Notes under the pieces: generated by a model | The model's database searches: none | Seen by the model: the letters and a program-made list of their open reading frames with translations, nothing else | Told to the model about the DNA's origin: nothing | Translations under genes and position numbers: made by a program | NCBI GenBank assembly: GCA_049966395.1 | Contig: JBMFUT010000003.1 | Location: 1 to 51,157, forward strand | Direction of reading: 5' to 3' | Origin: Candidatus Micrarchaeia archaeon | Lineage (GTDB): Archaea > Micrarchaeota > Micrarchaeia > Micrarchaeales > CABMGC01 | Length of the DNA: 51,157 bases | Shown: one piece after another, positions 1 to 51,157 of the stretch | Position numbering within the stretch: position 1 is the first letter of the stretch | Layout of the letters: the number at the start of each line of letters is the position of its first letter

Positions 1-49
1 GTTTCGCCCCAATGGAAAGAAATAAAACCTTTATAAACTTTATATTAGA

Positions 50-1264
50 ATGTTTGATTTGATGGCTGAAGGAATAACGACCGGTATAGATGCCCTTGTA
101 GAGTACATAAAAACGCATGGCGAGTCTGACTCTGCTACGCTGGCGTCGGCAATGAACGTCAGCGAAACGGTTATAGAGGAGTGGGCGGGAATACTTGAGA
201 AAGCCGGAATAGTCCAGATAACCTACAAAGCAGCAAAAATGTACGTTTCGCCAGTGGAAGTATCAAGGGAGCACGTAGAGGAGCTTCAGCATTCTGTAGA
301 AGTAAAAAAGAGCACGTTGGAAAGCGACATAATGGCGCAGAATAGGCTCCTTGGAGACATAAGCTCCAGATTGGATGCACTGAACAAGTTCATAGCAGAC
401 GCAGACGCGCTGTTCAAAAGCAGATCCAAGACAGCGCATGCAGACCTCGATGAAATAGACAAGCTGCAGTCTGAAATATCCAAGCATTACAACGAAATAA
501 AGTCAAAGAAGGATTACATAGACAAGGCATCTCAGACAATAGGCAAGGAAAGCGGCGCACTCATAGAAAGAAGCAACAGGATAAGGGATTTTGACATAGG
601 AATAGAGGCTGCAAACAAGAGCATAGAAGATGCAAAGAGCAAGGTAATGCTGGCAGAATCTATGATAAAGGAGCTTCCGAAGAAATTCGATGCCATGGTA
701 AACGAAAACAGGAAGATGCTAAATGAAATCATGGAAAGCGCAATGCACGAGCTGAACAACGTAAACGAAGCTTTGGATGCGCAGAAAAAAATGCTTGAGG
801 AAAGTGTCAAGGCAGTAGAGAATTACAAACGCGATGCTGAAAGAATAGCAAGGGATGAGGAAAGGCACCGCGAGGCGCTAGTTGACAGCTTTGCCAAAGC
901 AAAATCAGAAGCGAGCCAGCTCTACTTGCTTTCGGAGAAAAAATTCAACGACGCAAACAAGCTGCTTTTGGAAATGAAGTCGAGTTTCGGAGAGCTCGCA
1001 TCGATGCACGAAAGCATAGAGAAGATTAAAAACGAAATCGCGGAACTTTCAAAAGAAAAGGAGTTGCTGGCTGCCGAACTCAAAAAGCTCAGCGATGAAA
1101 ACAGCGCCATAAGGGCATTGGGGCCTTATGATGCCGCCAAGAAGCGGGCTCAAATTGAAACACTTTCAAAAAGATTCACCAGCATATCCTCCAGGACTGC
1201 AAAGCTTAAGAAGAACATCGATAAAACTGATGAAGAGGCGAAGAATATTGCGAATAAAAAGTGA
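50..1264 (+). CDS. Winged-helix N-terminal domain plus long coiled-coil protein; first gene of the pilus-machinery operon, function unknown
   Basis: 404-aa ORF. The N-terminal ~70 aa (IDALVEYIKTHGESDSATLASAMNVSETVIEEWAGILEKAGIV) resemble a wHTH. The rest is K/E/L/A-rich and heptad-like. The stop lies 5 nt before the ATPase gene. Confidence 0.6.
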   Translation: MFDLMAEGITTGIDALVEYIKTHGESDSATLASAMNVSETVIEEWAGILEKAGIVQITYKAAKMYVSPVEVSREHVEELQHSVEVKKSTLESDIMAQNRLLGDISSRLDALNKFIADADALFKSRSKTAHADLDEIDKLQSEISKHYNEIKSKKDYIDKASQTIGKESGALIERSNRIRDFDIGIEAANKSIEDAKSKVMLAESMIKELPKKFDAMVNENRKMLNEIMESAMHELNNVNEALDAQKKMLEESVKAVENYKRDAERIARDEERHREALVDSFAKAKSEASQLYLLSEKKFNDANKLLLEMKSSFGELASMHESIEKIKNEIAELSKEKELLAAELKKLSDENSAIRALGPYDAAKKRAQIETLSKRFTSISSRTAKLKKNIDKTDEEAKNIANKK

Positions 1265-1269
1265 GCTAA

Positions 1270-2760
1270 ATGCCTGAAAAGGTTTTTGCAGAATATGACT
1301 TGGATGTTCATGGCATGCAGGCCAACATAAGGATTGTAGACAGCGGAGGGTTTGTGCCTGACTACAAGGTAACTGTGCCTGGCTTGGGTGATGCATCAAG
1401 GATACTGCTGCTTTCCCTAAGGCAAGAGCTCTTGTCGCTGGTGCCTATAGACCCCACTAGAATAGAAGACAAGGAGTACACTGACGAGCTCACAACGAAA
1501 TATGTGGAGGCGTCAAGTGAAATAATAGAGAAGTATCTTCCCGGAGTCGGCGGCGAGACCAAAAAAATACTCATAGCGTACATAGTCAATATGATGCTGG
1601 GCTTGGGAGACCTCGAAATACCTCTTGCAGACGAAAACCTCGAGGAGATAGCGGTAAACAACTCGCAGAGCTCCGTGTGGGTTTTTCACAAGGTTTATGG
1701 CTGGTGCAAGACATCGATAAGAATACAGAGCGAGGAGATGATATATGACTATGCGGAAGAAATAGGCAGGAGGATAGGCAGACAGATAACAAACCTTTCT
1801 CCTCTGATGGACGCCGAATTGCCAGACGGCTCAAGAGTTAATGCAACACTTTATCCTATATCCCAAACCGGCAACACTATAACAATAAGAAAATTCGCCA
1901 AGAACCCGTGGACTATGCCGGCACTGATCGCAAATCACACAATATCAAGCAGCCTTGCCGCGCTCGTATGGCTAAGCATACAGAATGAAATAAGCATGCT
2001 CATATCAGGAGGCACTGCTAGCGGAAAGACGAGCTTCCTCAATGCCGCAAGCATTTTTATGCCGCCAAACCATAGGATAATATCAGTAGAAGAAACCAGG
2101 GAGCTTACACTTCCGTCCTTCCTGCATTGGTTGCCAATGCTTACTAGGCAACCCAACCCCGAAGGAAAGGGAGAAATAACATTGTACAACCTCATGATAA
2201 ACGCCCTCAGGCAGAGACCTGATATAATGCTTGTTGGAGAAATAAGGGTGCAGTCAGACGCCGAAACTCTCTTTGAGGCAATACACACCGGCCACGCCGT
2301 GTATGGAACTGTACACGCCGACAACGCACAAGATACTATAGTTAGAATGACCAATCCGCCTATAAACATTCCGAAAATAATGCTCAACTCCATAGGAGGC
2401 GTAATAGCTCTCTTCAGGCACAGGAGGCTCGGCATAAGGCGCGTCCTCGAATTCAGCGAGATGCTCAGAAGCGGTGACGTGAACGTCATGTACAGATGGA
2501 ACATGAGAGATGACACCTTCTCCCAAATATCAGACATGTCAAGGCTGGCAGATATGATAATGCTCTATGGCGGATACACCAAAAGCGAGATAGTTGAAGA
2601 TGTTGCAGAAAAGACAAAGATACTTGACTGGATGGTTTCCAACAAGATCACTGGAGTCGACGACGCAGGCTACGTGATAGCCAACTATTACAAAAACAAG
2701 GACAAGATTTTACAGATAATAGATGAAAAGGTGCCGTATTCGCCAGAACTGTTCAGGTAG
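1270..2760 (+). CDS. Type IV pilus/archaellum-type secretion ATPase (FlaI/TadA/VirB11, T2SSE family)
   Basis: Walker A ISGGTASGKTSFLNA, Asp box RIISVEETRELTL, Walker B PDIMLVGEIR and His box TGHAVYGTVHA. 496 aa. Confidence 0.9.
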   Translation: MPEKVFAEYDLDVHGMQANIRIVDSGGFVPDYKVTVPGLGDASRILLLSLRQELLSLVPIDPTRIEDKEYTDELTTKYVEASSEIIEKYLPGVGGETKKILIAYIVNMMLGLGDLEIPLADENLEEIAVNNSQSSVWVFHKVYGWCKTSIRIQSEEMIYDYAEEIGRRIGRQITNLSPLMDAELPDGSRVNATLYPISQTGNTITIRKFAKNPWTMPALIANHTISSSLAALVWLSIQNEISMLISGGTASGKTSFLNAASIFMPPNHRIISVEETRELTLPSFLHWLPMLTRQPNPEGKGEITLYNLMINALRQRPDIMLVGEIRVQSDAETLFEAIHTGHAVYGTVHADNAQDTIVRMTNPPINIPKIMLNSIGGVIALFRHRRLGIRRVLEFSEMLRSGDVNVMYRWNMRDDTFSQISDMSRLADMIMLYGGYTKSEIVEDVAEKTKILDWMVSNKITGVDDAGYVIANYYKNKDKILQIIDEKVPYSPELFR

Positions 2761-2769
2761 TGATTAACA

Positions 2770-3375
2770 ATGGACAGCTACGATAATATATTTGGCATGC
2801 TCGAAACTGTTGAGAATGCCAGCAAAAGGCCAGAGTCTGTAGTCATAGACTCGGGCAAGGTGTTTTCCAGCAAGATAGAAGAAAAGATGTACAGTGTAGA
2901 AGAAACGCGCGCGCTTCTTAGCAAGCTTGAGGGAATAAGAAGAGTTGAGCAGGTGCAGTATGCCCCAGAAAAGACACAGTTTGCGGCGCAGCAACAACCA
3001 AGGGCAGGTGCTCCAGACATAACAAAAGAGATAGAGCAAATAGTTGGCAACGCTAGCAAGGACTTCGAGAAAAGCCTTGAAAGGGAGCTAGAAAAGATAG
3101 AAACCAAAAAGCTAATACTGCCTTCGCTTTCGCTGCAGGACCAGCTTTCAGAACTCGAGAAGATAAGCGAGGGGCTTGACGAGCAGGTTTTCGACGACGA
3201 GCAGCTCAAGATAATAGTGTCAGAAGTGAAAGGACTCAGGGAACGGCTGAAGTTCGAAAAGATGCCTGCAGAGCAGTTCCAAAGCTCTTTTATAGTGCCA
3301 AGGAACAATAGACTTATGGAAGTAGAAGAGAAGCTCTACAAAATGGGAAGGCTGCCTAAAGCGGCAAATACATAG
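2770..3375 (+). CDS. Hypothetical acidic coiled-coil protein inside the pilus operon
   Basis: 201-aa ORF with no TM segment, E/K/L-rich, tightly packed between the ATPase and platform genes. The antisense ORF 2778..3308 is low-complexity S/C-rich and looks like a shadow ORF. Confidence 0.55.
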   Translation: MDSYDNIFGMLETVENASKRPESVVIDSGKVFSSKIEEKMYSVEETRALLSKLEGIRRVEQVQYAPEKTQFAAQQQPRAGAPDITKEIEQIVGNASKDFEKSLERELEKIETKKLILPSLSLQDQLSELEKISEGLDEQVFDDEQLKIIVSEVKGLRERLKFEKMPAEQFQSSFIVPRNNRLMEVEEKLYKMGRLPKAANT

Positions 3376-3418
3376 CAATAAATTGGTTTACTTAGAAAGA
3401 TGATTAAAAGTTGTTGAG

Positions 3419-4429
3419 ATGCAGCTGTTCAAAAAGAGAAATACAGTAAATGCGGGTGCTGGCAACGCACCGGTAGGTTTCACCAAGCCAAAAAAGTTTC
3501 TCTTTTTCAAGGTAAGGGCGAAGCCAATATATCCGCAAGCGCAACAGCTGCAAAATGCAGGCCATGCTCAAAACATGGCCGGGAAGACAAATATAACCAA
3601 ATTCCAAATGTATGTCGCCAAGGTGCTTGAAAAACAAAAAGACCTGGAAATGTCGCTAAGAGAACTGAACATAAAGGAAAGCGGCTTTGAATTCGTAAAA
3701 AAAATGATTATAAATTCGATAATAGTCAGCGCGATCATGTCTGTAACGATTTTCGTGCTTTTGCTTCATTATGGCCTTAACTTAGCTTATGGCATACTGT
3801 TTACCGCAGTGCTGTTTTATGCCTTCTATACGACATTTCTCGCAAGGTTTGTGCGTTATCCGATAGACAAAAGCAAGAGCATAGGCAGTGAAGTAGAGAA
3901 AGACATTTTGTTCGCAGCAAGGGACCTTGTGATAAGCATGCGTTCCGGCATGCCGCTGTTCAACGCCATGGTTGCAGTGAGTTCAGGTTACGGTGCAGCA
4001 AGCAAGGAATTTGAAAAAATAATAGACAGAGTTCAGCTGGGCATGCCCATAGAGCAGGCGATAGACGAGGTAAGCAGCAAAAGCAACTCTAAGACTTTCA
4101 AAAGGCTCATGCTCCAGGCTTCAGTGAGCATAAAGGCGGGTGCTGACATAGTAGGCGCGTTGCAAGGAGTAGTGGACGAAGTGATGCAGGAGAGGGTGAT
4201 AGAACTCAGAAGATACGGGCAAAGGCTTAACGCTCTCGCAATGTTCTACATGCTCTTTGGCATAATATTCCCGAGCATGGGGATAGCAGTGGTGGCGATA
4301 CTCACGACCTTCATAAGCCTTTTCACTGTGGACTTCACCACCCTGATATTCGGGCTCGTAGGCATATTCTTCCTACAGCTGATATTCCTCAACATAATGA
4401 GGTCGTCAAGACCTACTTTCGCAATGTGA
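3419..4429 (+). CDS. T2SSF-domain pilus platform membrane protein (TadB/FlaJ-half-like)
   Basis: TM helices flank a cytoplasmic T2SSF-like segment (DILFAARDLVISMRSGMPLFNAMVAVSS...IEQAIDEVS...LQASVSIKAGADIVGAL). The start is uncertain because the N-terminal 60 aa are poorly protein-like. Confidence 0.8.
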   Translation: MQLFKKRNTVNAGAGNAPVGFTKPKKFLFFKVRAKPIYPQAQQLQNAGHAQNMAGKTNITKFQMYVAKVLEKQKDLEMSLRELNIKESGFEFVKKMIINSIIVSAIMSVTIFVLLLHYGLNLAYGILFTAVLFYAFYTTFLARFVRYPIDKSKSIGSEVEKDILFAARDLVISMRSGMPLFNAMVAVSSGYGAASKEFEKIIDRVQLGMPIEQAIDEVSSKSNSKTFKRLMLQASVSIKAGADIVGALQGVVDEVMQERVIELRRYGQRLNALAMFYMLFGIIFPSMGIAVVAILTTFISLFTVDFTTLIFGLVGIFFLQLIFLNIMRSSRPTFAM

Positions 4430-4433
4430 TCCA

Positions 4434-5423
4434 ATGGTAGAATTTGAGAAGCTTGTCTCAAGGGAAATAGTGAGGATGCTTTCCAACGAGCTCGACCTTG
4501 CCGGCTTCAAGATTTCAGTAGAGAAATTCCTCAGAATAGCCATATTGGGAGGCATCGCGGTTTTGATTGCGGTTTCGTACACGCTATTTCTTGCATTCAA
4601 AATAAATGCCGGAATTTCTGCAATAGCAGGTATAGTCGGCCTTGCTGTATTCGAAATTGCTCTCTATGCCATACTTGAGTTCAGCATTGGCCGAAGGAAA
4701 ACGTTTGTGGAAAGCATACTTCCAGACTACCTTCAGATAACAGCAGCGAATGTGCGAAGCGGAATATCGCTTGACAAGGCTATGCTTTTGGCCGCAAGGC
4801 CAGAATTCAAGTACTTCAGCGACGACGTCAGACTTGTGAACAAGGAGCTGTATGGCGGCGAGACGCTGCAGAACACGTTACAGCTGCTCGCAAACAAGTA
4901 CAGGTCGTTGCAGCTCAAGCACACAATAAGGATGATAACCGAAGCCATACAGTACGGAGGCGGAATGACAGATTTGCTCAACCAGGTGGCAAAGGACACC
5001 AGGAACCAGCAAATGGTGCAAAAAGAGGTTTCGGGCCAGCTCTTTATGTATACTATTTTCATTGCATTTGCTGCGCTCGTCGGAGCCCCTGTCATGTATG
5101 CGCTAACATCCCAGATGATGGGCGTTACTAATACGGTATGGTCTGGAATATTGCAGCAAAATCCAGGAGGCCTCCCTACTGCCGGGCTTTCCTTCCTCAG
5201 GCCTTCGCCGCCGAAGATAACCACCCAGCAGTATCATATATTCGCGCTTACCGCAATACTGCTTATAACTGGTTTCGGCGCTTTCATAGTTTCGGCTATT
5301 TCAACAGGATCAATAGTAAACGGCATAAAATACTTGCCAGCTTTTCTTATAATTGGCTTTGCGGTTTTCTTCCTGACCTCGATGGCAATAGGAGGTATAT
5401 TCTCTTCGATAAGTGGGGTGTAG
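4434..5423 (+). CDS. Second T2SSF-domain pilus platform membrane protein (TadC/FlaJ-half-like)
   Basis: T2SSF-like segment LPDYLQITAANVRSGISLDKAMLLAA...TLQNTLQLLA...ITEAIQYGGGMTDLLNQVA with flanking TM helices. It lies 4 nt after the previous gene. Confidence 0.8.
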   Translation: MVEFEKLVSREIVRMLSNELDLAGFKISVEKFLRIAILGGIAVLIAVSYTLFLAFKINAGISAIAGIVGLAVFEIALYAILEFSIGRRKTFVESILPDYLQITAANVRSGISLDKAMLLAARPEFKYFSDDVRLVNKELYGGETLQNTLQLLANKYRSLQLKHTIRMITEAIQYGGGMTDLLNQVAKDTRNQQMVQKEVSGQLFMYTIFIAFAALVGAPVMYALTSQMMGVTNTVWSGILQQNPGGLPTAGLSFLRPSPPKITTQQYHIFALTAILLITGFGAFIVSAISTGSIVNGIKYLPAFLIIGFAVFFLTSMAIGGIFSSISGV

Positions 5424-5431
5424 AACGTTTT

Positions 5432-6595
5432 TCATGAATCGCCTTCAATACCGAGCTTTTTCATTAGCCCTGAGTAGAAAGGGATTATGTTTGAAGTTGA
5501 AAATGCCTTCAGGCTTTCCGTGTTTTTTTGGCTTTTCGGGGCGCCGTTTTTAATGATTTCTAGTATTTTGGCGTGCAGTTCATCAGGTTCTGCAGTAATG
5601 CATAGCCGACGTATGTCATTTGGGATTGGGGAATCCGAGGGAAGAACTACCGGAGTGCCCAATGCCATACTTTCCAGTGTTATCATGCTTAAGCCTTCCC
5701 TTGCCGAGGTATTTAGTAATACTGAAGAACAGCATATCTCTCTGTAAAGCCTGGATCTCGGCATAGGTTTCTCAATTCTTACCTTATTTTCGAGCCCCAG
5801 CTCTTTGATTGCAGATTCTATGTTGTCCTTCTCTGGGCCGTCGCCTATTATTATGCCGGTAGCACGTGGAATGCTTTCTGTAACGCGCTTTGCCACATGC
5901 AACCACATGTCTATCCTTTTCTCTTTTATAAGCCTTCCGGCAAAAATTATCTGAGCTTTTTTGCAGTTCCCCGATTTACGTTTTGCAGCCTTTATTGCGT
6001 CTTCCTCTATCACAGGCGCAAAAACAAGTATCTTGCTGTTTTCTATTCCTCCAAGCTTATGCAAAAGTTCTTTTGTAGTAGTAGTATTTGCAATATAGGC
6101 ATCGGCGCCTTTTATAAGTGCCCTGCTCAGGAAGTATGCTATCCATCCGCTGAAATTACCTAAATAGCGCTTCCAGTAATTATAGTCCCACACTTCGGCA
6201 ACCCTTATTGCGACTTTCACTCTAAAAAGCTTCTTGTAGAGCATCACTACTGGAAGATGCAGGTAAGGGAAGGCATCTACAACAACTAGATCGAATTTCT
6301 TACGAAAAAGCCTGAATAGGCTGAGCGAATATAGGATTGCCATCCGTATAGATCTCCTTCTATGCATGTAAAGCGACTCCTGCGAGGCACTGAAAATCGC
6401 GTCATACTTGACACCATACTTCTTGAAATTGCGCTGCATTCCGGGCCAACGCAGGGTATAGAAGTAGACATCGTACTTCTTAGAGAGCGCGCTACTCTCT
6501 AGCATGTTTATCTTCTCTATGCCTCCCACGTGCCACGGATATGCGCTGTCATATGAGAATGCTATGCTTATCCTAGAGGCGTTGCTTTTATCCAT
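5432..6595 (-). CDS. GT4-family (GT-B fold) glycosyltransferase
   Basis: C-terminal motif SAREGLSMITLESMALGTPVV, typical of the E-x7-E GT4 region. 387 aa. Convergent with the pilus operon, with an 8-nt gap. Confidence 0.85.
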   Translation of the reverse strand: MDKSNASRISIAFSYDSAYPWHVGGIEKINMLESSALSKKYDVYFYTLRWPGMQRNFKKYGVKYDAIFSASQESLYMHRRRSIRMAILYSLSLFRLFRKKFDLVVVDAFPYLHLPVVMLYKKLFRVKVAIRVAEVWDYNYWKRYLGNFSGWIAYFLSRALIKGADAYIANTTTTKELLHKLGGIENSKILVFAPVIEEDAIKAAKRKSGNCKKAQIIFAGRLIKEKRIDMWLHVAKRVTESIPRATGIIIGDGPEKDNIESAIKELGLENKVRIEKPMPRSRLYREICCSSVLLNTSAREGLSMITLESMALGTPVVLPSDSPIPNDIRRLCITAEPDELHAKILEIIKNGAPKSQKNTESLKAFSTSNIIPFYSGLMKKLGIEGDS

Positions 6596-6706
6596 GCATG
6601 ATATATGAGATATCAGCCTTAAAAACTTTGCCAGGCAGCCATTCTCTTCGCCATAGATGTTTTATTTTGGGCTCGTACGTGCAAAATTAGAATGGCGTTG
6701 CCAGTC

Positions 6707-6742
6707 AAAAAAGCCAACGGCGAACGTCGCATCGACGTCGCC
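6707..6742 (-). terminator. Hairpin plus T6 tract downstream of the zinc-ribbon gene
   Basis: On the minus strand, GGCGACGTCGATGCGACGTTCGCC forms a 10-bp stem with one bulge and a 3-nt loop (6719-6742). It is followed by CGTTGGCTTTTTT (T6 = plus-strand A-run 6707-6712) and begins 20 nt after the stop at 6762. Confidence 0.45.
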
Positions 6743-6761
6743 GGAAGCCAAACCCGTTCGT

Positions 6762-7127
6762 TCAGTCTATTGCTATGAAGTTCTTCAGAAACTTCCTTGC
6801 TATAGTGTCTTTTGCGTTTCTGTAGCTGTATCTCAGCTTCTCCCTGGTGCCAGATGTTATTTTTGTGTAGCACTCTGCGCATATATAGCGCTTTGCTACC
6901 AATCCCGCTCTCACGTATGGGTCCTTTTCTTGTATGTAAGAGGAAGGCAATATCTTTACCGCACCTTTCTCCAGCACCCTGTTGCAGAGCATACAGCTGT
7001 TTTCTATGAGGTGCTTCAGGTCTGTCTCTTCTGCATCCTCTATTGTATATTCAAACCCATCGGATGCAGCCCTTTTTCTGGCAAATTCTGGTATACCTGC
7101 GTCTCCCCTACTATATATTCCCTCCAT
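6762..7127 (-). CDS. Small zinc-ribbon-like protein (CxxC...CxxC), function unknown
   Basis: 121-aa ORF with CMLC and CAEC pairs and a balanced composition. The overlapping plus-strand ORF 6657..7145 is C/F/Y-rich and looks non-coding. Confidence 0.5.
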   Translation of the reverse strand: MEGIYSRGDAGIPEFARKRAASDGFEYTIEDAEETDLKHLIENSCMLCNRVLEKGAVKILPSSYIQEKDPYVRAGLVAKRYICAECYTKITSGTREKLRYSYRNAKDTIARKFLKNFIAID

Positions 7128-7279
7128 TCCCCACTCCTCTATTGAACCTTTTGCGGTTCAAATTCCCCACTTTCAATTAGTTATAGTGCATATCTCATAT
7201 TTATTTATTTCGATTCCAAATGGATAATATACATATGCAACATGTAACGCCATTACGTTTTCACTCGACAAGCGGTAGC

Positions 7280-8152
7280 ATGAAAAGGCAGATATATGTA
7301 ATTTCAATAGGAGGCAACGCCCTCTCGACAGAGCCGTCGGCACTGAACAGCGTTATGAAAGCCATTTATAAGCTCAGCCATATGGGCGACGTGGTAATAA
7401 CGCATGGCAACGGCCCCCAGGTTGGCGAGCTTGCCAAAGTCGAGCGCAAGCCATTGGCATTGCTTACTGCACAGACAGAAGCAGAAATAGGAGTATACCT
7501 TAGCGACAAAATATCAGAATACTTTCACAGAAAGCGAAAGAAAGCAGTAGTTGACACTGTTATCACTAGGGTGCTCGTAGATGAAAAAGACCCCTCTTTC
7601 AAGAATCCATCTAAGCCGATAGGGAGTTTCTACAGCGCTGGAAAAGCAAGAGATCTTGCCAAAAAAGGAATGGCGTTGAAAAGGCTCATTGGAGGGTACA
7701 GAATCGTTGTGCCATCACCTAAACCCGTAAGAATAATCAACATAGAGGAGATTGCTTACCTTGCTTCAATGCAGCATATAGTTATTGCAGCTGGAGGTGG
7801 CGGTATACCAGTATTCAGAAATTACCGCCTTGCCAATGGCGTCATAGACAAGGACTACGCGACATCTCTTTTGGCAGCCCAGATCCGCGCCAAGAAAATG
7901 TTCATACTTACTAACGTCGATGGCGCTTATTTAGATTTCGGCACATCAAAGCAGAAGAGGATAGGCAGAATAACTGCCAATGAGATGATTGGTTACGTCC
8001 GGAAAGGATTCTTTGAAGATGGAAGCATGAAGCCTAAAGTAGAGGCGTGCATAGATTTTGTCAGGCATACAAAAGGGAGCGCAGTCATAGGCAACATGTC
8101 AAATGCAGAAAATGTCATTGCCATGAGAGGATGCACGATTATCTCTCGTTAG
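7280..8152 (+). CDS. arcC: Carbamate kinase
   Basis: ISIGGNAL and ITHGNGPQVG motifs, with IVIAAGGGGIPV further on. The start was moved to ATG 7280 (MKRQIYVISIGGNAL) within ORF 7220..8152. Confidence 0.85.
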   Translation: MKRQIYVISIGGNALSTEPSALNSVMKAIYKLSHMGDVVITHGNGPQVGELAKVERKPLALLTAQTEAEIGVYLSDKISEYFHRKRKKAVVDTVITRVLVDEKDPSFKNPSKPIGSFYSAGKARDLAKKGMALKRLIGGYRIVVPSPKPVRIINIEEIAYLASMQHIVIAAGGGGIPVFRNYRLANGVIDKDYATSLLAAQIRAKKMFILTNVDGAYLDFGTSKQKRIGRITANEMIGYVRKGFFEDGSMKPKVEACIDFVRHTKGSAVIGNMSNAENVIAMRGCTIISR

Positions 8153-9242
8153 CAAGCCTCTTTGCAGCATCTATCACCGCAGCTATCTTTGCATCGGTTT
8201 TTATGCAGCCGTCGCAGAAGATAGTGCCTGTTGCCTTGCTTCCGCCGCTCAGGGCTTTTGCCAACTTCTTTGGAGAAACTGAACTTATTCCCAAAAATTT
8301 CGTGATTTTAGGCACAGAATAAGAGAATGGCGTGTCGAGCTCCTCTAATATTGAAGAAAGCATTGCCAGTGCCTCCTTCATGTCTGCATGTCCGCTAAAA
8401 TCGTGGGCAACCTTTGCCAGCAGCTTTTTGTCGCTGATGCTCCCGAGCCATAAAGGGCCATAAGATCCTGTCGCTTCGCCGCAATAGCTGCATTTTCTTT
8501 CCAAGCTGCTTGAGATACCCTTTGCAGTGTAAAAATTATGGCAGTTGTTGCAGTATCCTAGGAAACCGATCTGCTTTATAGACTCTATTGCATTTGCAGC
8601 GCCTTTGTGAAGTCTCAAAAAGACGCGCATATAGTGCATGTCTGCTATTCCAAGCATTACTTCTATGCCAAAATTGAATTGGGAAGCAATCTTTGCTATA
8701 AAGCTTATCAGTATCCTCAGTCCGGCTTCGTGGCAAAGCTCGTTGTGTATCGGTTCTGCGCCATAGGTCTTAAGGCAGGCAAGCCTGTGGGCGCCGCACA
8801 GCACTGCAGTATCTGTAGCGGTAACCATTATCATTGTGTTGTCCCTCGAAATCTTCATTATGTCATATATGTAAGGGGCCGCAGAGCCGAAAGGATCCAA
8901 GTCTATTATGTCAAAGTGCTCGTTGCTTGTGTTTGCAAATTCCTGTATGCTGATGTTTGCCACGCTTGCCTGCAAGCCATTAATCAAGGCGTTTTTCACT
9001 GTGTTTGCCGCGGCCTTTTCGTTTATGTCAATAAAAGTTAGATCTGATACTCCAGCCTCGAGAGCGTAGCGTATGCCCCTCACGCCTGTTGCTGAAGTCG
9101 CGTCGAGAAATCTGCATTTTCTGCCGCGCGCAACTGATGCTACGAGCATTACAGAAATGTCCCTGAGCTTTTTCATCTTGGGATTGAAAAACACACCATC
9201 TTCTACCGTTATGACTGCTGAGCCTTCTTTTATCTCTGTCAT
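8139..9242 (-). CDS. trm1: tRNA (guanine26-N2)-dimethyltransferase Trm1
   Basis: Motifs FFNPKMKKLRD, DATSATGVRGIRYALE, DIIDLDPFGSAAPY and a C-terminal Cys cluster CNNCHNF...CSYCG. The start was chosen at MTEIKEGSAVITV (9242); an alternative ATG lies at 9281. Confidence 0.85.
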   Translation of the reverse strand: MTEIKEGSAVITVEDGVFFNPKMKKLRDISVMLVASVARGRKCRFLDATSATGVRGIRYALEAGVSDLTFIDINEKAAANTVKNALINGLQASVANISIQEFANTSNEHFDIIDLDPFGSAAPYIYDIMKISRDNTMIMVTATDTAVLCGAHRLACLKTYGAEPIHNELCHEAGLRILISFIAKIASQFNFGIEVMLGIADMHYMRVFLRLHKGAANAIESIKQIGFLGYCNNCHNFYTAKGISSSLERKCSYCGEATGSYGPLWLGSISDKKLLAKVAHDFSGHADMKEALAMLSSILEELDTPFSYSVPKITKFLGISSVSPKKLAKALSGGSKATGTIFCDGCIKTDAKIAAVIDAAKRLANER

Positions 9243-9282
9243 AGCGTCTCCTCTTGCACGTGCATTCTCAATTGGTAGCATT

Positions 9283-9465
9283 TCAGATAACTCCTTTGAT
9301 TTTAAGTATGGCATCGGCGAGCCCATGGGCATAGGATATGCTAGAAAATGCCGTATAATAGTCCTCCTTTTGAAGCCATGAGTCCGCGTCGCTGGCATAC
9401 ATTTTCGCCAATTCTATGACTTGCGATTCCTCATTGCTAAGCGCAACGCTTGAGAGTTTAGCCAT
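9283..9465 (-). CDS. Small helical protein resembling DUF357
   Basis: 60 aa. The pattern YASDADSWLQKEDYYTAFSSISYAHGLADAILK resembles the Y..DA..f...gDy..Al...sYA.G.lDa signature I recall for archaeal DUF357. It sits immediately upstream of trm1. Confidence 0.45.
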   Translation of the reverse strand: MAKLSSVALSNEESQVIELAKMYASDADSWLQKEDYYTAFSSISYAHGLADAILKIKGVI

Positions 9466-9570
9466 AGTATCTGAAAATTTGGCTATGTCCTTGGCTATTC
9501 TGTCGCGTATCTCTGCTATATTACCACCACATTTGACATTCGCATTTGCGCCTTTTATAGCTTTTGCAGG

Positions 9571-10584
9571 CTAGTGTATTATTGTCTGGTTGCATCCTGG
9601 AGGAGTTGCAAACTCGCCGCTCAAGATCAGTTTAAGATAGCCTAAAATTGGAACGCGAGCAACGTTATATCCAACTATACTGCCTTCTCCTGGAGGGTAA
9701 TTTGCGAATTCTATGTCGAGGGCAGGATTGTTGTCCCCCTTTGTAAGCATGTAGTAGCTGCCGTTTACATCTATTGCTGCATAAAGCCGGTGTATTATGT
9801 CTCCGCTAAACGAATCACTGCTTGTCGTCCTGTATACCAGAATAGGATTGTTATAGTTTTCATATATCGTCTCGTTGTTTACGGTTATGCTTGAGGTATA
9901 TACTATGTTCACTATGCGCCCGCCAATGAACATCTTCCCTATGCCATAGTTGTACTTTATAATGTTGCCAGACTGGCTTGCCACATAGCACTTGTAGTAA
10001 TTGTTCGGCTGCCCCATGTAAGAGTAAGTCGATAGGCATTTAGTATTGTAGAGGCCTATTTGGTAATTGCTGCTTGGAAGTATGTCGCTAATGTACGATT
10101 TGTTGCCATCAGCATATGCATAATAGGCAAGGAATTCTTTGTCTATGTTATTTTCAAAATAGTAAAATTCCTGTCTTGTCATATTTATAACTGGCACATG
10201 GTTAGAATCGACGAATTGCGTAAAATTAGTAATTCCAGAAAGGAGAACGAGATCGCCGCGCTGAAGTGTTGGAAGCATGCTGCAGCTTGCAACCGCATCT
10301 ATAGGAGAATAAGTGTGCATTGCAAGTACTAGGACTACCCATAGTACGAGCGCCGCGGCAATCGCAACGGCTATATCGACAACTGTCTTCCTTGCCCCTT
10401 CCGCCTTGACGCTTGTCTTTGCTTCGACAATGAGTATTGCTATGATTGCCATGAAGGACAGTATACCAAGAGCGATGCTCCCTGTTCTGGCGTAAAGCAG
10501 CACAAGTATCAGGAATAGGATGTAGTATGGCCATACTATGGCGCCTTTAGCCTTTTTCGCCCTTGCCTGTTTTCCTCTTTTCAA
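9571..10584 (-). CDS. Signal peptidase I (archaeal/ER S26B type) with a large insertion
   Basis: N-terminal TM segments, Ser box SCSMLPTLQRGDLVLL, His box GDIIHRLYA and box E LTKGDNNPALD. About 170 Y/N-rich residues lie between the Ser and His boxes. Confidence 0.75.
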   Translation of the reverse strand: MKRGKQARAKKAKGAIVWPYYILFLILVLLYARTGSIALGILSFMAIIAILIVEAKTSVKAEGARKTVVDIAVAIAAALVLWVVLVLAMHTYSPIDAVASCSMLPTLQRGDLVLLSGITNFTQFVDSNHVPVINMTRQEFYYFENNIDKEFLAYYAYADGNKSYISDILPSSNYQIGLYNTKCLSTYSYMGQPNNYYKCYVASQSGNIIKYNYGIGKMFIGGRIVNIVYTSSITVNNETIYENYNNPILVYRTTSSDSFSGDIIHRLYAAIDVNGSYYMLTKGDNNPALDIEFANYPPGEGSIVGYNVARVPILGYLKLILSGEFATPPGCNQTIIH

Positions 10585-10592
10585 AAATACAC

Positions 10593-13500
10593 CTATTGTT
10601 TGCCATTGCCTAAGATCTTTGATATTTCTATACCGAATGCTTTTGATTCGCCATTTATCTTCGTAACTCCTATTGCGGCATCGGCATTGGATATGAGCGA
10701 ATCGTTGTGGCTTACCAGTATGAATTGCAGATCCTTGCTCAGCTCCTTCACCAGCTGTGAGAGCTTTTTGGAGTTCTCCTTGTCCAGCGCGTAATCGACT
10801 TCGTCGAATATATATAAAGAATAAGGTTTAAACATGTGTATGGCGAATATGAGCATGAGCATTATCAGGCTCTTCTCGCCGCCTGACAGGCCTTCCATCC
10901 TCTTGATGTTTTTGCCCTCGCTTATTTTCATGTAAAGGCCGCTGCTGAATGGATCCTTTGGATTATCAAGTTCTATCTCTGCAGTGCCAGGGAATATGTA
11001 ATTGTAAAGTTTTGAGAAATGTCTGTTTATTCCGTTGAAAGTTTCCGTGAATATCTTGAGTTTTTTGGATTCCACTTCGTCTATCATCTTCAAGACTGCC
11101 TGGCGCTCTGAATCCAGTGTCTTCAGCTTTTCCGACGCCTCGTCTACATATCTCTTTTTTTCTGCATAAATTTCAGGAGCCTTGAGATTCACGTTGCCAA
11201 GCTCGGTTATCATCGCGCTGGTCACGTCGGCTTCCTTCTGCATTTCAGCTGCACTCTTTTCGATTGGCGTCATGCTTTCAGTATACGCCATCATTTCGGC
11301 CTTGATGTCGTTCAGCCTTATCTCTGCCTGACTGCTCTTAAGCGCAAGGTCGTTTATCTTTCTCCCATTTTCTTCAAGTTTGGCGCTGGCAGAACCTCTC
11401 GCAGAGCTCAGCTTGGCGATCTCTGAATTTATGGCATTGAGCTTCTCATAGGCGTCCTTGTTTGCATCGCTACTTTCGTTTATCTTGGCTACTAGCTCTG
11501 CCTTGGACTTTTCAAGCAGGATTCGTCTTTCTGACTTTTCTGAAAGCATTTTCTTTGCCGCAGCTTCGGCTTCTGCCTCAGATGCCACCCTGTCCTTTAG
11601 TGCACCAATGCTCTCGCTGAGCATCTGAATTTCTTTTTCCATACCGGCAACTCTCATCTTCAGCGAAACAAGGTCATCCCTTGCCTTTTCGACTTTCTGA
11701 AGTTCCTCCTTAGTGGCGGAGCGCCGGGAAGAAACGCCAGGCGAAACGGAATAGCCTGCATACAACTTCGTATGCTCTTCCTTGAGCGCTGACAATTCTG
11801 CATTTGCTTTGCCAAGCCTCTCGTTAATTGCGGCAATCTCGGCGTTGATTGATGAAATGGCCTTTTCCGAATCTGAAATTTTCTTGCTGTAGGAGTCGCG
11901 CCTGGCTTTTTGATCGCCGCTCATTGATTTCAGGTATTCAAGCTCTGCCTTGCTCGAATTTATAGAAAGCTCTATTGCAGCCGCGTCTTTCCTTGCGCCA
12001 AACAGGCGGCTGCTGGCTTCTTCAAGCGCCTTCCTTGACTTTTCAATCTCGCTTGATGCTGCGCTTATCTTGCTTTCGATTGAAGACAGGGAGCGCCTTG
12101 CCTTCGAAAATCCTCCTGAAAGCACCCCCGATTGTTCTACTATGTCTCCGTCAAGGGTCACATATCTGCGCCTGCCTATCCCAAATTTTTGCGCATCTTC
12201 TATGCTTCCAACAAGGTAGGTATTGCTAAATATGTACCTGAATGCCTTCTCGAACTTGCTTTCGAATTTGACTAGGCTTATCGCCTTCTGCATCTTGCTG
12301 TCGTTTTCTTCCTGAGCCACCTTCAAATCTTCCAGAGGAATGAATGTTGCGCGGCCGAGTTTCTCGGATTTCATGTATGCTATTATCTTGTCCGCAGTCT
12401 TGATTGAATCTACAACAAGGTAATCCATTCTGCTCCCTGCGGCTGCCTCTACAGCCAGCGAATACTGGTCGTCATAAGAGCACAGCTGTGATGCCTTTCC
12501 GTAGAATCCGTCCTTCTCGCTGAATTTTGCCTTGAGCTTTTCTGCTATGCCGCTTTCCTTCTGGTAGTATATCGCGCGCTGTTCTTTAAGTTCTATGAGC
12601 GCCTGCTCGTTGTTCCTTATTTTCAACTGCAGTTCTTCCACCTCCTTTTCCAGTGACTTGACCGAAGCTGCAGCTTGAGCGCGCCTTTTTTCCATTTCCG
12701 CAACCTTTGCCTCGCTCTCGCTGATCTTCGCAACGCTTGCCTCGTATTGCTTCTCCAATTCTGAAAGGTCTTCCTTGTAAGACTCCTTTCTAGACAGCTC
12801 TCCCTGAAGCGCAGTTTGCTTTGTTGCAAGCTCTGAGGTTATAGATTTCATGCTCGCCTCCATTTTTTCTATTGCCTTGTACAACTCTGCGCTTCTTGCC
12901 AAAAGCCCGTCCTGACCAGATTGCACAAGATCCTTGCTTTCGTTTATCATCTTTTCTATGGGTGCCATTTCTGATTCAAGCCTTTCTATTTCCTTCTTGT
13001 TAGAAGCTATTTTTGCTTCTGCCGCCATTATGTCGCTCTTAGCCTTCTTTTCAGCCTCGGCGTGGTTGCTTGCCTCGCTTTGCAGTGTTGATATCTGCAC
13101 TTCTATAGTAGAAAGCTCGTTGTTTATCACTTCTAGTCGCTTGTTTATCGCGCTGACCGACACGCTGCTCTCGCTGAGGTCTTTAGTAAGCTTGCTCGCC
13201 TCCGCCCCAAGCTCGTCTATCTTAGCTGAATAATTGGCTATTTCATCCTGTATTTTCTGCTTCTCGGCATTTGCTGCAGAGAGAGCGTTAGAATATTCTT
13301 CAAGGCTCTTGCCGAGCTCTACGCTTCTGGCATAGAGTATGCTGTAGTTTAGCAACTTGAGCCTTTTGCTAAGGTTGATGAACTTCTCTGCTGCCTCCTT
13401 CTCCTTTTCCAATTCCTTCAGGAATCCTATTCTCTCGTTTAGCATTATCTGGGCTTCGCCTATCTTAGCATTCACTTTGTCGAGCTCTTTCAACGCTTCG

Positions 13501-14003
13501 TTCTTTTTGTCCTCGAATTCCTTTATTCCTGCAGCTATCTCTATGAGTTCGCGGCGCTCCTTTGGGTTGAGCTCCAGCATCCTGCTTATCTCCCCTTGCG
13601 TTATTGTGTTTGTTTCGTTCGCGTTTATTTTGTGCTTCCTCAGAATTTCGATTACCTCCTGCCTTGACATGTGTTTCCCGTTGACCCTGAAAGCGCTCTT
13701 TCCGTCGCTGCGCGCTATCCTCTGTATCTCGAGCTTTTCGTCCCCATCGAGCTCAAGCCTCACATGCGCCTTCTGTAGCAAGCCCTCCTTTGCGCTACTG
13801 GTCGTGTTTATTAGTGATTCTAATTTGTCTACCCTAAGCCTATGAAGGGATGTTTCTCCCAAGCCGAAAAGCAGCGCGTCGCAGATATTGCTCTTTCCGC
13901 TCCCGTTTGGTCCTATTATGCAGGTGAATCCCTTGCTGAAAAGAAGTGATGCTTGCCTGAAAGACTTAAACTTGCTTATAGATAGGCTTTTCACATATAG
14001 CAT
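10593..14003 (-). CDS. smc: Chromosome segregation protein SMC
   Basis: 1136 aa. N-terminal Walker A GPNGSGKSN, a long coiled coil with a central hinge (GFYGKASQL...VVDS), signature LSGGEKSL and Walker B YIFDEVDYALD. Confidence 0.95.
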   Translation of the reverse strand: MLYVKSLSISKFKSFRQASLLFSKGFTCIIGPNGSGKSNICDALLFGLGETSLHRLRVDKLESLINTTSSAKEGLLQKAHVRLELDGDEKLEIQRIARSDGKSAFRVNGKHMSRQEVIEILRKHKINANETNTITQGEISRMLELNPKERRELIEIAAGIKEFEDKKNEALKELDKVNAKIGEAQIMLNERIGFLKELEKEKEAAEKFINLSKRLKLLNYSILYARSVELGKSLEEYSNALSAANAEKQKIQDEIANYSAKIDELGAEASKLTKDLSESSVSVSAINKRLEVINNELSTIEVQISTLQSEASNHAEAEKKAKSDIMAAEAKIASNKKEIERLESEMAPIEKMINESKDLVQSGQDGLLARSAELYKAIEKMEASMKSITSELATKQTALQGELSRKESYKEDLSELEKQYEASVAKISESEAKVAEMEKRRAQAAASVKSLEKEVEELQLKIRNNEQALIELKEQRAIYYQKESGIAEKLKAKFSEKDGFYGKASQLCSYDDQYSLAVEAAAGSRMDYLVVDSIKTADKIIAYMKSEKLGRATFIPLEDLKVAQEENDSKMQKAISLVKFESKFEKAFRYIFSNTYLVGSIEDAQKFGIGRRRYVTLDGDIVEQSGVLSGGFSKARRSLSSIESKISAASSEIEKSRKALEEASSRLFGARKDAAAIELSINSSKAELEYLKSMSGDQKARRDSYSKKISDSEKAISSINAEIAAINERLGKANAELSALKEEHTKLYAGYSVSPGVSSRRSATKEELQKVEKARDDLVSLKMRVAGMEKEIQMLSESIGALKDRVASEAEAEAAAKKMLSEKSERRILLEKSKAELVAKINESSDANKDAYEKLNAINSEIAKLSSARGSASAKLEENGRKINDLALKSSQAEIRLNDIKAEMMAYTESMTPIEKSAAEMQKEADVTSAMITELGNVNLKAPEIYAEKKRYVDEASEKLKTLDSERQAVLKMIDEVESKKLKIFTETFNGINRHFSKLYNYIFPGTAEIELDNPKDPFSSGLYMKISEGKNIKRMEGLSGGEKSLIMLMLIFAIHMFKPYSLYIFDEVDYALDKENSKKLSQLVKELSKDLQFILVSHNDSLISNADAAIGVTKINGESKAFGIEISKILGNGKQ

Positions 14004-14088
14004 CGATACACCGGCTGGTCGCAGGGCGGTTTCTGTTCGTTTATTATTCTAATGAAAAATTATAAATAGCTGCCATTTGCCTGAATGC

Positions 14089-15171
14089 TCAGCTTTTTGA
14101 CGTCTTGTAGCCGCGCCTTTCATACATGCTTGCCAAATGGAGGGTAATGAACGCCTGCAATTGCGAGCTCGTCACTATTCCTGCAAGTCTGCCGTTTTGC
14201 ACTACTGCCATTATGCCGGACTCTGTGGATTCCATTCTCGAAAGCGCGTCTGCAACCCCCGCTTTCGCGCTTACTTTTGGTATAATCCGGGCAATGTCGC
14301 GCACATAGACGGCGTCTTTCATTTTTTCCTTCTTGAATATGTCTACAATTGCGAAATCGTTGCCTATCTTGGTGACCATTATATGCTCGCCATACTTCTT
14401 AAGCATTTTGTAAAGATAGCTTATCTTCCTGTCTGGGCTTACGAAGACAAAGCTTCTGCTCTTAGCATCGCCGACGTAAAGACCTTTGGTGTCTCTTTTG
14501 ATTATGGCGTTCTCTTTCTCTGCCTGGACGCCGCCATACAGGAACATTACTATTATCAGGTCCCATATGGACATGAATTCTCTGTAAGAAACTGAATATC
14601 CTGTAGCAAAGAGGGCAAAGCCGACAGTTCCTATTACTATTGCCGCCATTATGTATTCGCTTGCCTTTATTGTTATCATTGTTGCATCAAAGAAATTGTG
14701 CCGCTTCTGAAGATAGCTCCTGAAGACTCTGCCTCCGTCCATCGGGAATACCGGAAGCAGGTTGAATACCCCAAGCAGTATGTTTATCTCAAACAGGAAT
14801 TGGAGCACCTGCGTAATTATTCCAGGAGGGGAAAAGATCACGGCAATACCAGAGATCCCTCCAAGGAAAAGACTCATTATGGGGCCCACTATAGCAATGT
14901 TGAATTCTACCTTTGGGTTTATGTCTACGCTGTCTATTATTGACGCGCCGCCTATTGGCAACAGCATTATTTTCTTTACCTTTATGCCGTTGCGGATTGA
15001 AGTTATCGAGTGGGCAAGTTCATGTACAAGGACGCATATGAAAAGGAGTATTATTAGCAGAGAGAGATATAGGCTTATCAGTAGCACGAAAAGCACGAGC
15101 AGGATGAATGTCCAGTGCAAAGAGATTTCTATGCCGAAAAGCCTGCCTATAGGTACATCGCCTGCCATCAA
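14089..15171 (-). CDS. M50 site-2 protease with C-terminal CBS pair
   Basis: HELAHS zinc motif within TM helices, NLLPVFPMDGGRV, and a C-terminal tandem CBS-like region. Confidence 0.85.
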   Translation of the reverse strand: MMAGDVPIGRLFGIEISLHWTFILLVLFVLLISLYLSLLIILLFICVLVHELAHSITSIRNGIKVKKIMLLPIGGASIIDSVDINPKVEFNIAIVGPIMSLFLGGISGIAVIFSPPGIITQVLQFLFEINILLGVFNLLPVFPMDGGRVFRSYLQKRHNFFDATMITIKASEYIMAAIVIGTVGFALFATGYSVSYREFMSIWDLIIVMFLYGGVQAEKENAIIKRDTKGLYVGDAKSRSFVFVSPDRKISYLYKMLKKYGEHIMVTKIGNDFAIVDIFKKEKMKDAVYVRDIARIIPKVSAKAGVADALSRMESTESGIMAVVQNGRLAGIVTSSQLQAFITLHLASMYERRGYKTSKS

Positions 15172-15278
15172 ATCTACTCTTAAAAATATGAAAGCAAATT
15201 ATAAATAGTATAGCAGCATTTATATCACTGCCAACGCTTTCTGCTGGCGCGTGTGATATAGTGAAAGGCGTGCTGTTC

Positions 15279-16004
15279 ATGAACGGCTATCCTGCCCTGC
15301 TTGTCGTCAAGGAGCGCGCGCTTGTTGTTGGGGATTTGCATATAGGGATAGAGAGCAAGCTTGAGGAAGAGGGTGTGAGCATTGAAAACGCAGCGGACAG
15401 AATGGCCGAAAGACTTCTGCAGCTATATGATAAGGCTAAAGCCAAGAGTATAATCCTGCTGGGCGACGTAAAGGACAGCATATCCTTTCCCACAGGAGAT
15501 GAGTATGAGAGTATCAGGAGGTTCTTCATGCGCATTGGAGGCATTGAAATAAGGATAGCCAGGGGGAATCACGATGCGCACATGGAAAGAATTGCGAAAA
15601 GCGCCGGCTTAAGTTTTACATTGGAGAATGAGGTGCTGCTTGCTGACGCGGCGCTCTTGCACGGCAACGCGTGGCCCAGCGAAGCCGCCATGTCAAAAGA
15701 TTACTTGATAACCGCGCATTCCCATTTTGCAATAGAGCATGATGGGTATCTGCAAAAGGCTTGGCTGGTGGCGAAAGTGTCAGATGCGGCAGCAAGCAAA
15801 TACACCAAATTCAACAAATTGGCGAAGCTTGTTGTGATGCCGGCATTCAATGACCTCATACTTGGAAGCAGGATATCGGAAAGAACAAAGGACTACTCAC
15901 CGCTTCTCAAGCACGGGATATTTGACTGGAAAAGCGCAAAGATATACACAATTGATGGGGTGCTTGTGGGCAGCGCGGAATCGGCCTCGCGCGCTGCCAA
16001 GTAG
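15279..16004 (+). CDS. Calcineurin-like metallophosphoesterase (COG1407-like ICC phosphoesterase)
   Basis: Motifs GDLHIG, LLGDVKD, GNHD and the spacing of HSHF. ATG 15279 is preferred over GTG 15261. Confidence 0.75.
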   Translation: MNGYPALLVVKERALVVGDLHIGIESKLEEEGVSIENAADRMAERLLQLYDKAKAKSIILLGDVKDSISFPTGDEYESIRRFFMRIGGIEIRIARGNHDAHMERIAKSAGLSFTLENEVLLADAALLHGNAWPSEAAMSKDYLITAHSHFAIEHDGYLQKAWLVAKVSDAAASKYTKFNKLAKLVVMPAFNDLILGSRISERTKDYSPLLKHGIFDWKSAKIYTIDGVLVGSAESASRAAK

Positions 16005-16013
16005 CTTGTATAG

Positions 16014-17618
16014 TCACTTCTTTCCCTGCTTTGACTTTTTCCTGCGCATTGCAACCGCAACAATTGCTATAACGACTATTATCAAAAGGGTTATGCCTTC
16101 ATAAGTTGCATTGCTCCCTCCGGTGCTGCCGATTATGCTTATGTAGTAGTTATTCGAGCCGGCGTATTCCTGGTTAGGCATGCCATTAGGTTGCTTCCAT
16201 TGCTCAAAAAGAGTTATAGGATAATTGCTTGGCACTGCACTTGAATCTATAGAAACCAGGAATGTTACGTTGGTCTCCTGTCCGGGCAATAGCTCGGAAA
16301 TATATGCGTTGCCGTTTACCGGAGTAACAGGGAATATGCCTTGGAGGGTTACAGATATCCCTTCAGCCGCTATGTCCCCCGTGTTCTTTATAGTGTAAGT
16401 TACTGGGACATTTGTGTCTCCCGGTTTCAGGCTTGATTGTATGCCAACAACCTGGAATTGCGCGGTTGGAGCGACGTTGAGGTTTATCTCTGAGCTTTTG
16501 CTATAGCTGTTCTGGTAGTCCCCAGAAAGGTAGCCGATGCTTGCAAGAATGGTGGCTGTGTTCGGATTGCTTGTAGACACAAGTACTGTCTCTGGCACGC
16601 TCTCGCCTGGAATTATAGAGCTTATAAAGAAGCGGTTTACCGAACTTTCGATTGTTGTTCCATTCAGCGCCGAAAGAGATACCGAGACATTTTTTGCTGT
16701 TCCAGTACCTATGTTCTCAACAAGAAGTTCTAGGCTTTGGTTGTATCCCTGGTATAGCTGCTGCGGCAGCGCCGCAGAAGGGACGACCACTATATCTGGC
16801 TGGTTTATCACGACACTTATTGGCAGCATGAAGGTGCTGTTGTACCTCGTGCCAGAACTTGAAGTATAGCCCACAACTACAGGGATGTCGTAGGTTCCAG
16901 GTGGAAGAAGCTGCGATGCGTAATATGAGACGGCAGCCTGGGCGCTCGCACCTCCAGGCAGTTTTCCTATCACAAATTTGCTGCTTCCTTCAAGGGCAAA
17001 ATTGCTAGTGCTTTGAAAATTGATCGAAAGATTCTTTGCCTCGCCCCCACCGGTGTTCTGTATCGCAAGGGCCAAAGAAAATGGAGAGCCCGGGATTACC
17101 TCGCCTTCGGAAGTGGCCGTAACGCTTACATTAGGAATCCCCTGGACGTAAACTGATATAGGCATCACCGATTCGCCCATGACGCTTTGCGAATAGCTTG
17201 AAAGGCCGCTTTGGGTGGTTGATGTGGTTTGGTATGTAGCCACCAAGTCTAGAGTATAGACTCCGGTAGGTGCATCGCTTGGAACTCTTAAGTTGTAAGT
17301 CATGTAAGATCCAACTCCCCCATACAAGCCCTGCCCCATAGAACTTACAAGATATGAATTGCTTGGAGAGAAGTTGAGCAGAGGATATGATCCTTCTAGC
17401 TCAAGGTTGACGTTCTGCAAAGGATAATTGTAGTTGTTGTACAGTTGCAGGGTAATTGTGACGTTTTCCCCAGCAACGATCGGATTTGGAGATATGTTCA
17501 GGTTTGCTATCGACAATGCGCCGGAAGATGATGGCGCCGCTTGGGCAATCGCCAACCCTACTGGCAGCATCATCCAAAGCAGTATCGTGGATATTGCAAA
17601 TTTGTATGTTGCATTCAT
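16014..17618 (-). CDS. Secreted CARDB/COG1361-like (S-layer-domain-like) repeat surface protein with C-terminal TM anchor
   Basis: Signal peptide MNATYKFAISTILLWMMLPVGLAIAQA. Repeated ~100-aa beta-rich modules (e.g. GENVTITLQLYNNYNYPLQNVNLELEG; GSPFSLALAIQNTGGGEAKNLSINFQ; LELLVENIGTGTAKNVSVSL; VPVTYTIKNTGDIAAEGISVTLQG). The C-terminus is ITLLIIVVIAIVAVAMRRKKSKQGKK. Confidence 0.7.
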   Translation of the reverse strand: MNATYKFAISTILLWMMLPVGLAIAQAAPSSSGALSIANLNISPNPIVAGENVTITLQLYNNYNYPLQNVNLELEGSYPLLNFSPSNSYLVSSMGQGLYGGVGSYMTYNLRVPSDAPTGVYTLDLVATYQTTSTTQSGLSSYSQSVMGESVMPISVYVQGIPNVSVTATSEGEVIPGSPFSLALAIQNTGGGEAKNLSINFQSTSNFALEGSSKFVIGKLPGGASAQAAVSYYASQLLPPGTYDIPVVVGYTSSSGTRYNSTFMLPISVVINQPDIVVVPSAALPQQLYQGYNQSLELLVENIGTGTAKNVSVSLSALNGTTIESSVNRFFISSIIPGESVPETVLVSTSNPNTATILASIGYLSGDYQNSYSKSSEINLNVAPTAQFQVVGIQSSLKPGDTNVPVTYTIKNTGDIAAEGISVTLQGIFPVTPVNGNAYISELLPGQETNVTFLVSIDSSAVPSNYPITLFEQWKQPNGMPNQEYAGSNNYYISIIGSTGGSNATYEGITLLIIVVIAIVAVAMRRKKSKQGKK

Positions 17619-17626
17619 CTTTACAC

Positions 17627-18739
17627 CTATTCTATTGTAGTCTTAAACATCAGAAGGCTAAGCGCGAGCATCGTTCCAGAGAACAGAAGCAGCGCACCCA
17701 GATCCAAAACCATGGAGGAAATTGGGTAATAGCCAAGTATCATCACGTATCTTATGCCCTGAACAGCGTATGTCATGGGATCGTAAACGCTTATGATCTG
17801 AAGCCAATTTGGAAAGTTGGACGCGGGGAAAAACGCACCAGAAAGAAACCAAAGTGGAAGCGAAATCATGTTCGCAAATATCGCATAAACTTCGACCCGC
17901 TTTATGCGTGAGGCAAGCAGTGTGGTTGCGCCGCTGAAGCCAAGAGAAACCAATCCTGCCAGCAATAGAATCCATAGGTAGCCTATTGCCCCCATGGCCA
18001 CGCCTGCGCCATCAAGTAGGCCAACCACAAGCGCAAGCATGCCGTATATCACAGCTTGCACTGTGCCAGAAAGTATCTTGCTCAGAAGTATAGAGAGCTT
18101 GTTTATTGGCGTTATCAGAAAGGCCTTAAGGTTTCCAAGCTGCCTGTCCATTATTGAAGTCATCCCTCCCCCGAAAATTGCACCGAAAGCTGCTACCATG
18201 ATTATTATACCTGCTACAATGAAATCCTTGTAGCTGCTCTTTCCTCCGAACGCGGCGCTAGCACTGAAACTCTGCGGCTGCGCCGCAGCGCTTCGGACTT
18301 GCGCGGCTGAAGCGCCGAACTTGTCGGCCAAGGATTCTATCACGCTAATAGATGAAACTTCGGTGAAAGAAGATGCTGAATAGTATATGTATATTCCTGG
18401 GGAACCGTTTGAAGACGTGGGAAATGTTGGGTTTATCACTACCAGCATAGATATCGTACCATCCTTAAGCATCGACATGCCGTTTGCCTCGTTCGTTATC
18501 CCTTCTACGCTGAAGGTGCTGGTGCTTTCAAGCGAATTTATAAATGATATAGATTGTGGATTGCCAGCATTGTTGACTATTGCTATTTGCACCCCTTTGA
18601 TTGAATTTCCAAGATTTCCAAAGAAAAGTATCAGTATCACAGGAAAAAGTATTGATCTTATTATGTTAGTCCTAAGGTTGCTCCTGAATATGAGCATTTC
18701 CCTCTTGAAAAGAGTATAAGTGTCCCCAGCTACGCTCAT
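17627..18739 (-). CDS. ABC-2 type transporter permease
   Basis: 370 aa. One N-terminal TM, a large extracytoplasmic loop and then 5 TM helices, which is the typical ABC-2 topology. Separated by 1 nt from the ATPase gene. Confidence 0.8.
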   Translation of the reverse strand: MSVAGDTYTLFKREMLIFRSNLRTNIIRSILFPVILILFFGNLGNSIKGVQIAIVNNAGNPQSISFINSLESTSTFSVEGITNEANGMSMLKDGTISMLVVINPTFPTSSNGSPGIYIYYSASSFTEVSSISVIESLADKFGASAAQVRSAAAQPQSFSASAAFGGKSSYKDFIVAGIIIMVAAFGAIFGGGMTSIMDRQLGNLKAFLITPINKLSILLSKILSGTVQAVIYGMLALVVGLLDGAGVAMGAIGYLWILLLAGLVSLGFSGATTLLASRIKRVEVYAIFANMISLPLWFLSGAFFPASNFPNWLQIISVYDPMTYAVQGIRYVMILGYYPISSMVLDLGALLLFSGTMLALSLLMFKTTIE

Positions 18740-18740
18740 T

Positions 18741-19733
18741 TTATCTGCCCCATCTCACTGCCTCAGCTCTGGATTGCATGTCACCAGTAGCGTCCCTAAG
18801 TGCCGATCCTGTAAGCTTTATGAAAACATCATCAAGTGTCGGCAGGTGCATGCTCACCTCGAAGATTGGTATTCCGTTGTGCTGCAGCTTTTCAGTTACC
18901 TTTGCAAGAAGGTTCCAGTCCGTCTTCCCGACTTCCGCAGTTATTACCTCGTTCTTTACCGATGGAGAGAGGCCGAAATCCTTGCGGAGTATGCTTGCGG
19001 CCTTATCTACCTGGTCATGCCCTACTACAAACCTCAATATGTTGCCGCTCCCAACAAGCTTCTTCAATTCGGAGGGGGTGCCTATAGCCTTGATTTTGCC
19101 GTGGTCTATGATTGCAATTCTGTTGCAAAGGAGGTCTGCCTCCTCCAGATATTGTGTAGTAAGTATTATTGTAACGCCTCTCTTGTTGAGATCGCGTATG
19201 TGGTCCCACATTTCAACCCTGTTTTGAACGTCAAGCCCTGTGGTCGGCTCGTCGAGAATCAGTATTTTGGGCCTTTGGGTCATTGCCTGCACCAAGTCAA
19301 GACGCCTTTTCATTCCTCCGGAGAAAGTGCCTGCCTTCTTGTCTGCAAATTCTACAAGCTGCGCCTCCTTGAGTGCCTCTTCCACTCTGGACGGAATCTC
19401 TTTTTTAGGCACGTGGTAAAGCTCTGCAAAAAGCGTCAGATTCTGCCTTGCGGTAAGGTCAGGTTCGACTACTGTCTCTTGCATCATATGCCCTATCTCG
19501 CTTTTTATCTCGTTTTTGTGCGTGTTGATATCCATTCCGTTTATAAGTATCCTTCCTGAAGTAATGCTCAACAGACCCAGAATAAGATTTATAGTTGTAG
19601 TCTTGCCTGCGCCGTTTGGCCCAAGAATGCCAAATATTTCGCCGCGCCTTATCGAAAGGCTTATGTTGTCAACAGCAGTGAAGCTGCCAAACCTTTTGAC
19701 AAGATTTTTTATTTCTATAGCGTATTCAGTCAT
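18741..19733 (-). CDS. ABC transporter ATP-binding protein (ABC-2/CcmA-like, with C-terminal extension)
   Basis: Walker A GPNGAGKTT, signature FSGGMKRRL and Walker B ILILDEPTTGLD. Confidence 0.9.
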   Translation of the reverse strand: MTEYAIEIKNLVKRFGSFTAVDNISLSIRRGEIFGILGPNGAGKTTTINLILGLLSITSGRILINGMDINTHKNEIKSEIGHMMQETVVEPDLTARQNLTLFAELYHVPKKEIPSRVEEALKEAQLVEFADKKAGTFSGGMKRRLDLVQAMTQRPKILILDEPTTGLDVQNRVEMWDHIRDLNKRGVTIILTTQYLEEADLLCNRIAIIDHGKIKAIGTPSELKKLVGSGNILRFVVGHDQVDKAASILRKDFGLSPSVKNEVITAEVGKTDWNLLAKVTEKLQHNGIPIFEVSMHLPTLDDVFIKLTGSALRDATGDMQSRAEAVRWGR

Positions 19734-20079
19734 TGAACTCTGACCTCAGAAATGCAAGAAATTCCTTTGTTGCCTTTTGAAGCATTCTGCTTGATGATTT
19801 TAGGGTCTCTCTACCTCTCTGGGTTATGACATAATATTTCCTTGCCCTGCCGTCGCTGTGCACTATGGTGGAGTTAGCCTTTATAAAACCCTGCTTTTCA
19901 AGGGAACTTATTATGTTATAAAAGTCCGATTTTGTAAGCTCCAGCATGTGCGGATGGCTTGCGCTGCTGAAGTGCGCGTAGAGTTCATAAGGGTACTTTT
20001 TCCCGCTCTTGAAATGATGCAACACTATAAACTTTATCATTTCGTTGCTCACGAATTTTTTAATATGCCCTTCAATCAT
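19726..20079 (-). CDS. PadR-family transcriptional regulator
   Basis: 117 aa, wHTH with YPYELYAHF...LEKQGFI...GRARKYYVITQRGRETL. Overlaps the ABC ATPase start by 8 nt. Confidence 0.75.
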   Translation of the reverse strand: MIEGHIKKFVSNEMIKFIVLHHFKSGKKYPYELYAHFSSASHPHMLELTKSDFYNIISSLEKQGFIKANSTIVHSDGRARKYYVITQRGRETLKSSSRMLQKATKEFLAFLRSEFND

Positions 20080-20166
20080 CTTACCAACTATGGTTTAAAA
20101 TTAAACTATTCTAGAATTAGACTATTTTTGCATGAAAACATATAAAAAGCAATTTCCGAAAAAAAT

Positions 20167-20886
20167 TTATTTTGGTTCAAGCCTGATTTCTATCCTCTTT
20201 CTGTGCGAGCCTTTGTTTTCGAATCCGGTAAGTATCATTTTGCCAACTTCCTTCGTGTTGGCAACATGAGTGCCGCCGTCCATTTGGGCGTCAAAGCCTT
20301 CTATTTCTATTACTCTCACACTTGACAGGGTCTTAAGAAGCTCTTCGCCTGGCGCGGTTCTTGCTATCGACTCTATGCGCAATGCTTCCTCCTTGCTCAG
20401 CATTTTCACAAGAACCCTGTGCCCTTCATCTGCTATCGCCTGCGCTTCCTCTATTATCTTTGCTGCTGTTTCCCTGTTAAGCGAAGGCATGTCATAATCG
20501 TCCCGCGCCCTGTCCTCGTATATTTGCCCTCCGGTGTACATTCCTCCATATTTTTTAGTTATGACACCACCTATTATGTGAACTGCCGTATGATAGCGCA
20601 TGTGCGCGTATCGCCTCTGCCAATTTATTTTACCATGAACAATATCCCCTATCTTGAAATTCGGTTCCTCGCTAAGCACGTGCACCACGCTGTCGCCATT
20701 GTTTTTAACTTCAATTACCTCATATGATATGTCGTTTGCACTGAGAGTACCGGTATCGCATGGCTGACCGCCACCAGTAGGGTACATTGCCGTTTTGTCT
20801 AATTCAACCTCGTTTCCTGTTATCCCAGTTACGATTGCATCAAACTCCTTTAGGTAAGAATCGTTCAAATATAGCCTTTCTACCAT
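20167..20886 (-). CDS. alaX: Alanyl-tRNA editing protein AlaX-like (tRNA_SAD domain)
   Basis: HTAVHIIGG (HxxxH) and GGTHV motifs, about 240 aa. ATG 20886 is preferred over GTG 20895. Confidence 0.8.
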   Translation of the reverse strand: MVERLYLNDSYLKEFDAIVTGITGNEVELDKTAMYPTGGGQPCDTGTLSANDISYEVIEVKNNGDSVVHVLSEEPNFKIGDIVHGKINWQRRYAHMRYHTAVHIIGGVITKKYGGMYTGGQIYEDRARDDYDMPSLNRETAAKIIEEAQAIADEGHRVLVKMLSKEEALRIESIARTAPGEELLKTLSSVRVIEIEGFDAQMDGGTHVANTKEVGKMILTGFENKGSHRKRIEIRLEPK

Positions 20887-20958
20887 CCTGCACACCGTAG
20901 CAAATTAATTGCTGCAAAACTTTATATTACTTGTCAGGTATTGTTAGTAGGTGGTAAA

Positions 20959-21363
20959 ATGGCAGGAAAACTCTCAATTATAATGTACAGCGGGACTGCA
21001 GACAAGTTTATACCCCTTGGAGTGCTTGCGCAAGCCGGCTGCGCGATGGGCATGGAAGTGAATGTATTCGTTACTGGATTTGCACTGCTAGAATTTCTAA
21101 AAAGCAAGAAAGAGGCGCCATTTCCAAAAGAATTTGAATCCATGGCGCCGATGCTAATGGAAGGCATGGCAAAAAACAACGTGGCACCTTGGCAAGAAAT
21201 GTTAAAGCAGGCTAAAGATCTTGGGGCTCACGTATATGCGTGCTCGCTGATGTGCGGGGTCATGAACTTGAAAAAGGAAGATTTCGACCCTATTGTTGAC
21301 GATATAGTAGGCGCGGCGACCTTCCTGCAAAATTCTGAGGGAGGGCAAACCCTATTTATATAA
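20959..21363 (+). CDS. DsrE-family (COG2210, DsrE3-like) sulfur-carrier-type protein
   Basis: ~134 aa, LSIIMYSGTADKFIPLGVLAQAGCAMG...HVYACSLMCGVMNL. A GGTGG sequence lies just upstream of ATG 20959. Directly followed by tusA. Confidence 0.7.
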   Translation: MAGKLSIIMYSGTADKFIPLGVLAQAGCAMGMEVNVFVTGFALLEFLKSKKEAPFPKEFESMAPMLMEGMAKNNVAPWQEMLKQAKDLGAHVYACSLMCGVMNLKKEDFDPIVDDIVGAATFLQNSEGGQTLFI

Positions 21364-21374
21364 GATGTGATAGG

Positions 21375-21614
21375 ATGACCGACGGAAACAAAAAAGTTGT
21401 GGATTCGCGCGGTTCCACGTGCCCCGGACCAATAACAGACCTTGCTATAGCTTACAGGAATTCTTCTGTAGGGGACGAAATAGAACTTTGGGCCACCGAC
21501 CCTGGGGTAAAAGCTGATGTACAGGCATGGGCTGCTAAGACCGGAAACATAATCGAATCGATAACGGACCAAGGTGACAAGATAGTGGTTCTCATAAAGA
21601 TAGTAAAAAGGTAG
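21375..21614 (+). CDS. tusA: TusA/SirA-family sulfurtransferase
   Basis: 79 aa with the CPGP active-site motif (DSRGSTCPGPITDL). Confidence 0.8.
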   Translation: MTDGNKKVVDSRGSTCPGPITDLAIAYRNSSVGDEIELWATDPGVKADVQAWAAKTGNIIESITDQGDKIVVLIKIVKR

Positions 21615-21618
21615 TTAT

Positions 21619-22830
21619 GTGGAAAAGAAGCGCGTGCTTATAGTTGGCGGAGGGGCCGGAGGTACAATACTTGCAAATAGCCTTGACAAGGCAAATTTTG
21701 ACATTACCGTTATTGACAAATCTACAAAACATTTTTTCCAGCCGCAGCTGCTTTACATAGCCTTCAAGGGCGAATCAAAGCCGAATATGAAGGATGAAAG
21801 GACGCTGCTTAAAAAGCATGTGAAATTTGTAAATTCCCAAGTCACTGAAATAAATCTAAATGAGAGAAGCGTCAGCACCTCCAGCGGAACTTACAGCTAT
21901 GATTTCATCGTAATAGCGACAGGCATAATCACAAACCCTAATATGATAAGTGGACTTGCGGAAGTCAACAGTGCCTTTGGCGACTATCACACAAATTATG
22001 GTCAAGCGCAGAAACTCTGGAGCAGCCTGAGCAAATTTTCAGGAGGCACAATTGCAGTAGGCCAGTCGTATCCTGTGTGCAAATGCCCGCCATCGCCTCT
22101 TGAAGGTGCATTTCTGGCGGAAGAGTTCATAAGAAAGAAGGGGATAAGAGGGAAAACGCGAATAGTCTTCTTCACTCCTTATCCAAGGGCATACCCAGCG
22201 GAAGGCATAAACGAAGTTGTCGCTCCAATGATGAAGGAGCGTGGTATAGAGGTCATGACTTTTTTCGATGTCGACCACATAGATCCCATTGCAAAAGTGA
22301 TATACTCGATAGAAGGGGACTCTATAAAGTACGATTTGCCAGTAATAATTCCACCGTGTGCTGGAGTGCCTGAGATAAAGTATACTCCGGATTCAATATT
22401 GGACAGAGACAGGCTCATTCAGGTAGACAAATACACCTCCAAAATAAAGGGATTCGACGATGCGTTCGCCATAGGCGATGCTGCGGCGCTGCCCACTTCA
22501 AAGGCAGGTGTTGGCGCCCATCTAGAAGCAAAAGTTGTAGCAAAGATAATCAGTGGGGAAGACGCAAAGTTCAACGGAAGGACTAATTGCCCCTTTGACA
22601 CAGGATATGGAAAGGGAACCTTCGTGATTGGCAGTTATGACGAACCGGTAGTAAAGTATCCGGCAACGCGAATGAACCTTTTCATGAAGCACATGATGGC
22701 AAGGATATACTGGGGCAGCCTGAAAGGCACATACGATTTCATTTTTGACGCTTATTTTAACATGACAAACCCAGAAAAGCTCAAGAAAAAATATGGCACC
22801 GGAGCTACGCAAAACCAGCCATCACAGTAG
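21619..22830 (+). CDS. sqr: Sulfide:quinone oxidoreductase-like FAD-dependent pyridine nucleotide-disulfide oxidoreductase
   Basis: N-terminal VLIVGGGAGGT Rossmann motif, CKCPPSPLE and a second Cys at NCPFDTGYG, and AIGDAA. GTG start; the nearby ATG 21617 is out of frame and terminates quickly. Confidence 0.75.
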   Translation: MEKKRVLIVGGGAGGTILANSLDKANFDITVIDKSTKHFFQPQLLYIAFKGESKPNMKDERTLLKKHVKFVNSQVTEINLNERSVSTSSGTYSYDFIVIATGIITNPNMISGLAEVNSAFGDYHTNYGQAQKLWSSLSKFSGGTIAVGQSYPVCKCPPSPLEGAFLAEEFIRKKGIRGKTRIVFFTPYPRAYPAEGINEVVAPMMKERGIEVMTFFDVDHIDPIAKVIYSIEGDSIKYDLPVIIPPCAGVPEIKYTPDSILDRDRLIQVDKYTSKIKGFDDAFAIGDAAALPTSKAGVGAHLEAKVVAKIISGEDAKFNGRTNCPFDTGYGKGTFVIGSYDEPVVKYPATRMNLFMKHMMARIYWGSLKGTYDFIFDAYFNMTNPEKLKKKYGTGATQNQPSQ

Positions 22831-22866
22831 ATCGCACTGCCTTTTGAGAGACAAATACAATATTAG

Positions 22867-22939
22867 TAGCCCCAGCCGGATTCGAACCGACGTAGCAGGG
22901 TCCAAAGCCCTGCGTCCTTGGCCGCTAGACGATGGGGCT
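22867..22939 (-). tRNA. tRNA-Gln (anticodon UUG)
   Basis: Cloverleaf read by hand: AGCCCCA/TGGGGCT acceptor stem, anticodon stem CAGGG/CCCTG with loop CUUUGGA, and T arm GTCGG-TTCGAAT-CCGGC. No encoded CCA. Confidence 0.9.
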
Positions 22940-22962
22940 GCCACTATATAATGCTGCGTTCC

Positions 22963-22976
22963 TATTTTTATATTTT
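22963..22976 (-). promoter_or_regulatory. TATA-like box for tRNA-Gln
   Basis: AAAATATAAAAATA on the minus strand, centred about 30 nt upstream of the mature tRNA 5' end. Confidence 0.4.
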
Positions 22977-23074
22977 GGCGATTGCAAGCAAACCTATGCT
23001 GGCAAACCATATCGCTTTTTGTCTAATGACATATAGACAATTTAAAAGATTAACTTAGAAATTCCTTTGATTCC

Positions 23075-23284
23075 ATGAAAAGAGAAATTGACTCTAAATG
23101 CCAAGAGAGCATGACCTTCTTCATAGACGTGCAATTTCCTTATGTGGACAATGAAGGGCTTGCCGCAGTAGTAAAAAAGGAGTTGAGGGACATGAACTGC
23201 GATATTGATATCAGAGTCATTAAGGATGAAATAAGGAAGTATTCCAACAACGGAAAGGAAGATGAAGCTACGCGCTTCTATTAG
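23075..23284 (+). CDS. Small hypothetical protein
   Basis: 69-aa ORF with protein-like composition in an otherwise empty 500-nt gap. No recognisable motif. Confidence 0.3.
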   Translation: MKREIDSKCQESMTFFIDVQFPYVDNEGLAAVVKKELRDMNCDIDIRVIKDEIRKYSNNGKEDEATRFY

Positions 23285-23446
23285 CAATTTTAACAGGCAG
23301 AAAAAGGCAACGCGCATAAATAATCATTGCTGTTTGCATAGGCGCCGTTTGGCTGAAGTAACTTTCAACATATTGCTTTATGCAGGCAACTAACAAGAAC
23401 ATCTAGTTCTTATGTCTGACATGAAAAATGAAAAAATCGAATCCGG

Positions 23447-24217
23447 CTAGCCCCAAACATCAGCCCTTACCTTTTCCGGCGGGATGCCAAGAGAAGCCAC
23501 TACTTCCTTCATTGCTTTTGTAAATGCCAGCGGCCCGCATATATACACGCCCCTTTCTTTAATGTCGCTAGCGTATTTGCTTATCATTTTTGCGTCTATA
23601 TGTCCTGTTTCGCCTGTCCAGCCATCTCCAGGCTGCGGCCTTGACACGGTTACGACTGTTTTAAGTTTTATCTCTTTTGCAAGGCTTTCGAGTTCTTCCT
23701 TTTCTATAATTTCGTTAGGGTACCTCACGCTATAAATCAGAATAACGTCGTTCCCAGAGGAGATGTTCTTTATATGCCTCAGCATCGACATGAATGGCGC
23801 GATTCCGGTGCCGCCAGCTATGAAAAGTACTTTGCTGTCGGAATTTGGATTGAACTTGAACTGCCCGTATGGACCGCTCACGTAATATACGTCGCCAACT
23901 TTCGCATTGTCGAGCTTTGATGTAAAGCGCCCATGGACCATGTGGACGAAAAAATCCAGGCTTTCTGAATTTGGAGCGGAGGCTATTGAAAATGCCCTTG
24001 CTATCTTTTCGCCGGTTTCGCTGTTTACGTAATTCAGCATGACGAACATGCCTGGCTCGAAATTCAGCCTTGTGCCATCCTGCGCTGACATCTTGAATAT
24101 GTCAACGTCTGGCGTAGCGTGTATTATTTCTGTTATTTTGTAAGGCTTCATTATTATTGTAGCGCTGTCGCCCAATAGATCACCGATAAGAATCAACATC
24201 TCTTTCTCATGAAACAA
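23447..24217 (-). CDS. Ferredoxin-NADP reductase-family flavoprotein (FAD/NAD(P)-binding, PyrK-like without Fe-S tail)
   Basis: RAFSIAS (RxYS-type FAD motif), GPYG and FIAGGTGIAP (NAD(P) motif). The true start may be MKPYKITEII at 24151. Confidence 0.75.
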   Translation of the reverse strand: MFHEKEMLILIGDLLGDSATIIMKPYKITEIIHATPDVDIFKMSAQDGTRLNFEPGMFVMLNYVNSETGEKIARAFSIASAPNSESLDFFVHMVHGRFTSKLDNAKVGDVYYVSGPYGQFKFNPNSDSKVLFIAGGTGIAPFMSMLRHIKNISSGNDVILIYSVRYPNEIIEKEELESLAKEIKLKTVVTVSRPQPGDGWTGETGHIDAKMISKYASDIKERGVYICGPLAFTKAMKEVVASLGIPPEKVRADVWG

Positions 24218-24302
24218 TTAATTATTTTGCGCTTTCATTGTTTTGGCAATAGGCAAAATGCACGCAGCACGTTGCCATATCATTGAGATTTGCTTGCCCG
24301 GC

Positions 24303-24313
24303 AAAATATATAT
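24303..24313 (+). promoter_or_regulatory. TATA-like box for the HD-domain gene
   Basis: AAAATATATAT centred about 35 nt upstream of ATG 24343. Confidence 0.4.
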
Positions 24314-24342
24314 GTTTAACTGGAACAGTATTAACAGACTGC

Positions 24343-25464
24343 ATGTACATAAGAGACGCGGTTTTCGGCAATGTGGACATAAGCGAAGCAGAGCTTAAGC
24401 TCATAGAAGATTCTCACATGCAAAGGCTCAGATACATAAAGCAGCTGAGCTTTGCCTATCTTGTTTATCCTGGCGCCGAGCATACGCGGTTCGAGCATTC
24501 AATAGGCGCAATGCATGTCACTGGCGAGATAGTAGACAAGATTTTCGGCAAAGATACTGAGGAAGAGCTAAAAGTTGTGGGATTGATGCACGACATAGGA
24601 GTCGCGCCGTATTCTCATTCTTCCGACCACATATTGCTCAAGTACCTTAGAAAAACGCACGAACAGATAGGCGCGGAGATAATAAAGGAAAGCTCGATAA
24701 GAGACGCCATAAATTCGTCCACTCTTTCACTTAAAAAGATTTTGAGCTATTTCAACGGCGAATCTAAAGGGTCTTTTGTCACTGGAGCAATAGGCTCTGA
24801 TAGGATAGACTACTTGATGAGAGATTCTTACCATACAGGCGTGGCTTACGGCATAATAGATTTCAACAGGATAAAGGGAAAGATTACTTCTTACAAAGGC
24901 AGCCCGGCCGTTTTCGAGGAAGGAATACAGGGCGCAGAGTCTCTTCTGATTGCAAGGTATTTCATGTTTTCTTCGGTTTACTTGCATCACACAGCAATAA
25001 TCGCTTCGCTCATGTTCGAACGGGCGCTTGAAGCGGCACTTGACGCAGGGCGCATATTCCCAGGGGAGCTTACTGAGCTGAACGATGAGACGCTTACTTT
25101 CAAGCTGGCCAGTATCGACGTATCGAGGAATCTCATTGGAAGGATTTCAAGAAGGCAGCTTTACAAGAGAGCCTACTACAAGGAATTAAAGAACGGGAAC
25201 GCCAATGTTGATGAGATAGCTAAGGCACTTGACAGGAACGGCTTCGACTCTGAAAGCTATGTGATAAGCGTTTACGGATTCAAGGGAGAAGGAGACGACC
25301 TTGCAGTAATAAGCAAGGACGGAAGCTATTTAGGTACGCTAAAGGAGCTTTCGCCGCTTGTAAGCACGCTTAGCGCTATACTCAGGAACAAAAAAATGCT
25401 CATAGTCGCGTGCGACCCGCGCGACAGGGAAGAGATAAGAAAAATAGTGGAGAAGAGCTTATAA
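24343..25464 (+). CDS. HD-domain phosphohydrolase of the dGTPase/SAMHD1-like type
   Basis: RFEHSIGAMHV, LMHDIGVAPYSHSSDH and DRIDYLMRDSYHTGV. The start was set at MYIRDAVFGNV. Confidence 0.8.
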   Translation: MYIRDAVFGNVDISEAELKLIEDSHMQRLRYIKQLSFAYLVYPGAEHTRFEHSIGAMHVTGEIVDKIFGKDTEEELKVVGLMHDIGVAPYSHSSDHILLKYLRKTHEQIGAEIIKESSIRDAINSSTLSLKKILSYFNGESKGSFVTGAIGSDRIDYLMRDSYHTGVAYGIIDFNRIKGKITSYKGSPAVFEEGIQGAESLLIARYFMFSSVYLHHTAIIASLMFERALEAALDAGRIFPGELTELNDETLTFKLASIDVSRNLIGRISRRQLYKRAYYKELKNGNANVDEIAKALDRNGFDSESYVISVYGFKGEGDDLAVISKDGSYLGTLKELSPLVSTLSAILRNKKMLIVACDPRDREEIRKIVEKSL

Positions 25465-27249
25465 TGCTTCTAGCCGCTTCTTCTCTTCCTCAAGCTCTTT
25501 TCTTAGTTCTGCCGGAATATTTCCTATTCCATCGAAGAAGCTTTCCATCGACGCTATTTCCTTGAGCCAAAGAGTTTTGTCCACGCCGAGAAGCTTCTCT
25601 TTTGCACTTTCTGGGATCTCAATGCCATCCCAATTTATATCTTCGACCCCTGGCATGTAGCCTATAGGGGTTATCCTGGCATTTGCTGTTCCGTCGATCC
25701 GCTTTACAATCCATTCAAGCACCCTCATGTTTTCCCCGAAACCAGGGAAAAGAAACCTTCCGTCGCTGCCTTTCATAAACCAGTTCACATAGAATATTGG
25801 AGGCGGAGACGCAATTGATTTCCCAATCTCAAGCCAGTGCGAGAAATAGTCCGCGATGTTGTAACCGCAGAAAGGCCTCATTGCCATTGGGTCGCGCCTG
25901 ACCGCGCCTATGCTTCCTTCTGCCGCGGCGGTCTGCTCTACGCCCATCGTCGCTCCTGCGAAAACCCCGTGGCTCCAGCTGAAAGTCTGATATACAAGAG
26001 GTATTGTGTCGCTCCGCCTTCCTCCGAACACTATCGCAGACACGTTGACTCCGTACTTGTCCTGCCAGTGCAGCGATAGGTTTTCCGCTTGTACTATTGG
26101 AGTTGTATATCTTGAATTTGGATGGGCGCACTGCATGCCTTCAGAGCAGATATTGCCCTGCCAGTCATACACGACCGAAGGCTTTGGGCCCATGCCCTCC
26201 CAGTAAGGCATACCGTCCTCTGTCAAGCCGACGTTGGTGAATATGGTGTTGCGCCTTATGGCTTTCATAACATTTGGATTTGTTTTCATTGATGTCCCTG
26301 GCGCTACTCCGAAGAAACCAGTCTCAGGATTTATTGCGTTGAGTACGCCATTCTTTACATGCAGCCACGCTATATCGTCCCCCACGACCCTGGATTTCCA
26401 GCCCATCTTTTCATATTGCTCAGGCGGCAATATGTTCGCAAGATTAGTCTTGCCGCTGGAACTTGGAAATGCGGCTGCAATGTAGAAAAGCTTTCTATCT
26501 GGATTTTCAAGCTCCAAAATTAGCATGTGCTCTGCAAGCCATCCTTCCGATTTTGCATGGACACTCGCTATCCTAAGCGCGTGACATTTCTTGCCGAGAA
26601 GCGCATTGCCTCCGTAGTTGGTATTTACGCTCAATATGTCTGGCATCCCTGAAGGCTTTTCGCTATCGGTGAAATGAATTATGTATTTTTCATCAGGATT
26701 CATGTCCATTGTTGCATGAATACCTCTGACAAAGTTTGAAGAACCACCGAGCTTGGCAAGCGCCGCACTGCCCATGTGCGTCATTATTTTCATGTTGGCT
26801 ACTACATATGCGCTGTCCGTAAGCTCAACGCCGATCTCGGAATAAGGAGAATCTATTGGTCCCATCACATATGGTACCACGTACATTGTCCTTCCTTTCA
26901 TGCAACGCGGAAGCAGCTTATTGTATATCGCCACTGCATCCTCAGGGGGGAGCCAGTTGTTCAGCGGCCCGGCATTTGACTGCTCCTTGCATGCGATAAA
27001 GGTTCTTGCTTCAGTTCTTGCAACGTCGTTTTTGTCGCTTCTGTTCAAATAGCAATTTGGGTATTCCTTCTGATTAAGGGCTATCATTGTGCCGTCAGAA
27101 AGCATCTTCTTGATAAGGGCGTCGTATTCCTCTTTTGAGCCGTTGCACCACACTATCATTTCAGGATTTGCAATTTTCGCTACCTCTCTAACCCACAGCA
27201 AAAGTGCTGAATTTTCTATTGGCACGTTTTCAAGGCCGTATTCCACCAT
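25459..27249 (-). CDS. pckG: Phosphoenolpyruvate carboxykinase (GTP)
   Basis: 596 aa. FPSSSGKTNLA (kinase-1a), YGGNALLGKKC and the WMRF-like region NWFMKGSDGRFLFPGFGENMRVLEWI. Confidence 0.95.
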   Translation of the reverse strand: MVEYGLENVPIENSALLLWVREVAKIANPEMIVWCNGSKEEYDALIKKMLSDGTMIALNQKEYPNCYLNRSDKNDVARTEARTFIACKEQSNAGPLNNWLPPEDAVAIYNKLLPRCMKGRTMYVVPYVMGPIDSPYSEIGVELTDSAYVVANMKIMTHMGSAALAKLGGSSNFVRGIHATMDMNPDEKYIIHFTDSEKPSGMPDILSVNTNYGGNALLGKKCHALRIASVHAKSEGWLAEHMLILELENPDRKLFYIAAAFPSSSGKTNLANILPPEQYEKMGWKSRVVGDDIAWLHVKNGVLNAINPETGFFGVAPGTSMKTNPNVMKAIRRNTIFTNVGLTEDGMPYWEGMGPKPSVVYDWQGNICSEGMQCAHPNSRYTTPIVQAENLSLHWQDKYGVNVSAIVFGGRRSDTIPLVYQTFSWSHGVFAGATMGVEQTAAAEGSIGAVRRDPMAMRPFCGYNIADYFSHWLEIGKSIASPPPIFYVNWFMKGSDGRFLFPGFGENMRVLEWIVKRIDGTANARITPIGYMPGVEDINWDGIEIPESAKEKLLGVDKTLWLKEIASMESFFDGIGNIPAELRKELEEEKKRLEAL

Positions 27250-27336
27250 GTACGCATCCGAATTCTAATGCAACTGAAAAATCTAAAAATAGCACGTGCC
27301 TTGTTGGCAAAATAAAAAAAGAGAGGCAAAATGCCT

Positions 27337-27654
27337 CTAACCAGCTAATTTCTTTGCATAGTCGCCTATTTCAGGCACCATTACATCTGTTCCCTTGTAT
27401 GCCATGTATCCTATGTACATTCCATATATCCAAATAAGGAATGCTATGAGTATTCCTATAAATGGAATGAAAGCCATTACTAAAATTACTCCTATTACTC
27501 CTCCTAGTATTATTGCTTGGGCTCCATGCATTTTGAGCCTTTTATTCTGCCCGGCGGTAAAAAACACTATAAGACCGGAAAGCCATGCGAAGAAATATGT
27601 TATTATGTAGATCCCTTCCCCATCTCCTCCTGTGGTCTTGGCATTATTAGCCAT
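27337..27654 (-). CDS. Small integral membrane protein (3 TM, DUF4870-like)
   Basis: 105 aa with three hydrophobic helices and a polar N-terminus. Confidence 0.6.
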   Translation of the reverse strand: MANNAKTTGGDGEGIYIITYFFAWLSGLIVFFTAGQNKRLKMHGAQAIILGGVIGVILVMAFIPFIGILIAFLIWIYGMYIGYMAYKGTDVMVPEIGDYAKKLAG

Positions 27655-27773
27655 GCATTCACCATATTATTCTCATACTTAAACTTTAAATAAGTTAGTA
27701 TTTTGGCGGATGCGCTACTGCGCATGACTTGCAATGACTTTTACCATTGGATTTGGTGCTGCGCCATCATGCG

Positions 27774-30395
27774 CTATTGCGTGTTAGCAAGACCAAGAGC
27801 CTGCCATTCGTTTGCCGTGCCCGTAATCGCAGAAAGGCCTACAGATGGGTATGCTCCTGAAAAGTAAGGGTATGTCATGCTGTATGCAGTCCCGTTGTTG
27901 CCGTTGCCGCTGTAGTCATTAGAGTTGCCGTCCAATGGCCACCATGCTACCAGATCTGCATTAGGAAGCGGGACGCCATTTATGCCCTCTTTGTAAAGTT
28001 GTCTTATTTGACTGCCAGATAGGGATGTGTTATAGATTTGCACATTGGAAAGATTGCCATTCAGGTCATAGTTTGTGCACCCGCCTACTAGTTCTCCTAT
28101 GTAACCATAGCCGCCAGAATGCGCAGTCAGGGTGTTGCCTACCGGGACGCTGCCCTTGAAATCGCCGTCTGTATATATGCCTGCATTGGTGATATTGAAT
28201 GTTCCAGCAACGAAAACCCACTGGTTTGTTGGTAGAGGCGCATCGCCTCCAGTGTCTACAAAGCCGGTGCTTGTAGTGACTCTCATCTTTACATAGCCGC
28301 CCTCTATGAACAGCTCGTATTGAGCGTTGCAACCGTCTTGCTCGTATATGGCTGCGGTCGAATTAGAATGGGCATTGACCCATGCCGTCACAGTCAAGGA
28401 CTTGAATATGTTTAGCAGCTGGGAATTTCCAACATTTACATAGCTGTTCTGGTTGCCATTGAAATTTGCAGTCTGGAATAAAGCATTGGTAAGCTCAAGA
28501 GGCATCCTGCCTAGGTAGAGCTTTGGAGAAGAGCTGCTGCACTGCGAAGGCGTATCGCACGCGAGTACTCCTGGTATAGGCGAGACTTTTGTCGGGAGGG
28601 GTGCATAGAAGATGCTGTCCCTGCTGTAGTTTTGCAGCGCCAAGAATTGAACGCTGTTCAAGGCACCGTTGTTGTTGAATCCGCTGTAGTCGTTTGCGTT
28701 GCCATTGAGTGGCCACCAGCCTACAAGGCCGGAATTGCTTATCGGAGGAGCAGATATTCCTTCGTAGTAAAGCTGGGATACCTCTTGAGGAGTAAGCGTG
28801 GTGTTGTATATCTGCACGTTCGCTATGCTGCCAGTGAAATTGGCGCCGCTATTGCCTCCTCCAATGTTTGCTATTGTACCGACGCCTGTCTGAACGTTCG
28901 GAGTGCCTGTTCCAGAGCCCACATACGGAATTCCGTTTACATACACTATGGTGTTAGTTCCGCTGGCATACGTGAAACCTATAAAGTTCCACTGCCCATT
29001 GTCCACAAGAGGACCGGCGCAACGGTGGTCAGCCCAGCTGTCAGAGCAGGTTTGCCCGCTGTAAATTCCAAGAACCCAGTTTTCTTCGTTTGTTCCATAC
29101 AGACCATAATTAAACACGAATGGGTAATTTGCGTTTTCAGTGGTTTTTACCCAAGCGAAAATGCTTACTGGATGATTACCGCTTGGGAAGTTCGAATCTG
29201 ATATCTTGTTTATTCCAGGGCTAGGATATCCGCTGAAGCTCGCCGCTTGCCTGTTGTAGTTAGAAAAAGTAAATATGCCGTTCTGCGATTGCTTCAGGAG
29301 GCTGGCGCTTGCCCTGTCTAAATAAGAGGGCGCGAAAGGCGATGCGAAGTAATACCCGTTTGCTATTGCATTCCTCAAATTCTCTATGCTTAGAGTATCC
29401 ATGCCGGGGCCATAAAGTAGCACCTTGCTTCCGTTGTACAGGTAGCTGAGAACTCCAGAGCTGCTTGAGTATAAAAGATAGGGCACCGAAGGGGGCGCAT
29501 TTGTGTTGTTTATCTGGTAGGTTATGAGCCCACCGTAATTGTTTGCAGCCTTGCACGTTCCGTTTGTAATGTACTCCGCGTTTGGCGTTACCAGTATCAT
29601 CAAAGAATTGAAAGGAGGATTCTGGAAGCGTACCGGCACGTTGCTCGTAAGGCCGGTGCATGTGACGCCAGATGGCACGTTGATTACAGTTCCGTATATA
29701 AATCCGTTGCCAGCAGTTGCATACACATTGCCAATGATTCCAGTAAGGTTCTGAATTGCGCCAAACCTTATCTCGCGAAGTATGCCTTCCTGCGCATACA
29801 TAAGATCGTAAGTACCGTTAAGGGGCAATGTAGCATTTACAGGTATGCTGTAGCGGTATATACTGCCAGAGGAATTTATCGCTATGTTTTCCGTGTATTC
29901 AACCGAAATAGTATATGGGCTATACTGCATAATTACCGGTTGCGTCTCGTTTATGCCTATGATTTTCGCTCCTCCTACAAAACTGTTTAGAGATTTGTTG
30001 TATTTTGCCAGAGTCAAATTGCCCATGTAATTAGCGATTGCATTTGCGGCTGGAGAGCCTATTTGCGTGTATGGCAGTGTTCCGTTCTTAATCAGCTGGC
30101 CTGCGTACAAGTCAAGATTAGTTATAAAGTTGTCCTTCCTCAGAGACGCATTGTATTCATATGCTGTCAGTGTTCGCAGTGCAGCGCTCAGGCTTGACTG
30201 AGCGAAGCTGTCAGCGCCAAGTCTGAGAAGGTTGCCGTAGTTGCTCGAGCTTGCAGACATCGATACCTGCTGCTCTATGTTGTTATAGCCTATGTTCAAT
30301 ATCACAAATGTCATGAGCTCGGCAAGCATTAGCATGAATAGCACTAGCATCAGTATTGTCATTACCAATCCTTTCCTGCTGCTATTTAGCGCCAT
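27774..30395 (-). CDS. Pilin-like N-terminal helix protein with 2 LamG (Laminin_G_3/ConA-like) modules and a C-terminal orphan WWPL segment
   Basis: N-terminus MALNSSRKG|LVMTILMLVLFMLML. LamG end motifs IANVQIYNTTLTPQEVSQLYYEG and LSNVQIYNTSLSGSQIRQLYKEG. LamG start motifs GWWPLNGNANDYSGFNNNG and AWWPLDGNSNDYSGNGNNG. 10-nt overlap with the upstream gene. Confidence 0.8.
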   Translation of the reverse strand: MALNSSRKGLVMTILMLVLFMLMLAELMTFVILNIGYNNIEQQVSMSASSSNYGNLLRLGADSFAQSSLSAALRTLTAYEYNASLRKDNFITNLDLYAGQLIKNGTLPYTQIGSPAANAIANYMGNLTLAKYNKSLNSFVGGAKIIGINETQPVIMQYSPYTISVEYTENIAINSSGSIYRYSIPVNATLPLNGTYDLMYAQEGILREIRFGAIQNLTGIIGNVYATAGNGFIYGTVINVPSGVTCTGLTSNVPVRFQNPPFNSLMILVTPNAEYITNGTCKAANNYGGLITYQINNTNAPPSVPYLLYSSSSGVLSYLYNGSKVLLYGPGMDTLSIENLRNAIANGYYFASPFAPSYLDRASASLLKQSQNGIFTFSNYNRQAASFSGYPSPGINKISDSNFPSGNHPVSIFAWVKTTENANYPFVFNYGLYGTNEENWVLGIYSGQTCSDSWADHRCAGPLVDNGQWNFIGFTYASGTNTIVYVNGIPYVGSGTGTPNVQTGVGTIANIGGGNSGANFTGSIANVQIYNTTLTPQEVSQLYYEGISAPPISNSGLVGWWPLNGNANDYSGFNNNGALNSVQFLALQNYSRDSIFYAPLPTKVSPIPGVLACDTPSQCSSSSPKLYLGRMPLELTNALFQTANFNGNQNSYVNVGNSQLLNIFKSLTVTAWVNAHSNSTAAIYEQDGCNAQYELFIEGGYVKMRVTTSTGFVDTGGDAPLPTNQWVFVAGTFNITNAGIYTDGDFKGSVPVGNTLTAHSGGYGYIGELVGGCTNYDLNGNLSNVQIYNTSLSGSQIRQLYKEGINGVPLPNADLVAWWPLDGNSNDYSGNGNNGTAYSMTYPYFSGAYPSVGLSAITGTANEWQALGLANTQ
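27892..27947. repeat. 56-nt LamG-start repeat, copy 1
   Basis: ccgttgttgccgttgccgctgtagtcattagagttgccgtccaatggccaccatgc. The first 43 nt are identical to copy 3 (34414-34456). Confidence 0.9.
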
Positions 30396-32566
30396 GCATA
30401 TACACCCACATTGTAAAGATTTGAAATTCCGCTGGTACTGTTGGTAAGCCCAATTGGCATTGATGCTTTTGCAACTTCGAAAGCGTTTGCCATGCCGCTT
30501 GGGATGTATCCAGCGCCCTGGTAGTTTATGTTAAGAGAATAGCCGGTGTCAGGGATAACGCCGTATTGATTATAGTCGTTAGTGTCGCCTTCTAGGGGCC
30601 ACCATGCCGTAGCGCCGTATACGATCGGCTGCGCTGCCATACCGCTAAGGTATACTCCCGCAGCCTGCGAAGCCGAAAGGGATTTGTTGTATATCTGCAC
30701 GCCGGCTATCATGCCTTTGAAGTACCCAGAAGGATATGCTGGAGAATTGCCAAGGCTGATTGCACCAGGGTAGTGCGCAATTGAAGTGCTCTTTGCAAAC
30801 GACACTAGGTTGCCGTTGACATAAATCGAAAGCTGGGATTGACCGTGCACAATAGAGGCATAGGTTACAATAATATTGGTCCAATTGTCCAATGACACTG
30901 GCGCATAGACGGTATAGCCTGCAGCACCGTTGTTTATTGTAAATTCTATCCTGTATGGTGCGGAAGCATTTGAAGTTTCCATCATTATCGGGCTTCCTGC
31001 ATTCGTCGTGTTCTCGCCCATTATCACCGTGTTTGCTGACCACGAGCTAGCGTTAATCCAAAGAGACCAGGTGTAGTAGTAACTCATCAGGTTTTGATAG
31101 CTTCCGAGCAGCACTTTGCTGCTAGCGCCATTGAAAGCTGCTATGCGCATGCCTGGCGCATAGTTGTTGTTCAAGAATATGCTGTAGTTAGACATTGGGT
31201 AAAGTCTGTTAGCAAGCGCGGTTGCGCAGCTGCCTTCACCATTGAGGTACATTGATGCCACTGCACCTAGCATAGTGCCGTTAGCCGCATTGCAGGCGCC
31301 GAATGCAATGACATAGTCGCCTATTCCGACATAGAGCCTCCCGTAAGCAAGCGTCATATACGGAAGAATCTGGCTGCCGTAAAGTTGCAAAGGAAGCTGC
31401 TCCGCCCACGCGATGTTGCCATTGGTCATGTTTTGTGCCACAAGATAGCCGTTTGACCACAGTGTATACATTAGTTTGTTAGATATTACAGGATATGATC
31501 CTGGAACTGCGCTGCCAACATATTGCGGCATTGGACCGGCTCCGGATGGCCAAAGCGTTGATCCAGAAGGTGAAAGCAGCCCGTCTGTAGTAGCACCCTG
31601 GAAGGCAATATAGCCGTCGTAAGCGCTCGCGCCATAAACCTGTGATCCGGCAGGATAGGAGAATACAGAAGAATCGCCAACATTTGTGGCGTTAACGCTT
31701 GAGCCTGCACCCATGATTATCATGTTGTTGTATGTCGTCAGGTTGCTTGTAGAGACAGGATAAGAATAGTACCACATCTGCTTTGCAGAGCCTCCCTCGT
31801 TCACTATGAGCATCTTGACGTTGGAAGAGGATCTTGTGGCTATCGAGCCTGAAACTGCGGATATTGAAGTTGGGCTATAGCCTGTGTTGTTGTACCATGC
31901 TACGGTGCCGTTGTTAGCGAAAAAGGCGTAAATATAATTGTTCGCGGCGCCGAAAAGCACCTTGTTGTTGTAAACCTTTATTGGTGATGTGAGATAGCCT
32001 ATCGAAGTGATGGCGTTTGTGCTCCATACCAGCATGCCATTGTTTGCGTTTAGTGCAGTCATGTTTGAGGAGTTTGCAAATATGAGCATGTTGTTGTAGA
32101 GCGCGGGGGTCTTAGAAACTGCGGTCTGTACGTTCTTGCTCCATCTTAGAGCTCCGGTGCTCGCGTTTATGGCATATATTACATTGCCGGCTGCAAAATA
32201 TATGTTACCGTAGTCTGCCACAATTCCCGTAGTGGGCGGCGATGCCGACTTGAATACGAAAGATATGTACGGCAGGAGCGGGCCGTGTGGATTGCCAGCG
32301 TTGTTCATGGCGTTGTTCATGAACTGAGGCCACGTTTCGTTTGAAGCAGATGACTGGTATGCAGCCGCATATGCCACCTGGCTATTGCCGGCTATGCTCC
32401 ATACACTTGAAGAGTCCAACTCATTCATTATCGAAGAGGCTTCTGAGTATCTTATGACATAAGGCGTCGAGGGCAAATAGTAGAAGTATAGCAGTATGGA
32501 AAGGCTTGCTGTCGCTATTATCAATGCGAAGACAGCGTCCACTGTGAATACTATGCCCTTCATCAT
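30386..32566 (-). CDS. Pilin-like N-terminal helix protein with PQQ-like beta-propeller and one LamG module
   Basis: N-terminus MMKG|IVFTVDAVFALIIATASLSILL. Repeats of the type IYAINASTGALRWSKN, MTALNANNGMLVWSTN and IYAFFANNGTVAWYNN. LamG end IAGVQIYNKSLSASQAAGVYLSG followed by AWWPLEGDTNDY. ATGA overlap with the upstream gene. Confidence 0.8.
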   Translation of the reverse strand: MMKGIVFTVDAVFALIIATASLSILLYFYYLPSTPYVIRYSEASSIMNELDSSSVWSIAGNSQVAYAAAYQSSASNETWPQFMNNAMNNAGNPHGPLLPYISFVFKSASPPTTGIVADYGNIYFAAGNVIYAINASTGALRWSKNVQTAVSKTPALYNNMLIFANSSNMTALNANNGMLVWSTNAITSIGYLTSPIKVYNNKVLFGAANNYIYAFFANNGTVAWYNNTGYSPTSISAVSGSIATRSSSNVKMLIVNEGGSAKQMWYYSYPVSTSNLTTYNNMIIMGAGSSVNATNVGDSSVFSYPAGSQVYGASAYDGYIAFQGATTDGLLSPSGSTLWPSGAGPMPQYVGSAVPGSYPVISNKLMYTLWSNGYLVAQNMTNGNIAWAEQLPLQLYGSQILPYMTLAYGRLYVGIGDYVIAFGACNAANGTMLGAVASMYLNGEGSCATALANRLYPMSNYSIFLNNNYAPGMRIAAFNGASSKVLLGSYQNLMSYYYTWSLWINASSWSANTVIMGENTTNAGSPIMMETSNASAPYRIEFTINNGAAGYTVYAPVSLDNWTNIIVTYASIVHGQSQLSIYVNGNLVSFAKSTSIAHYPGAISLGNSPAYPSGYFKGMIAGVQIYNKSLSASQAAGVYLSGMAAQPIVYGATAWWPLEGDTNDYNQYGVIPDTGYSLNINYQGAGYIPSGMANAFEVAKASMPIGLTNSTSGISNLYNVGVYAWR

Positions 32567-33093
32567 CCCACACCGAAGCTCGTATTAGTCCATACGTATA
32601 TCTTGACCTGGACCGGCATGCCATTGAGGATTGCGCCCTTTGTAGCAACCTGCACGGAAGTCGCACCCATTGGAGCAGGATTCAATCCTATCGGTATGTA
32701 TATGCCGCTGCCAGAGATAACCAGATAGTAGTCATAGCTTATGCCAAGCAAGGATTTAGTCGCCTGGTAGTTGTAGTTTGAAATTGAGACAAGCGCAGCT
32801 ATCTTCTGCGGCGAGAGAATGCTGCCTGTTCCTGCGCCTATGCCAACGCTTATGTTCTGCCATGTCGCGGTGTTGTTTGCCGCTATAATATCGTTCCAAT
32901 CCGAGGGATTTCCAGTCGAAAGCAGATTGTTTTGTAGACTTGACAGTTCAGCCTGCATGCTCTCCATGCCGTAGCCGTATGCAAGCGAGAACTGGTTGTT
33001 TATGTTGAACCACACATAGCCTATTATGAGTATTGCAAAAGAAAATATTACCATAGCGAATATCACGTCAAAAGACCAGAACTGCAACTTCAT
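32563..33093 (-). CDS. Small pilin-like protein
   Basis: MKLQFWSFDVIFAMVIFSFAILIIGYVWF followed by a ~140-aa beta-rich domain. ATG 33093 overlaps the upstream stop (ATGA); ORF-track TTG 33102 is an alternative start. Confidence 0.7.
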   Translation of the reverse strand: MKLQFWSFDVIFAMVIFSFAILIIGYVWFNINNQFSLAYGYGMESMQAELSSLQNNLLSTGNPSDWNDIIAANNTATWQNISVGIGAGTGSILSPQKIAALVSISNYNYQATKSLLGISYDYYLVISGSGIYIPIGLNPAPMGATSVQVATKGAILNGMPVQVKIYVWTNTSFGVG

Positions 33094-36000
33094 GGCGACC
33101 AACTCATTGGAATTGCACGCGGCGCATATGCGGGCATGCCGCTCTGGTAGAGCTGCAATATCTGCTGTGCTGAAAGTGACGTGTTGAATATTTGCACATT
33201 TGCAATAGAGCCATTGAAGAAATAAGTACCAGTATTGCCATCGAGAGCATCACCTATGTAGCCAACCTCGTCGTAGTTGCTAAGGTAGTTTCCGGCAGGC
33301 ACAATTGCCGATGAATAATACTGGCCGTCGACGTAAAGCGAAAGCACTTTGGTAGCGTTGTTGTAGTCTCCGGTGAGCATGTACCACGTGTTGGGCTGAA
33401 GATGTGCCGAACCAGGTGCAATGCCGCCTCCGGTTGTAGGGCATCCGGGAGGATTGCTCGGATTTGACGTGTACCATTCAAAAAAGGTTATTAGATTGGG
33501 AGAGCTTAGCATGAAGCCTGTATGACATCCTGGCCAGCCTACAGGAAACGGATTTTGGCCGAAATACTGCGAGCCACCGTGCCAGTTGAGCCACGTATTT
33601 ACTGTGAAAGAACTATGCCCGTTGAGCGCCTGCAATGGAGGCAGTTGAATGCTTCCGCCGTGCCCATTAAATGTCACTCCATAGCCTTCAATGGAGCTTA
33701 CAAGCGCAAATCTATTTGGCTGCTGCGCGTTATAAATTATGTTTGACGGCGCACCGTTGTTGCCATTGCCGCTGTAGTCATTAGAGTTGCCTTCTAGAGG
33801 CCACCACGCAATCATTTTCTGGCCTGAAATTGGTATTCCGGATATTCCCTCTCCGTAGAGCTGCGAAACTTGGGAAGGGGTAAGTGTCTGGTTGTAGAGC
33901 TGTATATTCGCAATGCCTCCTGCAAACGGAGAAATTCCTGCCGCTGACTGGCCTATAGCAAGCGCATTCAGCGAATACGGACCAGTTGGTATTGTTAAAT
34001 TGTATGGTCCTGCGCCGTTGGCGTAAAGGCTAGCCTTCCCATTTGACACAGAAACTGCAAGCATGTTCCATGAGCTGCCGTTTATCCCGTAACCGTGATA
34101 TAAGTTTGTCCCAAAGCCTATCTCCTCATCACCGCTTCCCACTGGCGCACCGAGGCTGCCTCCATTGTTGAGCCACATCTGGAAATTGTTTGCTCCGATT
34201 GAGTTGAATATTGTATAACCGTTTACGCTTGTCATCTTTGAAGTGCTGGCGCCGTTGACCCACAGTACAGCCGCAAAAGAAGGAGTGTTGAAACTTATTG
34301 GAGTAATTATCATGCTGTTTGCGCCATTGAATTCTGCAGCTAGAATGCTACTTTGATAGCCATCGTAGTTGCCGACGCCTGGCGCCACAAAAGAAGCGCT
34401 ACCATAGAGAGTGCCGTTGTTGCCGTTGCCGCTGTAGTCATTAGAGTTGCCGTCCAGAGGCCACCACGCGACAAGGCCGCTTGAAAACGGTGGAGCGGAC
34501 AATCCTTCCTGGTAGAGTTGCGCGACTTGGGGAGGAGTAAGCACAGTGTTGTATATCTGGACGTTTGCCAGATCACCATTAACATTGCCGTCGTTGTCTT
34601 CCGGCCCGCCAAATGCCACTGGCAACGCTGATTTAGGTATGCTTCCGCTGTAAGAAATGTTGCAATACAGGTTGCCGTTGACATACTCATTGAGCATCAC
34701 TCCGTTGAAAGTAAAACCGACAAGGTACCAGCTGTTAGGGTTTAGCGCAAAAGGATAGCTGCTGCACACTCCGCTTGTCCCCCAAACGTATCCTGCGAAC
34801 TGCCCTTGCGCTGCGCCATTGACGCCGATTTTCATGCCGTACGATCCTTGCTTCTGCAATACGGCAGTCGCCTGGGATGAGGGTTTTACCCATGCAAACG
34901 CGCTCATTGTGCTGCTTGGAGACAGCGAAGGCGAGCTTGCTGCGTAAATGTAGCCTCCGCTCATGCTTGCGACGTAGTTTGGCATTGACCACGCAGTCTG
35001 CACCATGTTTCCATTGTTGCCTCTGCCACTGAGATCGTATGCAATATTTCCGCTTCCAAGGTTAAGAGGCCACCATGCAACAAGATTCTGCTCTGAAGAA
35101 ATATTACCAGAAAATGCTGTTGCTTTTACGGTTGCTGTGCCACTTGAATTGTAATTCAGAAAGGCAACGGCAACTCCGTTTGAATTAGTGTAGTTTACAA
35201 CTGCATTGCCAAATCCGCTTGCGCTCGTAAGCGTTCCAAAAGTAGTAGCAAATCCTACCAGTGCATTAGAAACATACGCACCAAAGGCATTTGTAACTTT
35301 AGCCATCAGCTCTGCCACTGAAGTAAATATGATAGAGCCATAGACAGTACTTCCGCTTACAACGCCACCGTAGTCTTTGGCGTTGCCGTCAAGTGGGAGC
35401 CAATCGAGCAGGCTCGCATTTGAAAGAGGAGGCGCCCCTATGCCTTCGCTGTACAGCTTTTCTATTTCCCCTGCTGAAAGCGAAGAGTTGTAAACTTGCA
35501 CGTTGGCGATTTCTCCTGATATCGGATTGCATCCGCCCCCAGAAGTGACAGGAGTTGCACCACTTACCGCTACTCCGTCGTAAGATATAGGCACATTTGC
35601 ACTCACAGGCGCGCCGATCTGCTGGCCGTTGAGCCATACTGAAAGGTATGTGCCATTATACCTTCCAACCAAGTATTGCCAGGTATTAGGGCGCAAATGC
35701 ACACCTGGAAAATCCCTGTATTGCGTACCTCCAGTAGTAGTAACACTCCACGATTCTGTTGGAGGGTTCGCACCTGCCTCTATGAAAAAGTAGTAGTTAT
35801 TCCAGCATCCCGCACTTCCGCTCACCGCATTTTCCCAGTAGTTGCCAGGATTGCCCCAGTAGCCGTTGTTAACAGGAAATAACCAGAAGCCTACTGTTAT
35901 CGCATTGGTAGATTGAGCAGTTGCAGGCGCTCTTATATACCCTGCAGGGCTCTGGGAAAAGCTTGCTGCATAGACGTTCTCAGAGCTCAGATTTATGCTG

Positions 36001-36485
36001 CTTGCAGTATTGATATAGCTCCTTTGGCAGTTGTAATCAACGCACACCTCGCCATAGTAGCTCTGTATGCTTATTGTGCCGTTCTGCAGAGGCAGCTGGT
36101 AGGAAGTAGCGGATTTTGCAAAACTCTGAGACGAGACCACAGACTTTGCTGCAGAGTATGCCCTCGCCTGGACAAGCTGCTCTCCCACGCGCATGCTCGC
36201 CACAACAATTCCGCTCTTAGTGACGGTTAAATTATAAGGTAGCATGCCTATTGTGCTGGATATCGGGAGCTGCACTGTATAGCCGTTGCCAGCAGTGGCG
36301 GCATTGCTCATTGCCATCGCCACGCTTTGAGCGACAAGCTGCAACTGCGAAAATGACTGGTAGCTCATGCCCAACGATCTCTGGCTGGTTATAAGGGCGA
36401 AGATAAAGATAAATACAAGAAGCACGAACGAGAACACTAGCAGGAACTCGAGTGCAATCTGCGCTCTTGGCGTGGTCAGCTTCAT
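33090..36485 (-). CDS. Giant modular pilin-like protein with 4 LamG modules and one Ig-like module
   Basis: N-terminus MKLTTPRAQ|IALEFLLVFSFVLLVFIFIFALI. Four module ends: IANVQVYNSSLSAGEIEKLYSEG, LANVQIYNTVLTPPQVAQLYQEG, IANIQLYNQTLTPSQVSQLYGEG and IANVQIFNTSLSAQQILQLYQSG. WWPL-type motifs occur four times. 1131 aa. Confidence 0.85.
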   Translation of the reverse strand: MKLTTPRAQIALEFLLVFSFVLLVFIFIFALITSQRSLGMSYQSFSQLQLVAQSVAMAMSNAATAGNGYTVQLPISSTIGMLPYNLTVTKSGIVVASMRVGEQLVQARAYSAAKSVVSSQSFAKSATSYQLPLQNGTISIQSYYGEVCVDYNCQRSYINTASSINLSSENVYAASFSQSPAGYIRAPATAQSTNAITVGFWLFPVNNGYWGNPGNYWENAVSGSAGCWNNYYFFIEAGANPPTESWSVTTTGGTQYRDFPGVHLRPNTWQYLVGRYNGTYLSVWLNGQQIGAPVSANVPISYDGVAVSGATPVTSGGGCNPISGEIANVQVYNSSLSAGEIEKLYSEGIGAPPLSNASLLDWLPLDGNAKDYGGVVSGSTVYGSIIFTSVAELMAKVTNAFGAYVSNALVGFATTFGTLTSASGFGNAVVNYTNSNGVAVAFLNYNSSGTATVKATAFSGNISSEQNLVAWWPLNLGSGNIAYDLSGRGNNGNMVQTAWSMPNYVASMSGGYIYAASSPSLSPSSTMSAFAWVKPSSQATAVLQKQGSYGMKIGVNGAAQGQFAGYVWGTSGVCSSYPFALNPNSWYLVGFTFNGVMLNEYVNGNLYCNISYSGSIPKSALPVAFGGPEDNDGNVNGDLANVQIYNTVLTPPQVAQLYQEGLSAPPFSSGLVAWWPLDGNSNDYSGNGNNGTLYGSASFVAPGVGNYDGYQSSILAAEFNGANSMIITPISFNTPSFAAVLWVNGASTSKMTSVNGYTIFNSIGANNFQMWLNNGGSLGAPVGSGDEEIGFGTNLYHGYGINGSSWNMLAVSVSNGKASLYANGAGPYNLTIPTGPYSLNALAIGQSAAGISPFAGGIANIQLYNQTLTPSQVSQLYGEGISGIPISGQKMIAWWPLEGNSNDYSGNGNNGAPSNIIYNAQQPNRFALVSSIEGYGVTFNGHGGSIQLPPLQALNGHSSFTVNTWLNWHGGSQYFGQNPFPVGWPGCHTGFMLSSPNLITFFEWYTSNPSNPPGCPTTGGGIAPGSAHLQPNTWYMLTGDYNNATKVLSLYVDGQYYSSAIVPAGNYLSNYDEVGYIGDALDGNTGTYFFNGSIANVQIFNTSLSAQQILQLYQSGMPAYAPRAIPMSWSP
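33755..33810. repeat. 56-nt LamG-start repeat, copy 2
   Basis: ccgttgttgccattgccgctgtagtcattagagttgccttctagaggccaccacgc. Three mismatches to copy 3. Confidence 0.9.
34414..34469. repeat. 56-nt LamG-start repeat, copy 3
   Basis: ccgttgttgccgttgccgctgtagtcattagagttgccgtccagaggccaccacgc. Encodes (antisense) WWPLDGNSNDYSGNGNNG. Confidence 0.9.
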
Positions 36486-36489
36486 GATA

Positions 36490-36960
36490 TCATATCGGGG
36501 ATATGTACACGCAAGGCAAAGGCTGCTGGTCAGGGCATGATGATGTGGCAGTGACGTTTATCAGGTATGTGCCAGTAGAAGTTATGCCTCCAAGGTTGCC
36601 GCTAACGTTCACAGGAGTGTAAGACGTGACGTAGTCGTAACCTGAAGGAGATCTTATTACAAATATTATTTCGTGGCCGATGTTGCCCTGCTGCGTACCC
36701 ACGTATATGAACTGCACTCCAGGCGGCATTTGTATCTGCACTAGCTGCTTTGCAGGAGGCCCTTCGCTTCCTACAAGCGTGGCTATGCTAGCAAGTTTCG
36801 ATGCTGCCTGCTGGGACTCTATGCCTGCCATTGATGAACTTGCAGAAGCAACCTGGAGAAACGCAAGTACAACTATAGGCAGCAGGATAGCAAGGCCTAG
36901 CGACAGTGTTATGAGTAGCTCGAAGCTGGATTGCGCCTTGAAAGAACCGGCTTTAGTCAT
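36490..36960 (-). CDS. Pilin-like protein with class III (Epd/DUF361-like) signal peptide
   Basis: MTKAGSFKAQ|SSFELLITLSLGLAILLPIVVLAF followed by a ~120-aa globular part. ATG 36960 overlaps the CBS gene end; ORF-track start 36972 is an alternative. Confidence 0.75.
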   Translation of the reverse strand: MTKAGSFKAQSSFELLITLSLGLAILLPIVVLAFLQVASASSSMAGIESQQAASKLASIATLVGSEGPPAKQLVQIQMPPGVQFIYVGTQQGNIGHEIIFVIRSPSGYDYVTSYTPVNVSGNLGGITSTGTYLINVTATSSCPDQQPLPCVYISPI

Positions 36961-38092
36961 ACTCCCCTCCACCCGACTTCTTGTACGAGACTATTATTTC
37001 CTTCATCTCCTTTGCCCTCTTGTAGAGCCTGTCGTATATCTCGTCTAGAGCCTCGCTCAAAGTGTAGCCTGCAGCCGACGCCGAGATGCTGCCCTTCTTC
37101 GCGAGCTCTATCCTGCCGTGCATTTCGTAGTTCCTTGCTTTAGACCTTTTTACGTGCAGCGATACATAGCTGACGCCTACCTTGGTAAACCTTCCTACCG
37201 CGTTTGCCAGGTCGTCCATTTTATCTGTTATTTCGTCCTTGTATTCGCTCGTGTAATCGTCAAGCCCTGAGATTATTATCTTGTTCTTGCGTAGCGTGGA
37301 ATTTATGGCGAATGCCTCGAAAACGTCCCTGATTGTAAGTATTCCCACAGGCTTGCCGTGCCTTACAACAAGCAGCGAAGATATGTTGTGCTCCAGGAAT
37401 TCCCTTATGGCGTTTTCTATTGGCGTGCCATACTCTACAGTGTATATGTTCCTCTCGCAAACGCTGCTGACAGGCGTGTTGCTCATTGAATATAGCTTGC
37501 TTTTCATTTCAGGCGCTCTTTCCACTGGATTTGCTATTATGCTCATGAGGTTTTTGTTAGTCAGGAGGCCGAAAACTCTGCCGCCGCTTATAACAACGAG
37601 CCTGTTTATCCTTCCCTGTCTCATCGCAGCCTGCGCCTGCGCTATGTTTGCAGATGCATCTATTGCCACCACTGGGGAAGACATGGCGTCTTCAACCTTG
37701 AAATCTGAAAGCAAGTGCAGCGAGAGCATCGCGCTCAATATCTTCTCTCTTTTTAATATGCCACGCATCCTGCTGCCCTCTGTGTACGGAAGCGCCTTCG
37801 CGGCTGTGTTGTAGAATGCCATTATGCTTTCTTCTATCGACATGTCGTTAGTCACAGCAGGCAGTTTCCTGGCGAACTTACCTATCTGGAACTTGTCGGT
37901 AAGCCTGCGCGCGCTTATCCTTGAAATAGACCTGTCGTCAACTATCCCAAAATACTTCTTGTTTTTTACCACTATTGCGGCGCCAACGCTGTTTATGCTG
38001 CTTATTGCTTCGGTAACTGGGGTCTTGTAGTCGTAGAATTTGACTTTTGTCACAAAAGAATCCGGTACAGTTTCGAATGCTCGCTTCATCAT
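36953..38092 (-). CDS. Four-CBS-domain protein with C-terminal HPF/RaiA (ribosome hibernation factor)-like domain
   Basis: Four CBS-like units in aa 1-265. The C-terminal ~105 aa (KIIISGLDDYTSEYKDEITDKMDDLANAVGRFTKVGVSYVSLHVKRSKARNYEMHGRIELAKKGSISASAAGYTLSEALDEIYDRLYKRAKEMKE) follow the beta-alpha-beta-beta-beta-alpha pattern and key positions of YfiA/HPF as I remember them. Confidence 0.75.
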   Translation of the reverse strand: MMKRAFETVPDSFVTKVKFYDYKTPVTEAISSINSVGAAIVVKNKKYFGIVDDRSISRISARRLTDKFQIGKFARKLPAVTNDMSIEESIMAFYNTAAKALPYTEGSRMRGILKREKILSAMLSLHLLSDFKVEDAMSSPVVAIDASANIAQAQAAMRQGRINRLVVISGGRVFGLLTNKNLMSIIANPVERAPEMKSKLYSMSNTPVSSVCERNIYTVEYGTPIENAIREFLEHNISSLLVVRHGKPVGILTIRDVFEAFAINSTLRKNKIIISGLDDYTSEYKDEITDKMDDLANAVGRFTKVGVSYVSLHVKRSKARNYEMHGRIELAKKGSISASAAGYTLSEALDEIYDRLYKRAKEMKEIIVSYKKSGGGEYD

Positions 38093-38112
38093 GCAATCAC
38101 TAGCCTTATGCT

Positions 38113-38127
38113 GAATAAATTTATAGT
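38113..38127 (-). promoter_or_regulatory. TATA-like box for the CBS/pilin operon
   Basis: CTATAAATTTATT on the minus strand, centred about 28 nt upstream of ATG 38092. This implies a leaderless or very short-leader transcript. Confidence 0.35.
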
Positions 38128-38144
38128 TATTAATGCCAACGCAT

Positions 38145-38160
38145 TTTATTTATATATATT
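38145..38160 (+). promoter_or_regulatory. TATA-like box for tRNA-Cys
   Basis: TTTATTTATATATATT centred about 37 nt upstream of the mature tRNA 5' end. Confidence 0.4.
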
Positions 38161-38189
38161 GCATAACAAATTTTAACAGGCTTTAACGA

Positions 38190-38260
38190 GCCAGGATGGC
38201 AGATTGGCTATGCGGCCGCCTGCAGAGCGGCACAGGGGGGTTCGATTCCCTCTCCTGGCT
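38190..38260 (+). tRNA. tRNA-Cys (anticodon GCA)
   Basis: GCCAGGA/TCCTGGC acceptor stem, anticodon stem GCCGC/GCGGC with loop CUGCAGA, T arm GGGGG-TTCGATT-CCCTC and discriminator U. No encoded CCA. Confidence 0.9.
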
Positions 38261-38390
38261 TATTTATGCACCTGGCAAAGCCGCATGCTTTGATAACTTT
38301 TTATAATCTACTAAAGCAAATATATCTGTCCTGTGAAGACAAGAGTAACTGCTGAAAAAATGATGACGCCTATATCGACTGAGGACAAAG

Positions 38391-39893
38391 GTGTTTAGAA
38401 TAAAGTACGACAAGAGAATCGGAATCGCCGCGATGCTATTTGCAGTAATGATAATGATATCCACGTCGTTCTTTATAACGCCTCTTTCAATACTCGACAC
38501 CGACCCTTCTACATACGTCATAGTGCCCCTGTTGATGCTGCCTCTCTTCGTGGTTTTTGAGATGAGATCTGGGATAGACGCGCACATAGACAAGAAAGGG
38601 CTTTACTCCGGAGCAGCGCTTTTCGTGGCTTTTCTTGCGGCTTCCGTTTATCTCAGGATGGTTTTCACTTTTGCGTTCTTAAGCTTCAGGATAGATTTGC
38701 TGCTATTCCCGGTTGCCATAATTGCTATTTCGCTTATGCTGTTTGGATCCAAGAGCATAAGGCATTTCAGGGCCATGGCGGTCTATATGCTCTTCGCTTC
38801 GCCTGCAGTTCTCATGCCGATTATAAACCTCAATAGTGCTTTCGCCGCGGCGAACAGCGTCGTGGTTTACACCATAATACACGCGTTCAGCTCTTCTGCG
38901 TCCTACATTCCCCCAATCACAATTGCCGACAACGGTTATAGCATAGGCATAGGGGAGTCATGTGCCGGAATCGGCGCAATGATTGGCATAGTAATGCTTC
39001 TTGCGCCAATAGCTTACTTCTACGATGGCGCAATCAAAAACAAGTTTTACTGGCTTGCAAGCGGCCTTCTGCTGCTCATTGCACTTAACGTGGCGAGAAT
39101 GGCATCAATAGGCTTCGTTTGGCTTTCTGGGGGCGCCAGCGCCGCAGCGTCTTACGTGCATTCGTTTGCAGGTATACTGCTGTTTTACGCAGTGATCATA
39201 GTGATGCTATTAGCTGCAGGGGCGTACAAACTTAAATTTCCTAAGATATCAAGAGGAATTGTCCGCCGTGAAAGATATGCTGCAATCGGCATTTCGGCTG
39301 TAATAGTGCTTTCTCTTGTTTACCTAGCCCTGACGCTGAATTACAGCACTTCCAAGTTCATATCTCCTGTACAGTTGAGCAAGTACGTGGAATTCAATTC
39401 TGCAAACCAGAGGATTGTATCGCAGGTTTTAAGCCAGTTCAATACCACAGGCTTTGAAGCTTTCGCGCTGCCAATCATAAGCAACTCCAGCATTGTAATA
39501 GAGCTTCAGAATTCAACTTTCGGCAAACAAGCGCCAATAGCAATACTAATTACGGTACCCAACGAGAATATAACAAAAGGGCTGCTGAGCCAGAGCATTT
39601 TAGTTGGCAGAAGGTCATTCATAAGCAGCAGCGGTTACAAGTCTGACGCATACTACCTTATATCAAACAGCACAGGATTCGTGGTGATAAAATCATTCTT
39701 GCCTTACGAGCTTGACAACGGCACTACGCTGATAGACGACTACGCGGTCTTCCCGGCAAATGCTACACCTGCAGTGATGCACTGCAATTACAATATGCTT
39801 TACAGCGACATGGCAAACATTGTTCACAAAGGAAATGCGACAGTCTATGGGAAAATTGAGAGCGCATACTGCATAGCCTCTCACATAGAGTGA
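38391..39893 (+). CDS. Archaeosortase/exosortase-family protein with C-terminal extracytoplasmic domain
   Basis: About 8 TM helices carrying the family's Cys/Arg/His pattern, GESCAGIGAM ... LNVARMAS ... VHSFAGILLF, in the expected order and spacing. One more TM follows, then a ~200-aa domain with 9 N-x-S/T sequons. GTG start. Confidence 0.65.
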   Translation: MFRIKYDKRIGIAAMLFAVMIMISTSFFITPLSILDTDPSTYVIVPLLMLPLFVVFEMRSGIDAHIDKKGLYSGAALFVAFLAASVYLRMVFTFAFLSFRIDLLLFPVAIIAISLMLFGSKSIRHFRAMAVYMLFASPAVLMPIINLNSAFAAANSVVVYTIIHAFSSSASYIPPITIADNGYSIGIGESCAGIGAMIGIVMLLAPIAYFYDGAIKNKFYWLASGLLLLIALNVARMASIGFVWLSGGASAAASYVHSFAGILLFYAVIIVMLLAAGAYKLKFPKISRGIVRRERYAAIGISAVIVLSLVYLALTLNYSTSKFISPVQLSKYVEFNSANQRIVSQVLSQFNTTGFEAFALPIISNSSIVIELQNSTFGKQAPIAILITVPNENITKGLLSQSILVGRRSFISSSGYKSDAYYLISNSTGFVVIKSFLPYELDNGTTLIDDYAVFPANATPAVMHCNYNMLYSDMANIVHKGNATVYGKIESAYCIASHIE

Positions 39894-39919
39894 CGGCTGA
39901 CGGGGGCTTTGGTGTTAAA

Positions 39920-40879
39920 ATGAGATTTGAATTTTCTGCAGGTTCAGTTGTTTTCAGAAAGGATGGAAAAAATACGCTTTTCCTATTTCTTATTAAAGAT
40001 GACGGCACATTGGATATCCCGAAAGGGCACATAGAAAAGGGCGAGAACGCACTGCAGGCGGCGATAAGGGAGGCAAAGGAAGAGTCTGGTATAGACATAA
40101 CGCCTGATCGCTTTTTCAGGAGGGTGACCAAGTATTTCTTCTTCGAAGGAAAAGAAAAAATAATGAAAACTCTTACAGTGTTCCTCTCAGAAACGAACAC
40201 TAAGGAAGTAAAGGTATCATTCGAGCACAAGGGTTACAAGTGGCTCGATTTTGATGAGGCGATGAAGGAGCTCAAATACAAAGGAACTAAAAAATTGCTG
40301 ACCGATGCAAACGATTATATCAAGAGAATCCGCAAGATGGACGAGCTGAACAGAGAATATTCGGAGTTGCCGCGCAGGACTGCAAAATGGATGCTCAGTA
40401 AACGCTTTGTGCCTGGCGAAGGTCCCCTCGATGCAAAGGTCATGCTTGTGGGTCAGGCGCCAGGGCGCAGCGAGGATGCGCAGCTAAGGCCTTTCGTCGG
40501 AAGGAGCGGCATGCTGCTTGAGAGCATGCTGAACAGGATTAGGATGAAGAGAAGCAGCGTCTACATAACGAGCGTAGTTCAGTTTTTCCCGCCTGAAAAC
40601 AGGGTTCCCACTGACGAAGAGATAGAGATGTGCAAGCCTTTCCTTATAAGGCAGATGAACATAGTAAAGCCGAAATACGTGGTGCTGCTAGGAAACGTGC
40701 CAAGCAAGGTGCTGCTTGGCTTGGGCGAAGTGAGATCCAACCACGGCAGGTTCTTCAATGTCGACGGCGTAACATACATGCCTACGCTTCACCCGGCGGC
40801 TGTGCTAAGAATAAGAAAGCTCGAGGCAGATATGGAGGCAGATTTCAGGGCGTTGCGAGACATGATGTCAAAGGGATAG
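39920..40879 (+). CDS. Nudix hydrolase fused to family-4-like uracil-DNA glycosylase
   Basis: Perfect Nudix box GHIEKGENALQAAIREAKEESGI in the N-terminal half. UDG motifs VMLVGQAPGRSEDAQLRPFVGRSG and LHPAAVLR in the C-terminal half. ORF-track GTG 39890 overlaps the archaeosortase stop; ATG 39920 is preferred. Confidence 0.8.
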   Translation: MRFEFSAGSVVFRKDGKNTLFLFLIKDDGTLDIPKGHIEKGENALQAAIREAKEESGIDITPDRFFRRVTKYFFFEGKEKIMKTLTVFLSETNTKEVKVSFEHKGYKWLDFDEAMKELKYKGTKKLLTDANDYIKRIRKMDELNREYSELPRRTAKWMLSKRFVPGEGPLDAKVMLVGQAPGRSEDAQLRPFVGRSGMLLESMLNRIRMKRSSVYITSVVQFFPPENRVPTDEEIEMCKPFLIRQMNIVKPKYVVLLGNVPSKVLLGLGEVRSNHGRFFNVDGVTYMPTLHPAAVLRIRKLEADMEADFRALRDMMSKG

Positions 40880-41003
40880 CTGAAAATCTCGAGGCGCTGT
40901 TTCTTTTCGCACGCACTGATGAGGCAATGCAGAGCATGTAATACTTCAATTTTTGACGAACTGCAGTTAGACATTTTTAAACATTTATCTGCAACCTACA
41001 ATC

Positions 41004-42575
41004 ATGAACGTTTTAAGACAAAAAGCCGGAATAAGTTACATTGGCGTGGAGGTGCCATCTTACATAGTCACAGCAAAGACAATAGCAGAGCACATGAATA
41101 CCCAGGAAGCGAAAGTGAGGGAAGGCCTTATGGTTAACCAATTTAGGTTCCCAGGCTACTCAGACAATTTCGTCACAATGGCTGCAAACAATCTTTACAG
41201 ATTCATAGAAAACGCGTACAGCACGCCGGAGCTGAGAAGGATTGTGGAGAGGGATGGCATAGATGCCATATACTTTGCCACCGAAACAAGCAGGGAGGGC
41301 AGCAAGGCGGGATCTGCGCTTGTCCTTGAGCTCGTGGAGCCGGTGCTCTACAAAGAGATGAAAAGCAGCACTGGTGAAAAAAGAAATTTTCTTAAGTTCG
41401 TGCTTTCTCAACTACCGTATGCAGACATACTCGAGACAAAGCTCGCATGCACGGCCGAGGCAAAAACAGTCAGCCTTGTTGTCGATGCAATAGAGAATAA
41501 TAGCATGAAGGGGGCAATCGTAATAGGCTCGGACATTGCTCTTTACGACGATTCGAAAGCCAAAAATGCAGAGATAACGCAGGGCGCAGCATCAACGCTG
41601 CTCTATATAACAAGGAAGCCGCTGATAATGGAAATAGACCACAGGAAGGTGCACTACAACATGCCTTCTGACGATTTCTACAAGTCAAATGAGCACACGC
41701 CGCACGTTCCGAGCGGAGTAGGTTCTGAGGTAAACTACGTCTTCAACATAAGCAGCGCCGTTGAGAAGTACGAAGAGAAATTTGGCATGCCTGCTGACTA
41801 CTACATAGTTGGGCACGTGCCATTTGCCAAGGAGCCCGTGTACCTGGCGCCTTTCCTGTTCACACACATGCTTAGGAGGCAGGGGAAGATAGCGCTGCTA
41901 AAGGAAAAGCTTGGGGTTGATGAACCTCTATATGGGGAGAAGAACTCGCGCTCGCTGATGGCAAGAGCCGTTTCTGACTATGCAGATTCTAACGCAACAA
42001 GCGGCATAGCCGAATGGCTCGCTAACAACAAGCAGGTAAAGGATCTCTGGAGCTTCCACAAGATGCTCAGGGACAAAAAGCTGCCGGAATTCGAGGCGTT
42101 CAAGGAAAAGATCGGGCTTAACTATTCGCTTATTTTGCCTTCTCAGGTAGGAAATTCGTACAACAATTCGATGTGGGTGGCTCTTGCGTCGCTATTCATT
42201 TACGCAAAAGAAAAGAAATGGGTAGTGATGCCCTCCTACGGCAGCGGCTCTGGCACAACTGTGATGATGGGCAAGATGCTGCTAGAGCCGGGAAGTGACG
42301 AATTGAAGAAGCTAGTAGACATAAGCTCGCTGAAGCGCGGCAGCGAACTCAGCGTTAACGAGTACAGGGAGCTCCATTCCAACATGATTGCAAAGGAAGA
42401 GCACGAGACTAACGGGGAAAGCAGAATAGAAATGGACAAGGCGCTTCTCAAGGGAAAGTACGACGGCAGTCTGTTCAAGCTTGTTAGGTATGGAAAGGAT
42501 CGCAAAGGCATCTACGAGTTCAACGGCGAACAGGTAAGGAGCGGGCCAGTTGTGATAAGCGAAGAAACCTATTAG
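41004..42575 (+). CDS. HMG-CoA synthase-like thiolase-fold condensing enzyme (long form)
   Basis: Order of motifs: FATETSREGSKAG (Glu), KLACTAEAK (Cys), GHVPFAKEP (His) and VGNSYNNSMWVALASL (Asn). 523 aa. A TATA-like TTTTTAAACATTTA lies about 25 nt upstream. Confidence 0.6.
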   Translation: MNVLRQKAGISYIGVEVPSYIVTAKTIAEHMNTQEAKVREGLMVNQFRFPGYSDNFVTMAANNLYRFIENAYSTPELRRIVERDGIDAIYFATETSREGSKAGSALVLELVEPVLYKEMKSSTGEKRNFLKFVLSQLPYADILETKLACTAEAKTVSLVVDAIENNSMKGAIVIGSDIALYDDSKAKNAEITQGAASTLLYITRKPLIMEIDHRKVHYNMPSDDFYKSNEHTPHVPSGVGSEVNYVFNISSAVEKYEEKFGMPADYYIVGHVPFAKEPVYLAPFLFTHMLRRQGKIALLKEKLGVDEPLYGEKNSRSLMARAVSDYADSNATSGIAEWLANNKQVKDLWSFHKMLRDKKLPEFEAFKEKIGLNYSLILPSQVGNSYNNSMWVALASLFIYAKEKKWVVMPSYGSGSGTTVMMGKMLLEPGSDELKKLVDISSLKRGSELSVNEYRELHSNMIAKEEHETNGESRIEMDKALLKGKYDGSLFKLVRYGKDRKGIYEFNGEQVRSGPVVISEETY

Positions 42576-42938
42576 GGTATGGCGCAATTGCTTGACTGGG
42601 CTTTCTCAACAAACAATTCGGAGGTATTGCAACTCGTTAGTTAAATAACTTTGCTTGTTGCGCATCATTTCCGAAATGCAGGAATGGTTTATATAGAGTG
42701 CTGCCTGTAAATGAATTTTTATCGTTTCCCGGCTCGCAATCCCAGCACTAGGATTGCATTGATTGCCACAGAAATAAACGCCAACATATTTGTCGCGGAA
42801 TCAAACTCCAACGAAATTGGAAGATTCTCTCGGCATTGACCCGTGCGTGTCCCAAGGCTAAATTTGCCTGGTGCAGATAGCAGAACTCTAATGAAAGATA
42901 TTTAAAGATAAAGTGCGATAAGCATATGTGGTGTGCAA

Positions 42939-43298
42939 ATGCCACAAAAGGTCGCCGACGCGAAGCTAATCCTTGAAAAATACAAGAGCACCTATGAGAA
43001 GGGGGACGGCAAGCGCATTGTCTACGAATTTCCGATTCCAAATGCCGCAAGCGCATTTGCAAAATTGGAAAAAATCAGGGAAGATGCCATAAAAACGTGC
43101 ACAGAATATCTGCATGCAGACAGCAGCAGAATTTCTGATAACGCGCAAGTGTACGTGTATAACGGCTCTGTGCTTAAAATAGTTTCCCCCGTGTTCTATG
43201 ACGAAGAAACTGGCGCAAGGGTAGATGATATCATTAGGAAAGTTGCAGAGCGCGCTTTAGAAGAACTTGACGCATACAGGAGTACCCACAGGAAATGA
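42939..43298 (+). CDS. Hypothetical protein
   Basis: ~120-aa ORF with protein-like composition and no recognisable motif. Confidence 0.4.
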   Translation: MPQKVADAKLILEKYKSTYEKGDGKRIVYEFPIPNAASAFAKLEKIREDAIKTCTEYLHADSSRISDNAQVYVYNGSVLKIVSPVFYDEETGARVDDIIRKVAERALEELDAYRSTHRK

Positions 43299-43425
43299 TT
43301 GCAGCAATCTGTGAAGGCATTCAATTTGAATCGGTTGCCTTTAAACTTGATTACAACAAGCGGCACGCTCGGCATTTAAAATCCCGACACAAAATATATC
43401 GCATGCCTTGCTCGAAAAGCATAAG

Positions 43426-43498
43426 TGCGATCGCCGGGATTTGAACCCGGGTTGCTGCCTTGGCAAGGCAGTGTCCTACCAGGCTAGACTACGGTCGC
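43426..43498 (-). tRNA. tRNA-Gly (anticodon GCC)
   Basis: Anticodon stem CUGCC/GGCAG with loop UUGCCAA, and T arm CCGGG-TTCAAAT-CCCGG. Acceptor stem GCGACCG/CGATCGC has one C5-A68 mismatch. No encoded CCA. Confidence 0.85.
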
Positions 43499-43727
43499 AT
43501 GTGCTCAAAAATAATGCAACTACACATATTTATAATTTATTGCAGGAAACCCCGATGCTCGAATTTTGATCAATTGCAGATTGCAATCAAATTGGCCAAT
43601 TTAAGTATATATTGATTGCGATGGCAAACCTTTCAGATTAAATGCCATTTGCGTCTTTTTTCAGGTAAAACGTTATAACACCAGATGTGCAGCAACGCTT
43701 AAATATCACATGATCCACTAAAATATT

Positions 43728-44180
43728 ATGCCTTTTACACGAAGGGACATGCTCGAATACCTCCCGTTTGATGGGCTTACAAGAGCAGACGGCATACGAA
43801 TAATAGGTTACAAGGAGCTTGACAAGTCGTTGATGCTGGTAACAAGCCAGAAATTTAATTCTTCTTTGGAAAATATAGTAATATTCATAAACAATCCAAA
43901 TTGGGAAGGAGATAGCGCCATCAGGGAAATTAAAGAGGAGCTTGATCGCGGCAATGTTGTAACTATAGATCTCTGGCTAACAAAACGGAACAACAGGAAT
44001 ATTTCAACGGCAAAAAAGTTTCCATATATCTTCAGCGTTTCTTCAGAAGAAGCAGGTATAAAAATAGTGGCGAAAGAGCCTCGTAAGTATTACTATCCGA
44101 AAAGCGCCAATGATGCAACAGAGGCACAGCCAAAACAACAGCCAAAAATAGAGGATTTCGACTCTCTAAATAGGAAGTAA
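43728..44180 (+). CDS. Hypothetical protein
   Basis: 150-aa ORF with protein-like composition and no recognisable motif. Confidence 0.45.
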   Translation: MPFTRRDMLEYLPFDGLTRADGIRIIGYKELDKSLMLVTSQKFNSSLENIVIFINNPNWEGDSAIREIKEELDRGNVVTIDLWLTKRNNRNISTAKKFPYIFSVSSEEAGIKIVAKEPRKYYYPKSANDATEAQPKQQPKIEDFDSLNRK

Positions 44181-44184
44181 CAGA

Positions 44185-44976
44185 TTATCTTCTCCTCGTT
44201 GCTTTGTCTATTTCGGCCTTGAGCTTGTCTGCTATGAACCTTTTGGAAAACGCGTCGGCTTTTGATGCTATGCTAAGCTTTGTGGCATATACCCTTGCGA
44301 GCTTTCCGCGCTCGTCGCGCCTCGTGCTTGACATCTGGTTTATTTTGTAGAGCAGCCCGTACTTCGGGGGCTTGCTCCCAAACTTTATGTGCCTGAAAAG
44401 CGCCTTTTCTGCACCTAGAAGCTGTATTGTGCTGGCAGGCATCATTGCAAGCTTGGTCAAAGAGCCAGCCCTGCTGAGCATTTCTGCTGCTATCTTGTAG
44501 TCTATAAGGTAGACCATATTAGGCATGAGCCTCTTGGTGCTCTCCTTGAGGTAGCTGTTGAGCTCTTCCTCCATTGATATCACGTAGAGCAGGGTTTCCG
44601 CCAGCCTGCTCATCGCTCCGTATTCCTCCTTTGTCGGCTCCCTGCCTATGCTGCTATCTATCCTTCTTTTTATGCCTTCGGCGCTGCCTCCAAAGGCCTC
44701 CCTAAGGTCTGAAATCTCTGCCGCTTTCTTGTTTGCGCCGAATCTCAGCACAAATTTTGCATACGCCGCCTGGCTGCCAACACTTAGCTCTGGAAAATAC
44801 ATGCTGTACCATTCTTCAAGTCTTTCGTAGATTATGCCTCTCATCTTCTCGAACTCGTTATAGGCATTTATTGCCTGCATCACGGAGTGTTCTTCTCCGG
44901 CGTAGGCCTTGCTCACGCTATCCTTGGCTGCCTGAAAAAGCCTTCTTCTTCTCTCCTCTGGGGTTTCGCGCTTCAA
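44185..44976 (-). CDS. nop5: Nop5/Nop56/58-family protein (NOSIC plus Nop domain only)
   Basis: RLEEWYSMYFPEL (NOSIC), then AGSLTKLAMMPASTIQLLGAEKALFRHIKFGSKPPKYGLLY and RGKLARVYATKLSIASKADAF. Only 263 aa. Confidence 0.85.
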   Translation of the reverse strand: MKRETPEERRRRLFQAAKDSVSKAYAGEEHSVMQAINAYNEFEKMRGIIYERLEEWYSMYFPELSVGSQAAYAKFVLRFGANKKAAEISDLREAFGGSAEGIKRRIDSSIGREPTKEEYGAMSRLAETLLYVISMEEELNSYLKESTKRLMPNMVYLIDYKIAAEMLSRAGSLTKLAMMPASTIQLLGAEKALFRHIKFGSKPPKYGLLYKINQMSSTRRDERGKLARVYATKLSIASKADAFSKRFIADKLKAEIDKATRRR

Positions 44977-45113
44977 TAAAACACCGTTTGATATTTACTG
45001 CACATTCATACTATTGGCAGTCAACATTTTTATTACTGTGTTGCGGATAAGAGAGCAAGATTATCTGTGCTTTCCAGGCAAACTGCTGCAAATTTGCATA
45101 TTAGGCGCGTATC

Positions 45114-45980
45114 GTGATAAAACTCGGATTCCATGTATCGATTTCTGGAGGCATCTGGAATGCTCCGGAATATGCGCGAAAGAACGGTTACGGCGCCTTC
45201 CAGATATTCCCAGGAAACTCTAGGTCGTGGAAGAGCCCTGCGATACCAAATGAAGACGCTAAAAGATTCAAGGGAATAGTAAAGGAATCCTCTCTCGACC
45301 CCTTCGCGCACATCCCTTACTTGTGCAATCCAGCCTCGCCTGACACAATTGTGCTGTCAAAAAGCGTTGAAATGATAAAAGAGAGCATGACGAGATGCAG
45401 CATTCTCGGGATCAAATACCTCGTGCTGCACATGGGCTCGCACAAGGGCATCGGCGCCGCCAAAGGCGTCGAGAATGTCGTGAAATCTCTCACAGGGGCG
45501 TTGGACAGCGTGAAAGGCGTGGACTTGCTTCTAGAGAACAGCGCTGGCTACGCCAACAGCATTGGCTCTAATTTCGAGGAGATAGGAAGGATAATAGACG
45601 AGGTAGGAAGCAGGAGATTAGGCATGTGCCTTGATACGTGCCACGCATTCGCGGCAGGGTACGACATCAGGGACCCCAAGGCAATAGGCGTTATGGAGGA
45701 GGAAATAAAATCAAATATAGGGGAAAAAAGGCTTAGGCTCACGCATCTTAACGACGCGAGGTACGGCCTTGGGAGCGGCCTTGACAGGCATTGGCACATA
45801 GGCAAAGGCGAGATAGGAAAGAAGGGTTTTGTAAACCTTTTCAGGAACAGCTTTTTCGGTGACGGACCTTTCATTATGGAAACTCCGGTAAACAGCCAAG
45901 GAAACGACAGTACAAACATGGCGGCAGCACTAGAAATAATAGCCGAGGCAAAAGGGCAGCCTGAAAGCTCGGCGTTTTAG
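45114..45980 (+). CDS. nfo: Endonuclease IV (AP endonuclease)
   Basis: Motifs HIPYLCNPASPD, LVLHMGSH, LLENSAG, CLDTCHAFAAGYD, HLNDA, DRHWHIGKGEIG and IMETP. GTG start. Confidence 0.9.
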   Translation: MIKLGFHVSISGGIWNAPEYARKNGYGAFQIFPGNSRSWKSPAIPNEDAKRFKGIVKESSLDPFAHIPYLCNPASPDTIVLSKSVEMIKESMTRCSILGIKYLVLHMGSHKGIGAAKGVENVVKSLTGALDSVKGVDLLLENSAGYANSIGSNFEEIGRIIDEVGSRRLGMCLDTCHAFAAGYDIRDPKAIGVMEEEIKSNIGEKRLRLTHLNDARYGLGSGLDRHWHIGKGEIGKKGFVNLFRNSFFGDGPFIMETPVNSQGNDSTNMAAALEIIAEAKGQPESSAF

Positions 45981-45981
45981 A

Positions 45982-46470
45982 TCATATTTCCTTTATCTGA
46001 CCCAGCCCGACCTGCGGAGCAAGCTCGTTGTAGACTTTGACGGCTTCCCTCGCGACTTCGACATCTGGATCAACGTCTAGCGACATCACTGTGTTGAGCA
46101 GCCTTTCCATTGTCACATCCTTCTCGGCAGAGACAAGAAAAACTATAGATAGAACATAGACAAGGTGGTTCTTGTACTTCAGCATTCCTATACCTGTGAG
46201 TATTATCCTGTTTATCTCAACGTCAGCGCCGACGAACATGCGCTCTATGTTATTTTTGGTTATGTCCTTTCCAGACAGGTCAAGTATCCCGGCGGCGACG
46301 AAGTAAGGAAGAAGCTTGTTTGCGAGCTGCATTGGTACTAGCTTGTTTATTGTTGAAAGCCCCCTTTCCATTTCCTTGTTGAGCAGGTAGGATGAAGCCA
46401 GCGATGCAAGCTTCAGGGACTTCTCTAGAAAACCCTGCAATGTTTCGTTCCCTTCTTCCATTTTAATCAC
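45982..46470 (-). CDS. Protein with two tandem ribosomal stalk P1/P2 N-terminal-domain-like repeats; last gene of the KaiC-like operon
   Basis: YFVAAGILDLSGKDITKNNIERMFVGADVEINRII and LVYVLSIVFLVSAEKDVTMERLLNTVMSLDVDPDVEVAREAV both resemble archaeal P1 ([30 protein letters not shown]...). There is no acidic tail. Confidence 0.5.
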   Translation of the reverse strand: MIKMEEGNETLQGFLEKSLKLASLASSYLLNKEMERGLSTINKLVPMQLANKLLPYFVAAGILDLSGKDITKNNIERMFVGADVEINRIILTGIGMLKYKNHLVYVLSIVFLVSAEKDVTMERLLNTVMSLDVDPDVEVAREAVKVYNELAPQVGLGQIKEI

Positions 46471-46479
46471 GCCTTGAGT

Positions 46480-47205
46480 CTAGTCAGCGAGCACATCGAA
46501 ACCGCTAGAAGTTATCTGGTAAGGAACACCAGAAAGCCTGTGCGCAGAATTCCTGAGTTTGGATATTTCTAGGGTGTACTGCGCCGAACCCCCAAGCTGG
46601 TTAACTGAAAGCTTGAAAAGGCCGTCAAACATAGAAGTCCCAAAAAGGCCGGATTCGTTTACTAATATTTTTTCAGGCCCGACTTCGGCTGTAATGAAAG
46701 ATGTTATTTCTTCCTCCCTGAAAGCTTCAGTCATGTATGTTGCCGATCTCGTGAACATCCTGTCGTCCTCCATTACAGGCCTTATGCTGCTTATAGAATC
46801 GAATATTAACAGCTTTGACTTGTTTTTGGCAAGGGCACCTATGACGTCGTCAGCTATGAACTTTTGGAAATTTTCTCTTGCCTTGAAGCCGTCCAGAACC
46901 GGCAGATGTATAATTTGTATAAGACCCCTGTCTATAAAGTCCTGGAAATCTTCAAACGCATAAAAGGCGTTTTCGGCATTTTCGAGTATGGATTCTCTAA
47001 GCTCTTCTGTAGTTATAAACGTGCTTGGTATCTCAAGCTTCGCGTTGTGGTAAGCTATTTCTATGCTCATTAGAGTCTTGCCTGTGCCTGGGCCTCCAAG
47101 TACAAGCACTTGCGAACCTGAAGGTATTCCTCCCGCAATCATCTTGTCGAGCCCTGCGATCCCGGTTTTTATCCTCTTAACGACTCCGCTCTCCATTATA
47201 CACAC
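46480..47205 (-). CDS. Single-domain KaiC/RecA-superfamily ATPase (KaiC-like or ArlH-like)
   Basis: KRIKTGIAGLDKMIAGGIPSGSQVLVLGGPGTGKTLMS and Walker B LLIFDSIS. GTG 47205 abuts the upstream stop; ATG 47196 is an alternative. Confidence 0.85.
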   Translation of the reverse strand: MCIMESGVVKRIKTGIAGLDKMIAGGIPSGSQVLVLGGPGTGKTLMSIEIAYHNAKLEIPSTFITTEELRESILENAENAFYAFEDFQDFIDRGLIQIIHLPVLDGFKARENFQKFIADDVIGALAKNKSKLLIFDSISSIRPVMEDDRMFTRSATYMTEAFREEEITSFITAEVGPEKILVNESGLFGTSMFDGLFKLSVNQLGGSAQYTLEISKLRNSAHRLSGVPYQITSSGFDVLAD

Positions 47206-47895
47206 CTATATTTCTCCTGGCACTTTTATCACAACGATGCCGTCTGGGGTGAATTCATAAGGCACTATGTTGAAGCTGTGTCCAGAACCGCGCATCTTTA
47301 TTACTTCCATTGACAGCGTCCTATTGCTGCCTTCTCCTGCGAGATATAGTGCTATTATGCCGTCATATATGAAGAACTCTGGCTGGAAGATAAGTCTCTC
47401 CTTTTCCGGCGTTTCAAGTTCCACCGTAAGCAGCGAAGTCACGTGCGCTTTCCTGAGGATTCTTACAAGTTCAAGAGAAGTATCTCTGTATTCGAAAGGA
47501 TCCTTCAGGAGCAGCTTTATCGCTGACATTGAGTCTATTACCACCCTTGTAGCCCCGTACTCAGAAATAACAGATTCTATGTTTGCTATCCAATTCCCAA
47601 AAGCGTAAGTGTCTTTGTCTACATCCTTTGCCATATAGGTCTTGCCAATGTCGTTGCCGTATATCGTAAGCTTTTTGTCAGCTATTAGATCGTCTATCTT
47701 TTTGAAATTGGGAAAAGCAGACTTGACATTTTCCAGTATCATTTCGGTATCTTCCTCAAGGGAAAATAGGACACCTGTTTCTCCTGCAAGCGCGTTATTG
47801 TAAAGAAATTCCACGCTCATGAGGGTCTTGCCAGTGCCAGGGCCGCCTGCTATTATAACTTGGTTGCCCTCTGGTATGCCGCCGCCCATCATCAA
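47206..47895 (-). CDS. Single-domain KaiC/RecA-superfamily ATPase (KaiC-like or ArlH-like)
   Basis: GGGIPEGNQVIIAGGPGTGKTLMS and Walker B RVVIDSMS. The annotated start is TTG; see the finding on the in-frame upstream motif. Confidence 0.85.
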   Translation of the reverse strand: MMMGGGIPEGNQVIIAGGPGTGKTLMSVEFLYNNALAGETGVLFSLEEDTEMILENVKSAFPNFKKIDDLIADKKLTIYGNDIGKTYMAKDVDKDTYAFGNWIANIESVISEYGATRVVIDSMSAIKLLLKDPFEYRDTSLELVRILRKAHVTSLLTVELETPEKERLIFQPEFFIYDGIIALYLAGEGSNRTLSMEVIKMRGSGHSFNIVPYEFTPDGIVVIKVPGEI

Positions 47896-48052
47896 GTCCA
47901 GATTCTTTATTCCAGTCTGAATTCGCGGTCTCGTTTAAATCACTCTGTATTTGGGTAAGCGCACGCTGCGCATTTGCACCTGTTATACATATCACTTATC
48001 TGTTTTTATAGTTTTTGCAACTCGTCCTTGCAGATGAATTTTTCAAAGCCAG

Positions 48053-48904
48053 TTAAATCAGTGCCAGCAGCAAATATCCAATTGTCGCTATTGCAAAGCC
48101 TACTTTCTGCAATTTTGTTATCTTCTCCTTGTACAATGCATAACCGACAAACCATATTATTACTGGCTCCAGCGATAGCACCGCGCTCCCAACAGCAACC
48201 TTGTTGCTGAAAGAGACAAACGAAAACAGCGTGTTTCCTATTCCGTCAAAAATTCCCGCGAGCAGCGCCAGCGAGATAATTGAAATGCCTAAATGCGCAG
48301 CTGTGCCTTTTGGAATTTTTGCCGACTTGTAGTACAAGTATGCGAATATCGCTCCAAAAATCCTGACTAGAAGAAGAGGCAAAATAAAATTCCTGTAGTG
48401 CAGCACGGCTATGATAACTATAATCCAATATACAGTCCACATCACGTTGCCCATGAATGCTGGAATAAGCTTCTTGTTAAGTTTCAGCTTTTCGTTTACT
48501 ATTATCATTACTATGCCCGTGAATATCACAAGCATGCTGGCGAGTTGCAGCGCGTTTAGGTGCTCGCCGAGAGCAAGTATGCCGAAAAGTATCAGGAGCG
48601 GAGGTTGTATCTCTACCAGTATGTAGGAATTTGAAACCCCTTCATCCGGAACAGACTTGTATACGAATATGAATCCAAGGAATAATACCGCACCACCTGC
48701 GATGCCAGACAAAACAAGCAATGGCAGGCTTCCTAGCGAGAATCCCGCATATGGAACTAGGAGAAGCATTGGTATAACTCCTGCCGCGAGCACAATCGCA
48801 GAAGATAGCTCTTTACCGAGCTTTGCAGTGTAGAATTTAGAAAAAGAATCAACTAGCAACCAAGAAAGGACGGCTGCAAGAGCTATGATTACCGTTTCGT
48901 ACAT
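48053..48904 (-). CDS. EamA/DMT-family transporter
   Basis: 283 aa with 10 predicted TM helices in two similar halves. Confidence 0.8.
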   Translation of the reverse strand: MYETVIIALAAVLSWLLVDSFSKFYTAKLGKELSSAIVLAAGVIPMLLLVPYAGFSLGSLPLLVLSGIAGGAVLFLGFIFVYKSVPDEGVSNSYILVEIQPPLLILFGILALGEHLNALQLASMLVIFTGIVMIIVNEKLKLNKKLIPAFMGNVMWTVYWIIVIIAVLHYRNFILPLLLVRIFGAIFAYLYYKSAKIPKGTAAHLGISIISLALLAGIFDGIGNTLFSFVSFSNKVAVGSAVLSLEPVIIWFVGYALYKEKITKLQKVGFAIATIGYLLLALI

Positions 48905-48991
48905 ACTGCCTATTTTGCTTGCTGTATTTTATATATCTTTACTGCCGCAATTTGCCTCTGCTTCTTGATAAAACTTCTTTTTAAGAAGTTT

Positions 48992-49063
48992 TGGACTCGG
49001 CGGGAATCGCACCCGCGACCTTCCGCTTGCGAAGCGGACGCTCTGCTACTGAGCCACGAGCCC
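48992..49063 (-). tRNA. tRNA-Ala (anticodon CGC)
   Basis: Acceptor stem GGGCTCG/CGAGTCC with the G3:U70 identity pair, anticodon stem UCCGC/GCGGA with loop UUCGCAA, and discriminator A. No encoded CCA. Confidence 0.9.
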
Positions 49064-49074
49064 TTGCATGTTTG

Positions 49075-49101
49075 TTATTTAAATCTACTTTTTTATATTA
49101 A
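49075..49101. promoter_or_regulatory. Back-to-back divergent TATA-like boxes (tRNA-Ala and cca)
   Basis: TTATTTAAAT (49075-49084) lies about 31 nt upstream of cca ATG 49111. TTTTTTATATTAA (49089-49101, read on the minus strand) lies about 32 nt upstream of the tRNA-Ala 5' end. Confidence 0.45.
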
Positions 49102-49110
49102 TATGTTTGC

Positions 49111-50478
49111 ATGGACCGAATAGACAGCATATTTGAAAGAGTTCTCAAAGACATAAAGCCAGATAAATTGGAAAGGGACGCACTTGTAGCTCATACAAAC
49201 GAACTTGTAAGCAGGCTCAAGAATGCCGTCCCGAAGGATGTGGAAATTGTTGTGGTAGGGTCGATAGCGCACGACACAAACCTCAAGGGCGATTCTGATG
49301 TCGACATATTTCTGCTTTTCAATAGCGGGCAGAGCAAAGCAGAGATAGCAAGGCGCGGCATGGCATATGCTAAGAGAATAGTTAACAAAAAGCACAACGA
49401 GAGATATGAAGTAAAGTATGCAGAGCATCCGTATGTCCGCGTTTATCTTGACAATTATGATATCAAAGCAGATATTGTACCTGCCATGAAGATAAGCAGC
49501 ATAGACGAGATGGTCACCTCTGTTGACAGGAGCCCGCTGCACGTAGAATTCATAAATTCAAAATTGACTTCAAAGCAAAAAGACGACGTTCGCCTCTTGA
49601 AATACCTGCTCAAAGCGCATGACATATATGGCGCCGAAATAAAGATAAAGGGCTTTTCAGGATACCTATGCGAGCTTCTTGTATACAGCTTCGGGTCGCT
49701 CAAGAAGCTCCTCGAAGCGGCAACTGCATTCAAATTACCGCTTTACATAAATCCGGCAAATCCAAAAGAGAAAGCAAACGACGAAATAGTAAAAAAATTC
49801 AATTCCAGTTTCATTGTCATAGACCCGGTGGATCCTGACAGGAACGTTGCGGCTGGCGTGTCGATTGAATCGCTTTCGAAGTTCGTGCTATTGGCAAGGA
49901 CATTCATAAAGGAACCGTCGATAGAAGCTTTCTACGGCCGAAGCATCGATGCCGCCAGGGCGCGAACGGTTCTTGACAAGTTTGTAAATGATTCCGGATT
50001 GGGTTTATACCTTATAACAATGCCGCTTCCTGATAAGAGCGAAGACATACTGTGGCCTCAGCTTAGGAAAGTATCATTGGAGATTTCTAATTATGCTGCA
50101 AAGTTCGGTTTTGAAGTTTACGTTTCTTCGGAATGGATAGCCAAAAATCGCGGATTCATGATGTTTGCAGCTCCACGCCACCGCTTGAAAAGCAGGCTCG
50201 TAAAAGGGCCGGAAGTTCTGCGCGGCAACTTCACAGACAGTTTTATCGCATCACACAAAAACGCACTCGGAATAATCCTACGCGGCGCTCAGGTATATGC
50301 GCTAGAGAAAAACAGCTACAGTAGCGTAGACGAAATATTCAGGGCGGCAGCAAACGGCAAAATTATAAAAAGGCATAAGGACATCAACATGGGCAAGGCA
50401 AAGCTGTTCATTGACAGAATGCCGAAAGAATACGCAGAATCGGTGCTAGCTCAGCTGATGGAAAAGACTAGTATATAG
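49111..50478 (+). CDS. cca: CCA-adding tRNA nucleotidyltransferase (archaeal class I)
   Basis: VVVGSIAHDTNLKGDSDVDIFLLF catalytic motif, then RSPLHVEF and GFSGYLCELL. 455 aa. Confidence 0.9.
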   Translation: MDRIDSIFERVLKDIKPDKLERDALVAHTNELVSRLKNAVPKDVEIVVVGSIAHDTNLKGDSDVDIFLLFNSGQSKAEIARRGMAYAKRIVNKKHNERYEVKYAEHPYVRVYLDNYDIKADIVPAMKISSIDEMVTSVDRSPLHVEFINSKLTSKQKDDVRLLKYLLKAHDIYGAEIKIKGFSGYLCELLVYSFGSLKKLLEAATAFKLPLYINPANPKEKANDEIVKKFNSSFIVIDPVDPDRNVAAGVSIESLSKFVLLARTFIKEPSIEAFYGRSIDAARARTVLDKFVNDSGLGLYLITMPLPDKSEDILWPQLRKVSLEISNYAAKFGFEVYVSSEWIAKNRGFMMFAAPRHRLKSRLVKGPEVLRGNFTDSFIASHKNALGIILRGAQVYALEKNSYSSVDEIFRAAANGKIIKRHKDINMGKAKLFIDRMPKEYAESVLAQLMEKTSI

Positions 50479-51039
50479 TCATAGAGCGTATCTCTTGTCC
50501 GACTTTATTATACCAAGAAGCTCGCCAAGAAGCTGTATGCCGGCGCCGCCTGAAATGCGCTTCCCCTCTGCTATCGCTTTTAGTTTGCGCATGAGATCCC
50601 GGTCGCCAGACATGAACTCGTAAACCTTCCTGTAGTTTCTCATTGCATTTACCCCGCAATAATCTATTGCCTCATCGACTATGTTATCACGTATCTTGGC
50701 CACATGATAGCCGCGTCGCGAGAGCCTGGATTTCAGCGTCAACAAATGCTCCCTGAGCACTACAGCCACAGCCCCTGGAATTTTCATGTCAGAAAGCAGG
50801 TGGCCCTCTATTATTAGTGTTTGACCATTGAAATTAGCAATTTCTTTCCTTATTGCAGAAGAGAGACCGCGCATGTCGGCTACCTTTGCGCCGTCGTAGT
50901 CGATTCCCTTGTAAAGAGATTTCTCGTTTATCAGCTTGCTTGCCGATATGAGCTTTGCATTCTTAAGCTCGGTTTGCAGCTTTTTCGCAACTGTAGTCTT
51001 GCCAGTCCCTGGCGTTCCTGTGATAACTATAATTTTCAT
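50479..51039 (-). CDS. Adenylate kinase-like P-loop NTPase (AK6/Fap7-like)
   Basis: MKIIVITGTPGTGKTTVAKKL at the N-terminus, ~186 aa. ATG 51039 is preferred over the ORF-track start 51087. Confidence 0.7.
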   Translation of the reverse strand: MKIIVITGTPGTGKTTVAKKLQTELKNAKLISASKLINEKSLYKGIDYDGAKVADMRGLSSAIRKEIANFNGQTLIIEGHLLSDMKIPGAVAVVLREHLLTLKSRLSRRGYHVAKIRDNIVDEAIDYCGVNAMRNYRKVYEFMSGDRDLMRKLKAIAEGKRISGGAGIQLLGELLGIIKSDKRYAL

Positions 51040-51157
51040 GTGACATCCACCCACCCGTAAACGGTGTGGGCTCCCTTTTGCATTCATGCAACCACTGCAT
51101 CCTGCAAAGGATGTGTTTTATCGGTTCTCAGTTCAGCGAGAACTGCCTCCTGTTGAG

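What the first reader, a model, noticed from the sequence alone, without database searches (positions are those of the whole stretch)
27774..36972. Five-gene translationally coupled operon of pilin-like proteins, three of them giant LamG/beta-propeller modular proteins: candidate adhesive pilus-tip or host-contact system
Five minus-strand genes (160, 1131, 179, 726 and 873 aa) are joined by a 4-nt gap, two ATGA overlaps and a 10-nt overlap. Every product starts with a short positively charged N-terminus followed by a ~20-aa hydrophobic helix, i.e. class III or prepilin-like: KAQ|SSFELL, RAQ|IALEFLL, KLQFWSFDVIF, KG|IVFTVDAVF and RKG|LVMTIL. The three large proteins together carry seven LamG (Laminin_G_3-type) modules. 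These are recognisable by the recurring start motif WWPL[DEN]GN[SA]NDYSG.GNNG and the end motif ANVQIYN..L...Q...LY.EG. They also carry an Ig-like module and a PQQ-like beta-propeller. All are very poor in charged residues and rich in N-x-S/T sequons, which fits exposed, glycosylated and possibly acid-stable proteins. Modular pilins with grafted lectin modules and large minor-pilin/PilY1 tip complexes are known in bacteria. I am not aware of a described archaeal pilus built around a 4xLamG pilin. Such a set is a plausible cell-cell or host attachment device, consistent with an episymbiotic lifestyle. The only assembly machinery in the window is at 50-5423.
Basis: partly seen in the sequence, partly recalled or inferred. 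Interest (0 to 1): 0.85.

Follow-up and report, generated by a model that had tools for sequence, protein, structure and literature searches.

The report
Lectin-bearing pilin set of Micrarchaeota
This operon of a tiny acid-loving symbiotic archaeon (Micrarchaeota) most likely encodes the subunits of a type IV pilus whose members carry sugar-binding (LamG) and propeller modules, a probable device for sticking to a host cell; this kind of system has been predicted before, but not in this form.

Summary
Five coupled minus-strand genes are present, with seven LamG modules (Pfam E 1e-17 to 4e-61) and one BamB/PQQ-like propeller. Charged residues make up only 6-9%.

The pilin reading is supported by four results:
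- The N-terminal motifs are conserved across about 50 species. A leader of 3-26 aa ends in K/R plus a small residue, followed by Q+1/E+5 in g1 and g2.
- AlphaFold models of g1 and g3 show a 50-60-residue N-terminal helix plus a beta-rich head (pLDDT 86).
- g1 has distant ~140-aa relatives with canonical [KR][GA]Q.S.E class III signals. The same module heads g2 and other giant proteins.
- In about 35 of 39 informative Micrarchaeota species, g5 is followed directly by orthologues of the ATPase/TadC cluster that lies at 50-5423 in this window.

- A CBS-domain gene overlaps the g1 start, and CBS-g1 is a separate, near-universal module.
- The canonical cleavage site is one residue earlier than marked.
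- The -1 residue is often Leu, which is not canonical.
- The sequon density is explained by composition.
- The Ig-like module is only weakly supported.

The link between LamG genes and pilus loci was noted for Mia14 in 2017, and large ConA-like tip adhesins were modelled in 2016. I rate this a new variant of a known kind. Cleavage, filament formation and host binding are untested.

The parts
36953..38092 (-). CBS-domain protein (379 aa). It is the first gene of the unit and overlaps the g1 start by 8 nt. An A/T-rich TATA-like region lies upstream at about 38093-38160.
   Evidence: Pfam CBS 1.2e-30. Sequence of the junction and upstream region. A CBS gene abuts g1 in 66 of 67 metagenome loci.
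36490..36960 (-). g1: small pilin-like protein (156 aa from ATG 36960). The leader ends in KA, followed by QSSFELL (Q+1, E+5). There are two invariant Cys near the C-terminus. It is the most conserved member and a candidate shaft subunit.
   Evidence: (AF2 pLDDT 86.5, helix 7-66 plus 6 strands).
33090..36485 (-). g2: modular pilin-like protein (1131 aa). Leader MKLTTPRA, then QIALEFL. Layout (aa and approximate nt): g1-type module aa 1-~150 (36036-36485); LamG1 ~175-345 (35451-35963); weak Ig-like 390-464 (35094-35318); LamG2 471-660 (34506-35075); LamG3 674-880 (33846-34466); LamG4 894-1115 (33141-33806).
   Evidence: Pfam Laminin_G_3 3.7e-61 with 4 stretches and Big_1 1.5e-4. Motifs. g1-profile hits on the N-terminus of g2 orthologues, E 1e-9 to 1e-3.
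32563..33093 (-). g3: small pilin-like protein (176 aa from ATG 33093). Leader MKL, then QFWSFDVIFA. The C-terminal WTNTSFGV is conserved.
   Evidence: (AF2 pLDDT 86.1, helix 8-57 plus alpha/beta head).
30386..32566 (-). g4: modular pilin-like protein (726 aa). Leader MMKG, then IVFTVDAVFAL (g3-type N-terminus). BamB/PQQ-like beta-propeller at aa ~100-440 (nt ~31247-32269). LamG at ~480-640 (nt ~30647-31129). Orphan WWPL strand at aa 655. Conserved C-terminal strand ..YNVGVYAWR.
   Evidence: Pfam PQQ_2 1.5e-18 and Laminin_G_3 1.3e-17. BamB in PDB at 2e-13. hhalign g3 against the g4 N-terminus, probability 94%. C-termini.
27774..30395 (-). g5: modular pilin-like protein (873 aa). Leader MALNSSRKG, then LVMTIL..MLAE (conserved E+17). 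Unassigned N-domain at aa ~60-385. LamG-A ~385-545 (nt ~28761-29243). LamG-B 560-805 (nt ~27981-28718). Orphan WWPL strand at aa 818.
   Evidence: Pfam Laminin_G_3 6.7e-35 with 2 stretches..
50..1264 (+). Coiled-coil protein (404 aa), first gene of the assembly cluster. It is conserved next to the ATPase in related loci.
1270..2760 (+). Type IV pilus-type assembly ATPase (GspE/FlaI/VirB11 family, 496 aa).
   Evidence: Pfam T2SSE 2.8e-33. PDB matches: A. fulgidus GspE2 2OAP 4e-63 and FlaI 6e-58. Orthologues (61-76% identity) flank the operon in other species.
2770..3375 (+). Conserved acidic 201-aa protein between the ATPase and the TadC genes. Its role is unknown.
3419..5423 (+). Two TadC/FlaJ-type platform proteins (336 aa and 329 aa).
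   Evidence: Pfam T2SSF 3.9e-15 and 1.5e-14. Orthologues 50-71% identical lie convergent to g5 in related loci.

Best explanation
The region encodes the pilin set of a Micrarchaeota type IV pilus-like (T4P) system.

It is made of three evolutionary modules:
- [CBS-g1]: a cytoplasmic CBS-domain protein coupled to a small, highly conserved DUF361-style pilin.
- [g2-g5]: one small and three modular pilin-like proteins. Their globular parts are LamG lectin-type arrays and a BamB-like propeller.
- The assembly machine at 50-5423: a coiled-coil protein, a GspE/FlaI-type ATPase, a 201-aa protein and two TadC platform proteins.

Proposed mechanism (inferred, not shown):
1. The five preproteins insert N-in into the membrane.
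2. A prepilin peptidase encoded elsewhere removes the short basic leader at [KR][G/A/(L)]|Q or |hydrophobic.
3. The coupled genes g2-g5 yield a roughly equimolar complex held together by the N-terminal helices, which primes assembly on the TadC platform.
4. The ATPase drives extrusion, so the large LamG and propeller modules end up at the distal end.
5. g1 (E+5, small, most conserved) polymerises beneath them as the shaft, or acts as a further core subunit.
6. The LamG modules bind glycans on the wall-less Thermoplasmatales host or in the biofilm matrix, giving attachment.

Shown here: gene structure, domains, conserved N-terminal motifs, predicted helix-plus-head architecture, homology of g1 and the g2 N-terminus to class III signal proteins, and genomic linkage to the machine.
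For: Gene structure and domains:
- Gene coupling and domain content.

N-terminal motifs across 18-54 orthologues per family:
- Position -2 is K/R in 89-100%.
- Q+1 is invariant in g1-g3.
- E+5 is conserved in g1 and g2.
- Position -1 is G or A in 93-98% of g4 and g5.
- Leader length varies (3-26 aa) while the mature N-terminus is fixed.
- This matches the M. maripaludis DUF361 pilins: leader of 5-13 aa, +1 Q and +5 E (PMC3875500).

Predicted structure:
- AF2 g1: helix 7-66 plus a beta head.
- AF2 g3: helix 8-57 plus an alpha/beta head. Both have pLDDT of about 86.

Homology:
- The exhaustive profile search with g1 found 483 clusters. These include ~135-165-aa proteins aligned over nearly the whole profile that start with [KR][GA]Q.S.E, one of them named 'UPF0333 family'.
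- The g1-type module heads g2 in nearly all loci and heads giant surface proteins elsewhere.
- The N-termini of g3 and g4 are paralogous (hhalign 94%).

Genomic linkage:
- 7 of 7 loci from exact look-ups, and about 35 of 39 informative species representatives, have TadC-TadC-p201-ATPase-coiled-coil convergent right after g5. These genes are orthologous to window 50-5423.

Evolutionary rates:
- g2-g5 evolve faster (32-58% identity) than the ATPase (61-76%) or g1 (62-82%), as expected of exposed adhesins.

Literature:
- Mia14 has type IV pili loci linked to LamG genes and one FlaK-like prepilin peptidase (PMC5498576).
Against: - No family model for pilins passes threshold. Pfam Class_IIIsignal scores 9-13 bits for g2 orthologues and at most 17.2 bits for g1 relatives, against a cut-off of 23.7.
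- Foldseek finds no significant match of the g1 or g3 models to any solved pilin.
- Position -1 is Leu, Met or Val in 55% of g1, 29% of g2 and 24% of g3 orthologues. This is outside the G/A(/S) rule known for archaeal prepilin peptidases.
- No prepilin peptidase lies in the window or in any fetched locus.
- In this window the machine is 22 kb away.
- About half of g1 loci lack g2-g5 nearby, and most species lack g1 next to g2-g5. The role of g1 as the shaft of this system is therefore a guess.
- No filament, cleavage or binding data exist.
Confidence: 0.68

Rival explanations
1. Bindosome-like surface display rather than a pilus. The T4P-type machine processes and anchors the large lectin/propeller proteins as a short pseudopilus or envelope-embedded complex. 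Carbohydrate-binding modules are presented at the cell surface without a long filament.
For: - Three of the five subunits are huge, which is hard to reconcile with a packed filament.
- No small (~70 aa) major pilin lies in the locus.
- Most species have g2-g5 plus the machine without g1 nearby.
- The ATPase also matches the bindosome ATPase BasE, far below threshold at 126 bits against 1000.
Against: - g1 has the size, E+5 and conservation of a polymerising pilin.
- Pilus-like links between ARMAN cells and Thermoplasmatales have been seen by microscopy (cited in PMC5498576).
- The LamG modules are not substrate-binding proteins of transporters, and no ABC transporter is linked to the operon.
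Confidence: 0.17
2. Ordinary signal-anchored (uncleaved, type II) surface lectins. The N-terminal helices are plain membrane anchors. The neighbourhood with the ATPase/TadC genes reflects co-regulation or conserved synteny only.
For: - Leu, Met or Val is frequent at -1 in g1-g3.
- Pilin family models are sub-threshold.
- There are no structural matches to solved pilins.
- No peptidase is in sight.
Against: - Plain anchors do not need an invariant Q+1 with E+5, or D+6, placed exactly after a K/R-x motif behind leaders of variable length.
- The helices are predicted to run 50-60 residues, far past the hydrophobic stretch.
- g1 relatives carry the canonical [KR][GA]Q.S.E motif.
- Adjacency to the machine holds in about 35 of 39 species at 41-58% identity.
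Confidence: 0.08
3. Glycan capture or degradation complex for nutrition. The LamG/ConA-like and propeller modules bind or process extracellular polysaccharide, and the pilin-like N-termini serve only as anchors.
For: - The only solved homologue of a module is the LamG-like domain of an extracellular arabinanase, 5HON.
- Laminin_G_3 belongs to the ConA-like lectin/glucanase superfamily.
Against: - No catalytic glycoside hydrolase family was detected.
- The 5HON match is to a non-catalytic accessory domain.
- This reading does not explain the conserved link to the T4P machine.
Confidence: 0.05

Closest known systems
Clade-1 archaeal type IV pili (Epd pili of Methanococcus maripaludis; model of Makarova, Koonin and Albers 2016, PMC4858521)
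   Same: - ATPase plus two TadC genes.
- Several minor pilins with DUF361-type signals (+1 Q, +5 E).
- Pilins of 130-300 aa encoded in operons.
- Large ConA-superfamily proteins predicted as tip adhesins.
- Major pilin genes often stand-alone.
   Different: - The large proteins here are Laminin_G_3 arrays and a BamB-like propeller, not DUF2341. There was no DUF2341 hit.
- Each large protein carries its own pilin-type N-terminus.
- Position -1 is often Leu.
- Per the Mia14 paper, only a FlaK-like peptidase is reported in Micrarchaeota, not the 9-TM EppA.
- A CBS-domain gene is coupled to the small conserved pilin.
- The clade of the ATPase was not determined here.
Bacterial minor-pilin/PilY1 tip initiation complexes (FimU-PilVWX-PilY1; GspHIJK)
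   Same: - A co-transcribed set of four to five low-abundance pilin-like proteins, plus a large adhesin with a beta-propeller.
- Some members lack E+5.
- g4 has a conserved extreme C-terminal strand, which recalls the PilY1 C-terminal strand that complements PilK (PMC12918778).
   Different: - There is no sequence or Foldseek relationship.
- PilY1 has no pilin N-terminus, whereas g4 does.
- The propeller is BamB/PQQ-type and did not hit the PilY1 family.
- Strand complementation here is only an idea.
Modular type IV pilins of bacteria (e.g. Streptococcus sanguinis PilB and PilC, PMC8179133)
   Same: A pilin module is fused to grafted adhesion or lectin modules, so that the filament itself carries the adhesin.
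   Different: - Bacterial examples carry one grafted module. Here up to four LamG modules plus an Ig-like module, or a propeller plus LamG, are carried on three subunits of one operon.
- This system is archaeal.
TafC, tip adhesin of haloarchaeal Tat-fimbriae (PMC11821415)
   Same: An archaeal filament subunit with a C-terminal laminin G-like domain placed at the tip. The LamG modules of g2 and g5 hit the TafC model (E 4.5e-19 and 1.3e-14).
   Different: - The scores are far below the TafC cut-off (69 and 54 bits against 410).
- Tafi are Tat-exported and assembled by donor-strand exchange, not by a T4P machine.
- There is no twin-arginine motif here.
LamG gene expansion linked to type IV pili loci in 'Ca. 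Mancarchaeum acidiphilum' Mia14 (Golyshina et al. 2017, PMC5498576)
   Same: Same phylum, and the same association of LamG genes with type IV pili loci. A role in host interaction was proposed there too.
   Different: - That paper treats the LamG proteins as neighbours located on a genomic island. It does not describe them as pilin-type subunits.
- It does not describe the conserved g2-g5 set, the CBS-g1 pair, or the phylum-wide arrangement of 10-11 genes found here.

Membership tests
Archaeal type IV pilin-like proteins (class III signal peptide) | Short basic leader ending in [KR][G/A], directly followed by a hydrophobic stretch of about 20 residues | tested here: met
   All five window proteins meet it. 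Across orthologues, -2 is K/R in 89-100% and -1 is G or A in 93-98% of g4 and g5. Caveat: -1 is L, M or V in 24-55% of g1-g3 orthologues.
Archaeal type IV pilin-like proteins (class III signal peptide) | Pilin architecture: long N-terminal alpha-helix followed by a beta-rich globular head | tested here: met
   AF2 g1: helix 7-66 plus 6 strands, pLDDT 86.5. AF2 g3: helix 8-57 plus helices and a 4-strand sheet, pLDDT 86.1.
Archaeal type IV pilin-like proteins (class III signal peptide) | Structural similarity of the head to solved pilins or archaellins | tested here: inconclusive
   Foldseek against PDB: best E 0.005 (g3, ribosomal uS3) and 0.025 (g1). No pilin was among the matches. There were no PDB sequence relatives.
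Archaeal type IV pilin-like proteins (class III signal peptide) | Cleavage of the leader by an A24-family prepilin peptidase (PibD/FlaK/EppA) | not testable with these tools
   No such gene lies in the window or in the fetched loci. Mia14 is reported to have one FlaK-like peptidase (PMC5498576).
Archaeal type IV pilin-like proteins (class III signal peptide) | Genomic association with a GspE/FlaI-type ATPase and a TadC/FlaJ platform | tested here: met
   About 35 of 39 informative species have the machine convergent right after g5. It is orthologous to window 50-5423. In the window itself it is 22 kb away.
Pfam PF04021 Class_IIIsignal (DUF361 / UPF0333) | Score above the gathering cut-off (23.7 bits) | tested here: not met
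   g2 orthologues score 9.4-13 bits. g1, g3, g4 and g5 have no hit. Distant g1 relatives reach at most 17.2 bits.
Pfam PF04021 Class_IIIsignal (DUF361 / UPF0333) | Motif with +1 Gln and +5 Glu after the leader | tested here: met
   Q+1 and E+5 are invariant in g1. In g2, Q+1 is invariant and the consensus QIALEF is kept at 80% or more. g3 has Q+1 but D+6. g4 and g5 lack both. The motif is defined in PMC3875500.
Pfam PF13385 Laminin_G_3 | Score above the gathering cut-off (27.6 bits) | tested here: met
   g2 206 bits (4 stretches), g4 64.7 bits, g5 120.9 bits (2 stretches).
PilY1/PilC tip adhesins | PilY1-type C-terminal propeller family hit and absence of a pilin N-terminus | tested here: not met
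   The g4 propeller hits PQQ_2, the ACSF4 propeller family and BamB, not the PilY1 family. g4 has a pilin-type N-terminus. The resemblance is functional analogy only.
Clade-1 archaeal T4P adhesins (arCOG03508, DUF2341) | DUF2341 domain | tested here: not met
   No DUF2341 hit at E <= 0.1 in g2, g4 or g5. Only the ConA-like superfamily is shared.
TafC (NCBIfam NF052521) | Score above the cut-off (410 bits) and a Tat signal | tested here: not met
   68.8 and 54.1 bits, covering the LamG part of the profile only. The N-termini have no twin-arginine motif.
Sulfolobus bindosome (Bas system) | BasE-type ATPase above the cut-off, and substrates that are solute-binding proteins | tested here: not met
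   BasE 125.9 bits against 1000. The substrates here are LamG/propeller proteins.

The most novel reading that the evidence does not exclude
The system may not be a conventional pilus with a tip adhesin. It may be a T4P-extruded complex built almost entirely of modular lectin-pilins.

Each large subunit carries one LamG leading strand with no LamG body behind it: g2 aa 352-362, g4 aa 655 and g5 aa 818. The first LamG body of each large subunit has no canonical leading-strand motif. These spare strands, or the conserved C-terminal strand of g4, could lock neighbouring subunits together by inter-subunit beta-strand complementation.

The result would be a load-bearing multivalent lectin head that forms the physical bridge between ARMAN cells and their wall-less hosts. 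The energy-sensing CBS protein coupled to g1 would gate filament growth.
Probability: 0.15. Interest if true: 0.8.

Novelty: new variant of a known kind. Interest (0 to 1): 0.55.

Why it matters
DPANN archaea such as Micrarchaeota depend on physical contact with a host, and the molecules that make this contact are essentially unknown. Genome papers on DPANN commonly report that no pilins could be annotated, and they treat LamG proteins as Sec-secreted (e.g. PMC9563170).

This analysis names a concrete set conserved in most Micrarchaeota sampled:
- a conserved small pilin (g1);
- four pilin-like proteins carrying seven lectin-type modules and a propeller;
- their cognate assembly machine.

That makes the attachment question directly testable in the cultivated micrarchaeon-Thermoplasmatales co-cultures. 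Suitable experiments are filament proteomics, antibodies against the LamG modules, glycan arrays and cryo-ET. The set would also add a heavily modular example to the small group of pilins with grafted adhesion modules, and the first archaeal one I could find in the papers searched.

Tried and rejected
- Exact look-up of g4 in the public gene index found nothing, because the window itself is masked.
- Foldseek of both AF2 models against PDB gave only insignificant matches: uS3, OB-fold-like proteins and GFP.
- The PDB sequence search with the g1 profile gave only chance hits with E of about 1.
- hhalign of g1 against g3 shows no relationship beyond the signal region. The five proteins are therefore not one family. 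They fall into two N-terminal types, g1/g2 and g3/g4, with g5 separate.
- The Pfam scan of isolated N-termini gave only sub-threshold Class_IIIsignal, DUF7287 and TadE/TadF hits.
- A motif scan of the window found no further small pilin gene.
- A motif scan for a prepilin peptidase found none in the window or in 145 loci.
- The search with the g5 N-domain returned only 11 close relatives and no annotation.
- The Mia14 supplements did not list the pilus-locus genes in the text that is held.
- The idea that the operon is a genomic island, as in Mia14, is rejected. It sits in conserved synteny across the phylum (CBS, NUDIX/UDG and the exosortase-family gene), and its GC content is only about 3% above the surroundings.
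- Specific enrichment of sequons is rejected.

Full report
**1. What is there**

The window holds five tightly packed minus-strand ORFs:

| Gene | Coordinates | Length |
|---|---|---|
| g1 | 36490-36972 | 160 aa from GTG |
| g2 | 33090-36485 | 1131 aa |
| g3 | 32563-33102 | 176 aa from ATG 33093 |
| g4 | 30386-32566 | 726 aa |
| g5 | 27774-30395 | 873 aa |

- Pfam finds Laminin_G_3 four times in g2 (3.7e-61), once in g4 (1.3e-17) and twice in g5 (6.7e-35).
- g4 also has a PQQ_2 propeller (1.5e-18). g2 has a sub-threshold Big_1 hit.
- The solved relatives of the propeller are BamB proteins.
- The repeated boundary motifs are real at protein and DNA level.
- Aligned to the only solved homologue, the 209-aa LamG-like domain 5HON, WWPLDGNSNDYSGNGNNG is the leading strand and ANVQIYN..LT..QV.QL is the C-terminal end of a module.
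- Charged residues make up 6-9% of the five proteins, against 21-35% in the window's cytoplasmic proteins.
- The 60 sequons are no more than the high N, S and T content predicts.

**2. Corrections to the anatomy**

- The best g1 start is ATG 36960, with GGTGGAGGGGAG just upstream.
- That start overlaps by 8 nt the stop of a 379-aa CBS-domain gene at 36953-38092 (Pfam CBS 1.2e-30).
- The A/T-rich, TATA-like upstream region lies in front of the CBS gene, next to a tRNA-Cys.
- The transcription unit is therefore probably CBS-g1-g2-g3-g4-g5.

**3. Organism and spread**

- Homologues of g3 (52 clusters) and g1 (354 clusters) that carry a name are nearly all labelled Micrarchaeota, Micrarchaeia or Micrarchaeaceae; one g1 cluster is labelled Marsarchaeota.
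- A scan of one genome per GTDB species with the g3 profile gave 56 loci. All are Micrarchaeota MAGs apart from a few differently labelled bins.

**4. Are the N-termini pilin-like?**

Across orthologues the residue two positions before the hydrophobic helix is K/R in 89-100%.

| Protein | Mature N-terminus | Position -1 |
|---|---|---|
| g1 | QSSFELL(I/V)TL; Q+1 and E+5 invariant | A, L or G |
| g2 | Q[IF][AS].E[FY] | A, L, S or G |
| g3 | QFWSFDVIFA | A, G, L or M |
| g4 | ..FT.DA.FAL | G or A in 98% |
| g5 | .L.T......LM.aE | G or A in 93% |

- The leaders vary from 3 to 26 residues while the following sequence is fixed.
- This is the pattern of the M. maripaludis DUF361 pilins processed by EppA: leader of 5-13 aa, +1 Gln and +5 Glu (PMC3875500).
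- AlphaFold models built on family alignments give a 60-residue N-terminal helix plus six strands for g1, and a 50-residue helix plus a small alpha/beta head for g3. Both have pLDDT of about 86.
- An exhaustive profile search with g1 found 483 clusters. Beyond the close family lie many 135-165-aa proteins that align over almost the whole profile (E 1e-13 to 1e-7). They start with the canonical MKGQVSVELLVV, MRKAQVGIEVVV or KSRKAQLSIEYLI. One is named 'UPF0333 family' and two are from Micrarchaeota.
- The same module heads proteins of 645-2060 aa.
- A g1 profile also hits the first 60-140 residues of g2 in nearly every locus. hhalign of g1 against the g2 N-terminus gives 88% probability.
- The N-termini of g3 and g4 are paralogous over 82 columns (94% probability).
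- g2 and g4 are therefore modular versions of g1-type and g3-type pilin-like proteins.

**5. Weak points of the pilin call**

- Pfam Class_IIIsignal stays below its cut-off everywhere.
- Foldseek and the PDB sequence searches find no solved pilin.
- Leu, Met or Val at -1 is common in g1-g3.
- No prepilin peptidase is in the window or in any fetched locus. Its presence in the phylum rests on the report for Mia14 (PMC5498576).

**6. Link to the assembly machine**

- The window's only machine is at 50-5423: a coiled-coil protein, a T2SSE ATPase, a 201-aa protein and two T2SSF/TadC proteins.
- The ATPase is closest to A. fulgidus GspE2 and to FlaI.
- In all seven related loci fetched by exact look-up, g5 is followed convergently, within 10-260 nt, by TadC-TadC-~200 aa-ATPase-~400 aa.
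- These are orthologues of the window's genes. The ATPase is 61-76% identical and the TadC proteins 50-71%.
- Among species representatives with enough downstream DNA, about 35 of 39 show the same arrangement.
- The window is one of the few genomes where about 22 kb of housekeeping genes separates the two clusters. The convergent orientation is preserved.

**7. Modules**

The synteny tables show two classes of locus:
- Class A (the window plus 17 loci): ...CBS-g1-g2 (about 1100-1140 aa)-g3-g4-g5, often with an exosortase-family gene a few kb upstream.
- Class B: no CBS or g1 within 10 kb, and a g2 of about 900-960 aa.

A metagenome scan with the g1 profile adds the following:
- The CBS gene abuts g1 in 66 of 67 loci.
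- A g2-type gene follows g1 in only 32 of 61 loci. In L140, for example, CBS-g1 stands alone.
- g1 is also the most conserved member, at 62-82% identity against 32-58% for g2-g5.
- CBS-g1, g2-g5 and the machine are therefore three modules, joined in class A genomes.
- A conserved, often separately encoded small pilin alongside a fast-evolving coupled set of large pilin-like proteins fits 'shaft subunit plus initiation/tip complex'. That assignment is an inference.

**8. Mechanism proposed**

See Best explanation. In short: class III processing, priming on the TadC platform by the g2-g5 helix bundle, ATPase-driven extrusion that places the LamG and propeller modules distally, g1 beneath them, and glycan-mediated adhesion to the host or matrix.

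The main rival is a bindosome-like display without a long filament.

**9. Comparison with what is known**

- Makarova et al. 2016 modelled clade-1 archaeal pili with two TadC genes, five or more minor pilins and two large DUF2341 (ConA-like) 'PilY-like' tip adhesins.
- Golyshina et al. 2017 noted that some of the expanded LamG genes of Mia14 are linked to its type IV pili loci.
- TafC shows a LamG tip adhesin on a Tat-dependent archaeal fimbria.
- Bacterial modular pilins and PilY1-minor pilin complexes are functional analogues.

What I did not find described in the papers searched:
- LamG and propeller proteins that themselves carry pilin-type N-termini.
- The conserved g2-g5 quartet.
- The CBS-g1 pair.
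- The arrangement of 10-11 genes conserved in most Micrarchaeota sampled.

I therefore rate this a new variant of a known kind, of moderate to good interest. It is a well-supported prediction rather than a surprise, and it yields concrete experiments on DPANN host attachment.

**10. Unexplained**

- Each large protein has one LamG leading-strand motif with no LamG body behind it (g2 aa 352-362, g4 aa 655, g5 aa 818).
- The first LamG body of each large protein has no canonical leading-strand motif.
- g4 ends in a conserved strand..YN[VI][GS]V..W[RK].

Noticed in passing
window 36953-38092 (-) with g1 at 36490-36960; L140 4761-6450: A CBS-domain gene is translationally coupled to g1. It abuts g1 in 66 of 67 metagenome loci, even where g2-g5 are absent (29 of 61 loci). 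The pair looks like a conserved module of its own. The role of a cytoplasmic CBS (adenosyl-ligand-sensing type) protein next to a pilin is unexplained.
   Followed up: partly
window g2 aa 352-362 (nt ~35400-35430), g4 aa 655-726 (nt 30386-30604), g5 aa 818-873 (nt 27774-27944): There are orphan LamG leading-strand motifs (WWPL/WLPL..G..NDY) with no LamG body behind them. The first LamG body of each large protein has no canonical leading-strand motif. g4 also ends in a conserved strand ..YNVGVYAWR, and g2 ends in [LMV]SW[SY]P. This may reflect intra- or inter-subunit strand complementation.
   Followed up: partly
window 38391-39893 (+): A 500-aa exosortase/archaeosortase-family protein (Pfam Exosortase_EpsH 1.8e-14) with an extra C-terminal half and sequon enrichment (9 observed against 2.9 expected, z = 4). 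It is syntenic upstream of the operon in many class A loci. None of g1-g5 shows a C-terminal sorting signal.
   Followed up: partly
window 5424-27773: About 22 kb of housekeeping genes separates the pilin operon from its assembly cluster. These include a GT4 glycosyltransferase, Trm1, SMC, an M50 protease, an ABC-2 transporter, AlaX, PEPCK and tRNA-Gln. In about 35 of 39 other species the two clusters are adjacent. The convergent orientation is kept, which suggests a translocation into the junction.
   Followed up: partly
P0207 (2060 aa), P0277 (1766 aa), P0185 (1356 aa), P0186 (645 aa): g1-type pilin modules head other giant multidomain surface proteins in metagenomes, including some with Kelch-like 'YIYCMGG' repeats and LamG. 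Modular pilins therefore seem to recur in these archaea.
   Followed up: no
orthologue alignments of g1-g3: Position -1 of the predicted class III cleavage site is Leu, Met or Val in 24-55% of orthologues, outside the known G/A(/S) rule. Either the micrarchaeal peptidase has relaxed specificity or some members are not cleaved.
   Followed up: no
window 16014-19733 (-): A 534-aa CARDB/NEW3-domain surface protein with only 8.8% charged residues lies next to an ABC-2 permease and an ATPase. It is another exposed protein with the same acidophile-type composition.
   Followed up: no
window 9571-10584 (-): A 337-aa protein with two sub-threshold matches to archaeal signal peptidase I (44.7 bits against 51.85). 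It is about twice the usual length.
   Followed up: no
window 38189-38261 (+): tRNA-Cys (GCA) lies in the divergent intergenic region between the CBS promoter region and the exosortase-family gene. Three more tRNAs are at 22866, 43425 and 48992.
   Followed up: no
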